This document shows, piece by piece, positions 1 through 39,210 of a stretch of 39,210 nucleotides of DNA. Positions within the stretch are counted from its first letter, which is position 1, and each line of letters opens with the position of its first letter. Under the pieces are notes generated by a model. The model searched no databases. It had not been told where the DNA came from and worked only from the letters and a program-made list of their open reading frames with translations. Source of the stretch: Firmicutes bacterium UBA3567. GTDB lineage: Bacteria > Bacillota > Thermosediminibacteria > Koleobacterales > UBA3567. The translations under genes and the position numbers were made by a program. The stretch is taken from contig DFNM01000195.1 in NCBI GenBank assembly GCA_002376045.1, forward strand, positions 1 to 39,210. Reading direction: 5' to 3'.

Positions 1-1186
1 GCGCCATCAGGCGGTCTACCTTTGTTTCATCCACCCGGATGCTTTTACTCGCAGCAGCAGGAGCAGAAACTTTCGTTCCTTCAGGTTTTCCAGGTCCAGC
101 TGCAATTGAAGTGCCTTCTTTTACAGCCAAACTCCTGGCCATTTTCTCGGCTGCATCAAGGAGTGAAAAGAGTTCTCTCTGTTGTTCAGAACCCGGCTTA
201 TCCAGGAGTTCTTCCGCTTTCTTCAGCTCAAATCTGTTGAAATAATTACCAATCCCTGCCAGGATTCTGGCTACAGAAAGACCATACCGCGGAAAATTTT
301 CCCGGCTCCACGGTTGTCCGAGGTATTCTCTCAACTGGGTCAGAATCAATTGTAAAACTTCTGCTTCCCCCTGATTCAACTGGATATCAGGAGGAGAAAC
401 CGGTTTTTCTTCCACCCGGGACGTCTTTTCTTTTTCACCTGAGTTCTCCGGACCGACATCTTCCGCCCCGGCACAGAGCTCACCTGTTTCCCCAAAAACC
501 GGGCAAACAGTCAGGCGCAGGTCAGGCAAATCTCCTAAAACTTCAGCAAGCGCATTTTCCAATGTACGTGTACTGATGTCAGATCTAAGATAAAAATGCA
601 GGGACAAGAAAGAGGGCATATCCCTCCCTGGGTCAGTATCCAACTCTCCTGCCCCGCTTACCACAGCGCGAACCACCTTTCCGCAGGAAGCCAGCTTTTC
701 ATAAACTGCCAGCAGATTAAGCGATTCGGACGAAGCACACATCTCCAGGCTCACTTCATAAACGCATTCCCCGGGTACCATTTGCGCGGCTGTTTCCGGC
801 ATCTGTGAAACATCGGTCGAACTGGTTTTACTAAACAACTCTTCCAACTTCCCAATCCTTTCCCAGCATGTTTTTTCATCCACCTGCAGCTTGCCTTCTG
901 TTTCTGCTTTTTCCACAACTTCCAGCAAAAACTCAAGGGCACTACTGACAACTTCGGCAAACTGCTCCGATGCATCAATCTCCCCCGTTTTTACCCCCTT
1001 CAGCACCTCAAGCAACCGTTTAGCCAGCTCGTTCAGGACATCATATTCTTTGGTATGTTCTACCAGGGCCTTCATTTTTTCTAAAAGCTGATCAAGTACA
1101 TGGCTATCGGGTTTGCGGACCAGAGAGAAGACTAAAAATCCAGTTTTGTCAAGAACCTCTTTGATTTTTTCCAAAATTTTGTTCAT
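1..1186 (-). CDS. cheA: Chemotaxis histidine kinase CheA, N-terminal part (HPt-like bundle, P2-like segment, start of dimerisation domain); rest of the gene lies beyond the window start
   Basis: Absent from the ORF track because it runs off the edge. The reverse complement from the ATG at 1186 reads MNKILEKIKEVLDK... with no stop and ends ...SKSIRVDETKVDRLMA, which matches the RVDxxK(L/V)DxLM signature that opens the CheA P3 domain. It has an HPt-like helix ALVEHTKEYDVLNELAKRLLEVL. It sits 9 nt downstream of cheY in the che operon. Confidence 0.75.
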   Translation of the reverse strand, partial: MNKILEKIKEVLDKTGFLVFSLVRKPDSHVLDQLLEKMKALVEHTKEYDVLNELAKRLLEVLKGVKTGEIDASEQFAEVVSSALEFLLEVVEKAETEGKLQVDEKTCWERIGKLEELFSKTSSTDVSQMPETAAQMVPGECVYEVSLEMCASSESLNLLAVYEKLASCGKVVRAVVSGAGELDTDPGRDMPSFLSLHFYLRSDISTRTLENALAEVLGDLPDLRLTVCPVFGETGELCAGAEDVGPENSGEKEKTSRVEEKPVSPPDIQLNQGEAEVLQLILTQLREYLGQPWSRENFPRYGLSVARILAGIGNYFNRFELKKAEELLDKPGSEQQRELFSLLDAAEKMARSLAVKEGTSIAAGPGKPEGTKVSAPAAASKSIRVDETKVDRLMA

Positions 1187-1195
1187 TTTCACTTA

Positions 1196-1567
1196 TTACC
1201 TCACTCCAGCAATAATCTTAGTTAGAAAAAGAAGCCTTTCTGGCTTTACCGGTTTTACCAGGAAGAGGTTGGCTCCGGCTCGATATCCTTCCAGGCGGTC
1301 GCTGTCCTTTGCTTCTGTCGAGATGATTATCACCGGCACCCCAACCCCTCTTTCATCCTCTCTAAGCTGCCGCACCAGTTCATAACCTGACATCTTGGGC
1401 ATGTTTATATCCACAATGAAGAAGTCGTAATCAAACTTTACCGCTTTTTCCAGTGCTTCATAACCGTTGGCTGCATGGTCCACAGCAAAACCGGCTTTGC
1501 TTAAGATGGAAGTGTAATAACCCCGTACTGTAGATGAGTCATCCACCACCAGTATGTGTACGCTCAT
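1196..1567 (-). CDS. cheY: CheY-like single-domain response regulator
   Basis: 123 aa. Receiver motifs are present: ILVVDDS, DFFIVDINMPKMSG (phospho-acceptor Asp), PVIIISTE, FLVKP. It has a GAGG RBS and lies between cheR and cheA. Confidence 0.9.
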   Translation of the reverse strand: MSVHILVVDDSSTVRGYYTSILSKAGFAVDHAANGYEALEKAVKFDYDFFIVDINMPKMSGYELVRQLREDERGVGVPVIIISTEAKDSDRLEGYRAGANLFLVKPVKPERLLFLTKIIAGVR

Positions 1568-1579
1568 GTCTTTTTCGCC

Positions 1580-2395
1580 TCACTTTTGATATATAATTGC
1601 ATTCTTAAATTTCCTCAACCTGAAAATAGGTGTAATGCGGCTCATGGATTCCGAGTGCCCGAGGAAAATGTAACCGCCTTTCCTCAGGGCATCGTAAAAG
1701 TAAAGGGCCACTTCTCTGCGTGAAGAGTCGTCAAAGTAGATGAGAACGTTGCGACAGAATATGACATCAAAGTCCACCATCTTCCGCATGTTTTCCCGAT
1801 CCAGAAGGTTGAGTTGATAAAAGTATATCTGCCGGCGCAGTTCTGAACGTATCTCGAACTGTTCACCCATACGTCGAAAATAACGGGCAAGGTAAACCTC
1901 CGGAACGTCTTTGACAGCGCGCCTGCCGTAAAGTCCTTTTTTTGCCTGCAGCAGCACATCTGTATTTAAATCGGTGGCGTGAATTTCCCACGTAACGGGC
2001 ATTCCCCCGGTCATCTCCTTTATGATGATGGCTAAAGTGTAAGCTTCTTCCCCCGTTGAACACCCGGCAGACCAGATGCGTATTCTTTTGGAATTTTGGT
2101 TGTTTTTGCCCTTCAGAATCTCGGGTATTACTTCTTCGGCAAAGCAGCGCAGCTGCTGATACTCCCTGAAAAAGTAGGTCTCATTGACAGTCAGGGCGTT
2201 GAGAAGCTCCTGCAGCTCACGGCCAGAGGTATCAAACCGCATCCAGGCAAAATAGGCACGGAAGCTATCCACGCCGATGGAGCGCATACGCGCTTCCACG
2301 CGTTTTTCCACGTAGTAAAGTTTCTTTTCATCAAAGTAAATCCCGACCTTGCGGTAGATGTAATCCCGAAGCTTAACGAATTCTTCTATAGTCAA
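1580..2395 (-). CDS. cheR: Chemotaxis protein methyltransferase CheR
   Basis: 271 aa. It has the SAM-binding motif RIWSAGCSTGEEAYTLAI and the CheR-typical VNETYFFRE and FCRNVLIYF. TTG start with a GGAGGG RBS 6 nt upstream. Confidence 0.93.
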   Translation of the reverse strand: MTIEEFVKLRDYIYRKVGIYFDEKKLYYVEKRVEARMRSIGVDSFRAYFAWMRFDTSGRELQELLNALTVNETYFFREYQQLRCFAEEVIPEILKGKNNQNSKRIRIWSAGCSTGEEAYTLAIIIKEMTGGMPVTWEIHATDLNTDVLLQAKKGLYGRRAVKDVPEVYLARYFRRMGEQFEIRSELRRQIYFYQLNLLDRENMRKMVDFDVIFCRNVLIYFDDSSRREVALYFYDALRKGGYIFLGHSESMSRITPIFRLRKFKNAIIYQK

Positions 2396-2460
2396 TTCTA
2401 ACCCTCCTCAAGCATCGCGCGGAAAGCTTCCTGCGCGGATAAAAACAGGTTTTCAATCAG

Positions 2461-3039
2461 CTATACCTCCATCTTTCTTAAAGCGACCTCAACCGCATAT
2501 TCCAAAAAAGGATCGGAAAAACGTTCCGCCGCTTTTCGAACTGTTTCCCGGTCATCGCCGCGCAAGCCCATTTCGCCCAGGTATTCCACCGCTGCAGCCA
2601 CCACATTGACATCCTCATCCTCTTCCACTACCCGGCACAAAAGTTCCACTGCCTCCTTGACCTTCAGTTCTCCCAGGACATTCACGGCAAAAAGTCTTAC
2701 ATCCGGGTCAGGGTCCTGCAAGAGCTCCTTGACTACACCCAGTGATGTATGCTGCAGCAGCTGAAGCACCTCTATCGCCGAATTCCTCAGGTAGGCATCT
2801 TCACTGCGCAAAAGCTCAGCACACCGCCTTACCACAGCCTCCGTACCGATTGTAATAAGGGTGCTGACAATGGCTTCCTGTACGGCACGGCTTTTCTCTT
2901 CTACCAGTCTGTTTACCAGATGTTCCACCACGTCTTCCCTGGGAAAATCGGAAAGTTCCATGGCCGCATAGCGTCTCTCCCTCTCTTCCGGGTGGGTGGA
3001 TAGAATTTCCATGAGCTTTTTGACCTTGCTGGTTTTCAA
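2461..3039 (-). CDS. HEAT / PBS-lyase-like repeat protein embedded in the che operon
   Basis: 192 aa of repeated helix pairs: (D/E)xxVRxxAxxALGxxG-like units such as DPDVRLFAVNVLGEL, DAYLRNSAIEVL and DVNVVAAAVEYLGEMG. The TTG start overlaps the cheB stop (TTGA), with an AGGAG upstream. Confidence 0.8.
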   Translation of the reverse strand: MKTSKVKKLMEILSTHPEERERRYAAMELSDFPREDVVEHLVNRLVEEKSRAVQEAIVSTLITIGTEAVVRRCAELLRSEDAYLRNSAIEVLQLLQHTSLGVVKELLQDPDPDVRLFAVNVLGELKVKEAVELLCRVVEEDEDVNVVAAAVEYLGEMGLRGDDRETVRKAAERFSDPFLEYAVEVALRKMEV

Positions 3040-4088
3040 TTTCTCTTCACTCCTTTAATGATTTGCTGGGCAATGCGATAGGACGGAGCTACCACCTCGG
3101 CTCCTCCTCTGAGGTAAGTCTCCCTGGGCATACCCCAGACCACCGCAGTTTCTTCCGCTTCAGCTATGGTGTAGCCGCCGCGTTTTCTTATTTCCACCAT
3201 CATATCCGCTCCATCATCACCCATACCTGTAAGTATTACCCCTACTATATCCCGGGGAGGCACTTTTTCTAAAACTGACTGTATTGTTATATTAACCGAA
3301 GGAACATATAAAGCACCCGCCGGCTGGCGGCTGAGCCTGGTTACCAGCCCACCACCGGTATTCTTTTCTATTTTTAAATGATAGCCCCCTCTGGCCACCA
3401 AAACCTTTCCCGGCATTAATTCATCACCATCTGCCGCTTCTTTGACGGCTACCTGGCAGCTCTGGTCCAGGCGCCGGGCAAAAGATGCCGTAAAGTTTTC
3501 CGGCATGTGCTGCACTACCAGCACCGCTGCCGGGAGGTCCTGGGGCAGGTAGGGCAAAATATCCATAAGGGTACGGGGACCTCCGGTCGATACCCCAATG
3601 ACCACCACTTTCAGCGAATGCTGCCCGATACCCGACCTGAATCGGGGACGAGGTGGCCGGGGAGCCAAAGCATGTGCCTTTTCCGGCCGGCGCGGCCTTA
3701 ACTTGGCCCGTGCCGCTGCTTTAACCTTTGCTATAAGCTCTTCTTTGAGCTGTTTTATGCCGAGGGAAATCGTCCCTCCGGGTTTGCCCACAAAATCCAC
3801 CGCACCCAGCTCTAAAGCTTCCAGTGTGGTGAAGGCACCCTCCTGGGTGAGAGAAGAAACCATAATCACCGAGCAGGGTGCCTTAAGGAGGATGTACTGG
3901 AGGGCAGTGAGGCCATCCATCACAGGCATATTCACGTCCATGGTAACCACATCAGGTCTTAGCTCCAGTGCCTTTGTTACTGCCTCTTTACCGTCACGGG
4001 CAGTATCCACCACCTCTATTTGATCATCTGAAGCAAGCATTTCCATAAGGATTCTCCTCATAAGAGCAGAATCGTCAGCTATCAACAC
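3036..4088 (-). CDS. cheB: Protein-glutamate methylesterase CheB (receiver + methylesterase)
   Basis: Receiver domain (RVLIADDSALMRR, DVVTMDVNMPVMDG) plus methylesterase domain (VVIGVSTGGP, VVQHMP, LTGMGDDGA). The track ORF extends to 4169, but that extension overlaps the cheW gene and is non-homologous. GTG at 4088 has an AGGAG 8 nt upstream and gives the canonical MLIADDS start. Confidence 0.9.
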   Translation of the reverse strand: MLIADDSALMRRILMEMLASDDQIEVVDTARDGKEAVTKALELRPDVVTMDVNMPVMDGLTALQYILLKAPCSVIMVSSLTQEGAFTTLEALELGAVDFVGKPGGTISLGIKQLKEELIAKVKAAARAKLRPRRPEKAHALAPRPPRPRFRSGIGQHSLKVVVIGVSTGGPRTLMDILPYLPQDLPAAVLVVQHMPENFTASFARRLDQSCQVAVKEAADGDELMPGKVLVARGGYHLKIEKNTGGGLVTRLSRQPAGALYVPSVNITIQSVLEKVPPRDIVGVILTGMGDDGADMMVEIRKRGGYTIAEAEETAVVWGMPRETYLRGGAEVVAPSYRIAQQIIKGVKRN

Positions 4089-5607
4089 CCGTATTCTCCT
4101 GGAGTTCCACGTTCTGCTCAAAGTCTGCCAGCTCCTCCTTTTCTCTAAACGATAGGACTTCCTTAACATTCAACACGATGATCAGCCGCTCGCCTTCTTC
4201 TGCTTTAGCTATTCCCCTGACAAAGCGGCTGTCTACCGAAGCGGTCAGGAGATCCGGCGCTGTTTCGATGACCTTACGGAAAACCTTCAGCACTTCCTGC
4301 ACCGAGTCAACGACAAGACCGGTCAAAAGCCCGTCCATCTCTACTACGACGACTTTTGTGTACTCATCCCTGGATTTTTCTTCCATCTCGAATCTTTTTC
4401 TGAGGTCGATTACAGGGATTATGGTTCCGCGAAGGTTAATTACCCCTTCAACAAACTGCGGAGCTTTGGGAACGGCCACTATATCCGGAACCCTGATGAT
4501 TTCCCGAACATCAGCGATGCCGGCTGCAAATTCTTCTTCACCCAGCTTGAAAATCACCAGCTGTTCTTCCTGTTCACTGGTATTGACCACTTCTCCTTCT
4601 TCTTCGCTGTCCAAAACCCCACCCACTTTCAGGAGGTCATTTAAGGCAAGAAAACCTGTCGGGTCAAGCACGTATACCAGCCGCTTGCCTTCTGCCATCT
4701 TGCACACTCCATTTATTCCTTCACCACTCCCGGTGCGCAGCAGCACCGGTACGGGGTCAATAATCGCTCTGGGAATGCGGAGCACCTCTGTCACCTCATC
4801 GGCTATCAGACCCACTGTAACCTCCCCTTTCCGCTGATCGTAAAGGTTCACCACTACTATACGCGTTCGGTCATTCACTTTACCATCTTCCAGTTTGAAA
4901 AGGGTTCGCAAGCTGACCACCGGCAGAACCCGGTTCCGAAGGGTCATAATTCCAACAAGATAAGGGGGGGCATCGGGTAGCCGGTTAATGTTCTCCGGCA
5001 TGTGGACAATCTCCTGCACCATGCCTATGTCAATTCCGTACTCCTCTTTCCCGAGCCGAAAGGCGACGAGTTGAACTTTGTCTTCCTCTTTTTCTTCATC
5101 TTTTTTTTGTTCTTCTGTTCGTGTAAACCCCTGGGATTCAACGGTATCTGCTGTCATACCCCCGTTTTTCCCGATCTTCATAAAGTGAGCTACATCCATT
5201 AACATTATAAGGTGTTCGCTTCCAGCCAGCCTGGCTATCCCCTTGAGAAACTCTGTCCTGGCCTCACCCTCCCTAACCTCTTCAATTTCATCAGCGGCTA
5301 TGTTTACCACCTCGGATACTCTGTCCACAATGAAACCCAGCCTTTTCTGGCCGTCGTCCAGGACTATAACCCTGCTGGTTTCGTTCAGGGGCTTCTTTTC
5401 CATACCAAGCCTGACACTCATGTTCACTATGGTGAGAATGTTTCCCCGCAGGTTGGCCAGCCCTTCCAGATAGGGCGGGGTGCGGGGAACCTTCACCATC
5501 CCAGGGACACGAATTATCTCCTGGACAAACTCGATTTCCACGCCATAAGCTTCGCTGCCTACATAAAAGACAACATACTGCCCGGCAGCCCGTTTGTTTT
5601 GCTGCAC
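4075..5607 (-). CDS. cheW: Scaffold protein with three tandem CheW domains
   Basis: 510 aa. Three collinear CheW-like modules start at QYVVFYVGSEAYGVEI, VQLVAFRLGKEEYGIDI and EQLVIFKLGEEEFAAGI. Each is followed by PxxP(Y/F)(L/V)xG(I/L/V)xNLRG-type and (I/V)VDxVxEV motifs. GTG start with a GGAGGGA RBS. Confidence 0.88.
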   Translation of the reverse strand: MQQNKRAAGQYVVFYVGSEAYGVEIEFVQEIIRVPGMVKVPRTPPYLEGLANLRGNILTIVNMSVRLGMEKKPLNETSRVIVLDDGQKRLGFIVDRVSEVVNIAADEIEEVREGEARTEFLKGIARLAGSEHLIMLMDVAHFMKIGKNGGMTADTVESQGFTRTEEQKKDEEKEEDKVQLVAFRLGKEEYGIDIGMVQEIVHMPENINRLPDAPPYLVGIMTLRNRVLPVVSLRTLFKLEDGKVNDRTRIVVVNLYDQRKGEVTVGLIADEVTEVLRIPRAIIDPVPVLLRTGSGEGINGVCKMAEGKRLVYVLDPTGFLALNDLLKVGGVLDSEEEGEVVNTSEQEEQLVIFKLGEEEFAAGIADVREIIRVPDIVAVPKAPQFVEGVINLRGTIIPVIDLRKRFEMEEKSRDEYTKVVVVEMDGLLTGLVVDSVQEVLKVFRKVIETAPDLLTASVDSRFVRGIAKAEEGERLIIVLNVKEVLSFREKEELADFEQNVELQENTGVDS

Positions 5608-5621
5608 AAACCATCCCTCCT

Positions 5622-7559
5622 CTAAAGCTGCTGCAGCTCGTCTGCCAGTGCAGCTATCTCTTCAGCAGCTCTGGACAGCTCTCCCATTCCCTGGGCCTGC
5701 TGCCTGCTGGCACTTGCAGCCTGTTCAGAGGCCGAGGCTGCTTCCTGGGCTGCCTGGGCAATTTGCTCCACAGCCTTTTTAACCTGTTCGGCAGCAGCTG
5801 CCACCTGGGCCGCACTTTCAATTAATTTTCTGGTTTTATCCAAAACCATCTTTATGTCCGCTTCAATACGCACCAGGTCTTGAGTAGTCTTTTTCGCCTT
5901 TTCTACCTCCTGACTTGTTGCTTCTCCTATCTCTTCAATGTCCCTTAATACCATGCCAACCTGACCCTGGATGTTCTTCACCAGCTCCTTGATCTGCTCG
6001 GTGTTACGGGCGCTCTCCTGAGCCAGGTTGCGGATATCGGATGCAACCACGGCAAACCCCTTGCCGTACTCACCAGCTCGGGCCGCCTCAATAGCCCCAC
6101 TGACTGCCAGCATATTGGTCTGGATGCTTACAGTATTAATTGCCTCCACTATCTTATCTATCTGCCTTGCCCTTTCTTCTAAAGCCTCAACCTTCCTGGC
6201 ATTTTCAACATTGGCCTCCAAAGCCCCAGAAATCCCTTTAATCAGTTCATCAATGCTGACTTTGTTGCGGGTCTGGACCTCAGACAGTTTTTCTACCTTC
6301 TCCTCGACAACTTTTGCCAGTTCATCAATTTGCCTGGCCCTGTCTTCTGCCTGGCCGGCGGCACTGGCACACTCTTCTGCTGCCATTGCCTGAGTTTGAG
6401 CTCCTTTTGAAATTTGGTCCAAGGCAGCCATGATTTCCTGGGCAGAGCGGGTAGACTCCTCAATCGCCGCTGAAAGCTCCTCCGCTGCGGCGGCCAGGCC
6501 TTCTGCCGATTTGGAAACTTCAGTAGACCTCATGAGGTCTTCACCCATTTCGGCCAGCTCACTTGCCGCTGTGCTGATATCGCTTAAAGCTCTTGTCTGC
6601 TGTTCCACCGCTTTTAATGCTTCCTCCGCCCCACTGGCCTGTTCCTCCGCTGCCCTGGCAATTTCACCTGCTCTCTGCCGGAATTGTTGAGCGCTGCGTA
6701 CAGATTCCTGAGAAGCATCATAAGCCTCTGTCACTGCTTCAAAAACGTCTTGCATAGCGCCAGCCGCTTCTTTCAACTCTTTGGTAATTACTTTGCCTTT
6801 CTCCGCTTCTTGCCGCGCATTGGCGGCAACCTGGTTAATGGCATCGGCCACCACTTTGACATCCTGCTGGATGGCCTGGATAAGCTCGCGGATGTCGTTG
6901 GCTGCCTTCTCTGATGTTGCCGCTAGAGTTCTTACCTCATCCGCTACCACAGCAAACCCCTTGCCGTGATCCCCGGCCCGGGCCGCCTCAATGGCAGCAT
7001 TAAGGGCCAGGAGGTTGGTCTGGTCGGCAATTTTTACCACGGTACGCACAATATCTCCAATGTTTTCTGCCTGCTTCTCCAGCTCAGCTACCAGTCTGGC
7101 CGAGCCTTCATTCCTCTCACTGGCAGCATTAACACCATCTATTAGTTTTTCGATATCGGAATTTATTTCTTTCATTAAAAACTGAACGGTCTTTGCCCCT
7201 TCTGAGATCTCAGAGGCATTCTCCCCTGCTCCTTGAGCTCCTTCGGTCGCTTGTTCAGCAGCTGCCAGCGTCTCCTGGGTGGCGCTGCTGGCCTCCTCAG
7301 CCCCACTGGCTATTTGCTCCATAGCCGACCTCAGTTCCTCCACTGCCCCGGATGCTTCTTCTACTCCGGCGGAAAGCTCTTCGGTAGCTGCGGCGATCCG
7401 TTCAGCTATCTGCTGCTGCTTGGCAAATGTCCTGGCCTTTCTGCGCTGAGTTTCAAGCTTCTTTTTCTCAACCTTCTTCAACTCAAAATTCGCTTTGTTC
7501 TCGTTCTTTTGGTCCTCTGCCTTTGCTGGCAGCGGTGCCAACTTTCTCTCCTCAACCAT
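5622..7559 (-). CDS. Soluble methyl-accepting chemotaxis protein with two signalling (hairpin-tip) domains
   Basis: 645 aa, with no hydrophobic segment anywhere. Two copies of the MCP tip motif are present: [37 protein letters not shown] and [40 protein letters not shown] start with an AAGGAGG RBS. Confidence 0.9.
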
Positions 7560-7793
7560 TAAACAATACCTCCTTAAATTTTATATTAATTTAATTTTTT
7601 TCATATATGGTCATTCCATTAACTCAACAGCTTTCTTCCAATCTGCTTATTTGCAAATAAAGCAGGGAAAACTTTTGATTTTTCAAATTGATTTCCATAC
7701 TAAGTGGTAAGGCTTAACTTTTTAGCACGCACTTCAACCTAGAAAAAATTTTGCTGAGTTAAATGCATAACCATATAAATTTTTAAATTTTTT

Positions 7794-8390
7794 TCATACA
7801 TACAAAGCTCTTCTGTCTGCTTTTAATCTACCGGCACGTGTCGACCCTGTCTCCCACATGCTGCGGAACACCTCAAACACTGCCGGATCAAACTGCCCTC
7901 TGCTTTCTGCCATAATCTCTAAAGCCCTACCGGGTTCGACCGGTCTGCGGTAAGGCCGGTAGCCGGTCAACGCCTCAAAGGCATCAACAACGGCAATCAT
8001 TCTGGCTACTAAAGGTATCTCCTCTCCTGCCAGGCCGTATAAATATCCATCACCGTCAAATCTCTCGTGATGGTAGAGAGCACCCATTATTATTTCTTCC
8101 ACAAACCCCAGGCTTTTGAGCAGTATTCCACCAATGTGAACATGTTGCTTCATTTCCTCCCGGTCAGCTTCGGTATATCTCTCACGGGACTTAAGCAGCC
8201 GGTCGGAAATGCCGATTTTGCCAATGTCGTGCAGAAGCCCTGCCTTATAGAAAGTCGATACCCTCCCTTCCCTCATGCCCCAGGTTTCTGCTAAACGTGC
8301 TAAATGATTTGCCACTTTGCGGCTATGGTCTGCACTCACCCGGTCTCTGGCCGCCAGGGCAAAAAAAAGTACTATGTCATATCCTACCAT
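7794..8390 (-). CDS. HD-GYP domain protein (probable c-di-GMP phosphodiesterase, stand-alone catalytic domain)
   Basis: LLHDIGKIG and HHERFDGDGYLYGL motifs. The track ORF starts at 8459, but the ATG at 8390 (MVGYDIV...) has GGAGGAATTTT directly upstream, and the extra 23 aa look non-homologous. Confidence 0.85.
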   Translation of the reverse strand: MVGYDIVLFFALAARDRVSADHSRKVANHLARLAETWGMREGRVSTFYKAGLLHDIGKIGISDRLLKSRERYTEADREEMKQHVHIGGILLKSLGFVEEIIMGALYHHERFDGDGYLYGLAGEEIPLVARMIAVVDAFEALTGYRPYRRPVEPGRALEIMAESRGQFDPAVFEVFRSMWETGSTRAGRLKADRRALYV

Positions 8391-8459
8391 AAAATTCCTC
8401 CATTCTAATATAAAAAAACAAATAAATTTGCTACCGCCTTTCAACAAGATTCGCTGCAA

Positions 8460-8678
8460 TTACGCTAATCCTGTAAAAACATTTTTTTGATATGTTCTGG
8501 CATTCTGTTGTTTTTTCTCTTTTTTTTTATTTTGGGTTACAAATCCATACTTTTTCAAATACCTTTGTATGGTCCTGCGACTAACTTTACATATCAACGC
8601 TATTTCTTCACAGCTCAGTTTTTTTTCGATGTATTGTTTTCTCAGCCACTCTTTATCCCAGTATGGTTGCAACTTCAA
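8460..8678 (-). CDS. Small helix-turn-helix protein (mobile-element-type HTH)
   Basis: 72 aa. The motif WDKEWLRKQYIEKKLSCEEIALICKVSRRTIQRYLKKYG is a typical short HTH module seen in phage/IS-associated proteins, followed by a Lys-rich tail. It lies in an AT-rich region and no clear RBS was checked. Confidence 0.45.
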   Translation of the reverse strand: MKLQPYWDKEWLRKQYIEKKLSCEEIALICKVSRRTIQRYLKKYGFVTQNKKKEKKQQNARTYQKNVFTGLA

Positions 8679-8992
8679 CTTTTAACACTGCCTTTTCATT
8701 TTCAAGATCAATCATCAAAAATTTACTCCCAACCTTTTAAACTCTTCAGCCAATCCCAATCTTCTAATTATACCTTAGGGACATCAGAAACATTATTTTG
8801 CCCCACCTCCTTCTCATAGGTCAAACCTTTTTTATTTACCAACAATTTTCCAAATGGTTGTATTTTTTTCAATTTTCGCTGGTATTTTCCTTTTTGCGAC
8901 AAATATTTGTAATTAATTTATTTTTGTGTATTTTATTTAATTTTGTTAATAATATAAAAATTCTGTATTTTTTCAATAAAATGGAGGAGAAC

Positions 8993-9030
8993 CTAAAAAA
9001 ATAAACCTGCGATGTACTAAACGCAGGTTT
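8993..9030 (-). terminator. Rho-independent terminator (minus strand), apparently orphaned
   Basis: 9-bp perfect stem AAACCTGCG / CGCAGGTTT (9003-9011 / 9022-9030), followed on the minus strand by AUUUUUUUAGG. No intact minus-strand gene ends just upstream of it. Confidence 0.5.
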
Positions 9031-9093
9031 AGCAAAATAAAAACATTATCATATTATATATAGCAAAAATATTTTTGGTGAGGTGGTACTCTT

Positions 9094-9609
9094 ATGTTGA
9101 ATACATTTGGAAATATTGCTGCAGCAAGAATCAAAGGAGGGCCTCTTGCTCCAAATATAAGAGGAGTTGTCTGGTTTTACCCTGCCCTTTATGGGACAAA
9201 TGTGTGTGTAGAAGTAAGGGGGCTGCCTCCGTATCAATCTGCCGAAAACGGCAAACCTCCCATCGGCCCCCATGGCTTTCACATACATGAGCTTGGCAAC
9301 TGTAAGATATGTGACCCTGTAGATCCTTTTAAAGCAGCTGGAGGACACTGGAATCCCTGCAATCAACCCCATGGAAACCATGCGGGGGATTTTCCCGTGC
9401 TTTTTTCAAACCATGGTCTGGCACGAATGTGCTTTTTTACCGATAAGTTCACGGTAAAGAATGTTGTAGGAAAAGCCGTTATTATTCATCAAAACCCCGA
9501 TGATTACCGTTCCCAACCCGCTGGAAATGCTGGAAAACGGCTGGCATGCGGAGTTATTAAATGGTATTATCCATCTGCATGGTGGTTTTACAGCACAATC
9601 AATCCATAA
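9094..9609 (+). CDS. sodC: Cu/Zn superoxide dismutase family protein, no signal peptide
   Basis: 171 aa. Motifs GFHIHELGNC, AGGHWNP...HGNHAGDFP, IIHQNPDDY and GKRLACGVI match the Cu/Zn ligand pattern of the Sod_Cu family. GAGGTGG RBS 7 nt before the ATG. Confidence 0.85.
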   Translation: MLNTFGNIAAARIKGGPLAPNIRGVVWFYPALYGTNVCVEVRGLPPYQSAENGKPPIGPHGFHIHELGNCKICDPVDPFKAAGGHWNPCNQPHGNHAGDFPVLFSNHGLARMCFFTDKFTVKNVVGKAVIIHQNPDDYRSQPAGNAGKRLACGVIKWYYPSAWWFYSTINP

Positions 9610-9957
9610 AAGCAAAAGGAAGAAAATCGCTGCAAAAACCAGACCGCCAGGAATTTTTAAGAATATTTCAGGCGCAGTGATGAACGTAAGAGATGGACCG
9701 CTCGTTGCTTCCAAACCAACGGCAAGAGCAGCTGGTATGATGACCATCCCGGCCAAAAGACCTGCTGTTGTATCTCCTATAGCTGTAAATAGGGCATTCT
9801 GAGGGATGTTTTCTTTTTTTGACATGTAACTCGCATAACACATCATAAAGGTGCCACCTAGACTTAATGAAAAGAAAGCCTGACCCAACGCTCCTAAAAC
9901 CGTTGAACCTGTAATTTTGGGAAAATCCGGCATCAGATAGAATATCCAAGGCATCAA
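9604..9957 (-). pseudogene. Internal fragment of a neurotransmitter:sodium symporter (NSS/SNF) family transporter gene
   Basis: IFYLMPDFPKI...GQAFFSLSLGGTFMMCYASYMSKKENI...SGPSLTFITAPEIFLKIPGG...FFLLLL is the mid-portion of NSS transporters. A stop lies 3 codons upstream of the fragment. Homology ends exactly where the convergent SOD gene ends, and the rest of track ORF 9406..9957 is antisense to sodC. Confidence 0.7.
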
Positions 9958-11315
9958 CCCGCAGGACTACACCTGGACCATTTAAGACCAGTGAGTTTAA
10001 GCAAGTATCTACAATACCCCAGCAGGTGTTCTGCTAGGTTTTTTTCGCACTCTTCTGCATCCACTCCAGGAGGTACATTCCAGTTGGGCTTGGGATTTAC
10101 CTCTATCATCCAGATCTTCCTATCTACATCTACTCCGATATCAAAACCCAGTTCCCCAAACTGACCAGAATAAACGTCATCTATTACCCCAGCAATATTA
10201 AACAAACACTTCTCGATTCCTTTTATTACTGCTGCCGCATCCTGAGCACCAAATGTTTCTGTCAAAATCTCCAGTGCAGTTGCTCTATACCCGCCCCACA
10301 GAGGACCTGTAATTATTCCTGCCTCCGGACCCAACTTGGCTTTTATGATAAGGATATTCCATCTACCCTTCTCATTTTTAAAAACATGTCCTCTAAAGGC
10401 AACAAGCCTGTTTTTAAACCGAATCACACGAATTGGCTGTTGAACCAGATAGCTTTTTGCTGTAATAATGGGGTGCATTCTGGTCAACAATTCCTTTTTG
10501 TGCTGAAATGTTTGCGTGCATTTTTCGATTTTCGATACATGATGTTCTACTATGTATCCTCCATTCCTTGCTTTTGATATTTTGTATACACCAAAGCCAA
10601 GGGATGAAGAGGTCGGCTTAAGATAAGCGGCACCATATTTCTGTAGGAAATAAAAAACAGTATCGGCGGATTTATATCCTATTGTTTCCGGTAGATAATC
10701 TTTAATCAAAGGATATTTCACAAAGTTATTATGGTTTACAAGTTTATCATTCAAACCAAAAGGGTTCAGCAATTTAACCTTTTTGTTTCTCTTAACGTAA
10801 TCCACCACCAGTTTGGTATACAAAGGCCTTAATTCTTCAGTTATAAACCCCACCTGATTGTATATGACATCCGGTATAGGAAACTCTTGTATAATCCAAT
10901 CCTTTTTATAATTTGAATCATATATGAAACCACTGATGGTTTCGTTATCATAATCTACAAAATCCGGAGTAAAGAAGTAGCAGACCATCCCGGTTTCATA
11001 AGCTGTTTTTGATATTGTTTTAAAAAGGGATTCAACTTCTGGATCATGCATCATTACAGGTCTGCTGCAGAGCACCCCTACCACAGGTCCTGCTTTTAGT
11101 TCACGCTTGATTTCGTCAAAAAAGAAGGTAAGAGGCTGGTGAATACCCATCAATCCAAATTTTACAATTGCTGTCCTGTGAATGGAGTATGCATCCTGGT
11201 TATTTTTGAATTCTTTCAATTTTATTTTTGCCTTTTTAACCCCGACAGACACGGTTATTTCCGCATCACTTTTTAAATTCAACCTCTCTAATGCATTGGA
11301 AGACAATCCGAGCAA
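9954..11315 (-). CDS. YheC/YheD family ATP-grasp protein (spore-associated family)
   Basis: 453 aa. Family-typical blocks are present: GPVVGVL, DVIYNQV, AYLKPTSSSLGFGVYKI, IIKAKLG, GELGFDIGVDVDRKIWMIEVNPKP. TTG start preceded by AGGAGAGAGGG. Confidence 0.8.
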   Translation of the reverse strand: MLGLSSNALERLNLKSDAEITVSVGVKKAKIKLKEFKNNQDAYSIHRTAIVKFGLMGIHQPLTFFFDEIKRELKAGPVVGVLCSRPVMMHDPEVESLFKTISKTAYETGMVCYFFTPDFVDYDNETISGFIYDSNYKKDWIIQEFPIPDVIYNQVGFITEELRPLYTKLVVDYVKRNKKVKLLNPFGLNDKLVNHNNFVKYPLIKDYLPETIGYKSADTVFYFLQKYGAAYLKPTSSSLGFGVYKISKARNGGYIVEHHVSKIEKCTQTFQHKKELLTRMHPIITAKSYLVQQPIRVIRFKNRLVAFRGHVFKNEKGRWNILIIKAKLGPEAGIITGPLWGGYRATALEILTETFGAQDAAAVIKGIEKCLFNIAGVIDDVYSGQFGELGFDIGVDVDRKIWMIEVNPKPNWNVPPGVDAEECEKNLAEHLLGYCRYLLKLTGLKWSRCSPAG

Positions 11316-11519
11316 AGACCCTCTCTCCTTTCATTTTTTTATTCATTGTATGTGTCAATCCTCCGGGTTGTGTTAGAGATAAATATGATTATTCCGGGGA
11401 CGGCTGTCTTTAAACACACCTCTCGAACACATCGCTTCCCTTTTGACATGACATCCGGCCCTTCCTTTTACCGGGTGTAGAGTTGGAAGAGATAGCTGCT
11501 ATCCATGTCGGGCGTACAA

Positions 11520-11543
11520 CAAAAAATTCTCCCAATGGGAGAA
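11520..11543 (-). terminator. Rho-independent terminator after the GerMN gene
   Basis: Palindrome TTCTCCCAATGGGAGAA followed on the minus strand by UUUUUUG, about 55 nt after the stop at 11597. Confidence 0.6.
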
Positions 11544-11596
11544 CATAAAAGAAAAAACTATTTTTTCGATAATCTCTTTAATCTCTTTCGCTGCAT

Positions 11597-12211
11597 TTAT
11601 TTCTCTGAATCAGATGCCGAATCAAGGAACAGCACATGCTCATTCCGGCCCAAAGGTTCGGTTAAGTCTACATGACCGGCCAGGGTTTCTATCTCTTCAC
11701 CTTCTACTAAAATGCGGACTTTTTCTACACCGGGAAACTTTATCAAAGTATTGGCTATGGAAGCCAGTACCAGTGCTTCTCCTGCACTGCCCACATTTAT
11801 GTTGTAAATTTCTTTAGAAAAGTTGGGATACGCTATCCAATTTTTCACTTTCACGTCCAACACTTTTGTTTCTTCAGGAATTAGACCTGTCAGGGATTTA
11901 GAAGCAGGACCTTTTATCAGTTCTTCAAGGGCAATTTTTAAGACATCAGAGCAGTAGGTTATTTCCCGCAATTCAGGGACAAGCCAGAAATTCTTGGGAG
12001 TAGTTTTCACAAAATACAGCGTTATAGTCCGCTTTTCTCTATCCTTCAATTGTTCTTTGAGTTCCCTTACTCTTTTTTCCAGAGTTCTGTTCTTTTCTTT
12101 TAGGTCTCTGATCTCGTTGTTTTGTCTTGAGCAGCCTGAAAGGAAAAAGCTCAGTATCAAAACCAAAACCAAAAACAACACCGCCAACTTGATAAACGCT
12201 CTCTTTTCCAT
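11597..12211 (-). CDS. GerMN-domain lipoprotein (sporulation/germination GerM-like)
   Basis: Signal peptide with the lipobox LSGC, a coiled-coil linker, then a GerMN-like domain (TLYFVK...ALEELIKGP...VLDVKV...VGSAGEALVLASIANTL...VEKVRILVEGEEIETLAGHVDL). Confidence 0.75.
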   Translation of the reverse strand: MEKRAFIKLAVLFLVLVLILSFFLSGCSRQNNEIRDLKEKNRTLEKRVRELKEQLKDREKRTITLYFVKTTPKNFWLVPELREITYCSDVLKIALEELIKGPASKSLTGLIPEETKVLDVKVKNWIAYPNFSKEIYNINVGSAGEALVLASIANTLIKFPGVEKVRILVEGEEIETLAGHVDLTEPLGRNEHVLFLDSASDSEK

Positions 12212-12527
12212 TTATTCCCCCCCTTTCTAAGTATTATCTCTAAAATACAATATGCTTATACTAAAATTGAGTTCAACTCGCAAATTACAACAATTATAAA
12301 TCAAATGCCAGGCACTCAGGGTCATTAACCTGTACCTGACATAACAATTTATACCACTCCTAAAATTTAATTTTCCTCTTTTCATCAACCGATTTCATCT
12401 TCTGGTTCATACTGGAAACCTTATCTCTCCTATCATCAATCTTAACAACGGTATACACCCTTTTTGCTCCCGATAACGAGAAGTTGCTGAATAAAAGGTA
12501 TAGTTATATTTAAAAAAGACAAAGAAT

Positions 12528-12556
12528 TGTTAACTATAATTTTTTGTTGGTTGACA
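12528..12556 (+). promoter_or_regulatory. Putative BirA (biotin repressor) operator
   Basis: TGTTAAC-N15-GTTGACA is an imperfect inverted repeat, one mismatch from the Gram-positive TGTTAAC/GTTAACA half-sites. It overlaps the -35 box of the bioY promoter. Confidence 0.55.
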
Positions 12557-12579
12557 TTTATGGCCTTTTACACTACAAT
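12551..12579 (+). promoter_or_regulatory. SigA-type promoter of bioY
   Basis: TTGACA, 17-nt spacer, TACAAT, about 40 nt upstream of the bioY start. Confidence 0.6.
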
Positions 12580-12616
12580 ATAGTTAAATTCTAAATTTGA
12601 GAAAGGAGACGGTTCT

Positions 12617-13174
12617 ATGAACAAAACAAGGAATATGATTTTGGTTGCTTTTTTTATTGCATTAACAGCAATAGGGGCCAAAATAGAAATTCCCCTTCCT
12701 TTTGTTCCCATCACCCTGCAGGTTTTGTTCGTGTTTATGGCAGGGATTTTGCTGGGAAAAAAGTTGGGAGCTTTAAGCCAGCTACTTTATGTAGCCATGG
12801 GCCTTATTGGTCTTCCAGTTTTCGCCAAAGGGGGCGGACTCGGATATGTATTCAAACCCTCCTTCGGCTACCTGATTGGTTTTATCCTTGCAGCTTATGT
12901 TATTGGTTTGATTGTTGAAAACAGGGAATTGAATTTTAAACAGGCTTTTTGGGCTTCCATTGTGGGACTGCTTGTAATTTATGCATGTGGTGTTCCGTAC
13001 TTGTATTACATCTTAAACAACATCATGGGAGTGAACATCACCCCATATGGAGCTGTTAAAGCAGGAATGTTGACATTTCTTCCTGGTGATATCATAAAAA
13101 TTCTGGTAGTAGCATCACTGACACCTCAAATACACAAAAGGATTAAACCTTTTATAGAGAATAAACGAATGTAA
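12617..13174 (+). CDS. bioY: Biotin transporter S-component BioY
   Basis: 185 aa, about six TM helices. BioY hallmarks are present: PITLQVLFVFMAGILLG, GLPVFAKGGGLGY, PSFGYLIGF and FLPGDIIK. AGGAGA RBS. Confidence 0.92.
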   Translation: MNKTRNMILVAFFIALTAIGAKIEIPLPFVPITLQVLFVFMAGILLGKKLGALSQLLYVAMGLIGLPVFAKGGGLGYVFKPSFGYLIGFILAAYVIGLIVENRELNFKQAFWASIVGLLVIYACGVPYLYYILNNIMGVNITPYGAVKAGMLTFLPGDIIKILVVASLTPQIHKRIKPFIENKRM

Positions 13175-13182
13175 TTTTAGAC

Positions 13183-13229
13183 AATCCCTCCTTCATAAAT
13201 ATGTTTTAAAGCAAAGGAGGGATTTTATA
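13183..13229 (+). terminator. Hairpin after bioY that also sequesters the methyltransferase RBS
   Basis: 11-bp perfect stem AATCCCTCCTT / AAGGAGGGATT (13183-13193 / 13214-13224), then TTTTATAA. The right arm is the AAGGAGGGA RBS of the ATG at 13230. Confidence 0.55.
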
Positions 13230-13970
13230 ATGGTATTAAAATTTGATAGACAAGAAATCGGTGAGGATGATATAACTAATGCATTTCCTGAAAAAATCAG
13301 TGGTAAAGAATGGATAAAATACTCAATTAGTGTATGGGATGATTATAAAACCAAAGAAGAAAGTTTGTATAAGCATCCCGCATCTTTTCCTGTTAATCTA
13401 GTACATAAATTAATTCGAATATACACAAAACCTAAAGAAATAATTATTGACCCGTTTATGGGTATGGGAAGTTCTTTAGTTGCAGCCGCCAAGTTAAACA
13501 GGCGAAGTATTGGTTTTGAGATTAACAAGGATTTCATTAAAACCGGGTATAGTAGATTGCAAAAATACAACTGTCAATTTAAAATCATTGACGACTCTTG
13601 TTTAAATATTGAAAACTATATACCGGTCAATTCTATCGATTTTTGCATTACTTCACCACCATATTGGAATATTTTAAACCGCAAACGTAGTGCCGATTGT
13701 AAAAAAATCAGAAACTACGGTAATGAGAAAAGAGATTTGAGTAATATAAAAAGCTATGACAAGTTTCTAACTCAAATACAAAAAGTATTTTCAAAAATTT
13801 ACATACTACAAGAATTATCACATGCAAATATTATCAATTTTGGGTTTAAAAAACACAAATTATGCAACCCTAAAAATAAGGTAATACGTAAACGCAAACC
13901 AATTAATACGGATGAACATTCTTCTAACTTACCTGTTAAAATTCGAGGAATTCACTTCAACGCATTCTAG
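13230..13970 (+). CDS. N4/N6 DNA methyltransferase (SPPY catalytic motif, so possibly m4C), orphan and possibly C-terminally degenerate
   Basis: HPASFPVNLVHKLI...IIDPFMGMGSS (motif X + motif I) comes before DFCITSPPYW (motif IV). The last ~50 aa are Lys-rich and show no recognisable motifs. The gene lies in a visibly AT-rich block. Confidence 0.72.
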   Translation: MVLKFDRQEIGEDDITNAFPEKISGKEWIKYSISVWDDYKTKEESLYKHPASFPVNLVHKLIRIYTKPKEIIIDPFMGMGSSLVAAAKLNRRSIGFEINKDFIKTGYSRLQKYNCQFKIIDDSCLNIENYIPVNSIDFCITSPPYWNILNRKRSADCKKIRNYGNEKRDLSNIKSYDKFLTQIQKVFSKIYILQELSHANIINFGFKKHKLCNPKNKVIRKRKPINTDEHSSNLPVKIRGIHFNAF

Positions 13971-13995
13971 GAAATTTGTCGCGCATTGGGGTGTA

Positions 13996-14105
13996 AAATG
14001 GGTAACTAATTCTCCCCGCGCAGTTTGGGATAGTCTGGATCAGCTATGATCTGCCTCCCCCATCGAAATCAGATCGGCTCTGCCTTCTGCAATAATTTTT
14101 TCACC
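13996..14105 (-). pseudogene. C-terminal relic of an old-yellow-enzyme / NADH:flavin oxidoreductase family gene (frameshifted)
   Basis: The minus strand reads ...IIAEGRADLISMG, then after a 1-nt frame change QIIADPDYPKLRGEN*. This matches the conserved (A)DxVxxGRxxxADPD(L/Y)PxK C-terminal block of OYE-type reductases. Nothing upstream of it remains. Confidence 0.55.
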
Positions 14106-14212
14106 TATTTAAACTGCCTAAAAAATTGAACAAATAATGAAAAAAATTGGATGATTATGCCTCCTCCCTTCAGCTAGAGATAAATTTAAAGTATATTCAA
14201 ATAAAAAACGAA

Positions 14213-15466
14213 TTATAACCCGTTATCCGCAGCTACAGCTTCTTTTATGGTAACACCTTCTTCCATATTATTATCAGGATACAGAATAATCGTTTCACCT
14301 TCTGCAAGGCCTGCTTTGATTTCTACTACATCATCCCCTTCAATTCCCGTTTCAACTTTTTTCAATGCAGCACGGTGGTTTTCAACTACAAATACATACT
14401 TTTCATTCCCCAATTCGAAAACAGCACTTTTAGGCACGTAAAGAACATTATTCTTAAAAGCTGTTACGATCTTGACAGTTACCTCATAACCAACTTTCAA
14501 CTCGGGGCTTTGTTCCAGCAAATCAATCTCGATTTTTACCCTTTTCTGTTTGATACCCAGATCGGACATTTTACTGAAGGCTTTAGGATAAATTTTGTTT
14601 ACCTTACCCTTAATGGGTTTCATATCTAAATCATCACTTGTAATAATTACATCCGCTCCCTCTCTTATTTTGCCAACATCACCTATGAGTATATCTGCCT
14701 CAATATACAGTTTGTTTATATCTCCAATTTCAAACATTGCTGTTCCAGGCTGTAAATAAGTGCCTTCCTTTATAAAAACATCCAGCACTGTACCACTGAC
14801 TGATGAGGTTATCTTCAAATCTTTTTCGGTCTGTTCAAGCAGTTCAATCTGATACTGTAGTTCTCTTATTTTGGCCTGATGCTGTTTGAGAATATTGCTT
14901 GAAGCGCTCTTTTTAAGCAAAGCCAGCTCGTTCTGTGCGATTTTGAGGGATTCCTCCTGGAGGGCCAGATTATCCACCGCATTTTTATATGCTTCATAGC
15001 TGATTGCATCTTCTTCATACAGCTTTTTGCTGTTTTCCACCTCCCGTCTGGCCTGTTCAACCTTGATCTGCAACGACTTCACGCTGGCTTCCGCCTGCTT
15101 TATCTTTTCTTCATCCGCCCCTTTTAGAGCTTCTCTGTAGGCAGCCTTTAATCCTTCAAGCTGAGCCTCCATCATCTTTATCTGCAGATCATTTTTTGTT
15201 GTATCGATAATGGCAATGACTTCTCCTTGTTTGACAAAATCACCTTCTTCCACGCGAATCTCCCGAATTTCTCCCACGACTTGGGCATAAATGGTTCTCT
15301 GGTTTTTCGATTTGACTACAGCCGTTTCTTCTATAAAACTCGTAACATCTCCCCTTTCAACCTCAGCTACTTCCGCTTCAATTTCCCGGCCGCCTTTAAT
15401 CATATATACTGCAGCGATAATTATCAGCAGCACAACCAAACCTATGATTATTTTTTTCTTTTTCAT
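14213..15466 (-). CDS. HlyD-family periplasmic adaptor (membrane-fusion protein) of the MacB-type transporter
   Basis: 417 aa. N-terminal TM anchor, lipoyl-like motif (GEIREIRVEEGDFVKQGEVIA), a long coiled coil, and beta-barrel motifs (SGTVLDVFIKEGTYLQPG). Confidence 0.88.
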   Translation of the reverse strand: MKKKKIIIGLVVLLIIIAAVYMIKGGREIEAEVAEVERGDVTSFIEETAVVKSKNQRTIYAQVVGEIREIRVEEGDFVKQGEVIAIIDTTKNDLQIKMMEAQLEGLKAAYREALKGADEEKIKQAEASVKSLQIKVEQARREVENSKKLYEEDAISYEAYKNAVDNLALQEESLKIAQNELALLKKSASSNILKQHQAKIRELQYQIELLEQTEKDLKITSSVSGTVLDVFIKEGTYLQPGTAMFEIGDINKLYIEADILIGDVGKIREGADVIITSDDLDMKPIKGKVNKIYPKAFSKMSDLGIKQKRVKIEIDLLEQSPELKVGYEVTVKIVTAFKNNVLYVPKSAVFELGNEKYVFVVENHRAALKKVETGIEGDDVVEIKAGLAEGETIILYPDNNMEEGVTIKEAVAADNGL

Positions 15467-15478
15467 CCATTATCACCC

Positions 15479-17836
15479 CTATGAAATTCTATTTTTTAGG
15501 GCATCAATAAAGTTCAGCTTGTTGATTCTGTTTACCGTTGCTAATTGTGCAAAGGCTATAAAAACCATCGTGAGTACTATAGCCATAAGGTAGGTTCTTA
15601 ACGACGTCGGTACATCAAATGTATAAAGCTCTGTGCTATATACCTTTCCCAATTGTTCTATCATAAATCTCCCCAACGGCATCCCCATTATGATTCCAAT
15701 AACAGTCATAATTACGTTTTCTTTCAGCAATATATTGTGAATTTCCTTCTTTGCAAACCCCAGCACCCGCAGTGTTGAAAATTCTAACCTTCTTTCTGAG
15801 ATGTTTATAACCGTTGAATTATAAACAATTGCAAACCCAAGGATGCCTGCAAACAAAAGCATTATACCGATTGAATAGATGGTCAAATCAAGAAACTTCC
15901 TAAAAGTTTCCATCATATCATGAATTGATTCAACGGATGAAATATTTTTTAAGTCATCCAGCTTCTCTTTCACCCGATCATTTGAATTCAAATAAACACT
16001 TGTAATCATTTCCCGGTCCAGGAAAAGGTTTCTCATTTCCTCTATATTCATGTATGCGTTAATTCCAAGGCCTTGTTGGATAACATCCTTTACTTCAATA
16101 TACACATCATCCCGGTTTGGGATAAAAGTTTCAATCTTGATGGTATCACCTGTACTGACTCCTAGAAATCTCGCAAGGTTTTCTGAAAGCACAATCCCTT
16201 CTCTTGGAAGTATAATTTTCCTCCCCTCTTTATTGATAAATTTATAAAACTCTGTATTTTCTTTTAACCCAATTATATTGACAACCTTATTCTTCCAGCC
16301 ATAAACTATGTTGAAGGGATACTCCAGTTTGGGTTCAATTTTCTCAACTTTAACGATGTGTTTAATATCATTAATAATGTTTTCATTTACTGGTTTGTCA
16401 AAATTTATGTTGTAATCCATTCTCTGAAATTCTCTATAATGGATATAAAAAATATCTGTAACAGCAGTATTCAAATGTAAGGTTAACAGCACCATGCTGT
16501 ATGTCAGTGAAATCCCAAGAATTATAAAGATAAACCTTTTCTTGTTTCGGAAAATATTTCGTAAAACCATTCTGCAGTCGAATGGCAGATGTTTCCATAG
16601 AGTTCTTATTTTTTCCAAAAATATTTCCCCACCTGTCCCGGGAGCCTCGGGTTTCATTGATTCTGCCGGCATTATTCGAATGACCTCCCTGGCTCCCCAG
16701 AGACCAGATGCCACACAAAAAGCTGCTGCAATCAAAACCGCCAACAGCAGGTATTGATAATAAAAATTGATCCTCAACATCGGTATATTGAAAAATTGTA
16801 TATACATCTTTGTCATAATACCGGACAAAAGCATTCCAAATGTGATTCCCAGTATTGCTCCGATAACACCTACCATTAATGAATATTTGGAATAGTGAAG
16901 CATTATGTGTAAATTGCCGTATCCTAAGGCTTTAAATATTCCGATGGCCATTCTATCGTTTTTAACCATTCTTCCGAGCATAACTGAAATGATAACGGCG
17001 GCAATCCCTAAAAACACCAGTGGCACAGCAGTTGATGTGTTCCTTAGCTGCTTTATCTCTTCATGAACCATCCGGTTGCTTAACTGTTCTTCTTTTGCAT
17101 AGATTCTTTTTACTCCATATTTCTTCAATTCTTTCTTCAACAGTTCCTTGACCTTTTCTATATTTTTCTCGGAATCTACTGTTATTAATACCTCGTTATA
17201 ACTACCGTGAAATCCCATGCTCTGTTGAGCGAAGGATTCTGAAACATATATAACCCCAAATTTTTCAGGTTCAGGCAGCAAACTCTGCTCATTCTTCATG
17301 AGATATATGTGTTCCGGACTCGATGCTATTCCACTGACTTTAAGGTTATATCTTTTTCCGCCAATTTGAGGCTGTATGGTTTGACCGAGTTTAATATTAC
17401 GTGCATCTGCAAACTGCTTAATCACAAATGTTTCTTTACTTTTTAGCTCAGTTGATTTCCCCTGGGATGGATAAAGGGCATTTATAGGATTATTCTTTTC
17501 AGAAATCGATGTGACTCTTACGATGACTTTTTCATCTTCATCTTCTACTTTCAACGGAACGTCTGCTACTACCCTGCCCTGAGCCTGCCGAACATCGTTT
17601 ATACTCGTTAGTTTCTGGACCGCTTTCTCAGGAATTCTAACCACTTCAACATAAATATCAGCAAAATTTGTGATATCATAATAATGCTGAAGAGTTGTAT
17701 CCAGGTTTATGGCAGCCATATTCATCGCAACATAAATGATTAGCCCAACAATGATGAGAGAACTTATCGCAATAAACTGGCCTTTTGTGTTTTTTATCAA
17801 TCTCAAAAGCCGAACATCTAGTTTCATCATCACCAT
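15479..17836 (-). CDS. ABC transporter permease with two FtsX-like domains (MacB-type)
   Basis: 785 aa. Two TM1 - large extracytoplasmic domain - 3 TM repeats, with FKALGY and LRVLGF FtsX signatures. The start overlaps the ATPase stop. Confidence 0.88.
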   Translation of the reverse strand: MVMMKLDVRLLRLIKNTKGQFIAISSLIIVGLIIYVAMNMAAINLDTTLQHYYDITNFADIYVEVVRIPEKAVQKLTSINDVRQAQGRVVADVPLKVEDEDEKVIVRVTSISEKNNPINALYPSQGKSTELKSKETFVIKQFADARNIKLGQTIQPQIGGKRYNLKVSGIASSPEHIYLMKNEQSLLPEPEKFGVIYVSESFAQQSMGFHGSYNEVLITVDSEKNIEKVKELLKKELKKYGVKRIYAKEEQLSNRMVHEEIKQLRNTSTAVPLVFLGIAAVIISVMLGRMVKNDRMAIGIFKALGYGNLHIMLHYSKYSLMVGVIGAILGITFGMLLSGIMTKMYIQFFNIPMLRINFYYQYLLLAVLIAAAFCVASGLWGAREVIRIMPAESMKPEAPGTGGEIFLEKIRTLWKHLPFDCRMVLRNIFRNKKRFIFIILGISLTYSMVLLTLHLNTAVTDIFYIHYREFQRMDYNINFDKPVNENIINDIKHIVKVEKIEPKLEYPFNIVYGWKNKVVNIIGLKENTEFYKFINKEGRKIILPREGIVLSENLARFLGVSTGDTIKIETFIPNRDDVYIEVKDVIQQGLGINAYMNIEEMRNLFLDREMITSVYLNSNDRVKEKLDDLKNISSVESIHDMMETFRKFLDLTIYSIGIMLLFAGILGFAIVYNSTVINISERRLEFSTLRVLGFAKKEIHNILLKENVIMTVIGIIMGMPLGRFMIEQLGKVYSTELYTFDVPTSLRTYLMAIVLTMVFIAFAQLATVNRINKLNFIDALKNRIS

Positions 17837-18540
17837 TCAATCCTTCTGGGGTCAACCGGATTGGGATTGACCCTGGTTTCATAAATCATACCACTTCTCA
17901 TTTTTACCACCCTGTCAGCCATATCTGCTATGGCAGCATTGTGAGTAATTACAACAACTGTTTTTTTGTATTCTCTGTTGATCCTTCTGAGCAATTCTAA
18001 AATAGAAATCCCTGTCTTATAATCCAGTGCACCAGTCGGTTCATCACACAGCAGAATAAGGGGGTTCTTTGCTACAGCTCTGAGAATAGCCACCCTCTGC
18101 TGTTCACCACCACTAAGCTGTGAAGGAAAATGGTTCTTACGGTCAGAAAGCCCCACATCGTCAAAAAGTTTATCAATATCCAGGGTATCTTTACAGATCT
18201 CTGTTGCAAGTTCTACATTCTCTCTGGCAGTCAAATTTGCTATCAAGTTATAGAATTGAAACACGAACCCGACCTTGTTCCTTCTGTAGTCTGTAAGCTG
18301 TTTTTCATTGTAGCTGGTGATTTCTTCATCTCGTAGGAAAACCCTACCACTTGTGGGTCTATCCATACCACCCAATATGTTAAGCAATGTGCTTTTTCCG
18401 GAACCACTGGGTCCTAAAACAACAATAAACTCCCCTTTCGGTATCTCAAGGGATACATTCTTTAAGGCTCTTACAATCACTTCACCCATTTGATAATTTT
18501 TGCTTACGTTTTCAACCCGCATCAAAGTTCTCTTTGCCAT
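17830..18540 (-). CDS. ABC transporter ATP-binding protein (MacB/LolD-type)
   Basis: Walker [11 protein letters not shown]-loop, signature [14 protein letters not shown], Walker [13 protein letters not shown]-loop ITHN. Confidence 0.93.
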
Positions 18541-18772
18541 TGTTTACACCTGGCCTTTATATTTATTTTTATCTTCCTTCTTAAGTTACTACAATTTTTC
18601 AAATTGCTAAGTCGTATCAGATAACTGCCTGGCGTTTTACTTGTTTTTCACATCCTTGCTACCTGTTGAAAAAACAATCACTTTATTCTAATTATTCTAA
18701 AAAATTGCTATACTTTTTAATCAGCAACTTTTTTATATATTAAATCTGGACTTAATCAACGTCGCGTATAGC

Positions 18773-19015
18773 TTTTTGGATGGAATCCGGCACTCAACTT
18801 GGTGTTTACTTGTTGAGTTAAATTTGAGAATTGAGTATCGTTATACAGGAGTATTGTTGTTACCCGTAAGACACACATTGAGTTGAGTGCCGGACTCAGA
18901 GCAAAATCGGACCGGATTCAATGCAGCATCCTGCCGGTGAATCCTTTCCGGGGACTTCCTGTCCCCTCCATCCGATTTTGCTCCTTCCCTTCGACCGATT
19001 CCATTTGCCAAAAAT
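18773..19015. repeat. ~245-bp multiply nested inverted-repeat element (structured RNA or MITE-like element, unidentified)
   Basis: Outer imperfect arms TTTTTGG-A-TGGAATC / GATTCCA-TTTG-CCAAAAA. Inside are two perfect 13-bp stems (18787-18799 / 18881-18893 and 18899-18911 / 18971-18983). Further in are hairpins GGATTCA/TGAATCC and GGGGAC/GTCCCC. TTGAG(T/A) occurs five times in the same orientation. Confidence 0.5.
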
Positions 19016-19118
19016 CTATAAAGCTCCTTTTGATTAAGGCCCTGCCTCCAGGATGAGCCGTTTTAACATATTTATAATAAATAACGCCGAATTAACTACA
19101 CAGTAAATATGCATGGGT

Positions 19119-20408
19119 TCAGCATTCTTTGTTGAGTTCTGTACTTCGCGATACACCATCCAGCATTTTAAACAGCTCATCAATGTATTTTACGGTTTTG
19201 GCACCATTTCTGATTAAATCTCTATAAATTTCCACAGCTTTTCCACCGGTGTAATCCTTCCCGCCTATAGGGGTTGTATCAATGAGTATAACCTGTTTCC
19301 CCCTCTGCTGGGCTTTCTGCACAGCCAGCAGATTGTTGAAATTTCCCTTTCCAAAGGGAATATTTGCCACAACGATCACATCTGCATCCTCCATTAATTT
19401 CAAAGCCTTTTCCATATTTTGCGTAGTTACCGGTGAAAAAGGTGGTGCTTCTACCATGGGAATCTTCAAAAACCTTGCCTTCTCCCAGTCTCCGTCCCCC
19501 ACATTTATTGTCCCTACGCTCAATTTATAACCCTGGTAAACTAACATCTCCATTAAAGCACAGGCAATTCCCCCACCACAGACAAGGTGAATTTTGATTT
19601 TGCTATTTCCGGCTTTTTTCTGCTTCTGGGCCAATAATGTCACATGGGGGCATTTGTAAATGGGATGTTGTTTTATTATAACTCTGCTGTTGTAAACATC
19701 CATGATGTTTTTCTCGGTGATAACCTGTTCCGGCTGACCTGCTGCATAGATCTTCCCCTGGTGGAGCAGGATCAGCTGGTCACAATACTGGGCAGCCAGA
19801 TTTAAATCATGAAGCACAACGATAATAGTAAGATTTTGAGTTGTATTCAGGTCTTTGAGAAGGTCCATTATTTCAATCTGATAGTTTATATCAAGGTGTG
19901 AGGTGGGTTCGTCTAAAAGCAGCACCCGGGGTTCCTGGGCCAAAGCCCTGGCTATTACAACCCGCTGACATTCACCACCACTGAGTTCTGTTATCAATCT
20001 ATCTTTCAAATGTTTGGTTTTTGTCACTTCCAGTGCCCAATCTACTATTTTGTAATCCTGTGCGGTTTCTCTCTGCAATCTCCCGATATAGGGATTTCTC
20101 CCCATCAACACAACTTCCTCTACAGTAAATTCAAAGGGAATATCTGTTTTCTGAGTTACAACAGCCATCTGCCTTGCCAGTTCCCTGGGAGTTATAGAAT
20201 ATACATTTATTCCCCGCAGATGCACGCTCCCCTGAAGGGGTTTCAAAACCCTGCTAATGGTTTTTAAGAGGGTTGACTTGCCCGAGCCATTGGGGCCTAT
20301 GATCCCTAAAAAATCCCCTTTTCTTATAGCAAACTGAATATCCTTCAATACCGGTTCTGCAGCATATGAACACGTTATTTCCAACACATTGACAACAATT
20401 TCAGACAC
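19119..20408 (-). CDS. FecE/BtuD-type ABC ATPase fused to a ~165-aa uncharacterised C-terminal domain
   Basis: N-terminal 260 aa: GPNGSGKST, LSGGECQRVVIARAL, LLLDEPTSHLD, VLHDLN. The C-terminal extension KIKIHLVCGGGIACALMEML...VVANIPFGKGNFNNL...ILIDTTPIGGKDYTGG looks like a Rossmann/flavodoxin-like alpha/beta domain. Confidence 0.88.
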   Translation of the reverse strand: MSEIVVNVLEITCSYAAEPVLKDIQFAIRKGDFLGIIGPNGSGKSTLLKTISRVLKPLQGSVHLRGINVYSITPRELARQMAVVTQKTDIPFEFTVEEVVLMGRNPYIGRLQRETAQDYKIVDWALEVTKTKHLKDRLITELSGGECQRVVIARALAQEPRVLLLDEPTSHLDINYQIEIMDLLKDLNTTQNLTIIVVLHDLNLAAQYCDQLILLHQGKIYAAGQPEQVITEKNIMDVYNSRVIIKQHPIYKCPHVTLLAQKQKKAGNSKIKIHLVCGGGIACALMEMLVYQGYKLSVGTINVGDGDWEKARFLKIPMVEAPPFSPVTTQNMEKALKLMEDADVIVVANIPFGKGNFNNLLAVQKAQQRGKQVILIDTTPIGGKDYTGGKAVEIYRDLIRNGAKTVKYIDELFKMLDGVSRSTELNKEC

Positions 20409-20477
20409 TCTGTTTCCCCCTTTAGCAGCTCCATCAACCGACCACTATACCCGCCCTGCTCGACTTAAATCAAACTT

Positions 20478-21506
20478 TCAAGAACTTTTTTTCTTTTTTA
20501 AAAGATATATAAAAAACGGGCCTCCGAACAGGGCTGTAACGATTCCCACTGGAAGCTCTGTAGGAGATATTACGACCCTTGCCAGAGTATCTGCAAGCAG
20601 TAGAAACACTCCTCCAGTTAGTGCTGATGCGGGAAGCAGCCAGCGGTTATCCGGACCTATTATAAGTCTTACGACATGGGGAATAATCAGACCAACAAAC
20701 CCGATTAATCCAGCGGACGCCACAGCAGCAGCCGTTAAAATCGAGGCTGCCGCCAGTAAAATCCTTTTAACCCTCTCTACATCTATACCCAGGTGTGCAG
20801 CTGTATCTTCTCCCAACAAAAGTATGTTTAAATCTTTTGAATACACAAAAGCCACTGCCATGCCTACTGCAAAATACATGGAAGAAGATACTACATAATT
20901 CCAGCCTCTTGAAGCAAGGCTCCCCATCATCCAGAAAACAACATGCCCCAGCTTGTTTCCACTGAAATATATCAGCAGCGAAACGACAGCGGAAAGAAAG
21001 GCACTCACAGCTATACCTGAAAGCAAAAGGATTAAAACCGGAACCCGCTGACCTACCCGAGCCATGTTGTATACCAGAAAAACAGTGAAAAGGGATGTGA
21101 AAAAAGCCATTAAGGATACTGCTCCTACACCCAGAAAAGTGAGGTTCAGGGAAAACACTATAGCAAGGGCGGCCCCAAGAGATGCTCCTGATGAAGCACC
21201 GATGATATAGGGGCCTGCCATGGGATTTTTGAATATACCCTGGTAGATGGCTCCTGCCACACTCAGCGAAGCCCCTACCAGCACTGCCAGCAAGTTTCTG
21301 GGCATTCTGATCATAAGTATAATAGTTTCATGTGTGGGTTTCCAGGTGTTGGCTATTGCATTACCTACAATGGGCAGTTTGCTGATTAAAATTTTAAAGA
21401 CTTTTTCCCCATCGATGGGAACACTTCCTATGCTGTTTGTGAATATTATAGCAAAACACAGCAATAAAAGCACCGTCAAAACATAATTTTTTTTGTTTTT
21501 TATCAT
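20478..21506 (-). CDS. FecCD-family permease (BtuC-like)
   Basis: 342 aa, about 9-10 TM helices. FecCD hallmarks are present: MPRNLLAVLVGASLSVAGAIYQG, NPMAGPYIIGASSGASLGA and GIVTALFGGPFFIYLL. Confidence 0.9.
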   Translation of the reverse strand: MIKNKKNYVLTVLLLLCFAIIFTNSIGSVPIDGEKVFKILISKLPIVGNAIANTWKPTHETIILMIRMPRNLLAVLVGASLSVAGAIYQGIFKNPMAGPYIIGASSGASLGAALAIVFSLNLTFLGVGAVSLMAFFTSLFTVFLVYNMARVGQRVPVLILLLSGIAVSAFLSAVVSLLIYFSGNKLGHVVFWMMGSLASRGWNYVVSSSMYFAVGMAVAFVYSKDLNILLLGEDTAAHLGIDVERVKRILLAAASILTAAAVASAGLIGFVGLIIPHVVRLIIGPDNRWLLPASALTGGVFLLLADTLARVVISPTELPVGIVTALFGGPFFIYLLKKKKSS

Positions 21507-21533
21507 GGATGGCCACCTTTTAAAGGAATTCGA

Positions 21534-22496
21534 TTATTTCGCCAGCTCAGGATGGATGTATTCAAAGAACTTTTCCAGAGCATCTACGATTCTCGGACCG
21601 GGACGGTTAACAATATCAGGGTCGATACCGTATATTTTGCCCTGTTTTATGGCGGTTATGTTTTGCCATCCAGGCCTGTCAGCTATGTTCTCTATCTTGT
21701 TCGAACCATGATCATACTGATGAATAATTATATCAGGGTTTCTTTCGATAACCACTTCCTCACTGAGCTTTGGATATTTACCTTCGGCATCTCCTGCTAA
21801 GTTGATACCTCCTGCAAGGGTTATAAGGCTGTCAACAAAGCTGCCGGGACCCGCTGACATCACCGGATCGTCCCACAGTTCATAGTAAACCAGAGGTTTG
21901 TCTTCTTCTTTCAGCTTCTCAGTCTTTTCTTTTACAGCTTCAATCCTGCTCTGCATATCAGCCGTCAGCTGCCCGGCGGCTTCAGACCGGCCAGTAGCAT
22001 CTCCAACCTTCTTTATTGAATTTATTATCTCGGATATATTGGACGGATTTACTACGAATACGGAAATATCAAGCTTTTCAAGCTGTTCCACCGTTTTTTT
22101 GTGCATTGAGGTGGCAAAAACCAGGTCCGGTTCAAGCTCAACAATTTTTTCAATATTGGGTTCACTAAAACTTCCTACTTTTGTTTTGGTAAGGGCTTCC
22201 TCGGGATAATTGCAGTACTCCGTTACACCCACAATTTGGTCTGTAAGTTCCAGAGCGAAAAGTATTTCCGTGTTGGAAGGAGCAAGAGATACAATCCTCT
22301 GAGGCTGTTTGTTTATAACAACCTCTCTGCCCATATCATCCACTATGGTTTTGGGAAATTCCTGGGACTGTTCTTTATCATTATCATTAACTTTTGTCAA
22401 TTGAGTTTGACCGCAGCCAGCAGTCAAAACCGCAATCAAAATTATCAATAAAGCAGCTACAACAATGACTGTTTTGTTCCGGTTCATTTTCATCAT
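21534..22496 (-). CDS. Periplasmic-binding-protein type 2 lipoprotein (BtuF-like substrate-binding protein)
   Basis: Signal peptide with the lipobox LTAGCG. RIVSLAPSNTEILFALELTDQIVGVTEYCNYP and EPDLVFA are typical of BtuF/FhuD-class binders. It is the first gene after a cobalamin riboswitch. Confidence 0.88.
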   Translation of the reverse strand: MMKMNRNKTVIVVAALLIILIAVLTAGCGQTQLTKVNDNDKEQSQEFPKTIVDDMGREVVINKQPQRIVSLAPSNTEILFALELTDQIVGVTEYCNYPEEALTKTKVGSFSEPNIEKIVELEPDLVFATSMHKKTVEQLEKLDISVFVVNPSNISEIINSIKKVGDATGRSEAAGQLTADMQSRIEAVKEKTEKLKEEDKPLVYYELWDDPVMSAGPGSFVDSLITLAGGINLAGDAEGKYPKLSEEVVIERNPDIIIHQYDHGSNKIENIADRPGWQNITAIKQGKIYGIDPDIVNRPGPRIVDALEKFFEYIHPELAK

Positions 22497-22674
22497 CCTT
22501 TCTTAAATTCTCAAAGGTTTATCAATAATCCTCCCAGGTACCAACCTGGGTATTCTGTGTTTCCCTATATTATTTAAAAGCTTCTATGCCTCAACGCTTT
22601 TGATACAAATAAAAAAAGCGGCAGCTAACCAGAGTAAGTATATGCATTTACTCATCCCTTTCCTCGAGGGTATT

Positions 22675-22915
22675 GTATTTTTTCGGCAGGTTTCCTGGCT
22701 TCCGAATCATGGCCTGTCGACGCCTTTCCGCCCGGCCCGGCTCAATCTGGTAACAGACCTGTCGGTTTCATCATAACTAATGCAGCAATAAACAAAAGTG
22801 TTTTTGTAAAACTTAAAACAATCTTTGGATTGAGTGCCCGAAGTCGACTTACTTTCCGGTACAGTGGCAGGTCCACTCGGGATTCTTACCTGATTCCCTT
22901 CTTCATACTATACTG
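22675..22915 (-). promoter_or_regulatory. Cobalamin (B12) riboswitch
   Basis: The minus strand reads AAGGGAAUCAGGUAAGAAUCCCGAGUGGACCUGCCACUGUACCGG, then a long variable insert, then the B12 box GAAGCCAGGAAACCUGCCG. It lies upstream of the BtuFCD-like operon. Confidence 0.85.
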
Positions 22916-22992
22916 AATTCTGTTTAAATTTTCATCCAGCCTGGGTTTTCTAAAAATAAATAAATGCTCATGCATTATCAAAAGAATGTTAT

Positions 22993-23208
22993 ACTTTTAT
23001 GGTATCGGCACCGCAGTAAATCAACTCATCTGCCAGGTTTTCTACATCTTTTCCCAGGAGCAAAGCTGTTACCTTCCACGTTTCCTAATTACCGGTGAAA
23101 AAGGCGGAGTTTCCACTATGGGAATTTTCAAAAACCCGCTTCTTCCCAGTCTCTATCCTCTATACTTATAGCCCCTACACTTAATTTGTAGTCCTGATAA
23201 TCCTCTCC
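22993..23208 (-). pseudogene. Frameshifted relic paralogous to the C-terminal extra domain of the ABC ATPase at 19119..20408
   Basis: The minus strand reads DYQDYKLSVGAISIEDRDWEEAGF / LKIPIVETPPFSPV (1-nt frame change, then stops), against YQGYKLSVGTINVGDGDWEKARFLKIPMVEAPPFSPV in the intact gene. DNA similarity is obvious between 19421-19540 and 23085-23205. Confidence 0.6.
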
Positions 23209-23266
23209 GGTATCAGCCCCAATTCATCGGCCTGGATTTTATAACAGTAATCATTATTAATCTCGA

Positions 23267-23524
23267 TTATTTATAATTAGATATGTAAAAATACTCTTTA
23301 GATGTTTTATAGTTTTTATCCAACTTATAACAAAACACCTCATCAAAATTTGTTTCTTTTAAATACGTATACATCTCTAAAAGATTTCTAAAAGCATCTT
23401 TAGCGTCTATTCCCGATGAAAATCCGATCACTTGCAAATTATCAATATCTGGTAAAATAGATTCTGAATTGGGTTGAAATGTATATCCTTCAATTGTTAA
23501 AAAAATATAATTATTTATATCCAT
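23267..23524 (-). CDS. Hypothetical 85-aa protein, translationally coupled to the upstream HKD nuclease gene
   Basis: Intact ORF whose ATG overlaps the last 10 nt of the nuclease gene. No family was recognised. Same AT-rich composition as its neighbour. Confidence 0.6.
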   Translation of the reverse strand: MDINNYIFLTIEGYTFQPNSESILPDIDNLQVIGFSSGIDAKDAFRNLLEMYTYLKETNFDEVFCYKLDKNYKTSKEYFYISNYK

Positions 23525-24327
23525 AATTTCATATACCTTCCTTTACCTAAAAATTTTATTAACCCTAAATCCCTAAGGTTTTGCAGTTGCTGTCGTATTT
23601 TTGCTTCGATGTTTTGATTTTCCGGATATATACATTGGAAATAGGCCTTATATTGATAGACATCGTTTAATTCAAAGATAAACTTATCAATTTTGTTTAT
23701 TTGCTTAAATACTGCTAGCTTCCAACCTGAAAGGCAACTTTCTATAGTTTTCACGCCCCCAGTATATAAGTCATCTTGCGGAATATCCTTACCAATAAAG
23801 CTATCTAAATTTATATTATGAGGAAATTTGTACTTTTTTTCTGTAGGAATATTACTAAGAATATCACTAACAGTATTTACAATTTCTTTAGTAACCTCAC
23901 CGCTAAATTCACTGCAGAAAATAGAATTAAAATCTTTACATACCTTGTCTACAAAAACATAATCATTCGAAAGAATACCATACTCATAATTGTAGCTTAA
24001 TCCATAATTTGTAAGATTAGCCGAGGTCACAATAACTACTTTTTTATCAAAAATACAAATTTTAGCATGCAAATTTTGGTAATTTCTTACCCTTCCGTTT
24101 TTATCTAAAATATAATCTATTGCTTCAATATCGGAAGCTCTTTTATAAAAACTTGAAAGATTAAAATTGGTAATTAGATCAAAATCCACCTTCTCCTTTT
24201 TATATTTGTAGATTTCTTCTATAACATCGTATTTGATAAAAGGAGAACAAATTTGAATACTCTCGATTGTTCCAGAAACACATTGTATAAATTTATTTTT
24301 CCATGGGCTATTAATAATTTCTAACAT
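23515..24327 (-). CDS. Phospholipase-D (HKD) superfamily nuclease with a C-terminal winged-helix-like domain
   Basis: A single exact HKD motif, HAKICIFDKKVVIVTSAN, fits HxK-x4-D-x6-(G/T)SxN. The C-terminus AKIRQQLQNLRDLGLIKFLGKGRYMKLW resembles the DNA-binding winged helix found at the ends of many restriction endonucleases. Confidence 0.8.
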   Translation of the reverse strand: MLEIINSPWKNKFIQCVSGTIESIQICSPFIKYDVIEEIYKYKKEKVDFDLITNFNLSSFYKRASDIEAIDYILDKNGRVRNYQNLHAKICIFDKKVVIVTSANLTNYGLSYNYEYGILSNDYVFVDKVCKDFNSIFCSEFSGEVTKEIVNTVSDILSNIPTEKKYKFPHNINLDSFIGKDIPQDDLYTGGVKTIESCLSGWKLAVFKQINKIDKFIFELNDVYQYKAYFQCIYPENQNIEAKIRQQLQNLRDLGLIKFLGKGRYMKLWI

Positions 24328-24751
24328 AATGCCTCACCATTTATCATTATATTGTTCATTATTCTGTGTACGCAAAATTACCTGCTATTAGATTCTATTA
24401 TAAAATAAGACATACATACTGCAACTGCAGCACCAGCAGAAGGATGAAAATTTACACCTGTATTAACTAGTGCTATATCAACTAACCTAGATGGATTTTA
24501 GGAAATAATTGGAACCGTTCCACTAAAAAATCCCTCCACTAATACTTTACCATACTGGATACTAATGTCAACGAATTTACTTTATTAATGGTCTCAATAA
24601 TAAAACCATTTTTATAGAACCACACGTGCCTCGACTTTTCTGTAATTGCTGCCAAATATGTATAACATCAGAATGCACTTCCACCTTATAAAAAAAGATG
24701 GAGACTTCTTCTTGTGATTTATACTAATTGTGCTAAAATCAATCAGAGCAT

Positions 24752-24804
24752 AAAAAAATTGTCGTCGACCCTCCAGTAACTTATATCCATGGAGGTCGAG
24801 ACAA
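24752..24804 (-). terminator. Rho-independent terminator of the opine-dehydrogenase-family gene
   Basis: The minus strand reads UUGUCUCGACCUCCA...UGGAGGGUCGACGACAA (about 15-bp stem) followed by UUUUUUUA, 20 nt after the stop at 24823. Confidence 0.75.
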
Positions 24805-24822
24805 TTCCCTTTACCATCTTTA

Positions 24823-25971
24823 CTATGCCACACTACCTTCCAATGCTTCTTCATCAGTAAATCCTTCTTCGTAGACATCCCCTTCCGTGACAAGCTGATA
24901 AATCATTTCAGGGCTCATGTTCACCAATCCGAGCTTTTCAGCAGTCCTACCTTCTTTCCAGTAATCCACATCATGCATTGCACATGCCATCTGGATGACT
25001 GAATTAATTATAGGAGTTTCTACACCTACCATCTTCCCTATTGAAGAGATCGGAACCAGGCTCTCGGGAACATCCTCAAAGATATACCTGGTATATATAT
25101 TATCGGGTGCCTTTAATCCCTTATATCCTTTTGCGTTCTGTATTGCTTCATAAAGGTTCGAGCCTTCTGCATCATAGGTATACTTCAACCATTCCATAGC
25201 CGTAATGGCTTTCGCTCCCAGGGCTTTTGCTACTCTGACTCTCTCTTCATCCATTTTCTCTATGACTTTGGTAACTGATGGAGAAATTCCTTCTATATAA
25301 TACTGGAAATCTCCCTTGGTGGTTTCAATTCTTGCGCTGTTCAGTATCGTGGGGGCCGGGTGAAATATTGCACCAATGTTATTGAAACTTGTTTCCAGAA
25401 CATTTGAAGCAGGTATAAACTGGGGATAAGCCACATTGAGTTTTTCAACAACCTTCATGGTTTTATACGCAGGTATGGCAGCAACAGCAACAACGTTTTT
25501 TATGCCATAAATCTTAGCTCTTGCAGGACCTATTACCCTGCAGGCGTAAATGAATGTCTGAGCCTCAGCTATGATGACATCCTTATTAATCCCATGGGTC
25601 TTTAAAATATTTCTGAACTCCAGAGCACCACCAGTCCTGCCGGGATTGAGCACCACTATCTGCCCCTCTTCCAGATGGGGTGCGATATTATGAGCGATAG
25701 CTCTGTGAGCCGTGGCGGGAGTGGTAACCATTATCACATCAGTATTCCTTATAGCCTTCTCAATATCAATAGTCACCAGATTCAATCTTGCAAAACCTTT
25801 TTCTACTCCTTCGAGCTGTATACCTCCTCTAGCCCTAATTGGTTTTATTCTTTTTTCACTCCTGTTATATAGATTGACATCAAATCCCATAAGAGCCAAA
25901 TGTGCCGCCATTGCACACCCGCCATTGCCTGCTCCTATTACAGCAAAACGAGGTTCTTCCCGCCTATTCAT
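24823..25971 (-). CDS. NAD(P)-dependent octopine/nopaline (opine) dehydrogenase family protein
   Basis: 382 aa. N-terminal Rossmann motif FAVIGAGNGGCAMAAHLALMGFDVNLY. Collinear with the opine DH family through the C-terminal helical domain (NIGAIFHPAPTILN...YYIEGISP...YIFEDVP). AAGGGAGG RBS. Confidence 0.88.
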   Translation of the reverse strand: MNRREEPRFAVIGAGNGGCAMAAHLALMGFDVNLYNRSEKRIKPIRARGGIQLEGVEKGFARLNLVTIDIEKAIRNTDVIMVTTPATAHRAIAHNIAPHLEEGQIVVLNPGRTGGALEFRNILKTHGINKDVIIAEAQTFIYACRVIGPARAKIYGIKNVVAVAAIPAYKTMKVVEKLNVAYPQFIPASNVLETSFNNIGAIFHPAPTILNSARIETTKGDFQYYIEGISPSVTKVIEKMDEERVRVAKALGAKAITAMEWLKYTYDAEGSNLYEAIQNAKGYKGLKAPDNIYTRYIFEDVPESLVPISSIGKMVGVETPIINSVIQMACAMHDVDYWKEGRTAEKLGLVNMSPEMIYQLVTEGDVYEEGFTDEEALEGSVA

Positions 25972-26010
25972 ATATCAAGCCTCCCTTACTTTAGTTTTTT
26001 GGTTTTTGGG

Positions 26011-26044
26011 GATAAAAAAGACTATGGAGATTTTCCATAGTCCT
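26011..26044 (-). terminator. Intrinsic terminator of the c-di-AMP riboswitch expression platform
   Basis: The minus strand reads GGACUAUGGA-AAAUC-UCCAUAGUC followed by UUUUUUAU. It lies between the aptamer and the RBS of the 25971 gene. Confidence 0.75.
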
Positions 26045-26054
26045 GCTGACCATT

Positions 26055-26185
26055 CTGGCAATCCCCTGGAAAGCTTACGAGGTTAGCTGACGGATTCGGG
26101 TCCAGGTAACCCTACCTTTCACAAGAAAGGATTCACCCCAAATGATGGTTCCCCCGCTTCTTAAAAAAGAATTCAGCTTAAGGCT
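26055..26185 (-). promoter_or_regulatory. c-di-AMP riboswitch (ydaO-yuaA motif)
   Basis: The minus strand reads GAAGCGGGGGAACCAUCAUUUGGGGUGAAUCCUUUCUUGUGAAAGGUAGGGUUACCUGGACCCGAAUCCGUCAGCUAACCUCGUAAGCUUUCCAGGGGA. It carries the conserved GCGGGGGA, GGGGUGAAUCC, GGUAGGG and CCCGAAyCCGUCAGCUAACCUCGUAAGC blocks of the ydaO motif. Confidence 0.88.
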
Positions 26186-26631
26186 GACATATTGCTTTTT
26201 ATTATATTACATCTTGTATTTATTATATAACAATTTTATCTTTATGTCAAATAATTCCTTATTGCACGTAATCCTTAAAATAAAACATTTCTTTCGCTGT
26301 AAAAAGTCGCGCAGCGGAATATCAACGTTATTTGGCGAATTATAGCATGCTGATAAAAAACAACATATCCTGGATTCAGGATATGACAGACCTGATTGAG
26401 CTGACATGTTATATAATATAAGTAAGCCCGGTCATAGTAACAACGGTTGAAAGAATAACAAGGTATAGGCATTTTATTTAATAGCAGGATAACTTTTTTA
26501 TGGGATTTTACCTTTTGCTTGTCGAATCCACGTTTGATTAAATGGTTATAATTGGGTATATATAGCACGTCCAAAAAGATGTATAATAAAAATAACGGTA
26601 AATTTTAAAACATAAAAATGGGGGAATAAAA

Positions 26632-29475
26632 TTGTCCAACAACACAAAGCTTAAAAAAATCTCAGCTGTGCTCCTCATAGTAGTGATGCTTCTTGGTTCA
26701 TCAACACCTCTGTATGCAGGTGATAAAATCCCGGAACCATTCATACTCTACGAAACCGTTGATGTTCAGCCCATTTCAAAGGGTGTAGAATACACAAAAA
26801 TAACACGGTTCACTTCCAAGGGATGGTTAAACTTTCACGTCCTTAAAGCAGAACTGAATGATAATATCATGATCGATACTTTAACAGGCAAAAAAGGAAT
26901 ATCTGCTACAGAGACTCTGAAGGATATGGCGGAAGAAACCGGCAGCATCGCTGCTGTTAATGGAGATTTCTTTTCCTTGTCAGCTCCTCCATTTACTATC
27001 GGCCCCATCATCAAAAATAGCAAGCTGCTCTCAACCCCTCTAGATAACAACATGGGTGTGCTTTATTTTACAAAAAAAGGCACTCCCAGAATACATACTC
27101 TTATCTGGAATGGCATGGTAGAAATCAAAGGAAAACAGTTCCCCCTTGGTGCTGTAAACAAAGGCTATGTTCTACCCGATAAACTAACCCTTTACACCCC
27201 GGAGTGGGGGCTTTCAACTCCAGGGAATAGTATGTATAAGGGTGTGGTAGAAATTGTAGTAGCAGGAAATAGAGTGATGGAAATAAGAAAAAACATGCCC
27301 GGCACAAAAATCCCGGAAAAGGGTTTTGTGCTGGCAGGCAGGGAAAAAGGTGCTGATTTCCTGGTTGAAAACTGCAAAGAAGGTTACACCATCAACCTCA
27401 ACATAGAAACCTTTCCCGAGCTGAAAAATATCATGACTGCTATTGGCGGAGGGGCGGTATTGGTTAAAAAAGGTGAAATCCCGCATTTCTCCCATAACAT
27501 AACCGGGTATCATCCGAGAACGGCAGTGGGTTTTTCAAAAGACGGCAGACAAATGTTTATGGTTGTTGCGGATGGAAGAAGCAAAAAGAGTGTGGGTATG
27601 ACCCAAGAAGAGCTGGCAAGGTTTATGATAGAATTGGGAAGTTATTATGCTCTAAACCTTGATGGGGGAGGCTCCTCCACCATGGTGGCACGCCCCCCGG
27701 GTCAGGAAAATCTCACGATATTGAATACGGTATCGGGATCCAGACCCAGAAAAATATTAAACGGTTTGGGTATAATCACATCATACAAAAAAGGCAGACT
27801 CTACGGTCTAAAGATTCTATCAAAATCACAAAATGTAGCCCTTGACAGCATCAGAAAGCTCGAAGTTGTAGGTTATGATCAGTTCTATAACCCTGTTAAA
27901 ATCGATACAAAAGATGTTAAATGGAAGGTTTCACCCAGGGATTTGGGCCTTATAGAAAAGGGAGTTTTTAAAGCCCTGAAACCTGGAAAAGGCATAATAG
28001 AGGCTCGGATTGGCAGAATTAAAACCCAGGTGCCGATAAAGGTTTTGTCTGACCCCCATTATCTTGTGGTTTTACCAGAGAGGGTAACCATCAAACCCGG
28101 AGAAAAAGTGGAGTTTCAGGTCCAGGTTGTTGATGCTGATGGTTTTTCTGCCCCACTGGAACTTGAAGATATAAACCTGCATGTTGCTGATGATATTGGA
28201 AATGTTTCTGGTAATGTGTTAACCGCCGGCTTTCAGGCCAAATCCGGTGCCGTCATTGCAAGTTTTAATGGTGCGAGGGGTGGTGCCCTGGTAAGAGTCG
28301 GAATCACCCAAAGAACTATCTTTGATTTCGAAGAAGCCACCAACACAGCTTTTCTGGGCTATCCACCCCAGGTGGAAGGTGGTTTTGAGATTGCATTACC
28401 GGAACTTCCCTTTGATAACAATGCAGGTAAACTCTCGTACGGTTTCCTTGATATCAAACAAGCTCAGGCTGCGTATCTGGTCTTCCCCCAGGGCATCAAA
28501 CTGCCTGAGGCTGTAGAAAAACTGGGTCTGTGGGTTTGGGGAAACAGGGGAGGAGGCCACAGCCTGAAAGCCCTTGTGGTTGACGGAAATGGAGAAAACC
28601 ACTATATACACTTTTCAAAAGAGGTAAACTGGTGCGGCTGGCAGGAGGTTAAAGCTGATATCTCTGCCTTTAAAACACCCCTGACATTAAAAAGAATTTA
28701 CCTTGTTGAAACAAATCAGACAAAACAACAAACAGGTTATGTTTATCTTGACAATTTAACGGTTTATGCTCCTCCTGATTATGACAAAACCATTCTTCCA
28801 CAAAGGCCAAAAATCAAGGATCCCAATCAAAGACCCGTAGATGAAGGAGATAAAAAACTGTCATTTGTGGTTTTGGCAGATCCCTTGATAACCAGAAACT
28901 ATAACCTTAAAAGCTATAACGTATTAAGGCACATACTCACAGCAACTGATACAGACTTTTCTATCTTGGCAGGAAGAGTCACAGGAAACAGCGATTTCAC
29001 TTCATGGGACGCTGTTTCTACATGGCTTTCACCCTTTGACAACCTTTATGTAACGGGAGAGAGGGGGTATGCCGCAGCCTGTGATAATAACCGCTTTGTG
29101 TTTTTAAACATTGAAAAAGGGGGAGTAAGGAAAACTGACCCTTCCCAGTGGAAGCTGCTTCTCAGAGAGCTTGAAAAAGCCCGGAACGACAACGTTTTTG
29201 TGGTGTTAAACCGTCCCCTTAATTTTTTCCAGGATGAATTAGAAAAAGAACTCCTAATAAACCTTTTGAGCCAACATCTGGAGAACCAAAACAGCCAGGT
29301 ATGGATTGTGTGTGCAGGAAGCTCTGACTTTGAAAGTTACAGGTTAAAGGGGGTTCATATTCTTCAACTACCCGGATTTAAAACAACAAAACCTCACTTC
29401 CTGAGGTTTGTAATAACAAAGGATGGAGAAATAACCTATCAACTTCAAAGCCTTGAACTTGAAAACAAAATCTAA
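26632..29475 (+). CDS. Secreted multidomain protein: phosphodiester glycosidase (NAGPA/DUF2233-like) domain, Ig-like repeats, C-terminal degenerate phosphoesterase-like region
   Basis: TTG start after GGGGGAA, then a signal peptide. AAVNGDFF, HPRTAVGFSKDGRQMFMVVADGR and ALNLDGGGSSTMV are hallmarks of the phosphodiester glycosidase family. The middle region has Big_2-like beta repeats. Confidence 0.85.
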   Translation: MSNNTKLKKISAVLLIVVMLLGSSTPLYAGDKIPEPFILYETVDVQPISKGVEYTKITRFTSKGWLNFHVLKAELNDNIMIDTLTGKKGISATETLKDMAEETGSIAAVNGDFFSLSAPPFTIGPIIKNSKLLSTPLDNNMGVLYFTKKGTPRIHTLIWNGMVEIKGKQFPLGAVNKGYVLPDKLTLYTPEWGLSTPGNSMYKGVVEIVVAGNRVMEIRKNMPGTKIPEKGFVLAGREKGADFLVENCKEGYTINLNIETFPELKNIMTAIGGGAVLVKKGEIPHFSHNITGYHPRTAVGFSKDGRQMFMVVADGRSKKSVGMTQEELARFMIELGSYYALNLDGGGSSTMVARPPGQENLTILNTVSGSRPRKILNGLGIITSYKKGRLYGLKILSKSQNVALDSIRKLEVVGYDQFYNPVKIDTKDVKWKVSPRDLGLIEKGVFKALKPGKGIIEARIGRIKTQVPIKVLSDPHYLVVLPERVTIKPGEKVEFQVQVVDADGFSAPLELEDINLHVADDIGNVSGNVLTAGFQAKSGAVIASFNGARGGALVRVGITQRTIFDFEEATNTAFLGYPPQVEGGFEIALPELPFDNNAGKLSYGFLDIKQAQAAYLVFPQGIKLPEAVEKLGLWVWGNRGGGHSLKALVVDGNGENHYIHFSKEVNWCGWQEVKADISAFKTPLTLKRIYLVETNQTKQQTGYVYLDNLTVYAPPDYDKTILPQRPKIKDPNQRPVDEGDKKLSFVVLADPLITRNYNLKSYNVLRHILTATDTDFSILAGRVTGNSDFTSWDAVSTWLSPFDNLYVTGERGYAAACDNNRFVFLNIEKGGVRKTDPSQWKLLLRELEKARNDNVFVVLNRPLNFFQDELEKELLINLLSQHLENQNSQVWIVCAGSSDFESYRLKGVHILQLPGFKTTKPHFLRFVITKDGEITYQLQSLELENKI

Positions 29476-29583
29476 AACCTTTTTTACCCTTTCATTTAAT
29501 TAGGTTGATATTTTAAGTTATCTCTGGAAACCCCTGTCAGAAGGCATCTATTTGTCGCGAAACTTCCATAACTACAAACAATA

Positions 29584-29610
29584 GCGGGCATCGCCCGCCT
29601 TTCCTTTTTT
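29584..29610 (+). terminator. Possible terminator of the 947-aa gene
   Basis: GCGGGC-ATC-GCCCGC followed by CTTTCCTTTTTTATT. The stem is short (6 bp) and lies about 105 nt after the stop. Confidence 0.45.
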
Positions 29611-29834
29611 ATTACCAGTCACCTATTAAATCCATCTGTAAAACTGGAATCCCTGGAATACAAAGTGAATTCGGGAGAAGCTGTATCCTGCTAGACATTG
29701 AAACAACAGGCAGTGCAAATCCTCAACATAAAAATAAAATACAGTTAACGAATAAACCTCAAAGCAGGTGGGCCAAACCATAAGAACGTAATTGCCGTTA
29801 CTGCACAAAACAAAAGCACCGGAAAGTTTATCTG

Positions 29835-29951
29835 TTTTGGAGATGCCTAAAAGCTTTTTATGCTCACCCAAACTTGAAGGAGTCCTCAAAAGGGAAGGAG
29901 CAAAATCTGATGGGAGGAGGACAGGAAATTCCCCCAAAGGATTCACCAGAG
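29835..29951 (-). repeat. Partial second copy of the right-hand part of the 18773-19015 element
   Basis: The minus strand CTGGTGAATCCTTTGGGGGAATTTCCTGTCCTCCTCCCATCAGATTTTGCTCCTTCCCTT aligns with the plus strand 18934-18993, with about 52 of 60 positions identical by hand alignment. Weaker similarity continues (ATAAAAAGCTTTTAGGC vs ATAAAGCTCCTTTTGATTAAGGC). Confidence 0.5.
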
Positions 29952-29958
29952 ACCTCGT

Positions 29959-32052
29959 TTAGTGCCCCCTGGCTGTCCAGCCATGGATGTCATTGGCACA
30001 GATCAATCCAGAAATCACAACTGCTTCAATTCCTCCCCCGGGGAAAGTCGAAGCACCAACCAGGTATAATCCTTCTACCGGTGTTTTAAAGTATGGCCTT
30101 TTGGTTTCAATAGATTGATCAAAAGCATAAATTGCTCCTTCAGGAATTAAAGTATATCTTTCAAAAGTTTTAGGTGTTGCAAGGTCTTTGACTATTATGT
30201 GTTTGCTTAAATTCGGGATAACCTTTTCAGCTTTTTGGATCAACTTCTCTGTAAGATCTTTTTTCTTTTGCAAATATTCTTCCGTCCCTCTTTCCGGGAA
30301 ATCTTGATAATCGGCACCAGCCAGGATGGTTATGCTCGCTTTGCTCGGCGGCGCCAAACTTGAGTCTGCATTTGAATTGAAAACAATATTATATTTTTCA
30401 TCCAAATTGTCGATTAATGTCGGGTAGCCGGATACATCCATATCTACTCCCAGGGACAGCATCACACATGATGGGGACATCTTCAAGCCTTTTATGCTAT
30501 CAATAAACCTTTTGTCTAAGCTGTTTTCCTCAAGAAGTTCCAGGAATGTTACTTTAGCATTTGCATTGGATACAACCACCGGACTGATAAAAATTTTATC
30601 TCCTGCCTTTACTCCCTTGACTCGGCCTTTCTCCACCAGTATTTTTTCTACTCTTTGTTTGATCAGAACTTTGCCGCCGTGCTCTTCAATAGATTCCTTC
30701 AGACTGTCTGCAAATTTTTGTGCCCCACCCCTGGTAAAATGCCCTCCGTGAAGGTAATAAGCAACACACGCGGTAAGCGCGCTGCCAGCAGGCGTTTTCT
30801 CGGGCTCTGTTCCAAGATATCCGATCAGAGCACAAAGCAGTATTTTTAAATCTTCATCTTTAAAATACTCATCCAGCTTCTGCTTATATGTTTTACTCAT
30901 CCAATTGTAAAAGTGAGGATGTTCTTTTGGGTAGTCCGAAAGCTTCTTCTCCCCAAAAGCTTTGGCAATCAGTTCTGCAGGCAGAGGAGTCCCATACACA
31001 TCAGCCTCTTTGTAGCACTCCTCATAGGCAAGCTTTGCTTCTTTGAAGAATATATTAATGTTTTCTTTTTCATCGGGAAACATCTCTGAAAGTTCGGCGA
31101 TAAATTCCTCCAAATTACCGGCATTAATTTCTCGGTCTTTGAAGATATATCTCATTCTATTTTTGACAAATAAGTCCTCTTTTTTTAACCCCAGCTCTTG
31201 CAATAAATAAGTAATTGGTCCTTTTTTCCATAATCCACTTACATTCTCCACACCGGTATTAAAAGTGAATCCTTTTCTCTTGAATGAAGAACAGTAACCA
31301 CCGACCTGATAATGTTGTTCTAAAACCAGAACTTTATAGCCTCTTTTGGAGAGCACGGCACCACAGGTCAAACCTCCTATACCGGAGCCAACGATGATTA
31401 CATCATATTCATCTTCGTCTTTTACTTTGGAAAGGTTGGTCTTTGCCCTCCAATCATATTTTTTGAACTCCCTGGTCAGGAAGTATGCCGGCGCTTTTAA
31501 TGGAAAGATGATTGAAAAAGTTATACCAAAGGCAATTAAAACATTCGAAAATATTACCGTAAAGGGAAAAGGGAGGAACAAAAATATGACAGCATTTATC
31601 AGGAAAACAGCCGCCCATGCTGTTGTAATTACCATGTTTACAGCTAAAAACGACTCGTCTTTCCAGTAAATCTCCGGATAGTCTCTTTTTGAAACCTGCA
31701 ATGTATAGGGCTGCTTGATAATTAAAGAATATACAGCCATAAGGAATAAAGTGGAATAACCAAGAAAACCGCTATGTTCTATAAATACATCAAAATCGAA
31801 AATTACCGACCCTACAAAAGCCGTAATGAAATACAGAAAAGATACAACATCCATTATATTGAAGCGCAGCTTATCAACTTGAGGGATGAGAAGCAGGGCT
31901 GAAATTGCAGATGCTATAATAACACCCTCTGCGTTTCCCATCGTCCAGTAAACAATCCAGGGAATAAAAGAAATCAAAATGTACAACATCCCAGGCAATT
32001 TTGCTCTTCTGCTAGACTTAAGGGAGATTTGCGCAAATCTGTTCTTTTTCAC
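29959..32052 (-). CDS. Fusion of an N-terminal ~210-aa polytopic membrane domain with a CrtI/phytoene-desaturase-family FAD-dependent oxidoreductase
   Basis: About 5-6 hydrophobic helices, then YDVIIVGSGIGGLTCGAVLSKRGYKVLVLEQHYQVGGY (FAD dinucleotide fold) and the C-terminal LYLVGASTFPGGGIEAV typical of CrtI-like amine-oxidase-fold enzymes. GTG start with a GAAGGGGTGA RBS. Confidence 0.85.
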   Translation of the reverse strand: MKKNRFAQISLKSSRRAKLPGMLYILISFIPWIVYWTMGNAEGVIIASAISALLLIPQVDKLRFNIMDVVSFLYFITAFVGSVIFDFDVFIEHSGFLGYSTLFLMAVYSLIIKQPYTLQVSKRDYPEIYWKDESFLAVNMVITTAWAAVFLINAVIFLFLPFPFTVIFSNVLIAFGITFSIIFPLKAPAYFLTREFKKYDWRAKTNLSKVKDEDEYDVIIVGSGIGGLTCGAVLSKRGYKVLVLEQHYQVGGYCSSFKRKGFTFNTGVENVSGLWKKGPITYLLQELGLKKEDLFVKNRMRYIFKDREINAGNLEEFIAELSEMFPDEKENINIFFKEAKLAYEECYKEADVYGTPLPAELIAKAFGEKKLSDYPKEHPHFYNWMSKTYKQKLDEYFKDEDLKILLCALIGYLGTEPEKTPAGSALTACVAYYLHGGHFTRGGAQKFADSLKESIEEHGGKVLIKQRVEKILVEKGRVKGVKAGDKIFISPVVVSNANAKVTFLELLEENSLDKRFIDSIKGLKMSPSCVMLSLGVDMDVSGYPTLIDNLDEKYNIVFNSNADSSLAPPSKASITILAGADYQDFPERGTEEYLQKKKDLTEKLIQKAEKVIPNLSKHIIVKDLATPKTFERYTLIPEGAIYAFDQSIETKRPYFKTPVEGLYLVGASTFPGGGIEAVVISGLICANDIHGWTARGH

Positions 32053-32488
32053 TTCTAAATCACCCCTTCTTTTTTCTGCATATCCAAACCAAAATCAAAA
32101 ATTTCCCAGCTTTTGTTGTTTAGAAAAGCTGCACCTGCCAACAGTCAGTCTGCAGCGTCTATATCAAAAAAGATTTTTGATTTCTTTAATCTTGTAAAAA
32201 GCCCCAAAAAATCTTTTTGTTTATCCTACTGCACAAAAACGACTGATTAAAACCCATACTAAATCCCCCTCCGCTTGTTTGTTAGCGCGCCACAGCTTGA
32301 CCAAAAGTTCTATTAAAATATGTCCACCTTAATGGAAAACAACATCAAAAGGATGTGAGCATGCTTATGTGTTATATCAATTGGATTGCGGGGATGCGAA
32401 GTTTCTCATGGGGAACTTGGGCAAGGTGCAGCACATCCGTATGTCCGCTGTTAAGTGCCCTGAAAGGCGAGCAGCCCACCTTAACATT

Positions 32489-33070
32489 TCATTCTGAAGT
32501 TTTCTCCAACAGTTTTCGGATCTTAATCAACTCCTCAAGGATTTTCAAATCGATGTTTTCCTTTTCACGGGCTTCTACTGCTGCAGGTTGTTTACCTCTA
32601 ACAAACCCCATTATCAGCTCTCTTAATTCTTCAAATTGTTCCACTCCTACTATGCTTATTTCTGCCCCGGCTGCACCAGAATAACCTGCAGTTTGTATTT
32701 TAAGAGTAGCAATCCCAAGTTTCCTTGAAATAGGACCATGGGATATGTGAATGTCAGTTATCTTGTTGTAGGGCACAATTCCTGTGTTTTTGAACCATAC
32801 TCCCCTTTTCCATACAATTTCATCTTGGGTAAGCTTGTAAATCATTGTCTCATAGTATTTCGGAATCCAATATGCTATGAAAGCTAAAGTAGCCAGAATC
32901 AATAGTAAAACACCTAGAGCAACCGCGAATGGAGCAAACAGCAGCACGGGAATATACCACGGTAAAACACCAAACAGAATTCCTATTATCAAATAGATGT
33001 AATAACACTTCTTTAATTGGGGTGCCGGCTTGAATTCTTCGCCAACTTTTATTTTGAGTTTTTCCCTCAT
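32489..33070 (-). CDS. Bacterial PH-domain (bPH_2, YdbS/YdbT-like) membrane protein
   Basis: Two TM helices, then YKLTQDEIVWKRGVWFKNTGIVPYNKITDIHISHGPISRKLGIATLKIQTAG, the bPH_2 signature. Confidence 0.8.
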   Translation of the reverse strand: MREKLKIKVGEEFKPAPQLKKCYYIYLIIGILFGVLPWYIPVLLFAPFAVALGVLLLILATLAFIAYWIPKYYETMIYKLTQDEIVWKRGVWFKNTGIVPYNKITDIHISHGPISRKLGIATLKIQTAGYSGAAGAEISIVGVEQFEELRELIMGFVRGKQPAAVEAREKENIDLKILEELIKIRKLLEKTSE

Positions 33071-33127
33071 GTTTTACTATCCACCTTTCGTTCTTTGTTT
33101 TGGGGATTCTGTTAGATTTTTGGATTA

Positions 33128-34000
33128 TTACCACAAAGTGCCGTCAGCATCAAACCATGCTCCATGTTCTGTCCAGTCGCCATTCTCCCATTTGCCTATA
33201 AAAATGTCTCCATCATCCCAGATGTATATGCCTATACCGTGACGGAAGCCATCCTGCCATTCTCCTAAATACAAATCTCCGTTGGGCCAGGCCATTCCTC
33301 CCCAACCGCAGGGCGTTTCGTCTGTTGCTTCTCTAACATACGTAATACCGTCATCCCAAACCAGAACCTCTGACTCTCGATCGACCAAAGATAGGGTGCC
33401 ATCTTCCTCTTTAACAAACCACCCTTCAGTCCCAACAGGTTCGCCTTCCTGCCATATGCCTATGCGGAACTCATCTCCCTGGTTGATAATTACCAATCCT
33501 ATTCCGTGCAGCAAACCATTCCGCCATTCTCCCAATGCTATATCGCCTTCTAAAGTTGTTAAAAAGCCCCAGCCGTGGGGGTAGCCATCTTTCATTTCTC
33601 CACTGTATACACTGCCATCATCGAGAATCAAGTGTTCGACCACGGTTTCCTCGTGCATGTCTTGTGTTTCATGAGCTCCTGTTGCCTCAGCTAGAGACAG
33701 ATTTAAGTTCACACCTAAATGAGGTTTTATCTCGTTTATAGGTATTGCTAAATTGATATTCTGGACAGCAACATCTAAAAATCCTGCATAGATAATTCCC
33801 ACAACCTCTGCCTTGTTATTCAATACAGGTGCGCCACTATTACCAGGAGATACAGCCGCATCCAGCTGTATGCTAGTTTGATCATCTATGAGACGTTTGG
33901 GATTGCTGATTATGCCTTTGGTAACTGTGCCTTCTAAACCTAATGGGCTACCGGTTACAATGATGTCTTGGCCTGCAAGAAGCGTATCAGAGTTGCCCAA
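33128..34000 (-). CDS. 5'-truncated trypsin-like (S1C/HtrA-type) serine protease fragment fused to MORN repeats
   Basis: It begins in mid-domain at LGNSDTLLAGQDIIVTGSPLGLEGTVTKGIIS...GNSGAPV (catalytic Ser block). The His and Asp blocks are absent, and an in-frame TAA lies 8 codons upstream of the TTG. The C-terminal half has at least 4 MORN-like units (YSGEMKDGYPHGWG, GEWRNGLLHGIG, YLGEWQDGFRHGIG, FIGKWENGDW). Confidence 0.72.
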   Translation of the reverse strand: MGNSDTLLAGQDIIVTGSPLGLEGTVTKGIISNPKRLIDDQTSIQLDAAVSPGNSGAPVLNNKAEVVGIIYAGFLDVAVQNINLAIPINEIKPHLGVNLNLSLAEATGAHETQDMHEETVVEHLILDDGSVYSGEMKDGYPHGWGFLTTLEGDIALGEWRNGLLHGIGLVIINQGDEFRIGIWQEGEPVGTEGWFVKEEDGTLSLVDRESEVLVWDDGITYVREATDETPCGWGGMAWPNGDLYLGEWQDGFRHGIGIYIWDDGDIFIGKWENGDWTEHGAWFDADGTLW

Positions 34001-34097
34001 TTCTAGCTTGTGTTTCCCTTCGAAAATTTATCAAGTATCACCCCCATAAGCGAAAAGCTCTGCCAAGAGCGCTACAGTGGTGTTAAGCCCTTTACCC

Positions 34098-34410
34098 TTG
34101 GCAGAGCCCTTAGAATTGCAGCAAAGCTATAAAAACGTAATTGTTTATCAGCATTAAAACAAATCCAGTCCTTTTACCGTTCCTGCAGCAAAGCACAACC
34201 ATAGAAAAGGAAATAGTCTTTTCGAAGTCAAATATAACAAAAAAGAGGTAAGCAATACGTTGATTGCAGAAAACGATCCCATAGTTGTGCTAATTTAACA
34301 TGAAAACTATGCCTGATATGTAGTCTCTACAAAAATTTGATTTTCAAGTTGTGAAGAAGGAGTTTTTATGCTGCTTTAAAAGCTATGCATTTTCACGTAT
34401 GCATTAGTTA
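34098..34410 (+). pseudogene. Decayed relic (copy A) of a small gene plus its 3' flank, paralogous to 38333-38590
   Basis: Codons 34170-34340 align without gaps over 57 codons with 38348-38518 and end at the same ATT TGA. Copy A has two in-frame stops. Similarity continues about 60 nt past the stop (TTTTCAAGTTG ... TGCATTTTCACGTATGC). Confidence 0.45.
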
Positions 34411-34957
34411 TAATTTTATTTAAAACAGACTTTTTGCAGTGGGACAAACAAAAACATTGATTTTAGTGCAGAAACATCTTTTAGAAGAAATTCGATCTAT
34501 ATGTTGTGGTCGTGCTTGCATACTATCACAAAATGTAGAGTTGTTTTATTGAAAAATAGACTTTTTACACTAGAATCAAACATTTGGTTGTGATCATTTG
34601 TCAGTTCAATAAGCCGGTTTGAAAAACAGATGTTCTGTTTTTCTCTTTAAATTTAATATAACACAGTAGTAGTTCAGATGTGTTAAAATAATGTAAATAT
34701 TGTGTAAAAAACGAGTGAAAAGCAAACAAAGCTCTTCTCCAAAACAATTGGTTCGGGTTTGGATTTTCCAGGAAGGCACATACGTTACAACGCATTTAAC
34801 CCAGCAGCACTTGACGCGGGAAATCCTGATTCCTCTCCCATTTTTTTGTTTTCCCGAATTTCTTGCTCGCTTTATTTGCTATTTTTCCATTTTATAATTG
34901 TTTGCCCTGATGTGTTTCATCATTACCATTTCCTCTCTGTAATATTTAACCACAAAA

Positions 34958-35365
34958 TCACTTAACCTTGCGTAATTCCCTGTTAACTTCATTACGGTAG
35001 AAATATTCAGTATTAAATTTCCTCCCACCAGTATCCTTTTCCGCCCAGATCAGCATATTCTCATAATCCGCATGACTTCTATCCCTTATGATCCTGATAA
35101 ACTCTTCATAGCCCCCGATGCTTCCAACATCCTCAGGCGGCCGGTGTCTCTCACCATCCAAACAGACAGGATAGCTACATTTACCTCCAGCCTTCAACAC
35201 TTTTTCAACGACAACTTCATGAATCCAATTATCTCCAAAATCATAAGTGTATGTAAATTTTGCACCTTCAGTCATGTATTCGTCTATTTTTGTAATTCTG
35301 GCATTTTTCTCCGGCCTGCCATATAGTTCACCCGGTGCAAATTCATCTGATGGTAATGCAACCAC
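34958..35365 (-). CDS. Plasmid pRiA4b ORF-3 family protein, N-terminally truncated or frameshifted
   Basis: GAKFTYTYDFGDNWIHEVVVEKVL...CLDGERHRPPEDVGSIGGYEEF is the conserved core of the family. The expected N-terminal ~60 aa (..W..YHLHxF) appear in another frame upstream (35366-35500, ...ILWLHYHQ). Confidence 0.72.
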   Translation of the reverse strand: MVALPSDEFAPGELYGRPEKNARITKIDEYMTEGAKFTYTYDFGDNWIHEVVVEKVLKAGGKCSYPVCLDGERHRPPEDVGSIGGYEEFIRIIRDRSHADYENMLIWAEKDTGGRKFNTEYFYRNEVNRELRKVK

Positions 35366-35513
35366 AAAATCCTAAAATTCAAAATTATATAAATGATAGT
35401 TTTGCCATCCAAAGGAAGCCTGAATATATTAAGGTTATATAAAGCACAACCCGGGAAAGCCGCGGGCAATAAAAATTCTGCTTTGCTGATAAACAACAGC
35501 AATATTTTTTGTT

Positions 35514-36053
35514 TTACCAGTTATCGGGCATAAAAGATAGATAATCTCTAAATTCCTCTGTATACCTGCTTTTCAGCTTTTCCAATATTTCGTATACTAC
35601 AGGGCAGACAGAAGCATTTTCAATCATGACAATTAACCTCGATATAAACTCCGGCTTGTCTGTATAGGGATATTCTCTGCAGGCTCTGGGCCTAACCTCA
35701 TAAATAGAGCAACCGTTTGGCGTTAAAAATTTGCACGGCCTGGAATTAAATACCCAACTGCCGCTTTGATTTTTTACTAGATATTTATCTGTGAATTCCT
35801 TTTCAGCCTCACCCAAATATTGTGAAATTCGTTTTATATCTTCATTTTCCAAGTTCGGAGTTATGCTTTTGCAACAGTTAGAACAAGCAACACAGTCAAT
35901 TTGTGCAAATAACTTTTCATGCAGATAATGAACGGCTTTATCAACTTCCTCGGGATCCTGCCCCTTTAAAAAGCTCCTGAACAGCCAGTTTTCTTCTTCC
36001 ACTTTTTTGGATGCTTGAGGTAAAATTTTTGGATCTATCAAGGTTATACACAC
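35514..36053 (-). CDS. YkgJ-family cysteine-cluster protein (CxxCxxCC)
   Basis: CVACSNCCK followed by RPCKFLTPNGCSIYEVRPRACREYPY. GTG start with a weak RBS, so the exact start is uncertain. Confidence 0.8.
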   Translation of the reverse strand: MCITLIDPKILPQASKKVEEENWLFRSFLKGQDPEEVDKAVHYLHEKLFAQIDCVACSNCCKSITPNLENEDIKRISQYLGEAEKEFTDKYLVKNQSGSWVFNSRPCKFLTPNGCSIYEVRPRACREYPYTDKPEFISRLIVMIENASVCPVVYEILEKLKSRYTEEFRDYLSFMPDNW

Positions 36054-36372
36054 CTCTTCCAGTTTACTGCTTACTTACAAAAAACAAATCTTTCCTTCAT
36101 GTTACCATATACAAAAGATTCAGACAAGGGTAATACCAATGTAACAGAACTTGTTACACTTCCTTCCTTAATATATTTCTTTGAACACCTGAAAAATCCT
36201 TATCAACATGTTGGGTATCCACAATATCACTGGCCAGATCAAAAGCTCAAGGTTCATACATCCGTTCGCCTGATTAGAATGTAAAAAGTATTATTCATAA
36301 TGTATAATATGCTTTACATTTGATAGTACTTGTTATACAATTTTAATAGAAAGAAAAAAGAGGAGATTTGTC

Positions 36373-36927
36373 ATGAAAAATAAGCTTGTCTGGTTTATGG
36401 TGTTCTTAGTAATATTTTTGATTACGAATATTGCAATCCAGTTTTTTTGGAAGAATGCTGTTGATCCAAAACAAGTATTAGCAACAATTATTGGGATTAC
36501 GATAGGATTCTTGATAATTGCTGCACCGAAGAATTTAATTATCAGGTGGATTGCGGGAGTGCTTGTTGCAGTCAGTATGCCCATTGCACTGGTGGGATTA
36601 GTCTCTCTTTTGTTTTCTCTATTCTCCATTCATTTGACCGGGTGGATCATAATTGGTATTTATATTTTAGGAGTTCTTATTATCCTTTATCTCACGCTAC
36701 GGTTCGGTAACAAACAGTTTTTCCGAGAGCCTGTTATGGACGAAAGGAACCTCTTACATTTTGCATGGTCCGGTTCTTGGTCATTTTTATTTCTTATCTT
36801 TCTAGTCATAGGAGCGCTTTTACAACCTTGGATTGCCCTAGACCAATTAGGGTTATGGATAGGGGTTTTAATTGCTGGACTGCTCTTCTGGATAACAACT
36901 TTAGTTGTTTTGGAGATGAAAAAATAA
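36373..36927 (+). CDS. Polytopic membrane protein partnered with an XRE regulator (DUF2178-like arrangement)
   Basis: 184 aa, 5-6 hydrophobic helices with a central cytoplasmic FREPVMDERNL loop. GAGGAG RBS. Its stop overlaps the next start (TAATG). Confidence 0.7.
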   Translation: MKNKLVWFMVFLVIFLITNIAIQFFWKNAVDPKQVLATIIGITIGFLIIAAPKNLIIRWIAGVLVAVSMPIALVGLVSLLFSLFSIHLTGWIIIGIYILGVLIILYLTLRFGNKQFFREPVMDERNLLHFAWSGSWSFLFLIFLVIGALLQPWIALDQLGLWIGVLIAGLLFWITTLVVLEMKK

Positions 36928-37136
36928 TGAAAAATCGACTGAAAGTATATCGAGCGATGCACGATCTGACACAGGAGGAACTAGCAATAAAACTGGGAGT
37001 TACCAGAGCAACAATTAACGCTATAGAAAATGGGCGATATGATCCTTCCCTTAAACTGGCTTTTCAAATAGCAAGGTTTTTTAAAGTAACAATTGAAGAT
37101 GTATTTATTTATGATGAAACAAATAAACAACAGTGA
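36927..37136 (+). CDS. XRE-family (YozG-like) helix-turn-helix transcriptional regulator
   Basis: 69 aa: MKNRLKVYRAMHDLTQEELAIKLGVTRATINAIENGRYDPSLKLAFQIARFFKVTIEDVF. The track ORF from 36765 is an upstream read-through of the same frame. Confidence 0.88.
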   Translation: MKNRLKVYRAMHDLTQEELAIKLGVTRATINAIENGRYDPSLKLAFQIARFFKVTIEDVFIYDETNKQQ

Positions 37137-37229
37137 GTTGCGGTACGGTGAGCAGAAACAGATAAAAGCACAGCTTTTATTATGCATTTACTATCTAATC
37201 CGCAACACCGGCTTTAATAAACATTGGAA

Positions 37230-37619
37230 TTACTCTTTATTTTCTAAAATCTGCTTCAGCCTGTTTGTTAATACCTCTATTTTTTTGTATACCTCATCTC
37301 CTCTTTCGGGCTTAGATAAAGTGATAAAATCAACTTTATTGGCAAAATCCCATAATTCTTTGCTCTCCCCATCTAAAAAAGATGCTGCCGCTTTTATTTT
37401 GTCAACATCAATTGTTTGTGTCTGGAGAGCAGTAAACATTTTCAATAGCTCGCCGATAAGCTCACTTTTGGCGCGAATAAACTCATGGTCTTTATTAAAT
37501 TCTAATTGGTTAAATAACCATGGTAAAACCCTAACCACGTCAGTGGATTTAACTCCTTCGATGAACGATAATCTTTGTTCTGCAACAGGAATATCTAAGG
37601 CGCCATCTCTGCTGACCAT
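37230..37619 (-). CDS. Hypothetical protein (129 aa, helical, no recognised family)
   Basis: Intact ORF, with the opposite-strand ORF 37093..37740 rejected. No motif recognised. Confidence 0.5.
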   Translation of the reverse strand: MVSRDGALDIPVAEQRLSFIEGVKSTDVVRVLPWLFNQLEFNKDHEFIRAKSELIGELLKMFTALQTQTIDVDKIKAAASFLDGESKELWDFANKVDFITLSKPERGDEVYKKIEVLTNRLKQILENKE

Positions 37620-37775
37620 AGTTCATGTAAACTCGCCTTTAATGCCTCGGTTCTGTCAAAGGCCTGGTACTCAACAATTTCTGAGTGCTAGGGGTGTCAG
37701 CCTTCACCCTACCCTGAAAATAACTCATGTATCGAGCTAACCATTCTGGAAAATTAAACAACTTAAAGTGAAAGG

Positions 37776-38237
37776 ATGTATAAAATGAGTGATTATGAAA
37801 AGTATGTAAGGGAATGCAAAAAGATTAAAAAGGAAAACGAAAAGCTCTTAGAGGATTTTTCGAACTGGCTTGCTGAGAAAGGCCTTTCTTCAAAGACTAT
37901 AAAAAAACATATTGCTAATATGGATTTTTATATTAATGAACACCTCTTATACTATGACCCTATAACGGCCGCTGAAGGTGCTTATTATATAGATTATTTT
38001 CTTGGCTACTGGTTCATAAAAAAAGCCATGTGGGCCAGCAAAACTTCTATTAATGACTATGCATCAGGGTTTAAAAAATTCTATAAATTTATGTTGGAAA
38101 AAGGGCTGATAACTAAGCAAGACTATGAAGACGTCTGCCTGACTATTAAGGAGAAAAAAGCAGATTGGTTAGAAACTCTGGAACGTTTTGATGATCCGAA
38201 TATAACCGATCCTGAGGAAATCTGGGAGCTTTTCTAG
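37776..38237 (+). CDS. Hypothetical protein with an integrase-N-terminal (SAM-like/core-binding) style helical domain, no catalytic domain
   Basis: FSNWLAEKGLSSKTIKKHIANMDFYINE and ASGFKKFYKFMLEKGLI resemble the core-binding domain of tyrosine recombinases. The real start may be the second ATG (37785), 9 nt after AAAGGA. Confidence 0.6.
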   Translation: MYKMSDYEKYVRECKKIKKENEKLLEDFSNWLAEKGLSSKTIKKHIANMDFYINEHLLYYDPITAAEGAYYIDYFLGYWFIKKAMWASKTSINDYASGFKKFYKFMLEKGLITKQDYEDVCLTIKEKKADWLETLERFDDPNITDPEEIWELF

Positions 38238-38332
38238 TGATGGATCTGACAAAAATTATTATATTATAGAGAAGGAGAAAGTATCAATGAAGAAAGCGTA
38301 TCAAAAAACTTTGTTGTAACTATTCAACATAA

Positions 38333-38590
38333 AAAAATAAACTCGAACCCTTCGCCAATTCTGCGGCAAAGTACAGCCATAGAGAAAAAAATTTTAAAAA
38401 GCCAAATATAACAGAAAAAATAGAGCTAATTAACAGGCTGATTACTGAAATCCATTCTAAGGCAGTACTAAATTATTATAGGAACTATGCCCGATATGGA
38501 ACTGATGTGGAAATTTGATTTTCAAGTTGACACTTTTTTTAAACAAGAGTTTTTGTGCCATTTTGAGGGGGTGCATTTTACGTATGCTGA
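38333..38590 (+). pseudogene. Relic (copy B) paralogous to 34098-34410; open frame of 62 codons without a start codon
   Basis: Reads KNKLEPFANSAAKYSHREKNFKKPNITEKIELINRLITEIHSKAVLNYYRNYARYGTDVEI*. It shares codon register and stop with copy A. A consensus RBS (GAAGGAG) plus a 10-codon mini-ORF (38287-38319) lies just upstream in another frame. Confidence 0.45.
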
Positions 38591-39006
38591 GTAGTTACTC
38601 TTTGTTCATAATTACTAATTACTGCCTTATACTTCCAATTTATAGGGAACCGTCACATCCAATCTGACTCCCCCAGAGCTATCTCAACCTGACCAGGTAT
38701 TTCTACAGCCTGCCTTCTACTGATTCACACCTTCTTTCCTTAAAATTCAAGATATTACCCGTATATTACCTCAGCTAGGGGTATTTTGTTTGCTAAAATT
38801 TACAAAGACTATCCAAATCTGCCATATGGATAAGCATTTAAAGGAGAGGCAATATGTCTGTCACGGTATAAACACCCAAAAAAATCCACAAATCGGAAAT
38901 CCTATGAGATTGATCCACCACAAAACCCGAAGAAATTCTCGGTAATTCTGTAACAACACCATGGAGAAGATGGGTTTTAAATCACTGCTTCTTCATGGAT
39001 AGTTTT

Positions 39007-39210
39007 CTATTCGTGTTTTCTTGCAGATTGCTTCTTATCCAGGTTGTATACAAACACCAGTATTCGAGCTACAATTTCATACAGGTGTGGGGGTATTTCC
39101 TGGGAAATATCGAGCTTTACCAGCTCTTTTACCAATTCCGGGTCATTGTAAACTGGAACCCCTTTTTCTTCTGCAATGGCAACAATTCGCTCAGCAAGCT
39201 TCCCTTTGCC
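39007..39210 (-). CDS. FlhB C-terminal-domain-like protein (EscU/YscU/HrcU family, YlqH-like), C-terminal part; the start lies beyond the window end
   Basis: The reverse complement of the window end reads GKGKLAERIVAIAEEKGVPVYNDPELVKELVKLDISQEIPPHLYEIVARILVFVYNLDKKQSARKHE*, the conserved C-terminal block of FlhB-C homologues. Confidence 0.8.
   Translation of the reverse strand, partial: GKGKLAERIVAIAEEKGVPVYNDPELVKELVKLDISQEIPPHLYEIVARILVFVYNLDKKQSARKHE

Follow-up and report, generated by a model that had tools for sequence, protein, structure and literature searches.

What kind of chemosensory system is encoded at one end of a 39,210-nucleotide window of DNA from Firmicutes bacterium UBA3567 (contig DFNM01000195.1), and what does it control? 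Positions 1–8390 hold eight open reading frames, all on the (−) strand and confirmed by Pfam, which bears out the preliminary description of a co-directional gene set with tight or overlapping junctions. In the direction of transcription, an HD-GYP gene (7794..8390; 198 aa from its ATG; Pfam HD_5, E 4.7e-35) is followed by an AT-rich spacer of 234 nt (7560..7793) and by genes for a DosM-type MCP (5622..7559; 645 aa; two MCPsignal stretches in Pfam), CheW3 (4075..5607; 510 aa), the methylesterase CheB (3036..4121; start as in the gene call of the source contig, the longest ORF reaching 4169), a HEAT-repeat protein (2461..3039; 192 aa; Pfam HEAT_2, E 2.8e-27), the methyltransferase CheR (1580..2395; Pfam CheR, E 1e-59, and CheR_N) and the single-domain response regulator CheY (1196..1567; Pfam Response_reg, E 7e-29). 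CheA was also placed in this operon; the gene is present, but only its first 395 codons (1..1186) fall within the window, and the kinase domains lie beyond position 1. Measured from the gene calls of the source contig, the MCP–CheW3 junction is 14 nt, CheW3 and CheB overlap by 47 nt and CheB and the HEAT gene by 4 nt, and gaps of 65, 12 and 9 nt separate HEAT from CheR, CheR from CheY and CheY from CheA. An AAGGAGG ribosome-binding site lies 8 nt 5′ of the dosM ATG; the (−) strand of the spacer holds no sigma-70-like promoter and no terminator, so co-transcription of the HD-GYP gene and dosM is neither shown nor excluded. The remaining 31 kb of the window hold no flagellar genes, as had been stated for the surroundings, and no further che genes; between 8.5 and 39 kb, ORFs of at least 120 aa with a family match encode transporters, oxidoreductases, a restriction-type nuclease and integrase fragments, and two ORFs of that size have no family match.

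It has been reported that a double-tip receptor (DosM) together with CheW3 is the signature of the Wuichet–Zhulin F9 class (PMC7534058, PMC9321776), and that the F9 arrays of Vibrio cholerae, as seen by cryo-ET, are purely cytoplasmic, double-layered and DosM-stabilised (PMC7534058). The DosM encoded here consists of two complete signalling hairpins in tandem, with no TM helix and no sensor domain; its halves are 36% identical over 293 residues, ungapped and offset by exactly 300 residues, and the tip motifs EAARAG(D/E)xGKGF stand at residues 191 and 491. No 19-residue window of DosM exceeds 0.95 on the Kyte–Doolittle scale, in agreement with the earlier reading of a TM-less double-tip MCP, and no TM-like segment was found in any cluster protein, the only windows above 1.6 being two in the P5 domain of CheA. 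Residues 54–346 align end to end with the soluble MCP 2ch7 of Thermotoga maritima; a tip spacing of about 300 residues (within 1–2) is common to every DosM from the other loci, and a basic motif at the N-terminus is conserved across phyla. The scaffold protein has three CheW domains (Pfam, E 1.4e-98), as described, and is 32% identical to CheW3 of the V. cholerae locus over residues 10–493.

A search of other genomes, which the preliminary description had proposed, recovered the order DosM-CheW3-CheB-HEAT-CheR-CheY-CheA in identical form in V. cholerae and at least 11 other surveyed loci, with representatives in Gamma-, Beta- and Alphaproteobacteria, KSB1, Spirochaetota, Actinomycetota, Myxococcota and Desulfohalobiaceae. 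Cluster I of V. cholerae (DosM VC1403, triple CheW VC1402, CheA VC1397) shares this order and the lack of TM segments, and its DosM is of similar length (641 aa), the two tips being separated by about 300 residues; unlike the cluster studied here, it runs on into an ORF of about 80 aa, a second CheY and an MCP, its CheA carries an Hpt domain in cis (residues 1–104), and no HD-GYP gene lies 5′ of dosM within the 21.5-kb locus. The combination, which had been thought uncharacterised in Firmicutes, is not new: Mo et al. (2022) give ‘[DosMW3B.RYA]’ as the commonest F9 gene order (PMC9321776, S5/S6 tables), report full F9 systems in 15 of 492 Firmicutes and tabulate this order for 15 Firmicutes, including Anoxybacter fermentans. 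The cluster is a well-preserved copy of an already catalogued class.

The remaining core components agree with F9 membership. The CheA core scores 305–379 bits against CheAs of proteobacterial, KSB1 and Desulfohalobiaceae F9 loci (324 bits against that of V. cholerae), 266–290 bits against Bacillota CheAs adjoining a single CheW and 247–264 bits against F9-locus CheAs of Spirochaetota, Actinomycetota and delta-proteobacteria; in a neighbour-joining tree, which carries no bootstrap values, it clusters with F9-context CheAs. CheY is of the F9 type, scoring 118–126 bits against the same-position CheY of the V. cholerae and Thalassolituus F9 clusters and only about 55 bits against REC genes adjoining Bacillota CheA–CheW clusters. 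The HEAT-repeat protein (dN/dS 0.10–0.15) corresponds to the ‘.’ between cheB and cheR in the F9 gene order, a conserved gene without a name; 14 other F9 loci of several phyla, V. cholerae included, have a homologue in this position. The PDB sequences nearest to it belong to HEAT-repeat proteins of unassigned function, nearly all of them designed alphaRep proteins. CheB matches CheB_methylest (Pfam, E 3e-58), Response_reg and the NCBIfam CheB model (402 bits).

The suggestion that these parts point to a cytoplasmic array is thus upheld by the F9 signature, the cryo-ET precedent, the gene order shared with V. cholerae cluster I and the grouping of the CheA core. The preliminary description had named the ordinary flagellar F class with a membrane MCP beside cheA, or TM helices in the MCP, as findings that would speak against it; the class is nominally ‘F’, but no membrane MCP adjoins cheA and the receptor has no TM helix. 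That the proteins instead join ordinary membrane arrays through transmembrane MCPs encoded elsewhere is highly improbable. In favour of this reading, an operon without a sensory receptor needs outside partners, and a TM receptor, VC1394, possibly part of a different array, is also encoded in V. cholerae cluster I (PMC7534058). Against it, DosM has tips at both ends and lacks a TM segment, so that it cannot be fixed in the membrane by one end, and V. cholerae DosM spans two baseplates of a purely cytoplasmic array (PMC7534058). The operon encodes no receptor with a sensor domain, so the cluster is not the self-contained pathway that had been claimed. Sensory input would have to be supplied by soluble MCPs from other parts of the genome; no co-assembling sensory MCP was identified within about 50 kb.

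Nor is the set of genes within the window self-contained at the level of the kinase, since the phospho-accepting P1 domain is encoded by a separate gene outside the window. Full-length CheA has 772 aa, with H-kinase_dim, HATPase_c and CheW domains on the source contig. No Pfam Hpt match was found in the 395 codons within the window, and Hpt is absent from CheA in 10 of 10 clade members, while nearly all other listed CheA homologues have it. Codons 1–120 (827..1186, (−)) encode a predicted Hpt-like helical bundle, or pseudo-P1, that matches F9 CheA N-termini by hhalign (probability 93.9, E 1.6e-7), Lys39 being aligned to their phospho-His; its AF2 pLDDT is mostly 85–94, Foldseek superposes it on CheA P1 structures with TM 0.79–0.82 and rmsd 2.0–2.2, and no invariant His occurs among 8 clade members. 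Codons 140–230 (497..769, (−)) are predicted by AF2 to form a beta-alpha-beta-beta-alpha-beta domain resembling T. maritima CheA P2 (1u0s; TM 0.71). The Foldseek E-values of both domains are weak (5e-3 to 8e-2), and the assignments follow the TM-scores and hhalign. A four-helix module (codons 271–355; 122..376, (−); AF2 helices 271–352, pLDDT about 70–85) precedes the start of the P3 dimerisation domain, KSIRVDETKVDRLMA (1..49, (−)), from which P3-P4-P5 run on beyond the window. According to these models the N-terminus of CheA folds like P1 and P2, with Lys replacing the phospho-His. Purifying selection acts on this region (dN/dS 0.16–0.20 for the pseudo-P1, 0.26–0.45 for the P2-like domain and 0.14–0.18 for the four-helix module).

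The separate Hpt-P2 gene lies 15 nt 3′ of cheA and encodes 324 aa, comprising P1, P2 and a C-terminal module of about 75 aa. Its His50 is invariant in 12 homologues, and its model resembles P1 1tqg (38% identity, TM 0.89) and P2 1u0s (TM 0.82). A. fermentans, Desulfofundulus and MAGs keep the gene downstream of cheA; in a further locus, L090, it starts at the contig end. The closest named relative, A. fermentans DY22613 (CheA 77% and Hpt-P2 75% identical), shares the gene order, the His-less CheA and the separate Hpt-P2 gene; its published table entry reads ‘A’, and the bipartite kinase and downstream Hpt-P2 go unmentioned (PMC9321776). This bipartite CheA is the one unusual feature of the cluster and, together with an HD-GYP gene in first place, is limited to a small clade. 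Precedents for a divided CheA are the P1 domain liberated from E. coli CheA and CheA3/CheA4 of Rhodobacter (Cereibacter) sphaeroides. In the latter, too, the P3-P4-P5 core and the phospho-accepting P1 are separate polypeptides of one operon, one partner carries degenerate non-functional CheA domain copies, and the system belongs to a cytoplasmic array (PMC10782961), as is predicted here. There, however, it is CheA3, the protein with P1, that carries the degenerate domains, and CheA4 is a bare core, while here the kinase carries a degenerate P1 and P2, and no DosM or CheW3 is reported for that system (PMC10782961).

The explanation that fits these findings best, to which we assign a probability of roughly 0.8, is an F9-class system on an acquired island that forms a cytoplasmic sandwich array with a bipartite kinase acting in trans. 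Each DosM dimer would be a rod whose two ends are signalling tips, and each tip would dock in a baseplate of CheW3 and CheA P5, giving a membrane-free, two-layer array in which soluble MCPs encoded elsewhere co-assemble with DosM and supply sensing. CheR and CheB would adapt the receptors by methylation. Because the P1-like domain of CheA has lost its phospho-accepting His, the 772-aa kinase is expected to phosphorylate His50 of the 324-aa P1-P2 protein in trans, and the latter would serve as phosphodonor to CheY and CheB. Homology is the basis for the array, the phosphotransfer in trans and the adaptation proposed here; Firmicute F9 systems themselves are known from their genes.

It is conceivable, if doubtful, that the system feeds into flagellar control. 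The P1-P2 shuttle or the F9 CheY would then cross-talk with the resident F1 chemotaxis pathway, and the array would pass on information about the internal state (energy or stress) to swimming. In favour of this, the separate P1 scores 74–84 bits against P1 of Bacillota CheAs adjoining a single CheW and 31–63 bits against P1 of F9 CheAs; at 38% identity it resembles P1 of T. maritima CheA, and its P2 is shared only by Bacillota-type CheAs. The cytoplasmic CheA3/CheA4 cluster of R. sphaeroides controls the flagellar motor (PMC10782961), 97% of F9 species are flagellated, and A. fermentans is tabulated as ‘F1, F9 [DosMW3B.RYA]’, flagellated and with a full flagellar gene set (PMC9321776), an entry that also argues against a non-motility output. 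However, no flagellar genes were found in the approximately 50 kb of genome seen, and deletion of the F9 cheA of V. cholerae gave no motility phenotype under standard conditions (PMC7534058).

The cluster is carried on a GC-rich island of about 10.5 kb (GC 0.46–0.53 against 0.31–0.40 in the flanks), which by its composition and setting appears to have been acquired horizontally by this Anoxybacter-like thermophilic Firmicute; the genes flanking the A. fermentans island differ from those here. A 72-aa helix-turn-helix ORF with weak HTH/TnsD Pfam matches (8460..8678, (−); GC 0.32) lies at the upstream edge, and a paralogue on the source contig (L001:18123-18347; 43% identity, E 8e-16) marks the opposite edge, outside the window. 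The island, the differing flanks, the loss of the phospho-His from CheA and HD-GYP remnants in two lineages might be taken as erosion of a non-functional relic of horizontal transfer, a reading to which we give very little credence: four lineages keep the nine genes intact, every gene has a dN/dS of 0.08–0.23, a functional-looking P1 with its invariant His50 is retained beside the kinase, and the catalytic motifs of CheB (GVSTGGP, VQHMP and GMGDDG), CheY and the HD-GYP protein are present in the translations.

The HD-GYP gene lies upstream of the MCP in the same orientation, as described, and is the first gene of the island, with the same GC content as the che genes (0.50). Its product is a stand-alone phosphodiesterase of the HD-GYP type with the motifs HD, HHE and DGDGYL (GYL replacing GYP). 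An intact homologue lies directly 5′ of dosM in L090 (177 bits), and remnants occupy the same place in A. fermentans (5′-truncated, 69% identity) and Desulfofundulus (42 aa, 71% identity). Downstream of its cluster, Desulfofundulus has a second HD-GYP gene, accompanied by one more CheY and an MCP-CZB; REC-HD-GYP or HD-GYP genes also occur near CheW3 clusters of KSB1 (L012), Bacillota (L015, L019) and Actinomycetota (L025). The intact and remnant copies directly upstream of dosM mark the HD-GYP gene as the ancestral first gene of the sub-clade's cluster, which suggests a link to cyclic-di-GMP. The preliminary description proposed a non-motility output of the alternative cellular function (ACF) kind; in such a pathway the output would be second-messenger turnover, and the stand-alone HD-GYP phosphodiesterase would be controlled by F9 CheY or by the unattached P1-P2 protein. 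We hold this only tentatively: it is favoured by the distribution of HD-GYP genes, by the GC content that the gene shares with the island and by the fact that in V. cholerae F6 is the only system known to control flagella (PMC7534058), but the HD-GYP protein has no REC or other recognisable regulatory domain, its gene is set 234 nt apart from dosM and is missing from most F9 loci surveyed, and it has decayed in two of the four lineages. Its decay in A. fermentans and upstream of the Desulfofundulus cluster indicates that it is dispensable for the core system.

The first 8390 positions of the window hold eight minus-strand genes, all identified with Pfam and NCBIfam: those for an HD-GYP protein (7794–8390), a 645-aa methyl-accepting chemotaxis protein (MCP) with two MCPsignal stretches (5622–7559), a 510-aa protein with three CheW domains (4075–5607), CheB (3036–4121), a 192-aa HEAT-repeat protein (2461–3039), CheR (1580–2395), CheY (1196–1567) and CheA, of which only the first 395 codons (1–1186) are included. 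The preliminary description, which saw here a tightly packed chemosensory operon away from flagellar genes, agrees with what was measured: 14 nt separate the MCP gene from cheW3, cheW3 overlaps cheB by 47 nt and cheB the HEAT-repeat gene by 4 nt, and gaps of 65, 12 and 9 nt follow up to cheA; neither che nor flagellar genes occur in the remaining 31 kb. The HD-GYP and MCP genes are separated by 234 nt of AT-rich DNA with a good ribosome-binding site, and a scan of this spacer for sigma-70 promoters and terminators found none on the coding strand. The genes beyond the window were read on the MAG contig CAJXZW010000026.1 (GCA_913063815.1; locus L001), part of which corresponds to the window in reverse complement, with window position 1 at L001 position 15607. 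There, the full CheA has 772 aa, with an N-terminal region of about 380 aa without Pfam match followed by P3, P4 and P5, and 15 nt past its stop begins the gene of a 324-aa protein with Hpt and P2 domains (Hpt-P2). A membrane MCP beside cheA was also looked for, and no MCP follows cheA or the Hpt-P2 gene on L001; small low-GC ORFs come next and, about 1.5 kb on, an RsbR/RsbS/RsbT-like trio (STAS, STAS, HATPase_c_2; L001:19220–20788), a stressosome-type module. A link between this trio and the che cluster was considered and rejected; the neighborhood is not conserved in Anoxybacter fermentans or Desulfofundulus, and the adjacency is therefore treated as coincidental.

It has been reported that Wuichet and Zhulin's (2010) F9 class has as its signature the double-tip MCP DosM together with the triple-CheW protein CheW3 (PMC7534058; PMC9321776), DosM being defined by two tandem signaling domains and the lack of a transmembrane region and, for 98% of homologues, of a sensor domain (PMC9321776). 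The cluster is a further member of this known class, an assignment that here rests on its components, the gene order, a tree of CheA cores and the published listing of the A. fermentans orthologues. When one half of the window MCP is shifted by exactly 300 residues it aligns gap-free with the other, the hairpin motif of the tips falling at 191 and 491, and the maximum 19-residue hydropathy of the MCP is 0.95, so that it has both the double tip and the lack of transmembrane helices first read from the sequence; transmembrane-like segments are absent from every protein of the cluster. The three CheW domains of CheW3 are concatenated, and the protein is 32% identical to V. cholerae CheW3 over residues 10–493. 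For the gene order, 80 loci were retrieved with a CheW3 profile and annotated with the window's own proteins as queries; neither the window genome nor Anoxybacter was among the matches of this search of genome contigs, the best match was 38% identical, and close relatives were obtained through exact-protein look-ups. The order DosM-CheW3-CheB-HEAT-CheR-CheY-CheA, suggested earlier as something to seek in other genomes, recurs unchanged in V. cholerae (L021) and at least 11 further loci of other phyla; loci with this order include those of Thalassolituus, Methylomarinum, a betaproteobacterium, Aureimonas, KSB1, Spirochaetota, Actinomycetota, Myxococcota and Desulfohalobiaceae. In every same-order locus surveyed a distance of about 300 residues (within 1–2) separates the DosM tips, and a HEAT-repeat gene lies between cheB and cheR. 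The HEAT-repeat protein is a conserved, unstudied F9 component; no discussion of it in F9 clusters was found in the literature, and in a PDB sequence search it matched only HEAT-repeat proteins without assigned function, nearly all of them designed alphaRep proteins.

The CheA core of the window scores 305–379 bits against most F9-context CheAs, that of V. cholerae included, compared with 266–290 bits against Firmicute CheAs adjoining a single CheW. Similarly, a neighbor-joining tree of 38 CheA cores, drawn without bootstrap values, places the window clade inside the F9-context group and apart from the single-CheW Bacillota CheAs. In the S6 table of Mo et al. (2022), '[DosMW3B.RYA]' is the commonest F9 order (PMC9321776); the same study lists A. 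fermentans DY22613 with F1 and F9 systems, this order and flagella, and reports the full F9 set in 15 of 492 Firmicute species (PMC9321776). A. fermentans is the closest named relative, its CheA being 77% identical to that of the window. The earlier claim that the combination was uncharacterized in Firmicutes is therefore not supported, and because the gene order was already catalogued in this nearest named relative, the locus adds little to the F9 class; no experimental study of any Firmicute F9 system was found in the literature.

Several further features were observed. In four Bacillota loci (L017–L020: a Eubacteriales MAG, Petroclostridium sp. X23 and Bacillota MAGs), CheW3 is present and DosM was undetected, the HEAT-repeat protein is much larger (620–690 aa), and there is an extra separate Hpt protein of 400–490 aa; this is a different F9-like layout. 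An HD-GYP gene lies downstream in L019 and likewise in a separate Bacillota MAG locus, L015. Ahead of the first coiled-coil arm, every surveyed DosM, in all phyla (L005–L028), carries the basic motif RR(K/R)ART(L/F)AKQQQ (window copy in 7400–7559, DosM residues ~30–51), for which no description was found in the literature. Directly 3' of cheA, proteobacterial and Desulfohalobiaceae F9 clusters carry a conserved ORF of about 80 aa (MPIxY...EEAexLxeWL...vdL...H.HtAvLQ; L007:13060–13308, L010, L013, L021:16793, L022 and L036), which is the second '.' in published F9 gene orders; against Pfam it gave nothing significant and a single sub-threshold BRK match (E 0.003).

What distinguishes the cluster is a clade-specific bipartite CheA with a pseudo-P1. 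Hpt in cis is a trait of characterized F9 CheAs and occurs in 11/11 complete F9 CheAs surveyed from other phyla; no Pfam Hpt is present in the 772-aa CheA or in 9 clade relatives. Among the best 120 of 290 matches (E ≤ 1e-10), only the ten closest CheA homologues align past the kinase core, all of them without Hpt, and nearly all the remaining ones bear Hpt. Since a separate Hpt-P2 gene follows cheA, the missing in-cis Hpt is regarded as variation within F9 and not as a ground for exclusion. In BLASTP, the N-terminal 393 aa matched the full F9 CheA of Thalassolituus at the P3 edge alone, and kinship emerged only by profile-profile alignment: with hhalign, the CheA N-terminus matches F9 CheA N-termini with a probability of 93.9 (E 1.6e-7), and the phospho-His column is occupied by Lys39 in the window CheA and by K/N/R across the clade. 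An invariant His was sought in the N-terminus across eight clade members, and there is none. The N-terminal 380 aa of CheA are not a random linker. In the AlphaFold model (numbered one below the protein), residues 1–120 form a confident helical bundle (pLDDT mostly 85–94), 140–229 a beta-alpha-beta-beta-alpha-beta domain and 271–352 four further helices; Foldseek aligns the bundle with CheA P1 structures (TM 0.79–0.82, rmsd ~2 Å) and the second domain with T. maritima P2 (TM 0.71), in both cases with weak E-values. In addition, dN/dS is 0.16–0.20 for the pseudo-P1 and 0.08–0.23 across all genes of the cluster, which indicates purifying selection. The family of this region is tiny: a search of 1.84 billion representative proteins gave 4 matches, of which 3, counted as 50%-identity clusters, cover the full length.

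The separate Hpt gene by which Berry et al. (2023) recognize a bipartite CheA is found here, and the arrangement is kept in four other lineages. It has been noted in general that bipartite CheAs have their Hpt as a separate operon gene, and the precedent that has been studied is the CheA3/CheA4 pair of the cytoplasmic cluster of R. sphaeroides (PMC10782961); neither Anoxybacter nor Desulfofundulus is named in the supplements of Berry et al. (2023). The separate protein is a true P1-P2 protein: 12 Hpt-P2 homologues all share His50, its P1 has 38% identity with T. maritima P1 (TM 0.89), its P2 aligns with T. maritima P2 (TM 0.82), and P1 and P2 dominate the Foldseek matches of the whole model. 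This P1 is closer to the Firmicute/Thermotoga type than to F9 P1 (74–84 bits against Firmicute-type P1, 31–63 bits against F9 P1; 29% identity to Thalassolituus F9 P1), which suggests that it may have been recruited from a resident CheA. The C-terminal end of Hpt-P2 is a conserved alpha/beta module of about 75 aa that resembles STAS both on visual inspection and in its AF2 model (beta-alpha x3); hhalign gave no significant match to the neighboring RsbR/RsbS STAS proteins (E 0.075 and 0.27) or to the ~80-aa ORF that follows cheA elsewhere (E 0.078; reversed control 0.47).

The HD-GYP protein matches HD_5 (E 4.7e-35), has no REC domain in Pfam and shows, by eye, DHS, HDIGK, HVH, HHERFDGDGY and VVDAF, with GYL in place of GYP. 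The window and the MAG locus L090 (177 bits) both have an HD-GYP gene directly 5' of dosM, while A. fermentans has a 5'-truncated remnant (69% identity) and Desulfofundulus a 42-aa vestige upstream (71% identity). Two intact copies and two remnants point to HD-GYP as the ancestral first gene of the sub-clade's cluster, yet a dispensable one. Downstream of the Desulfofundulus cluster there are a second HD-GYP (42% identity), in which the GYP motif is present, an extra CheY and an MCP-CZB.

It has been reported that the arrays of V. cholerae cluster I are purely cytoplasmic and double-layered, with DosM spanning two CheA/CheW baseplates (PMC7534058; PMC9321776) and filling only every other trimer (PMC7534058; PMC9321776); double-layered membrane-free arrays have been seen by cryo-ET only for V. 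cholerae (PMC7534058). The cytoplasmic array predicted earlier is supported by membership in F9. Contrary to what had been supposed, the operon is not self-contained, because it has no sensor and, within the window, no phospho-acceptor. By homology, DosM rods would dock with both ends into baseplates of CheW3 and CheA P5, and soluble sensory MCPs encoded elsewhere would co-assemble with them. From the invariant His50 and the precedent, we infer that the kinase core would phosphorylate the free P1-P2 protein in trans at this residue; the phosphoryl group would then pass to CheY and CheB, and CheR and CheB would adapt the receptors, DosM having several methylation-consensus-like sites. The output might be c-di-GMP turnover through HD-GYP or cross-talk with the F1/flagellar pathway, or a different one altogether.

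A wider reading, to which we give a probability of about 0.3, is that the kinase was re-wired in this sub-clade (the window organism, Anoxybacter, Desulfofundulus and a few MAGs): the in-cis P1 of the ancestor would now be a pseudo-substrate or a regulatory domain, without its His but kept by selection, phosphotransfer would run through a free P1-P2 shuttle taken from a Firmicute-type CheA, and the ancestral cluster would have begun with HD-GYP. In that case, a cytoplasmic F9 array could act through the shuttle on targets outside it, either the resident F1/flagellar pathway or c-di-GMP turnover, and the long-missing F9 output would gain a testable handle in a cultivable thermophile. The bipartite CheA with its pseudo-P1 and the associated HD-GYP are modestly interesting leads toward that output. 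With a naturally split kinase, the free P1-P2 protein could serve to follow the phosphoryl group to its destinations; the pseudo-P1 under purifying selection may reveal the way in which P1 docks on the kinase or regulates it; and two conserved accessory genes are unstudied, HEAT-repeat (F9 clusters of all phyla surveyed) and HD-GYP (sub-clade). All three are approachable in the cultivable A. fermentans and Desulfofundulus.

Frequent horizontal transfer of F9 clusters was inferred by Mo et al. (PMC9321776). GC content from HD-GYP through Hpt-P2 is 0.46–0.53, against 0.31–0.40 on both sides; within the window, the block at 1–8390 has about 0.50 and the rest (8700–39210) 0.39. A. fermentans shows a like contrast (0.46 vs 0.30–0.38), with the island between different flanking genes. 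At each island edge lies one low-GC HTH ORF in the same orientation (8460–8678, minus strand, and, beyond the window, L001:18123–18347); the two, of 72 and 74 aa, are paralogues with 43% identity and may be traces of the means by which the island moved. Elsewhere in the window, an N6/N4 DNA methyltransferase (13230–13970, plus strand), a PLD-type nuclease with a DpnI-like C-terminal domain (23515–24327, minus), a PRiA4_ORF3-like protein (34958–35365, minus) and an N-terminal fragment of an integrase (37776–38237, plus) together suggest more mobile or restriction-modification DNA. A cobalamin riboswitch (22668–22932, minus; 43.9 bits) lies upstream of an operon for a periplasmic binding protein, FecCD permease and ABC ATPase (19119–22496), presumably for B12 uptake, and a c-di-AMP (ydaO-type) riboswitch (26057–26188, minus; 101.7 bits) lies upstream of an octopine/nopaline-dehydrogenase-like gene (24823–25971). 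A Cu/Zn superoxide dismutase gene (9094–9609, plus) is overlapped by a hydrophobic 183-aa ORF (9406–9957, minus).

Follow-up and report, generated by a model that had tools for sequence, protein, structure and literature searches.

Genetic organization of the locus

The window, a term used here for the whole stretch of 39,210 nucleotides of Firmicutes bacterium UBA3567 DNA that was analysed, carries a tightly packed minus-strand operon encoding a chemoreceptor, hereafter designated DosM, followed by CheW3, CheB, a HEAT protein, CheR, CheY and CheA. No second MCP gene was found within these 39,210 nucleotides. GerM and YheC/D genes occur elsewhere in the window, and the host is a spore-former. 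The features of the locus and of the dosM coding sequence are the following:

2..1192, minus strand: 5' part of cheA, with 397 codons visible before the window edge cuts the gene; 55% identical to the N-terminus of Desulfofundulus salinus CheA
1196..1567, minus strand: cheY, a single receiver domain (Pfam Response_reg)
1580..2395, minus strand: cheR (Pfam CheR and CheR_N)
2461..3039, minus strand: HEAT-repeat gene, 192 aa (Pfam HEAT_2, E 2.8e-27)
3036..4169, minus strand: cheB, REC domain plus methylesterase (Pfam)
4075..5607, minus strand: cheW3, 510 aa, with 3 stretches matching Pfam CheW (E 1.4e-98); starts 14 nt past the dosM stop codon
5622..7559, minus strand: dosM, first gene of the operon, an ORF whose 645-aa product is a soluble chemoreceptor carrying two signalling domains (Pfam MCPsignal, 2 stretches)
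5628..6506, minus strand: signalling module 2, aa 352-644, made of N-arm, tip 2 and C-arm (ungapped self-alignment)
6030..6122, minus strand: tip 2, aa 480-510, a derived tip (column statistics, 65 homologues)
6507..6527, minus strand: inter-module junction, aa 345-351, STEVSKS, with the conserved motif S-T-D/E-x-x-K-S
6528..7406, minus strand: signalling module 1, aa 52-344, made of N-arm, tip 1 and C-arm (ungapped self-alignment)
6930..7022, minus strand: tip 1, aa 180-210, the canonical MCP hairpin tip, invariant in 65 homologues
7569..7575, minus strand: Shine-Dalgarno sequence AAGGAGG, 9 nt before the dosM ATG at 7559 (direct reading of the sequence)
7794..8459, minus strand: bare HD-GYP (HD_5) gene directly upstream of dosM (Pfam)

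A 234-nt spacer lies upstream of dosM, and a scan of positions 5500-8600 for promoters and terminators gave no convincing minus-strand sigma-70 match in this spacer, with counts no higher than those obtained with shuffles.

Architecture of the receptor

The dosM product is built of signalling domains and nothing else. Pfam searches detected no sensor domain, the sub-threshold matches to TMP_3 and DUF948 being coiled-coil noise, and the Kyte-Doolittle hydropathy averaged over 19 residues peaks at 0.95. This value is far under that required for a membrane helix, and the protein thus has no transmembrane segment, which bears out an earlier reading of the sequence (the first-pass annotation) that had noticed no hydrophobic segment. 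Searched as a whole, the protein matched Pfam MCPsignal (PF00015) in 2 stretches (E 1.7e-68). With a gathering cut-off of 34.6 bits for this family, the N-half searched alone reached 130.9 bits (E 5.8e-38, residues 157-300) and the C-half 115.8 bits (E 2.5e-33, residues 454-602), so that the two separate MCPsignal matches foreseen by the first-pass annotation were indeed recovered. The two domains belong to a longer repeated unit, since residues 52-344 aligned with residues 352-644 over 293 aa with 0 gaps, 36% identity and 61% positives (E 4e-63). The protein is accordingly laid out as N-arm 1, tip 1, a tip-to-tip centre of about 300 residues composed of C-arm 1 and N-arm 2, tip 2, and C-arm 2. 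Methylation-consensus motifs were found at the EE/QE/EQ pairs 60/61, 67/68, 74/75, 88/89, 95/96, 360/361 and 612/613, several of these Glu/Gln pairs being nearly invariant across alignments of the DosM family.

The two tips are regularly spaced and closely related, yet they are not the same. The EAARAG motif recurs at residues 191 and 491, and this spacing of exactly 300 aa was found in the window protein and in the 3 other homologues for which it was counted. The first-pass annotation had reported the MCP tip twice, about 300 aa apart, and both 31-residue peptides that it quoted are exact, at residues 180-210 and 480-510. The repeat that it placed at DNA level around 6046-6125 and 6946-7025 is also real: positions 6043-6123 (tip 2) and 6943-7023 (tip 1) form an 81-nt repeat, 79% identical, with copies 900 nt apart. 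Tip-specific residues occur at seven positions (D179/I479, L183/M483, L186/V486, A188/G488, E208/D508, V209/I509 and T211/N511), and at all seven the residue is at least 89% conserved within its own tip among 65 homologues from several phyla. This asymmetry may be new relative to the published descriptions of DosM.

Comparison with known receptors supports the view that each module is a hairpin. The best sequence match in the PDB was the cytoplasmic domain of Thermotoga maritima TM1143, in which residues 12-297 of 3JA6_H and 13-297 of 2CH7_A aligned with residues 54-346 and 54-345 of module 1, respectively (E ~1e-25 for both). Because this alignment covers the whole length of the TM1143 hairpin, one module corresponds to one complete receptor hairpin. 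TM1143 (PDB 2CH7, 3JA6) has a single hairpin combined with membrane and sensor parts, whereas the window protein consists of two hairpins alone. Each module spans 293-300 aa, or about 42-43 heptads, and module 1 shows a net difference of 7 residues from the 309-aa TM1143 construct; F9 signalling modules are assigned to heptad class 44H in a supplementary table (PMC9321776). In the 65-sequence family alignment, a hydrophobic periodicity of 3.5 residues extends from about residue 39 to about residue 630 through both arms of both modules. The heptads flanking the second tip, on which the first-pass annotation had made its reading depend, are therefore present, and the amphipathic pattern of the N-arm reaches upstream to about residue 39, past the duplicated unit.

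The region where the two modules meet departs from this regularity. Within the junction, all 16 sequences compared share T346 and K350, and since 300 equals 43x7-1, the heptad phase is shifted here by about one residue. An AlphaFold2 monomer model computed with the 65-sequence alignment (mean pLDDT 88.2, pTM 0.60) is all-helical apart from the N-terminus and the junction: residues 1-24 are disordered, 25-344 and 348-644 form helices, and the helix is broken at 345-347, where pLDDT dips to 78. With this three-residue helix break and the one-residue heptad slip, the coiled coil of the central segment is not continuous, and the junction could be a hinge or a mid-plane contact site of the rod discussed below. 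Foldseek superposed one module of the model on 2CH7_A over 297 columns with an rmsd of 5.0 A. For a tip, the superposition on the Tsr tip fragment of E. coli covered 99 columns with an rmsd of 1.2 A and 38% identity, and the model thus contains true hairpins at the tips. The TMq values, 0.36 against the bare hairpin 2CH7 and 0.45 against full-length receptor models, fit extended and folded-back arrangements alike, because one well-fitting module is enough to explain them.

Relatives of DosM and origin of the cluster

A search of 5.8 billion proteins, in which candidates of 356-1,130 aa were considered, returned more than 7,600 matches to the dosM product at E<=1e-10. The 120 matches listed are about 640 aa long, about 50% identical to the query, and cover 78-100% of it (most of them 94-100%) in at least four phyla. 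They include proteins of Rhodocyclus, Geoalkalibacter, Geomonas, Methylobacter, Desulfobulbus, Thiorhodococcus, Terracidiphilus and a Verrucomicrobiota MAG, and the closest among the matches listed are those of Desulfofundulus sp. TPOSR and D. salinus (77%). All are labelled in the database only as 'methyl-accepting chemotaxis protein', so that a correct annotation of these proteins is one gain of the present analysis. A scan of genome contigs with generic tip peptides identified true double-domain receptors at 5 of 80 loci (L001-L005), and no Vibrio cholerae locus was among these 80.

The gene neighbourhood is shared as well. Two Acidobacteriota genomes have the operon DosM-CheW3-CheB-HEAT-CheR-CheY, and the F9 operon was also found beside homologues in a Clostridia MAG, in Microvirga (without the HEAT gene), in D. 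salinus and in Geoalkalibacter. The operon proteins of D. salinus are 75-89% identical to those of the window, with the exception of the CheA N-terminus, for which the value given above is distinctly lower.

The receptor after which the gene is designated, DosM (VC1403), is reportedly encoded in V. cholerae chemotaxis cluster I, of class F9 (Briegel et al., 2016, PNAS). Both this protein and the window protein are soluble and consist of two tandem MCP signalling domains with nothing else, and in both cases an operon opens with DosM and continues with a concatenated triple CheW, CheB, an extra gene, CheR, CheY and CheA. DosM, with its tandem double signalling domains, and CheW3, with three concatenated CheW domains, are the signature pair of class F9, and 98% of DosM homologues have nothing beyond the two signalling domains (PMC9321776). 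Of 2,781 representative species, 64 possess a full F9 cluster; the distribution is sporadic and shaped by horizontal gene transfer, and the full class was recorded in 15 of 492 Firmicutes species in the S5 Table of that study (PMC9321776). The S6 Table gives the gene order of V. cholerae as [DosMW3B.RYA.YM] and that of Thermoanaerobacter wiegelii, Caldanaerobacter and Anoxybacter as [DosMW3B.RYA]; Clostridium, Paenibacillus, Caldicellulosiruptor, Carboxydothermus, Heliorestis, Syntrophomonas and Syntrophothermus are listed there too (PMC9321776). The window, with its order M-W-B-(x)-R-Y-A entirely on the minus strand, equals [DosMW3B.RYA]. Double-signalling-domain receptors, their pairing with a triple CheW and their presence in Firmicutes have thus all been published.

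A direct link to the published family is provided by T. wiegelii Rt8.B1 WP_014063478.1, which is catalogued as DosM and shares a table and a DosM+CheW3 tree with V. cholerae WP_001185438.1 (PMC9321776). This protein of 644 aa comes from another lineage than the 645-aa window protein, has an equal operon order, and is 59% identical to it over 641 residues (99% of its length) with 3 gapped positions. The likeness of the window protein to VC1403 rests on that published table and tree (PMC9321776). Desulfofundulus, the genus of its nearest relatives, is absent from the published F9 list (PMC9321776), to which a Desulfofundulus-like lineage of spore-formers can now be added, together with evidence for horizontal transfer from codon third positions (GC3, see below).

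The history of the duplication was addressed with a maximum-likelihood tree in which 19 double-domain proteins of Bacillota, Pseudomonadota, Acidobacteriota, Verrucomicrobiota and Thermodesulfobacteriota were split into 38 halves and combined with 12 single-domain MCPs from the contig-scan loci. All N-halves formed one clade (SH-aLRT 90) and all C-halves another (99), with one change per label, and the 12 single-domain MCPs fell outside both. Sub-clades of Bacillota and Proteobacteria were mirrored in the N and C clades, and each half of the window protein paired with the corresponding Desulfofundulus half. Because N- and C-halves form separate clades, the signalling domain was duplicated once, before the gene reached these different lineages, which makes the window protein an orthologue, inherited or transferred. 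Taken with its architecture and operon, the dosM product is very probably an orthologue of DosM, the class F9 double-signalling-domain receptor, and would act as a sensor-less staple between two baseplates. The stem branch of the C-module clade is long, 1.12 versus 0.39, and this length, together with the fixed differences between the tips, indicates that the two ends of the staple are under separate conserved constraints.

Base composition suggests how the cluster may have reached this genome. The 8 genes from cheA to HD-GYP have a GC3 of 0.46-0.57 and a GC content of 0.47-0.53, and the other 21 ORFs of the window (at least 150 aa) have a GC3 of 0.24-0.44. The GC3 of the che cluster is thus foreign to the window, which suggests horizontal transfer, fairly recent and perhaps from a Desulfofundulus-like donor, given the 75-89% identity of the D. 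salinus proteins outside the CheA N-terminus. Such a foreign GC3 fits the published picture of frequent F9 transfer. ORFs 13230-13970 (plus strand) and 23515-24327 (minus strand) stand out from their neighbours by a very low GC of 0.30 and 0.28, with a GC3 of 0.26 and 0.24, and may be small foreign islands of their own.

Alternative readings, proposed role and variable genes

Several other explanations of the double tip have to be weighed against orthology with DosM. The first-pass annotation had likened the protein to DosM and considered it an independent Gram-positive analogue. The comparison was right, but independence is not supported, given the tree of the halves, the operon, the identity with the T. 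wiegelii protein and the published occurrence of the class in 15 of 492 Firmicutes species. A Bacillota MCP that duplicated its own signalling domain and converged on the DosM architecture would suit the spore-forming host, and this is all that speaks for it. Convergence is very hard to reconcile with a single N-half clade and a single C-half clade across five phyla, whose Bacillota and Proteobacteria sub-clades mirror one another, with full-length identities of about 50% to proteobacterial, acidobacterial and verrucomicrobial proteins, with a seven-gene operon that recurs across phyla, with tip-specific substitutions common to the whole family, or with a cluster GC3 foreign to the window; we regard it as highly improbable. 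An assembly artefact, or a recent and functionless tandem duplication of an ordinary soluble MCP, might be suspected from the 81-nt direct repeat with its copies 900 nt apart. Yet the halves are only 36% identical at the protein level and the best-conserved DNA stretch 79%, the architecture of about 640 aa recurs in the 120 homologues listed, and numerous invariant positions occur in each half, which leaves this explanation with a practically negligible probability.

A different question is whether the orthologous chain really spans two layers. The protein might instead make a U-turn at the S-T-D/E junction, with hairpin 1 lying beside hairpin 2 in an intramolecular four-helix bundle that would bring both non-identical tips to one end, one tip specialised in trimer contacts, its partner in binding CheW/CheA. 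The helix break at 345-347 with its pLDDT dip to 78, the one-residue heptad slip located exactly at the junction, the conservation of the junction motif and the tips that differ at fixed positions in 65 homologues are all compatible with such a single-chain pseudo-dimer. The tomography published for the homologue in V. cholerae is at odds with this arrangement. The AlphaFold2 run was that of a monomer, which cannot represent a homodimer, and a pTM of 0.60 despite a pLDDT of 88 gives no sign of a confidently packed compact bundle; a fold-back of this kind is thus quite improbable. A somewhat broader proposal, unlikely but less so, is that the tips are not interchangeable, DosM being either a polar staple between baseplates of differing composition or a fold-back, single-chain asymmetric dimer. 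If the polar staple were true, the baseplates might differ in their CheW3 domains, or kinase rings might face kinase-free ones, and either version would lead to a revision of the symmetric-sandwich picture of F9 arrays.

The preferred reading remains that of an extended staple. DosM has been described as an extended rod bearing one signalling domain at either end, inserted in both CheA/CheW3 baseplates, and as the structural scaffold of a two-layer cytoplasmic array (PMC7534058). By extension from this V. cholerae cryo-tomography (PMC7534058), a homodimer of the window protein would be a single long four-helix rod whose two ends are the tips; two CheA/CheW3 baseplates would face each other, and each would take up one of the tips into its trimers of dimers. 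By analogy, DosM would then act as both the staple and the ruler that hold the two-layer array together. A straight tip-to-tip helix of 300 residues measures about 44 nm. A supplementary table gives the value 35 for the V. cholerae F9 array (PMC9321776), which we take to be the distance in nm from one baseplate to the other; on a rough estimate, the two figures would agree with CheW/P5 rings placed a few nm above each tip. Since DosM has no input domain, signals would enter elsewhere, via other soluble receptors sharing the lattice or via baseplate proteins. The conserved Glu/Gln methylation motifs, and the presence of CheB and CheR in the operon, suggest that DosM may also be an adaptation substrate. 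A non-pathogenic anaerobe carrying a compact cluster of seven genes of the [DosMW3B.RYA] type is possibly a convenient system for studying the physiology of F9 arrays.

Within and around this conserved framework are several genes that vary among F9 clusters. The HEAT gene between cheB and cheR holds the same slot in the F9 clusters of Acidobacteriota, Desulfofundulus and Geoalkalibacter, with 29-78% identity. The Microvirga cluster lacks it, and in that of the Clostridia MAG (L003) it is displaced to a position immediately upstream of cheR, about 4 kb past cheB. The HEAT protein occupies the unnamed slot '.' of the published order DosM-W3-B-.-R-Y-A. Differences are also found downstream of cheA. 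V. cholerae has a trailing CheY-MCP pair, none being visible in the window, which ends inside cheA, and the Geoalkalibacter cluster continues with CheA-x-CheY-MCP, like that of V. cholerae. In D. salinus, the closest relative, cheA is followed not by a V. cholerae-type Y-M pair but by an Hpt-P2 gene: its CheA of 781 aa matches Pfam P3-P4-P5 only, and a separate gene of 313 aa encodes Hpt plus P2 (L081, 16358-19663). No Pfam hit for an Hpt domain was obtained in the 397 N-terminal CheA residues visible in the window. The sequences thus compared suggest that the F9 kinase of this lineage may be split into two proteins, in which case the second gene would fall past the window edge. At the other end of the cluster, the position of the HD-GYP gene in D. 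salinus retains only a 37-aa stretch resembling the HD-GYP N-terminus (L081, 9856-9966), and a REC-HD_5 gene ends the F9 cluster of Geoalkalibacter (L083, 21840-21920). HD-GYP phosphodiesterases, as predicted from these domain matches, recur, unstably, beside F9 clusters.

Follow-up and report, generated by a model that had tools for sequence, protein, structure and literature searches.

The locus lies in a 39,210-nucleotide stretch of DNA (the window) from Firmicutes bacterium UBA3567 and comprises two overlapping genes on the minus strand, one encoding a nuclease of 270 amino acids and the other an acidic protein of 85 amino acids (Table 1). Both open reading frames and their 10-nt overlap were recovered at the coordinates given in the initial annotation, and the AT-rich block that it had placed around them was borne out as well: the GC content of the pair is 27.2%, against 41.1% for the whole window and 39.5–40.8% for the 10-kb flanks. 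A copy of the pair with 91% identity was found in an unrelated context (locus L001), and blastn homology between the two loci reaches only from about 56 nt ahead of the nuclease start to 30 nt beyond the small-gene stop. The surroundings of the pair differ at the four sites compared, which include L001, L002 and L171. Because of its low GC content, these limits of homology and its occurrence in four neighbourhoods, the pair can be recognized as mobile, and the two genes together make up a compact cassette gained by horizontal transfer. Compared with the L001 copy, dN/dS is 0.11 for the nuclease gene and 0.16 for the small one, showing purifying selection on both. In a sibling population, a 28-bp duplication was observed to frameshift the nuclease gene, and the small gene remains intact.

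Table 1. Features of the two-gene cassette and its flanks (window coordinates).
Feature	Position	Strand	Basis
Candidate sigma-70-like promoter, TTGACA-16-TAAAGT with TG	24544..24571	−	Consensus scan, 10/12 matches
Mobile two-gene cassette, extent	23237..24383	−	Sole blastn-aligned stretch against L001
PLD-wH fusion endonuclease gene, 270 aa, predicted m6A-dependent type IV	23515..24327	−	Pfam PLDc_2 and DpnI_C
N-terminal single-HKD PLD nuclease domain, about aa 1–160	23848..24327	−	PLDc_2; fold match to Nuc (1byr)
HKD motif, H86-x-K88-x4-D93-x6-T-S101-x-N103	24019..24072	−	Translation and alignment
C-terminal DpnI-type winged helix, aa 200–268, predicted Gm6ATC reader	23524..23730	−	phmmer; Pfam DpnI_C
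Recognition helix, A241-K242-I-R244-Q245-Q-L-Q248	23584..23607	−	Mapped onto DpnI E228, K229, R231, Q232, Q235
Overlap of the two genes, putative translational coupling	23515..23524	−	Small-gene ATG within codons of the conserved nuclease C-terminal L-W (TTATGG)
Acidic 85-aa protein gene, PF27350 (AF_1447)	23267..23524	−	97 homologues tagged PF27350
Terminator-like hairpin and T run	23104..23116	−	Consensus scan; weak evidence

The cassette is neighboured by an octopine-dehydrogenase-like gene and by a riboswitch-controlled BtuF/ABC operon. The flank previously described as a pseudogene relic is mostly a cobalamin riboswitch (22668–22932, minus strand), which serves the downstream BtuF-like operon; a 27-aa putative relic fragment does occur in the remaining ~335 nt. 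On the other side, the ORF-free spacer measures 495 bp rather than the 420 bp first given. The candidate promoter is located ~220 nt 5' of the nuclease start, outside the block shared with L001, and is weakly supported because promoter-like sites are no more numerous in this region than expected from shuffled sequence. The terminator-like hairpin lies ~150 nt 3' of the small gene, in a region with five terminator-like sites compared with 1.2 expected. The 39-kb contig yielded no methylase of the D12 or Dam type; its sole candidate is an N6_N4_Mtase-like ORF (13230–13970) that is partial or permuted. The earlier statement that no methyltransferase occurs within 10 kb holds marginally, with the qualification that this ORF is 9.5 kb away. 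Depletion of GATC (observed/expected 0.54) is uninformative as a sign of host Dam status, because other 4-bp palindromes are depleted to the same degree (GTAC, 0.49; CTAG, 0.59).

The 270-aa protein matches Pfam PLDc_2 (E = 1.9e-16, aa 17–136) and DpnI_C (E = 1.4e-23, aa 201–267), as well as the PLDc active-site motif (E = 6e-6), and more than 300 proteins have the same architecture (321 homologues, about 265–273 aa). Its sole HKD motif reads LHAKICIFD-x6-TSAN. H86, K88, S101 and N103 are invariant and D93 is nearly invariant in an alignment of 28 homologues, in agreement with the single exact motif noted in the initial annotation. The protein is basic (pI 8.0), and its AF2 model has a pLDDT of 89. 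A Foldseek search with this model returned Nuc, NucT, Zucchini, BfiI, SauUSI and DpnI, the match to Nuc (1byr) having a TM-score of 0.73 normalised to the target and an E value of about 1e-7. The likeness to Nuc, BfiI, NgoAVII and SauUSI comprises the HxK-x4-D-x6-(G/T)SxN motif and the fold. However, BfiI and NgoAVII have a B3-like DNA-binding domain, act on unmethylated sites and are accompanied by cognate methylases, and SauUSI has, in addition, a helicase and a distinct domain that reads modifications; none of the four has a DpnI-type winged helix or a PF27350 partner. A T6SS PLD effector with its immunity protein was set aside on the grounds of the single HKD motif and the DNA-reading winged helix.

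The C-terminal winged helix, likewise proposed earlier and now well founded, is homologous to the methyl reader of DpnI, aligning without gaps to residues 189–257 of the latter (4esj; phmmer, E = 3e-11). E228, K229, R231, Q232 and Q235 of DpnI provide the methyl pocket and base contacts (PMC3424567). Four of these five contact residues are kept in the window nuclease as K242, R244, Q245 and Q248, all invariant among the 28 homologues, and E228 is replaced by Ala. The two enzymes differ in their catalytic parts: DpnI has a PD-(D/E)XK domain that itself reads Gm6ATC, cuts inside the site and is a monomer, whereas the window nuclease is of the PLD/HKD type and, by analogy with its relatives, would require a dimer and probably cut outside the site. 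Judging from the sequence, a type IV restriction enzyme dependent on methyl-adenine is the most likely identity of the nuclease, with the methyl dependence predicted from the in vivo toxicity of one relative and from residue conservation.

This nuclease had initially been described as solitary. Its design is not new: it belongs to the PLD-wH fusion endonucleases, a family of 27 members, including Aba4572I and CbaI, described in 2024 (Helbrecht et al., 2024, Front Microbiol 15:1286822; PMC11037411) and extended here to more than 300 clusters. In common with these enzymes, it has a single-HKD PLD domain, a DpnI-type winged helix with the K-x-R-Q-x-x-Q motif, a similar size (about 265–273 aa) and no adjacent Dam-type methylase. 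CbaI was reported to show Dam-dependent toxicity, in vivo only, whereas Aba4572I proved toxic in the absence of Dam as well, and in Dam-minus cells toxicity prevented the expression of two further PLD-wH enzymes (PMC11037411). Alone in Escherichia coli, PLD-wH enzymes could be neither over-expressed nor purified (PMC11037411). DpnI and its relatives FcyTI and Psp4BI function alone (PMC11037411). The PLD-wH enzymes were assumed to be single-chain, and the genes after Aba4572I and CbaI were given as 'hypothetical proteins' and not analysed (PMC11037411); in the window, a small gene likewise follows the nuclease. The nuclease is of an already described type but the pair matches no described system, and the pairing of the nuclease with the small protein appears to be undescribed.

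The 85-aa protein, for which no recognisable family had been seen at first, belongs to PF27350 (AF_1447). The assignment is made via precomputed tags on its homologues, not by a direct model match: all 97 homologues found carry the tag, including the 91%-identical P0001. A profile built from 34 members finds 502 clusters in a representative library (about 500 at 50% identity), the family occurs across bacteria and some archaea, and 11 positions are invariant among 34 aligned sequences from several phyla. The AF2 model (pLDDT 92) shows a beta-beta-alpha-alpha-beta-beta arrangement. The window protein has a pI of 4.46 and a net charge of −5, close to the family's median pI of 4.5 and mean net charge of −6.3; the pI is below 5.5 in 90% of members, and the invariant or nearly invariant positions include no Lys or Arg. 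About 14 longer members have extensions without a Pfam domain and contain no nuclease domain. Searches for structural relatives with Foldseek gave best E values of 0.6 (PDB) and 0.08 (BFVD), and a sequence profile search of the PDB returned nothing under E = 1. Neither PADLOC nor NCBIfam gave a match, PHROGs gave noise only, and the local Pfam-A search at E ≤ 1 yielded just two weak, unrelated families and no HTH. A literature search on AF_1447/PF27350 returned only unrelated items, such as antibody catalogue numbers.

Several identities for the small protein were considered and rejected. A restriction-modification controller (C) protein is contradicted by the lack of an HTH match at E ≤ 1, the beta-beta-alpha-alpha-beta-beta fold, the acidity and the absence of conserved Lys or Arg, and a reading based on a clamp-binding motif was rejected after testing. 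DpnD, a member of the Pfam family DpnD/PcfM, was set aside provisionally. The DpnI cassette dpnC-dpnD is nonetheless a parallel in organization, being also methylase-less and consisting of an endonuclease gene and a second gene of unknown function (PMC4471560).

In 61 of the 102 evaluable PF27350 loci, a winged-helix nuclease gene lies directly upstream on the same strand (24 of the HARE-HTH/NmeDI_C type, 21 DpnI-like, 14 PLD-wH and 2 partial), DpnI-like genes thus being the second most common upstream partner, and in another 16 loci a winged-helix nuclease is encoded elsewhere in the locus. Outside those 61 loci, restriction genes of other kinds are mostly present, and further neighbours include HsdR, DpnII with a D12 methylase, TdeIII, an SLFN-type helicase and a Sau3AI-like restriction-modification system. 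The spacing to the upstream nuclease stop, from −10 to +20 nt, recurs in dozens of loci. Sequence identity within partner classes equals that between classes, so that there are no partner-specific clades. PF27350 is a portable companion of restriction nuclease genes, and its usual place is directly downstream of a solitary winged-helix nuclease belonging to one of three unrelated catalytic types. The small gene is also found divergent from or distant to restriction genes, as in Aliarcobacter, where it is divergent from a Sau3AI-like restriction-modification operon; such placement fits a looser functional link.

The small protein is not specific to HKD nucleases, with one of which the initial annotation had paired it: its partners belong to at least three unrelated nuclease families, besides other restriction genes, and, among 34 full PLD-wH loci, the AF_1447 gene is present in 13 and lacking in 21. 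In the clade closest to the window nuclease, the two genes occur together in all four cases, and the 10-nt overlap is kept in nine of the 13 loci that have both, as well as in L171. One PLD-wH clade is arranged differently, in the order HTH / PLD-wH / methylase.

Ugi, Ocr and AcrIIA4 are small, acidic, DNA-mimicking nuclease inhibitors that phages encode as counter-defences. By general analogy, PF27350 proteins resemble these and type II antitoxins in being small (about 85 aa) and acidic with a compact alpha/beta fold, and the PF27350 gene is tightly linked to a nuclease. However, no sequence or structural likeness to these proteins was found (Foldseek against PDB and BFVD), and PF27350 is cellular: no match was obtained among viral contigs, phages and plasmids (IMG/VR, INPHARED, PLSDB), which argues against a phage-side anti-restriction role.

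Taking these data together, we consider it fairly probable that the locus is a horizontally acquired cassette encoding a PLD-wH type IV nuclease and a co-made PF27350 partner. By analogy with DpnI, the winged helix would bind fully methylated Gm6ATC, or more loosely S-m6A-T-S, in duplex DNA and without base flipping. Two chains would dimerise and combine their two HKD motifs into one active site, as Nuc and BfiI do, a dimeric arrangement suggested by the presence of one motif per chain and the likeness to the dimeric Nuc, NucT and Zucchini. Cleavage would occur near but outside the methylated site and, as in related enzymes, would be metal-independent, proceeding via a covalent phospho-histidine intermediate. 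Incoming Dam-methylated phage or plasmid DNA would thereby be destroyed, the host itself presumably being without Gm6ATC. The small protein would be made in step with the nuclease through translational coupling and may bind the nuclease, or occupy its DNA-binding surface like a DNA mimic; it would then restrain or tune a self-damaging enzyme, being neither a catalytic nor a specificity subunit.

With low confidence, the small protein may be seen as a portable partner whose role is to modulate or restrain the nuclease, and a restraining role is consistent with the PLD-wH enzymes being toxic and not over-produced or purified alone. Several observations count against the scheme: the small protein is not obligatory, given the 21 PLD-wH loci without it and the enzymes of the DpnI type that work alone; one PLD-wH clade has the HTH / PLD-wH / methylase order instead; the small gene is in places divergent from or distant to restriction genes; its product has a net charge that is modest for a DNA mimic; and the residue corresponding to DpnI E228 is Ala in the window nuclease. 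A broader proposal, that PF27350 is an unrecognised portable component of solitary type IV nucleases, is put forward only tentatively and remains doubtful; it would make the protein an acidic 'safety catch' or a modulator resembling a DNA mimic, co-translated with winged-helix nucleases of at least three unrelated catalytic folds. Of the readings offered in the initial annotation, a modification-dependent enzyme with an accessory subunit is favoured by the DpnI-type m6A-reading winged helix and the conserved, coupled neighbour, with the amendments that the nuclease is not new and the partner is not HKD-specific.

Could the pair be a toxin-antitoxin or addiction module instead? In this abortive-infection-like scheme, which we regard as rather unlikely, a loosely specific toxic nuclease would be held by a small acidic cognate antitoxin, and the nuclease would be set free and kill the cell once the cassette is lost or, during infection, the antitoxin is destroyed or titrated. 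A tight, mobile two-gene unit with translational coupling would suit such a module, as would an acidic partner (pI 4.5) opposite a basic nuclease (pI 8.0) and the published behaviour of the family, with Aba4572I toxic without Dam, two more enzymes too toxic in Dam-minus cells and none over-expressed or purified (PMC11037411). The 28-bp duplication in the sibling population, which breaks the nuclease first and leaves the small gene intact, is also the expected order of loss. However, the 21 of 34 PLD-wH loci without AF_1447 have an apparently intact nuclease, and a cognate antitoxin is hard to reconcile with a small protein that lacks partner-specific clades and adjoins nucleases of unrelated folds and methylases. 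Moreover, the model of the small protein (pLDDT 92) predicts a complete fold that lacks both a labile disordered tail and an autoregulatory DNA-binding domain, and the toxin gene would come first in the pair.

It is improbable that the small protein is no partner of the nuclease at all but regulates expression, or is encoded by an independent defence-island gene that accompanies restriction cassettes, here beside a single-chain type IV nuclease. The high diversity of partners without partner-specific clades and the many PLD-wH and DpnI-type enzymes that lack the small gene favour this reading, and the divergent placement in Aliarcobacter is typical of controller genes. Yet the protein is acidic, without conserved Lys or Arg and without an HTH or DNA-binding signature, the recurrent spacing of −10 to +20 nt points to co-translation, and the cassette limits enclose exactly two genes. 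It is highly improbable that the PLD protein is a stray part of a larger system, such as a DISARM DrmC remnant, or no restriction enzyme of this kind at all (a type II enzyme like BfiI or NgoAVII whose methylase is unlinked, or an enzyme resembling a phospholipase or cardiolipin synthase): DrmC is the best PADLOC match of the PLD part (E = 3.8e-21; mREase_II matches the winged-helix part), and weak NCBIfam matches to DrmC, NucT and cardiolipin synthase were observed, but all the NCBIfam matches score far under their cut-offs (DrmC, 47.6 versus 133), no drmA helicase, drmB (DUF1998) or methylase gene is nearby, the protein has a DNA-reading winged helix in an architecture kept in more than 300 proteins, and its structural neighbours are nucleases, so that this reading is largely refuted by context.

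What is new here is the genomic context of PF27350 beside restriction nucleases, the PLD-wH type of nuclease being known. To our knowledge, few proteins read N6-methyladenine in DNA, and among the winged-helix fusion classes PLD-wH alone has resisted expression and purification; m6A-dependent nucleases are useful reagents. The conserved, co-translated partner suggests co-expression as a remedy for the production of PLD-wH enzymes, one that is cheap to try. Type IV restriction is usually taken as single-gene or McrBC-like. If the broader proposal of a portable component of solitary type IV nucleases is true, these one-gene enzymes would be two-component systems, which could explain why lone PLD-wH enzymes could not be over-produced or purified in E. 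coli, with toxicity in some cases. A family of ~80-aa proteins encoded beside DpnI-like, PLD-wH, HARE-HTH/NmeDI_C-type and other restriction genes, without annotation or structural relative, is a candidate for an accessory used generally in type IV restriction, and PF27350 merits an entry in defence-system detection models, whatever its mechanism.

The window is an entire public contig of 39,210 nt. Both open reading frames of the cassette were recovered on its minus strand with the positions and 10-nt overlap proposed in the initial annotation, and the AT-rich character of the block was confirmed (27.2% GC for the gene pair vs 41.1% for the contig). Existing records name neither protein beyond unnamed or "hypothetical". 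The large protein contains a PLD-like domain (aa 17-136, E=1.9e-16, Pfam) and a C-terminal DpnI_C "Dam-replacing" winged helix (wH; aa 201-267, E=1.4e-23, Pfam). PADLOC gives the same two-part division, assigning the PLD part to DrmC and the wH part to a "type II methyl-directed restriction enzyme". Of the residues in the HKD motif, H86-x-K88-x4-D93-x6-T-S101-x-N103, an alignment of 28 diverse homologues shows no variation at H86, K88, S101 or N103 and almost none at D93. The wH domain was aligned without gaps to the DpnI structure 4esj (E=3e-11). The DpnI residues E228, K229, R231, Q232 and Q235, which lie within 5 A of the two N6-methyl groups (PMC3424567), correspond to A241, K242, R244, Q245 and Q248 of the large protein, and the last four are invariant across the family in the 28-homologue alignment. 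In the AlphaFold model (pLDDT 89), the linker between the domains (residues 168-180) is the only disordered part. Structural matches to the model are Zucchini, NucT and Nuc (TM 0.73 normalised to 1byr), all homodimeric nucleases with a single HKD motif, together with two restriction enzymes of the PLD type, SauUSI and BfiI, and, via the C-terminal domain, DpnI.

The nuclease belongs to a known, recently described and biochemically uncharacterised family. The PLD-wH architecture was named by Helbrecht et al. 2024 from 27 examples, with Aba4572I and CbaI cloned, and wH fusions were classed as N6-methyladenine-dependent type IV systems (PMC11037411). [quoted passage not shown] Our homologue search found 321 clusters with this architecture and matching length. 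In a Sedimentisphaerales clade (locus L173, 2678-4797), an HTH_3 (controller-like) gene lies upstream and an N6_N4 methylase downstream of PLD-wH, a classical C-R-M layout that would not be expected of an enzyme presumed to depend on methylation; a similar conflict has been reported for Aba4572I (PMC11037411).

The small protein, initially thought to have no recognisable family, in fact has 97 homologues (44-91% identity), all carrying the precomputed tag PF27350 "AF_1447", and a profile search matched 502 clusters at 50% identity. For a protein of 85 residues, conservation is striking: eleven positions do not vary among members from Firmicutes, Chloroflexota, Omnitrophota, Campylobacterota and other groups (consensus YIFLTxEGxTFQPNS...PDIENLQVIGFxxG...A), and dN/dS against the copy in L001, a locus with a 91%-identical pair, is 0.16. 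The model (pLDDT 92) is beta-beta-alpha-alpha-beta-beta, with no significant neighbour found by structure search in PDB or BFVD. Nothing useful was returned by the Pfam copy searched, NCBIfam, PADLOC or PHROGs, a literature search on the family found nothing, and longer members showed no recognisable fused domain. The family is acidic throughout (mean net charge -6.3, median pI 4.5, pI < 5.5 in 90% of members).

Is the pairing of the two genes real? Within the window's own clade it is. The same pair with the same 10-nt overlap occurs in three other, unrelated neighbourhoods: after a TetR/ABC operon (L001), between ThiF and CDP-alcohol phosphatidyltransferase (L002), and between DUF4015 and NrdD (L171). 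Homology between the window and L001 covers the two genes, about 56 nt ahead of the nuclease start and 30 nt past the stop of the small gene; the two genes are thus the mobile unit. A structural reason accounts for the overlap: the ATG of the small gene sits within TTATGG, which encodes the conserved Leu-Trp at the C-terminus of the nuclease. This overlap was found in 9 of 13 loci combining PLD-wH and AF_1447. In the PLD-wH family as a whole, the small gene is an optional companion: AF_1447 lies downstream in only 13 of 34 full-length loci and never in one Dehalococcoidia clade. In Bacteroidota, some copies are reduced to 67-69 aa. In the Sphingobacteriales locus L003 (6786-7019), an unrelated 77-aa ORF replaces the AF_1447-type gene at the same -10 position and could be a substitute partner or a chance ORF.

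A sibling population carries a 28-bp insertion in the PLD-wH linker (marine-sediment metagenome contig L083, 3658-3685, corresponding to window ~23837; protein records P0369/P0370; at least two other assemblies). The sequence of the insertion suggests a tandem duplication. It shifts the reading frame between the two domains, giving a truncated product of 179 aa, and the small gene is intact and 100% identical. The nuclease appears to have been inactivated naturally, with its partner spared.

Metagenomes were scanned with the small-protein profile, and neighbours were classified by Pfam and local HMMs (108 instances, 102 evaluable). Directly upstream on the same strand were a HARE-HTH + NmeDI_C-type nuclease of ~250 aa (24), a DpnI-like PD-(D/E)XK + DpnI_C nuclease (21) and PLD-wH (14, a count inflated by the way some loci were fetched; PLD-wH is upstream in only 2 of 80 loci of the unbiased metagenome set). 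A partial wH gene was directly upstream in 2 cases, one of the listed nucleases lay elsewhere in the locus in 16, and 25 had other or unknown neighbours, including type I HsdR, D12 methylase with DpnII, TdeIII, an SLFN-type helicase and a NucS-like protein. The upstream stop codon is typically -10 to +20 nt from the small gene. In cultured Aliarcobacter cryaerophilus (L163-L166, 3159-6234), the small gene is divergent from an m5C-methylase + MutH(Sau3AI)-like R-M pair. Many partners, namely this pair and the DpnI, DpnII and D12-methylase neighbours, are GATC-related enzymes. Searches of IMG/VR viral contigs, INPHARED phages and PLSDB plasmids found no member of the family. Small-protein identity is the same within partner classes (0.49-0.54) as between them (0.49-0.52), and the classes interleave in the distance tree, indicating a portable module conserved regardless of the accompanying nuclease. 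The commonest upstream partner (L084:908-1675 and about 23 other loci, e.g. L097, L120, L167, L168) combines a HARE-HTH-like winged helix at the N-terminus with a PD-ExK-like motif (IDVIW...FEVEHS) at the C-terminus. It is tagged PF27126 NmeDI_C in newer Pfam; the Pfam copy searched gave nothing at E<=0.001 (HARE-HTH sub-threshold, E=0.0026), and NCBIfam gave no hit. It is probably a further uncharacterised solitary nuclease, possibly modification-dependent.

By analogy with DpnI, the wH domain would read fully methylated Gm6ATC in duplex DNA. A single HKD per chain would force dimerisation, as in Nuc and BfiI, and cleavage would be metal-independent and outside the site, with two sites probably favoured. 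The families suggest that the host would have to lack Dam. In the 39-kb window, GATC observed/expected is 0.54, and GTAC and CTAG are depleted to match. The small protein may, tentatively, be a stoichiometric protein partner of the nuclease, restraining or tuning it, because it is co-translated with the nuclease, because it is acidic and the nuclease basic (pI 8.0), and because PLD-wH alone is toxic and failed to be expressed in published work. Its indifference to the catalytic fold of the partner is a further supporting point and suggests a DNA-binding surface or a common host factor as target. The case for a strict toxin-antitoxin pair is weakened by the many nucleases that occur without the small gene and by the sharing of one small-protein type among nucleases that are not related. 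A controller protein is also weakened: the small protein has no DNA-binding signature, and its acidity and the absence of K/R from all invariant or nearly invariant positions count against a DNA-binding regulator. DISARM, BfiI-type R-M and phospholipase readings of the nuclease are not borne out by context or scores.

The genes around the cassette, which encode Germane, CheW/CheR/CheB and a YheC/D ATP-grasp protein, indicate that the host is a Firmicute capable of sporulation and chemotaxis. Among homologues with an organism name, the closest to the nuclease comes from a Thermosediminibacterales MAG, and L083 is 99.4% identical to the window across 8.2 kb. The flank first read as a pseudogene relic is mostly a cobalamin riboswitch; a short fragment ending ALLLGKDVENLADELIYCGADTIKV*, between riboswitch and cassette, may be the relic seen, and presumably resembles the N-terminus of an electron-transfer-flavoprotein-like gene. 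The octopine/nopaline-dehydrogenase-family gene is unusual downstream of a ydaO-type riboswitch, and the combination may link to osmolyte or opine metabolism. The similarity of the 246-aa ORF to the N6_N4 methylase profile is limited to the profile's C-terminal third (motif I); an SPPY motif comes after it, which is the "wrong" order. The ORF would be an orphan methylase, permuted or else degenerate.

Features of the cassette and its surroundings in the window
Feature	Position	Strand	Remarks
N6_N4 DNA-methylase-like ORF, 246 aa	13230-13970	+	second AT-rich patch, 30-32% GC; 9.5 kb from nuclease
BtuF-like binding protein/FecCD/ABC ATPase operon	21534-22496 and below		
Cobalamin riboswitch	22668-22932	-	Rfam RF00174, 43.9 bits; directly upstream of BtuF-like operon
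Reading-frame fragment	22990-23075	-	
Small PF27350 gene, 85 aa	23267..23524	-	ORF reading; 10-nt overlap with nuclease gene
PLD-wH nuclease gene, 270 aa	23515..24327	-	ORF reading
Octopine/nopaline-dehydrogenase-family gene	24823-25971		
c-di-AMP (ydaO-type) riboswitch	26057-26188	-	RF00379, 101.7 bits; upstream of dehydrogenase-family gene

Overall, the conserved pairing of the nuclease with PF27350 appears to be undescribed, as does the broader link of PF27350 to solitary winged-helix restriction nucleases.

Follow-up and report, generated by a model that had tools for sequence, protein, structure and literature searches.

A Predicted c-di-AMP Riboswitch Conserved Upstream of an Opine Dehydrogenase Gene and Its Possible Role in K+-Linked Synthesis of an Acidic Opine

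In the 39,210-nucleotide contig of Firmicutes bacterium UBA3567 analysed here (DFNM01000195.1; hereafter, the window), a lone opine dehydrogenase (ODH) gene is very probably controlled by a c-di-AMP riboswitch, as the sequence of its leader and the conservation of the arrangement indicate. We read the locus as a transcriptional OFF switch governing the production of an acidic-type opine that would act as a K+-linked solute, and we give this explanation as a whole a probability of about 0.55. In many bacteria the homeostasis of K+ and osmolytes relies on c-di-AMP as an essential second messenger, and to our knowledge the outputs characterised so far are, with few exceptions, transporters and enzymes of the cell wall.

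Results

The leader of the ODH gene lies entirely on the minus strand and is laid out in the order promoter (26250–26222), aptamer (26188–26057) and start codon (ATG, 25971). The promoter has the sigma-70 form TTGACA-17-TATAAT with 12 of 12 matches, and the predicted transcription start, at about 26215, is some 27 nt ahead of the aptamer. The latter was identified by cmscan as a full-length member of the ydaO/yuaA class (RF00379, model positions 1–134 of 134) on the minus strand, with a score of 101.7 bits against the gathering threshold of 38 and an E-value of 3e-23. It is followed by an intrinsic terminator (26014–26044, minus strand), recognised by sequence, folding and conservation, whose stem GGACUAUGGA/UCCAUAGUCU encloses the loop AAAUC and precedes a run of six U; the hairpin itself (26044–26018) has a folding energy of −13.3 kcal/mol. 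A Shine-Dalgarno sequence, AAGGGAGG (25980–25987, minus strand), stands 8 nt ahead of the ATG. The first-pass annotation had proposed from the letters alone a very good ydaO-yuaA aptamer and a terminator after it, and both are borne out; the end coordinate it gave, 26185, falls 3 nt short of 26188.

The source genome is equipped for such control, as it encodes a diadenylate cyclase (DAC domain PF02457, 153 bits, G000:C8:5083-5439). One of its two further copies of RF00379 precedes the gene of a TrkH/KtrB K+ transporter, the other that of a DPBB lytic transglycosylase; both genes are canonical members of the c-di-AMP regulon.

The terminator of the putative expression platform is conserved. A relaxed terminator scan recovers its helix in 35 of 35 leaders; among 23 distinct leaders 95.7% of the cells of the helix alignment are paired, four of the ten pairs show compensatory changes, and the covariation score was equalled in none of 500 shuffles. 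A candidate antiterminator strand may be formed by the G-rich 3′ tail of the aptamer, GGGGAUU (26060–26066, minus strand), which is complementary to AAUCUCC (26032–26026) in the terminator loop and the top of the 3′ arm. The resulting 7-bp duplex was matched by 6 of 200 shuffles; the other 34 leaders contain analogous duplexes of 5–10 bp with some compensatory changes, most of them individually not significant against shuffles. This pairing was scored by shuffling each sequence separately, and the MAFFT alignment leaves the G-rich tails out of pairing register. Of the terminator, the proposed duplex would invade no more than the loop and 3 bp of stem, and thermodynamic folding of the entire leader retains the terminator in the structure of lowest energy. 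In ydaO-class aptamers the 3′ tail is perhaps also a strand of a pseudoknot.

The ODH gene (24823–25971, minus strand) encodes a protein of 382 amino acids in which Octopine_DH (PF02317) matches residues 188–333 with an E-value of 3.9e-51, while NAD(P)-binding families match residues 8–109 at the N-terminus, where the Rossmann motif GAGNGG is found. Directly after the gene stands its own intrinsic terminator (about 24752–24806, minus strand), a long GC-rich stem followed by seven U with a folding energy of −25.3 kcal/mol (z −4.9; none of 200 shuffles was as stable), and the unit is thus monocistronic, as had been proposed earlier. The gene beyond this terminator codes for a PLD/DpnI_C nuclease.

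The linkage between the riboswitch and ODH extends through the class. Each of the 31 ODH orthologues that could be assessed in the class carries the aptamer, and the aptamer is located directly upstream and on the same strand in 29 of the 29 orthologous loci that were fetched; in one more genome (G013), judged by coordinates, RF00379 also precedes ODH. In eight genomes of the class the ODH riboswitch is the sole copy of RF00379. The same combination occurs in Caldanaerobacter subterraneus, Thermoanaerobacterium thermosaccharolyticum, Oxobacter pfennigii and one Armatimonadota MAG, and RF00379 is present at 11 of 25 further loci of the phylum. Queried with the protein alone, a search for related loci yielded only 3, all of them distant and lacking the riboswitch. 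By these genomic comparisons, the association of the riboswitch with ODH is not a product of chance but far beyond it. No characterised example of a c-di-AMP riboswitch controlling an ODH was found in the searchable literature, to which the supplementary gene lists of riboswitch surveys do not belong, and the first-pass annotation had been aware of none either. It is highly improbable that the aptamer is a relic devoid of regulatory function and that ODH is driven independently of it. A complete aptamer with a score as high as that reported above speaks against such decay, as does the order aptamer–terminator–ODH, which every assessable orthologue keeps, in five families; moreover, in the 47 nt that separate the leader terminator from the ATG a promoter-like site was looked for and none was seen.

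The solitary position of the gene conceals a relationship to a second enzyme. A pair formed by an ODH gene and the gene of a novel B12 protein, which in their description always adjoins ODH, was predicted by Zhang, Rodionov, Gelfand and Gladyshev in 2009 with its function unknown, and the text of that paper does not mention the riboswitch (PMC2667541). In our tree, the window ODH is an orthologue of the ODH half of this widespread pair, and its monocistronic state is consequently a derived one; the earlier description of the locus was correct as to the layout and missed this connection. Elsewhere ODH and a fused glutamate-mutase-like B12 enzyme are linked by translational coupling, and RF00379 stands ahead of the pair in the other members of the class as well as in the cultured relatives. 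At the window locus no gene with a B12 domain adjoins ODH, and the same holds for three other genomes of the order (G001, G002 and G003); in the source genome the gene of the B12 protein is located on a separate contig (G000:C60:3254-4921). The distribution of gene orders suggests that ODH and the mutase were uncoupled once, in the order to which the window belongs, where ODH alone retained the riboswitch and the mutase is without it. On the more speculative reading set out below, this natural experiment would single out the ODH reaction as the point of regulation and commitment. It also leaves the coupling of the two enzymes in this order uncertain, since the mutase there is not under the riboswitch.

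Both genes nevertheless tend to be kept together by genomes. In a sample of 401 genomes, both were present in 71, ODH only in 8, the B12 protein only in 6 and neither in 316, so that 71 of the 85 genomes having either possess both (Fisher p 5e-62, a value that is uncorrected for phylogeny and inflated by shared ancestry). Sequence and profile searches against the PDB detect in the B12 partner only its N-terminal B12-binding domain, while a fold search matches the protein to GlmE (6H9E_B, E 7.6e-14, about 450 aligned columns). In the source genome its gene is preceded by a MutL/GlmL gene.

The residues of the window ODH point to an unusual substrate class. The structure of CENDH/ArODH (1BG6) matches with an E-value of 8e-92 and 44% identity over 346 residues, and the catalytic residues His202, Arg292, Tyr293 and Asp297 (ArODH numbering) are kept in the window ODH and 54 relatives. 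Arg112 and Gly199 of the window ODH correspond to ArODH positions 111 and 198 and are invariant in the clade, and its Arg37 corresponds to position 35, the NADPH marker. Telek et al. (2024, PMC10787698) described hot-spring mODHs that join L-Asp or L-Glu to pyruvate using NADPH, demonstrated by double-mutant swaps that Arg111/Gly198 switch the specificity to these two acids, and identified Arg35 as the mark of NADPH use. The window ODH is 50–53% identical to mODH-45, mODH-47 and mODH-48, the three legible, although OCR-noisy, sequences available for comparison. In a tree that leaves out one locus (L057), where the wrong gene had been selected, these noisy sequences fall within the ingroup that holds the window clade, and ArODH forms a long outgroup branch. 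It is thus probable, as far as conserved residues can tell, that the window enzyme has acidic-substrate ODH chemistry. The mODHs combine a modest kcat with a millimolar KM for L-Asp (PMC10787698), so that another compound may be the native substrate. An alignment comparison found no residue that separates the clade having only the riboswitch from the B12-coupled ODHs.

The same data bear on two other functions of such enzymes. Enzymes of the CntM type belong to the same Pfam family and superfamily as ODH and catalyse the same type of reaction, and the synthesis of a metallophore had been put forward at first as an alternative. We reject this suggestion, taken as a pathway of the staphylopine type, as highly improbable, because the source genome contains no homologue of the nicotianamine synthase NAS/CntL (PF03059), neither CntK nor an exporter or importer is adjacent to ODH, and the specificity residues are those of the Asp/Glu subclass; the conserved partner, moreover, is a B12 mutase.

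ODH reactions run both ways, and the enzyme might instead work in the oxidative direction, splitting an opine into pyruvate and an amino acid the way opine-consuming soil bacteria do. ArODH comes from an opine-utilising Arthrobacter, and the source genome has a catabolic-looking paralogue cluster (on contig C62) composed of a TRAP transporter, an ODH and an ornithine cyclodeaminase. The ODH of that cluster, however, belongs to a different lineage, on a long branch, that has no riboswitch, whereas the riboswitch-controlled unit contains no transporter or further catabolic gene and its enzyme bears the NADPH signature, so that a catabolic direction appears very unlikely here.

Discussion

In the mechanism that we propose, transcription would begin at the consensus sigma-70 promoter. 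At high c-di-AMP the aptamer would be folded and would permit the formation of the terminator hairpin (26044–26018), and the transcript would stop ahead of the ODH gene; at low c-di-AMP, read-through would lead to the expression of this single gene. Such ligand-bound OFF logic is adopted by analogy with kimA and ktrAB. Low c-di-AMP is the state tied to K+ demand and osmotic upshift. The enzyme, accepting NADPH, would then condense pyruvate with an acidic amino acid to yield an N-(1-carboxyethyl) di- or tricarboxylate, and we infer the actual substrate to be L-aspartate, L-glutamate or a close analogue. A likely analogue would be 3-methylaspartate, supplied by the unlinked glutamate-mutase-like B12 enzyme of the source genome.

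The product may be an organic anion or compatible solute that is built up alongside K+, and we hold this part of the explanation only tentatively. The osmotic and K+ link proposed by the first-pass annotation gains plausibility from the K+ transporter under a sister RF00379 and from the acidic-amino-acid signature of ODH, and it is still inference. An opine-type compatible solute has not been described in the searchable literature. More speculative, and in our opinion rather doubtful, is the wider proposal that ODH and the B12 enzyme together make an undescribed anionic opine that serves as a K+ counter-ion or compatible solute and constitutes the primary output of the c-di-AMP riboswitch in the class. 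As a part of this doubtful proposal, the counter-ion or solute function would span a wide range of anaerobes that includes many thermophiles, and the candidate opines would be N-(1-carboxyethyl)-3-methylaspartate, -aspartate and -glutamate. In one genome of the order (G003) ODH adjoins genes for di-myo-inositol-phosphate synthesis, which would provide an osmolyte context; these genes are missing from the genome of the window, and we do not count that neighbourhood as evidence.

Opine dehydrogenases are the terminal pyruvate reductases of anaerobic invertebrate muscle, and in Bacillota c-di-AMP has links to the metabolism of pyruvate and glutamate, one example being pyruvate carboxylase, which acts as a receptor for it. 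The ODH could accordingly be a redox or carbon-overflow valve without any osmolyte role, consuming NAD(P)H and tying up pyruvate with glutamate or aspartate at low c-di-AMP. The enzyme family, its dependence on pyruvate, the metabolic ties of the messenger and the apparently fermentative, anaerobic life of the organisms, as judged by the source names, are all compatible with such a function. We nevertheless consider it improbable. The NADPH signature at position 35 suggests a biosynthetic rather than a fermentative role, the obligate co-occurrence with a B12 mutase would not be expected of a simple redox sink, and the position of sole c-di-AMP riboswitch target in eight genomes implies a core role in the main function of the signal.

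Some of the gene neighbourhoods raise the question of whether Ddl-like ATP-grasp or asparagine-synthase-like ligases use the opine, or else the product of the mutase, as a building block of a peptide-like or envelope molecule; the pathway would then belong with the cell-wall genes of the c-di-AMP regulon. Ddl-like ATP-grasp genes adjoin or directly follow ODH in several lineages (loci L038, L041, L046, L052, L059 and L076), and asparagine-synthase-like genes come after the pair in the Armatimonadota locus; one of the RF00379 targets of the source genome is itself a cell-wall enzyme. Both kinds of association were recorded for the pair by Zhang et al. in 2009 (PMC2667541). No ligase gene, however, is present in the unit of the window or in those of most class members, the smallest module to be conserved consists of ODH, alone or together with the mutase, and we regard this fate of the product as quite unlikely.

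The explanation that we prefer, the OFF switch acting on the synthesis of an acidic-type opine, would join three loose ends: an enzyme family with B12 that has been an orphan since 2009, the ODH subclass with unusual Asp/Glu specificity reported in 2024, to which no physiological role had been assigned, and the c-di-AMP signal. For all three the linkage yields a single testable hypothesis of function. The most conserved target of the riboswitch in the class, and often its sole one, is an enzyme of the biosynthetic type, and the conserved pairing points to an undescribed small-molecule pathway under a K+ or osmotic signal. The same operon with its riboswitch is found in the cultured Caldanaerobacter subterraneus and in Thermoanaerobacterium, a genus with genetically tractable species.

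Comparison with Known Systems

The closest regulatory parallels are the kimA (ydaO) and ktrAB (yuaA) riboswitches of B. subtilis, in which an RF00379 aptamer is combined with an intrinsic terminator as in the window, and from which OFF logic is expected here. The two other RF00379 copies of the source genome, one ahead of a K+ transporter gene and one ahead of the gene of a cell-wall hydrolase, conform to the known regulon. The target in the window, in contrast, is a soluble dehydrogenase of the biosynthetic type, and in eight related genomes such a dehydrogenase is the only target.

As an enzyme, the window ODH shares with mODH-45, -47, -48, -49, -55 and -582 (PMC10787698) the Arg111/Gly198 pair, Arg35, the catalytic residues and the phylogenetic ingroup. 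Those enzymes were characterised solely in vitro as biocatalysts, without genomic or physiological context, whereas the window gene is known from its sequence and has a defined regulatory input. The CENDH/ArODH of Arthrobacter sp. 1C (1BG6) has, by sequence, the same fold and the same His202, Arg292, Tyr293 and Asp297, but it carries Ala111/Asn198, which go with hydrophobic amino acids, and Ile35, which goes with NADH, where the window ODH has Arg/Gly and Arg. The staphylopine, pseudopaline and yersinopine dehydrogenases of the CntM family have the superfamily and the reaction type in common with the window ODH; they operate in the context of CntL/CntK and a transporter, while the window ODH has neither and displays a different specificity signature.

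The pair of Zhang et al. (2009), as exemplified by the operon of Caldanaerobacter subterraneus (L072), contains an orthologous ODH under the same riboswitch, and its B12 protein is kept by the source genome. In that pair the B12 gene is adjacent, whereas in the order of the window it is unlinked and the riboswitch controls ODH only. The B12 partner, which lies outside the window, resembles in turn the glutamate mutase GlmS/GlmE with GlmL of Clostridium cochlearium (1CB7, 6H9E), as GlmE is its best fold match and a MutL/GlmL gene is its neighbour. It differs in being a single chain with only 15–16% identity, and the GlmE part of this likeness is a predicted fold that is invisible to sequence profiles.

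The c-di-AMP riboswitch leader and its gene

The first-pass annotation had placed a c-di-AMP aptamer and a terminator upstream of a monocistronic opine dehydrogenase (ODH) gene, and this arrangement is confirmed by our cmscan search and reading of the layout. Two Rfam families exceed the threshold over the whole window, among them RF00379, the c-di-AMP riboswitch, at 26057–26188 on the minus strand (101.7 bits against a gathering threshold of 38, E = 3e-23, 134 of 134 model positions); the unit had been described correctly but with an end coordinate short by 3 nt. On the minus strand a promoter with a perfect TTGACA-17-TATAAT sequence (26250–26222) is followed by the aptamer, a terminator hairpin with a U6 tract (26044–26018; dG −13.3 kcal/mol), the Shine-Dalgarno sequence AAGGGAGG (25987–25980) and the 382-codon ODH reading frame, which runs from the ATG at 25971 to 24823. 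The 47 nt from the leader terminator to this ATG contain no promoter-like site. The unit is monocistronic, since the ODH gene has its own very stable hairpin with a U7 tract on its 3' side (dG −25.3 kcal/mol, z −4.9) and the next gene encodes an unrelated PLD/DpnI_C-type nuclease.

The stretch encoding this nuclease (23267–24327, minus strand; PLD family with a DpnI_C, or Dam-replacing HTH, domain) lies between the ODH terminator and a cobalamin leader, also contains an overlapping 85-aa ORF without a Pfam family, and resembles an inserted restriction-type island. A divergent gene (26632–29475, plus strand) upstream of the riboswitch promoter encodes a 947-aa secreted protein with an NAGPA phosphodiester glycosidase domain.

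The promoter–aptamer–terminator–gene layout is shared with the kimA and ktrAB leaders of B. subtilis, in which c-di-AMP binding represses expression. All 35 leaders examined contain a terminator hairpin of conserved sequence, AGCUAUGGA...UCCAUAGCU, with a U-rich tract. Among the 23 distinct leaders 95.7% of the cells of the terminator helix are paired, with compensatory changes in 4 of the 10 pairs, and the covariation score was reached by none of 500 shuffles, while slid controls were 24–48% paired. The G-rich 3' tail of the aptamer may be a candidate antiterminator: its element GGGGAUU (26066–26060) is complementary to AAUCUCC (26032–26026), which forms the terminator loop and the top of the 3' arm, and other leaders have analogous 5–10-bp tail–terminator pairings, some with compensatory changes. 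We offer this as an inference only, because shuffled tails often equal the pairing and it reaches only about 3 bp into the stem. Thermodynamic folding alone retains the terminator in the window leader, which is common in kinetically controlled switches. The tail GGGGAU (26061–26066) can also pair with AUCCCC (26008–26013, minus strand) right after the terminator U-tract; in the minimum-energy fold this pairing surrounds the terminator.

Conservation of the riboswitch–ODH link

The genome of the window (G000; assembly of 3.03 Mb, 93% complete) encodes a DAC-domain diadenylate cyclase and has three RF00379 elements. Besides the one ahead of the ODH, there is one upstream of a TrkH/KtrB-type K+ transporter and one upstream of a DPBB lytic transglycosylase, two well-established members of the c-di-AMP riboswitch regulon. 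The GTDB class of G000 comprises 34 species genomes, 32 of them with an ODH orthologue. RF00379 (78–106 bits) lies immediately upstream and on the same strand in 29 of the 29 class loci fetched and, judged by coordinates, in genome G013 too; the locus of the one remaining orthologue, in G011, is interrupted by the end of its contig. The ODH leader is the sole RF00379 element in eight class genomes. Judged by leader sequence, the ODH gene is tied to the c-di-AMP signal no less tightly than K+ uptake is.

Across the phylum (a sample of 401 genomes) RF00379 was found within 1.5 kb in 11 of 25 ODH loci, once in tandem. In the tandem case (locus L040 of genome G081) aptamers at 2589–2715 and 2855–2978, scoring 100 and 104 bits, precede an operon of ODH and a B12 protein. 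The element also stands ahead of the ODH orthologues of Caldanaerobacter subterraneus KB-1 (117.5 bits), Thermoanaerobacterium thermosaccharolyticum, Oxobacter pfennigii and an Armatimonadota MAG; it is absent from this position in the Anoxybacter, Atribacterota, Bacteroidota, Chloroflexota, Acidobacteria and Ignavibacteriota representatives.

Other neighbours were seen at single loci. On an Atribacterota contig (L076) a c-di-GMP-I riboswitch (444–526; 76.9 bits) precedes a Cache/HAMP chemoreceptor gene lying directly upstream of a Ddl-like–ODH–B12 operon that has no c-di-AMP aptamer. At locus L063 (3695–6156) of G003, a genome of the window's order, the riboswitch–ODH unit is convergent with genes for myo-inositol-1-phosphate synthase and an IPCT/DIPPS-type bifunctional protein, that is, for di-myo-inositol-phosphate synthesis, with a fluoride riboswitch close by at 2374–2435; the di-myo-inositol-phosphate genes are absent from G000.

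The ODH protein

The window ODH has an Octopine_DH domain (PF02317, E = 3.9e-51, residues 188–333) and an N-terminal NAD(P)-binding domain in Pfam, and no NCBIfam model matches it at cut-off. The closest solved structure is 1BG6 (E = 8e-92, 44% identity), the N-(1-D-carboxyethyl)-L-norvaline dehydrogenase of Arthrobacter (ArODH), whose catalytic His202, Arg292, Tyr293 and Asp297 are all kept. Telek et al. (2024) characterised six hot-spring metagenomic ODHs (mODHs) that favour L-aspartate, and next L-glutamate, as partners of pyruvate, rely mostly on NADPH and show modest kinetics on aspartate; reciprocal double mutants showed that Arg111 and Gly198 (ArODH positions) set the acidic specificity, and Arg at position 35 marks NADPH acceptance (PMC10787698). 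These residues correspond to Arg112, Gly199 and Arg37 of the window ODH, which thus carries an Asp/Glu-type, NADPH-type signature in its sequence. With these residues, with 50–53% identity to the mODHs (three OCR-noisy sequences from the supplement PDF) and with its place in the same phylogenetic ingroup as these noisy sequences, it is best described as a predicted NADPH-accepting ODH of the acidic-amino-acid subclass. A rival reading is that the enzyme serves as a redox valve.

The B12 partner and its uncoupling

In class families f4 and f5 and in nearly all other lineages the ODH gene is followed directly, its stop codon overlapping or touching the next start, by a gene for a protein of about 550 aa with an N-terminal B12-binding domain, the only part that sequence profiles detect. 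Zhang et al. (2009), who predicted the family to be a new kind of B12-dependent protein, described it as "always adjacent to" a pfam02317 dehydrogenase and in some cases accompanied by Ddl-like and asparagine-synthase-like genes; they left its function open and mentioned no riboswitch (PMC2667541). That the ODH product is a precursor for a ligase-built molecule is another rival reading. Co-occurrence of the ODH and the B12 protein is strong: in the 401-genome sample 71 genomes have both proteins, 8 only the ODH, 6 only the B12 protein and 316 neither (Fisher p 5e-62, uncorrected for phylogeny). The structure of the C. subterraneus protein, predicted from a seven-sequence alignment (pLDDT 81, pTM 0.75), best matches the glutamate mutase epsilon subunit in the PDB (6H9E_B and 1CB7_B; E about 1e-13, about 450 aligned columns, TM 0.57–0.65), followed by ornithine and lysine aminomutases. 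This near-universal partner of the ODH is, by its modelled fold, glutamate-mutase-like.

In G000 and the other three genomes of its order, no B12 gene follows the riboswitch-controlled ODH. Uncoupling happened once, because the ODHs of these four genomes group in a single clade (99/96 support) that branches among riboswitch-plus-B12 clades. Each of these genomes encodes exactly one B12 protein elsewhere, 2 Mb away in the complete genome G003, and no RF00379 or other Rfam element precedes the unlinked gene in any of the four. The chemistry of the uncoupled ODHs is probably unchanged, as no alignment column is fixed differently between them and the coupled ODHs.

The single B12 gene of G000 lies on contig C60 in an ODH–MutL/GlmL–B12 operon (732–4921; L065), with an ODH that is a distant paralogue on a long branch. 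The operon is probably xenologous, since its B12 protein is 67–74% identical to those of other families versus 58–60% to those of its own class. On contig C62 (8079–12200; L067) an ODH paralogue is clustered with a fused TRAP DctM transporter and an ornithine cyclodeaminase/mu-crystallin gene in what looks like an opine uptake and catabolism unit; opine catabolism is also a rival reading for the window ODH. On contig C242 (2257–5879) a lone paralogue occupies the site after pyrR and a divergent 590-aa gene, and the syntenic site in G003 and G001, both of the window's order, holds a standalone B12-mutase-like gene (L070, L071). No riboswitch was found at these three paralogues.

In the window a B12-uptake operon (19119–22496, minus strand) of a BtuF-like binding protein, a FecCD permease and an ABC ATPase, at 429 aa longer than the usual BtuD, stands behind a cobalamin riboswitch (RF00174, 22668–22932, minus strand; 43.9 bits). 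The operon is 2.3 kb away from the ODH, which normally has a B12 enzyme as its partner. This proximity is probably a coincidence; it was not seen in G003.

Proposed function and relation to known systems

The first-pass annotation had suggested an osmolyte or metallophore role. A metallophore is now disfavoured and is the weakest of the readings, because neither NAS nor CntL was found in G000. In the preferred reading, as an osmolyte enzyme, the ODH would be induced at low c-di-AMP, when K+ uptake is derepressed, and would reductively join pyruvate to an acidic amino acid, possibly 3-methylaspartate, the presumed product of the mutase, a substrate that would account for the modest kinetics of the mODHs on aspartate. 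The resulting opine may be a metabolically inert polyanion accompanying K+.

In the full-text literature searched, nothing relevant linked the c-di-AMP riboswitch or ydaO to an opine or octopine dehydrogenase, the primary ydaO papers and their supplements being outside its scope, and nothing relevant linked opine dehydrogenase to compatible solutes. Thermophiles typically use anionic solutes, and the AblA/AblB route to N-epsilon-acetyl-beta-lysine offers a precedent for a mutase whose product is then capped by a second enzyme. The riboswitch itself belongs to a known class and is unexceptional in it; the novelty lies in the output under its control and in the lineage-specific uncoupling of the ODH from its B12 partner.
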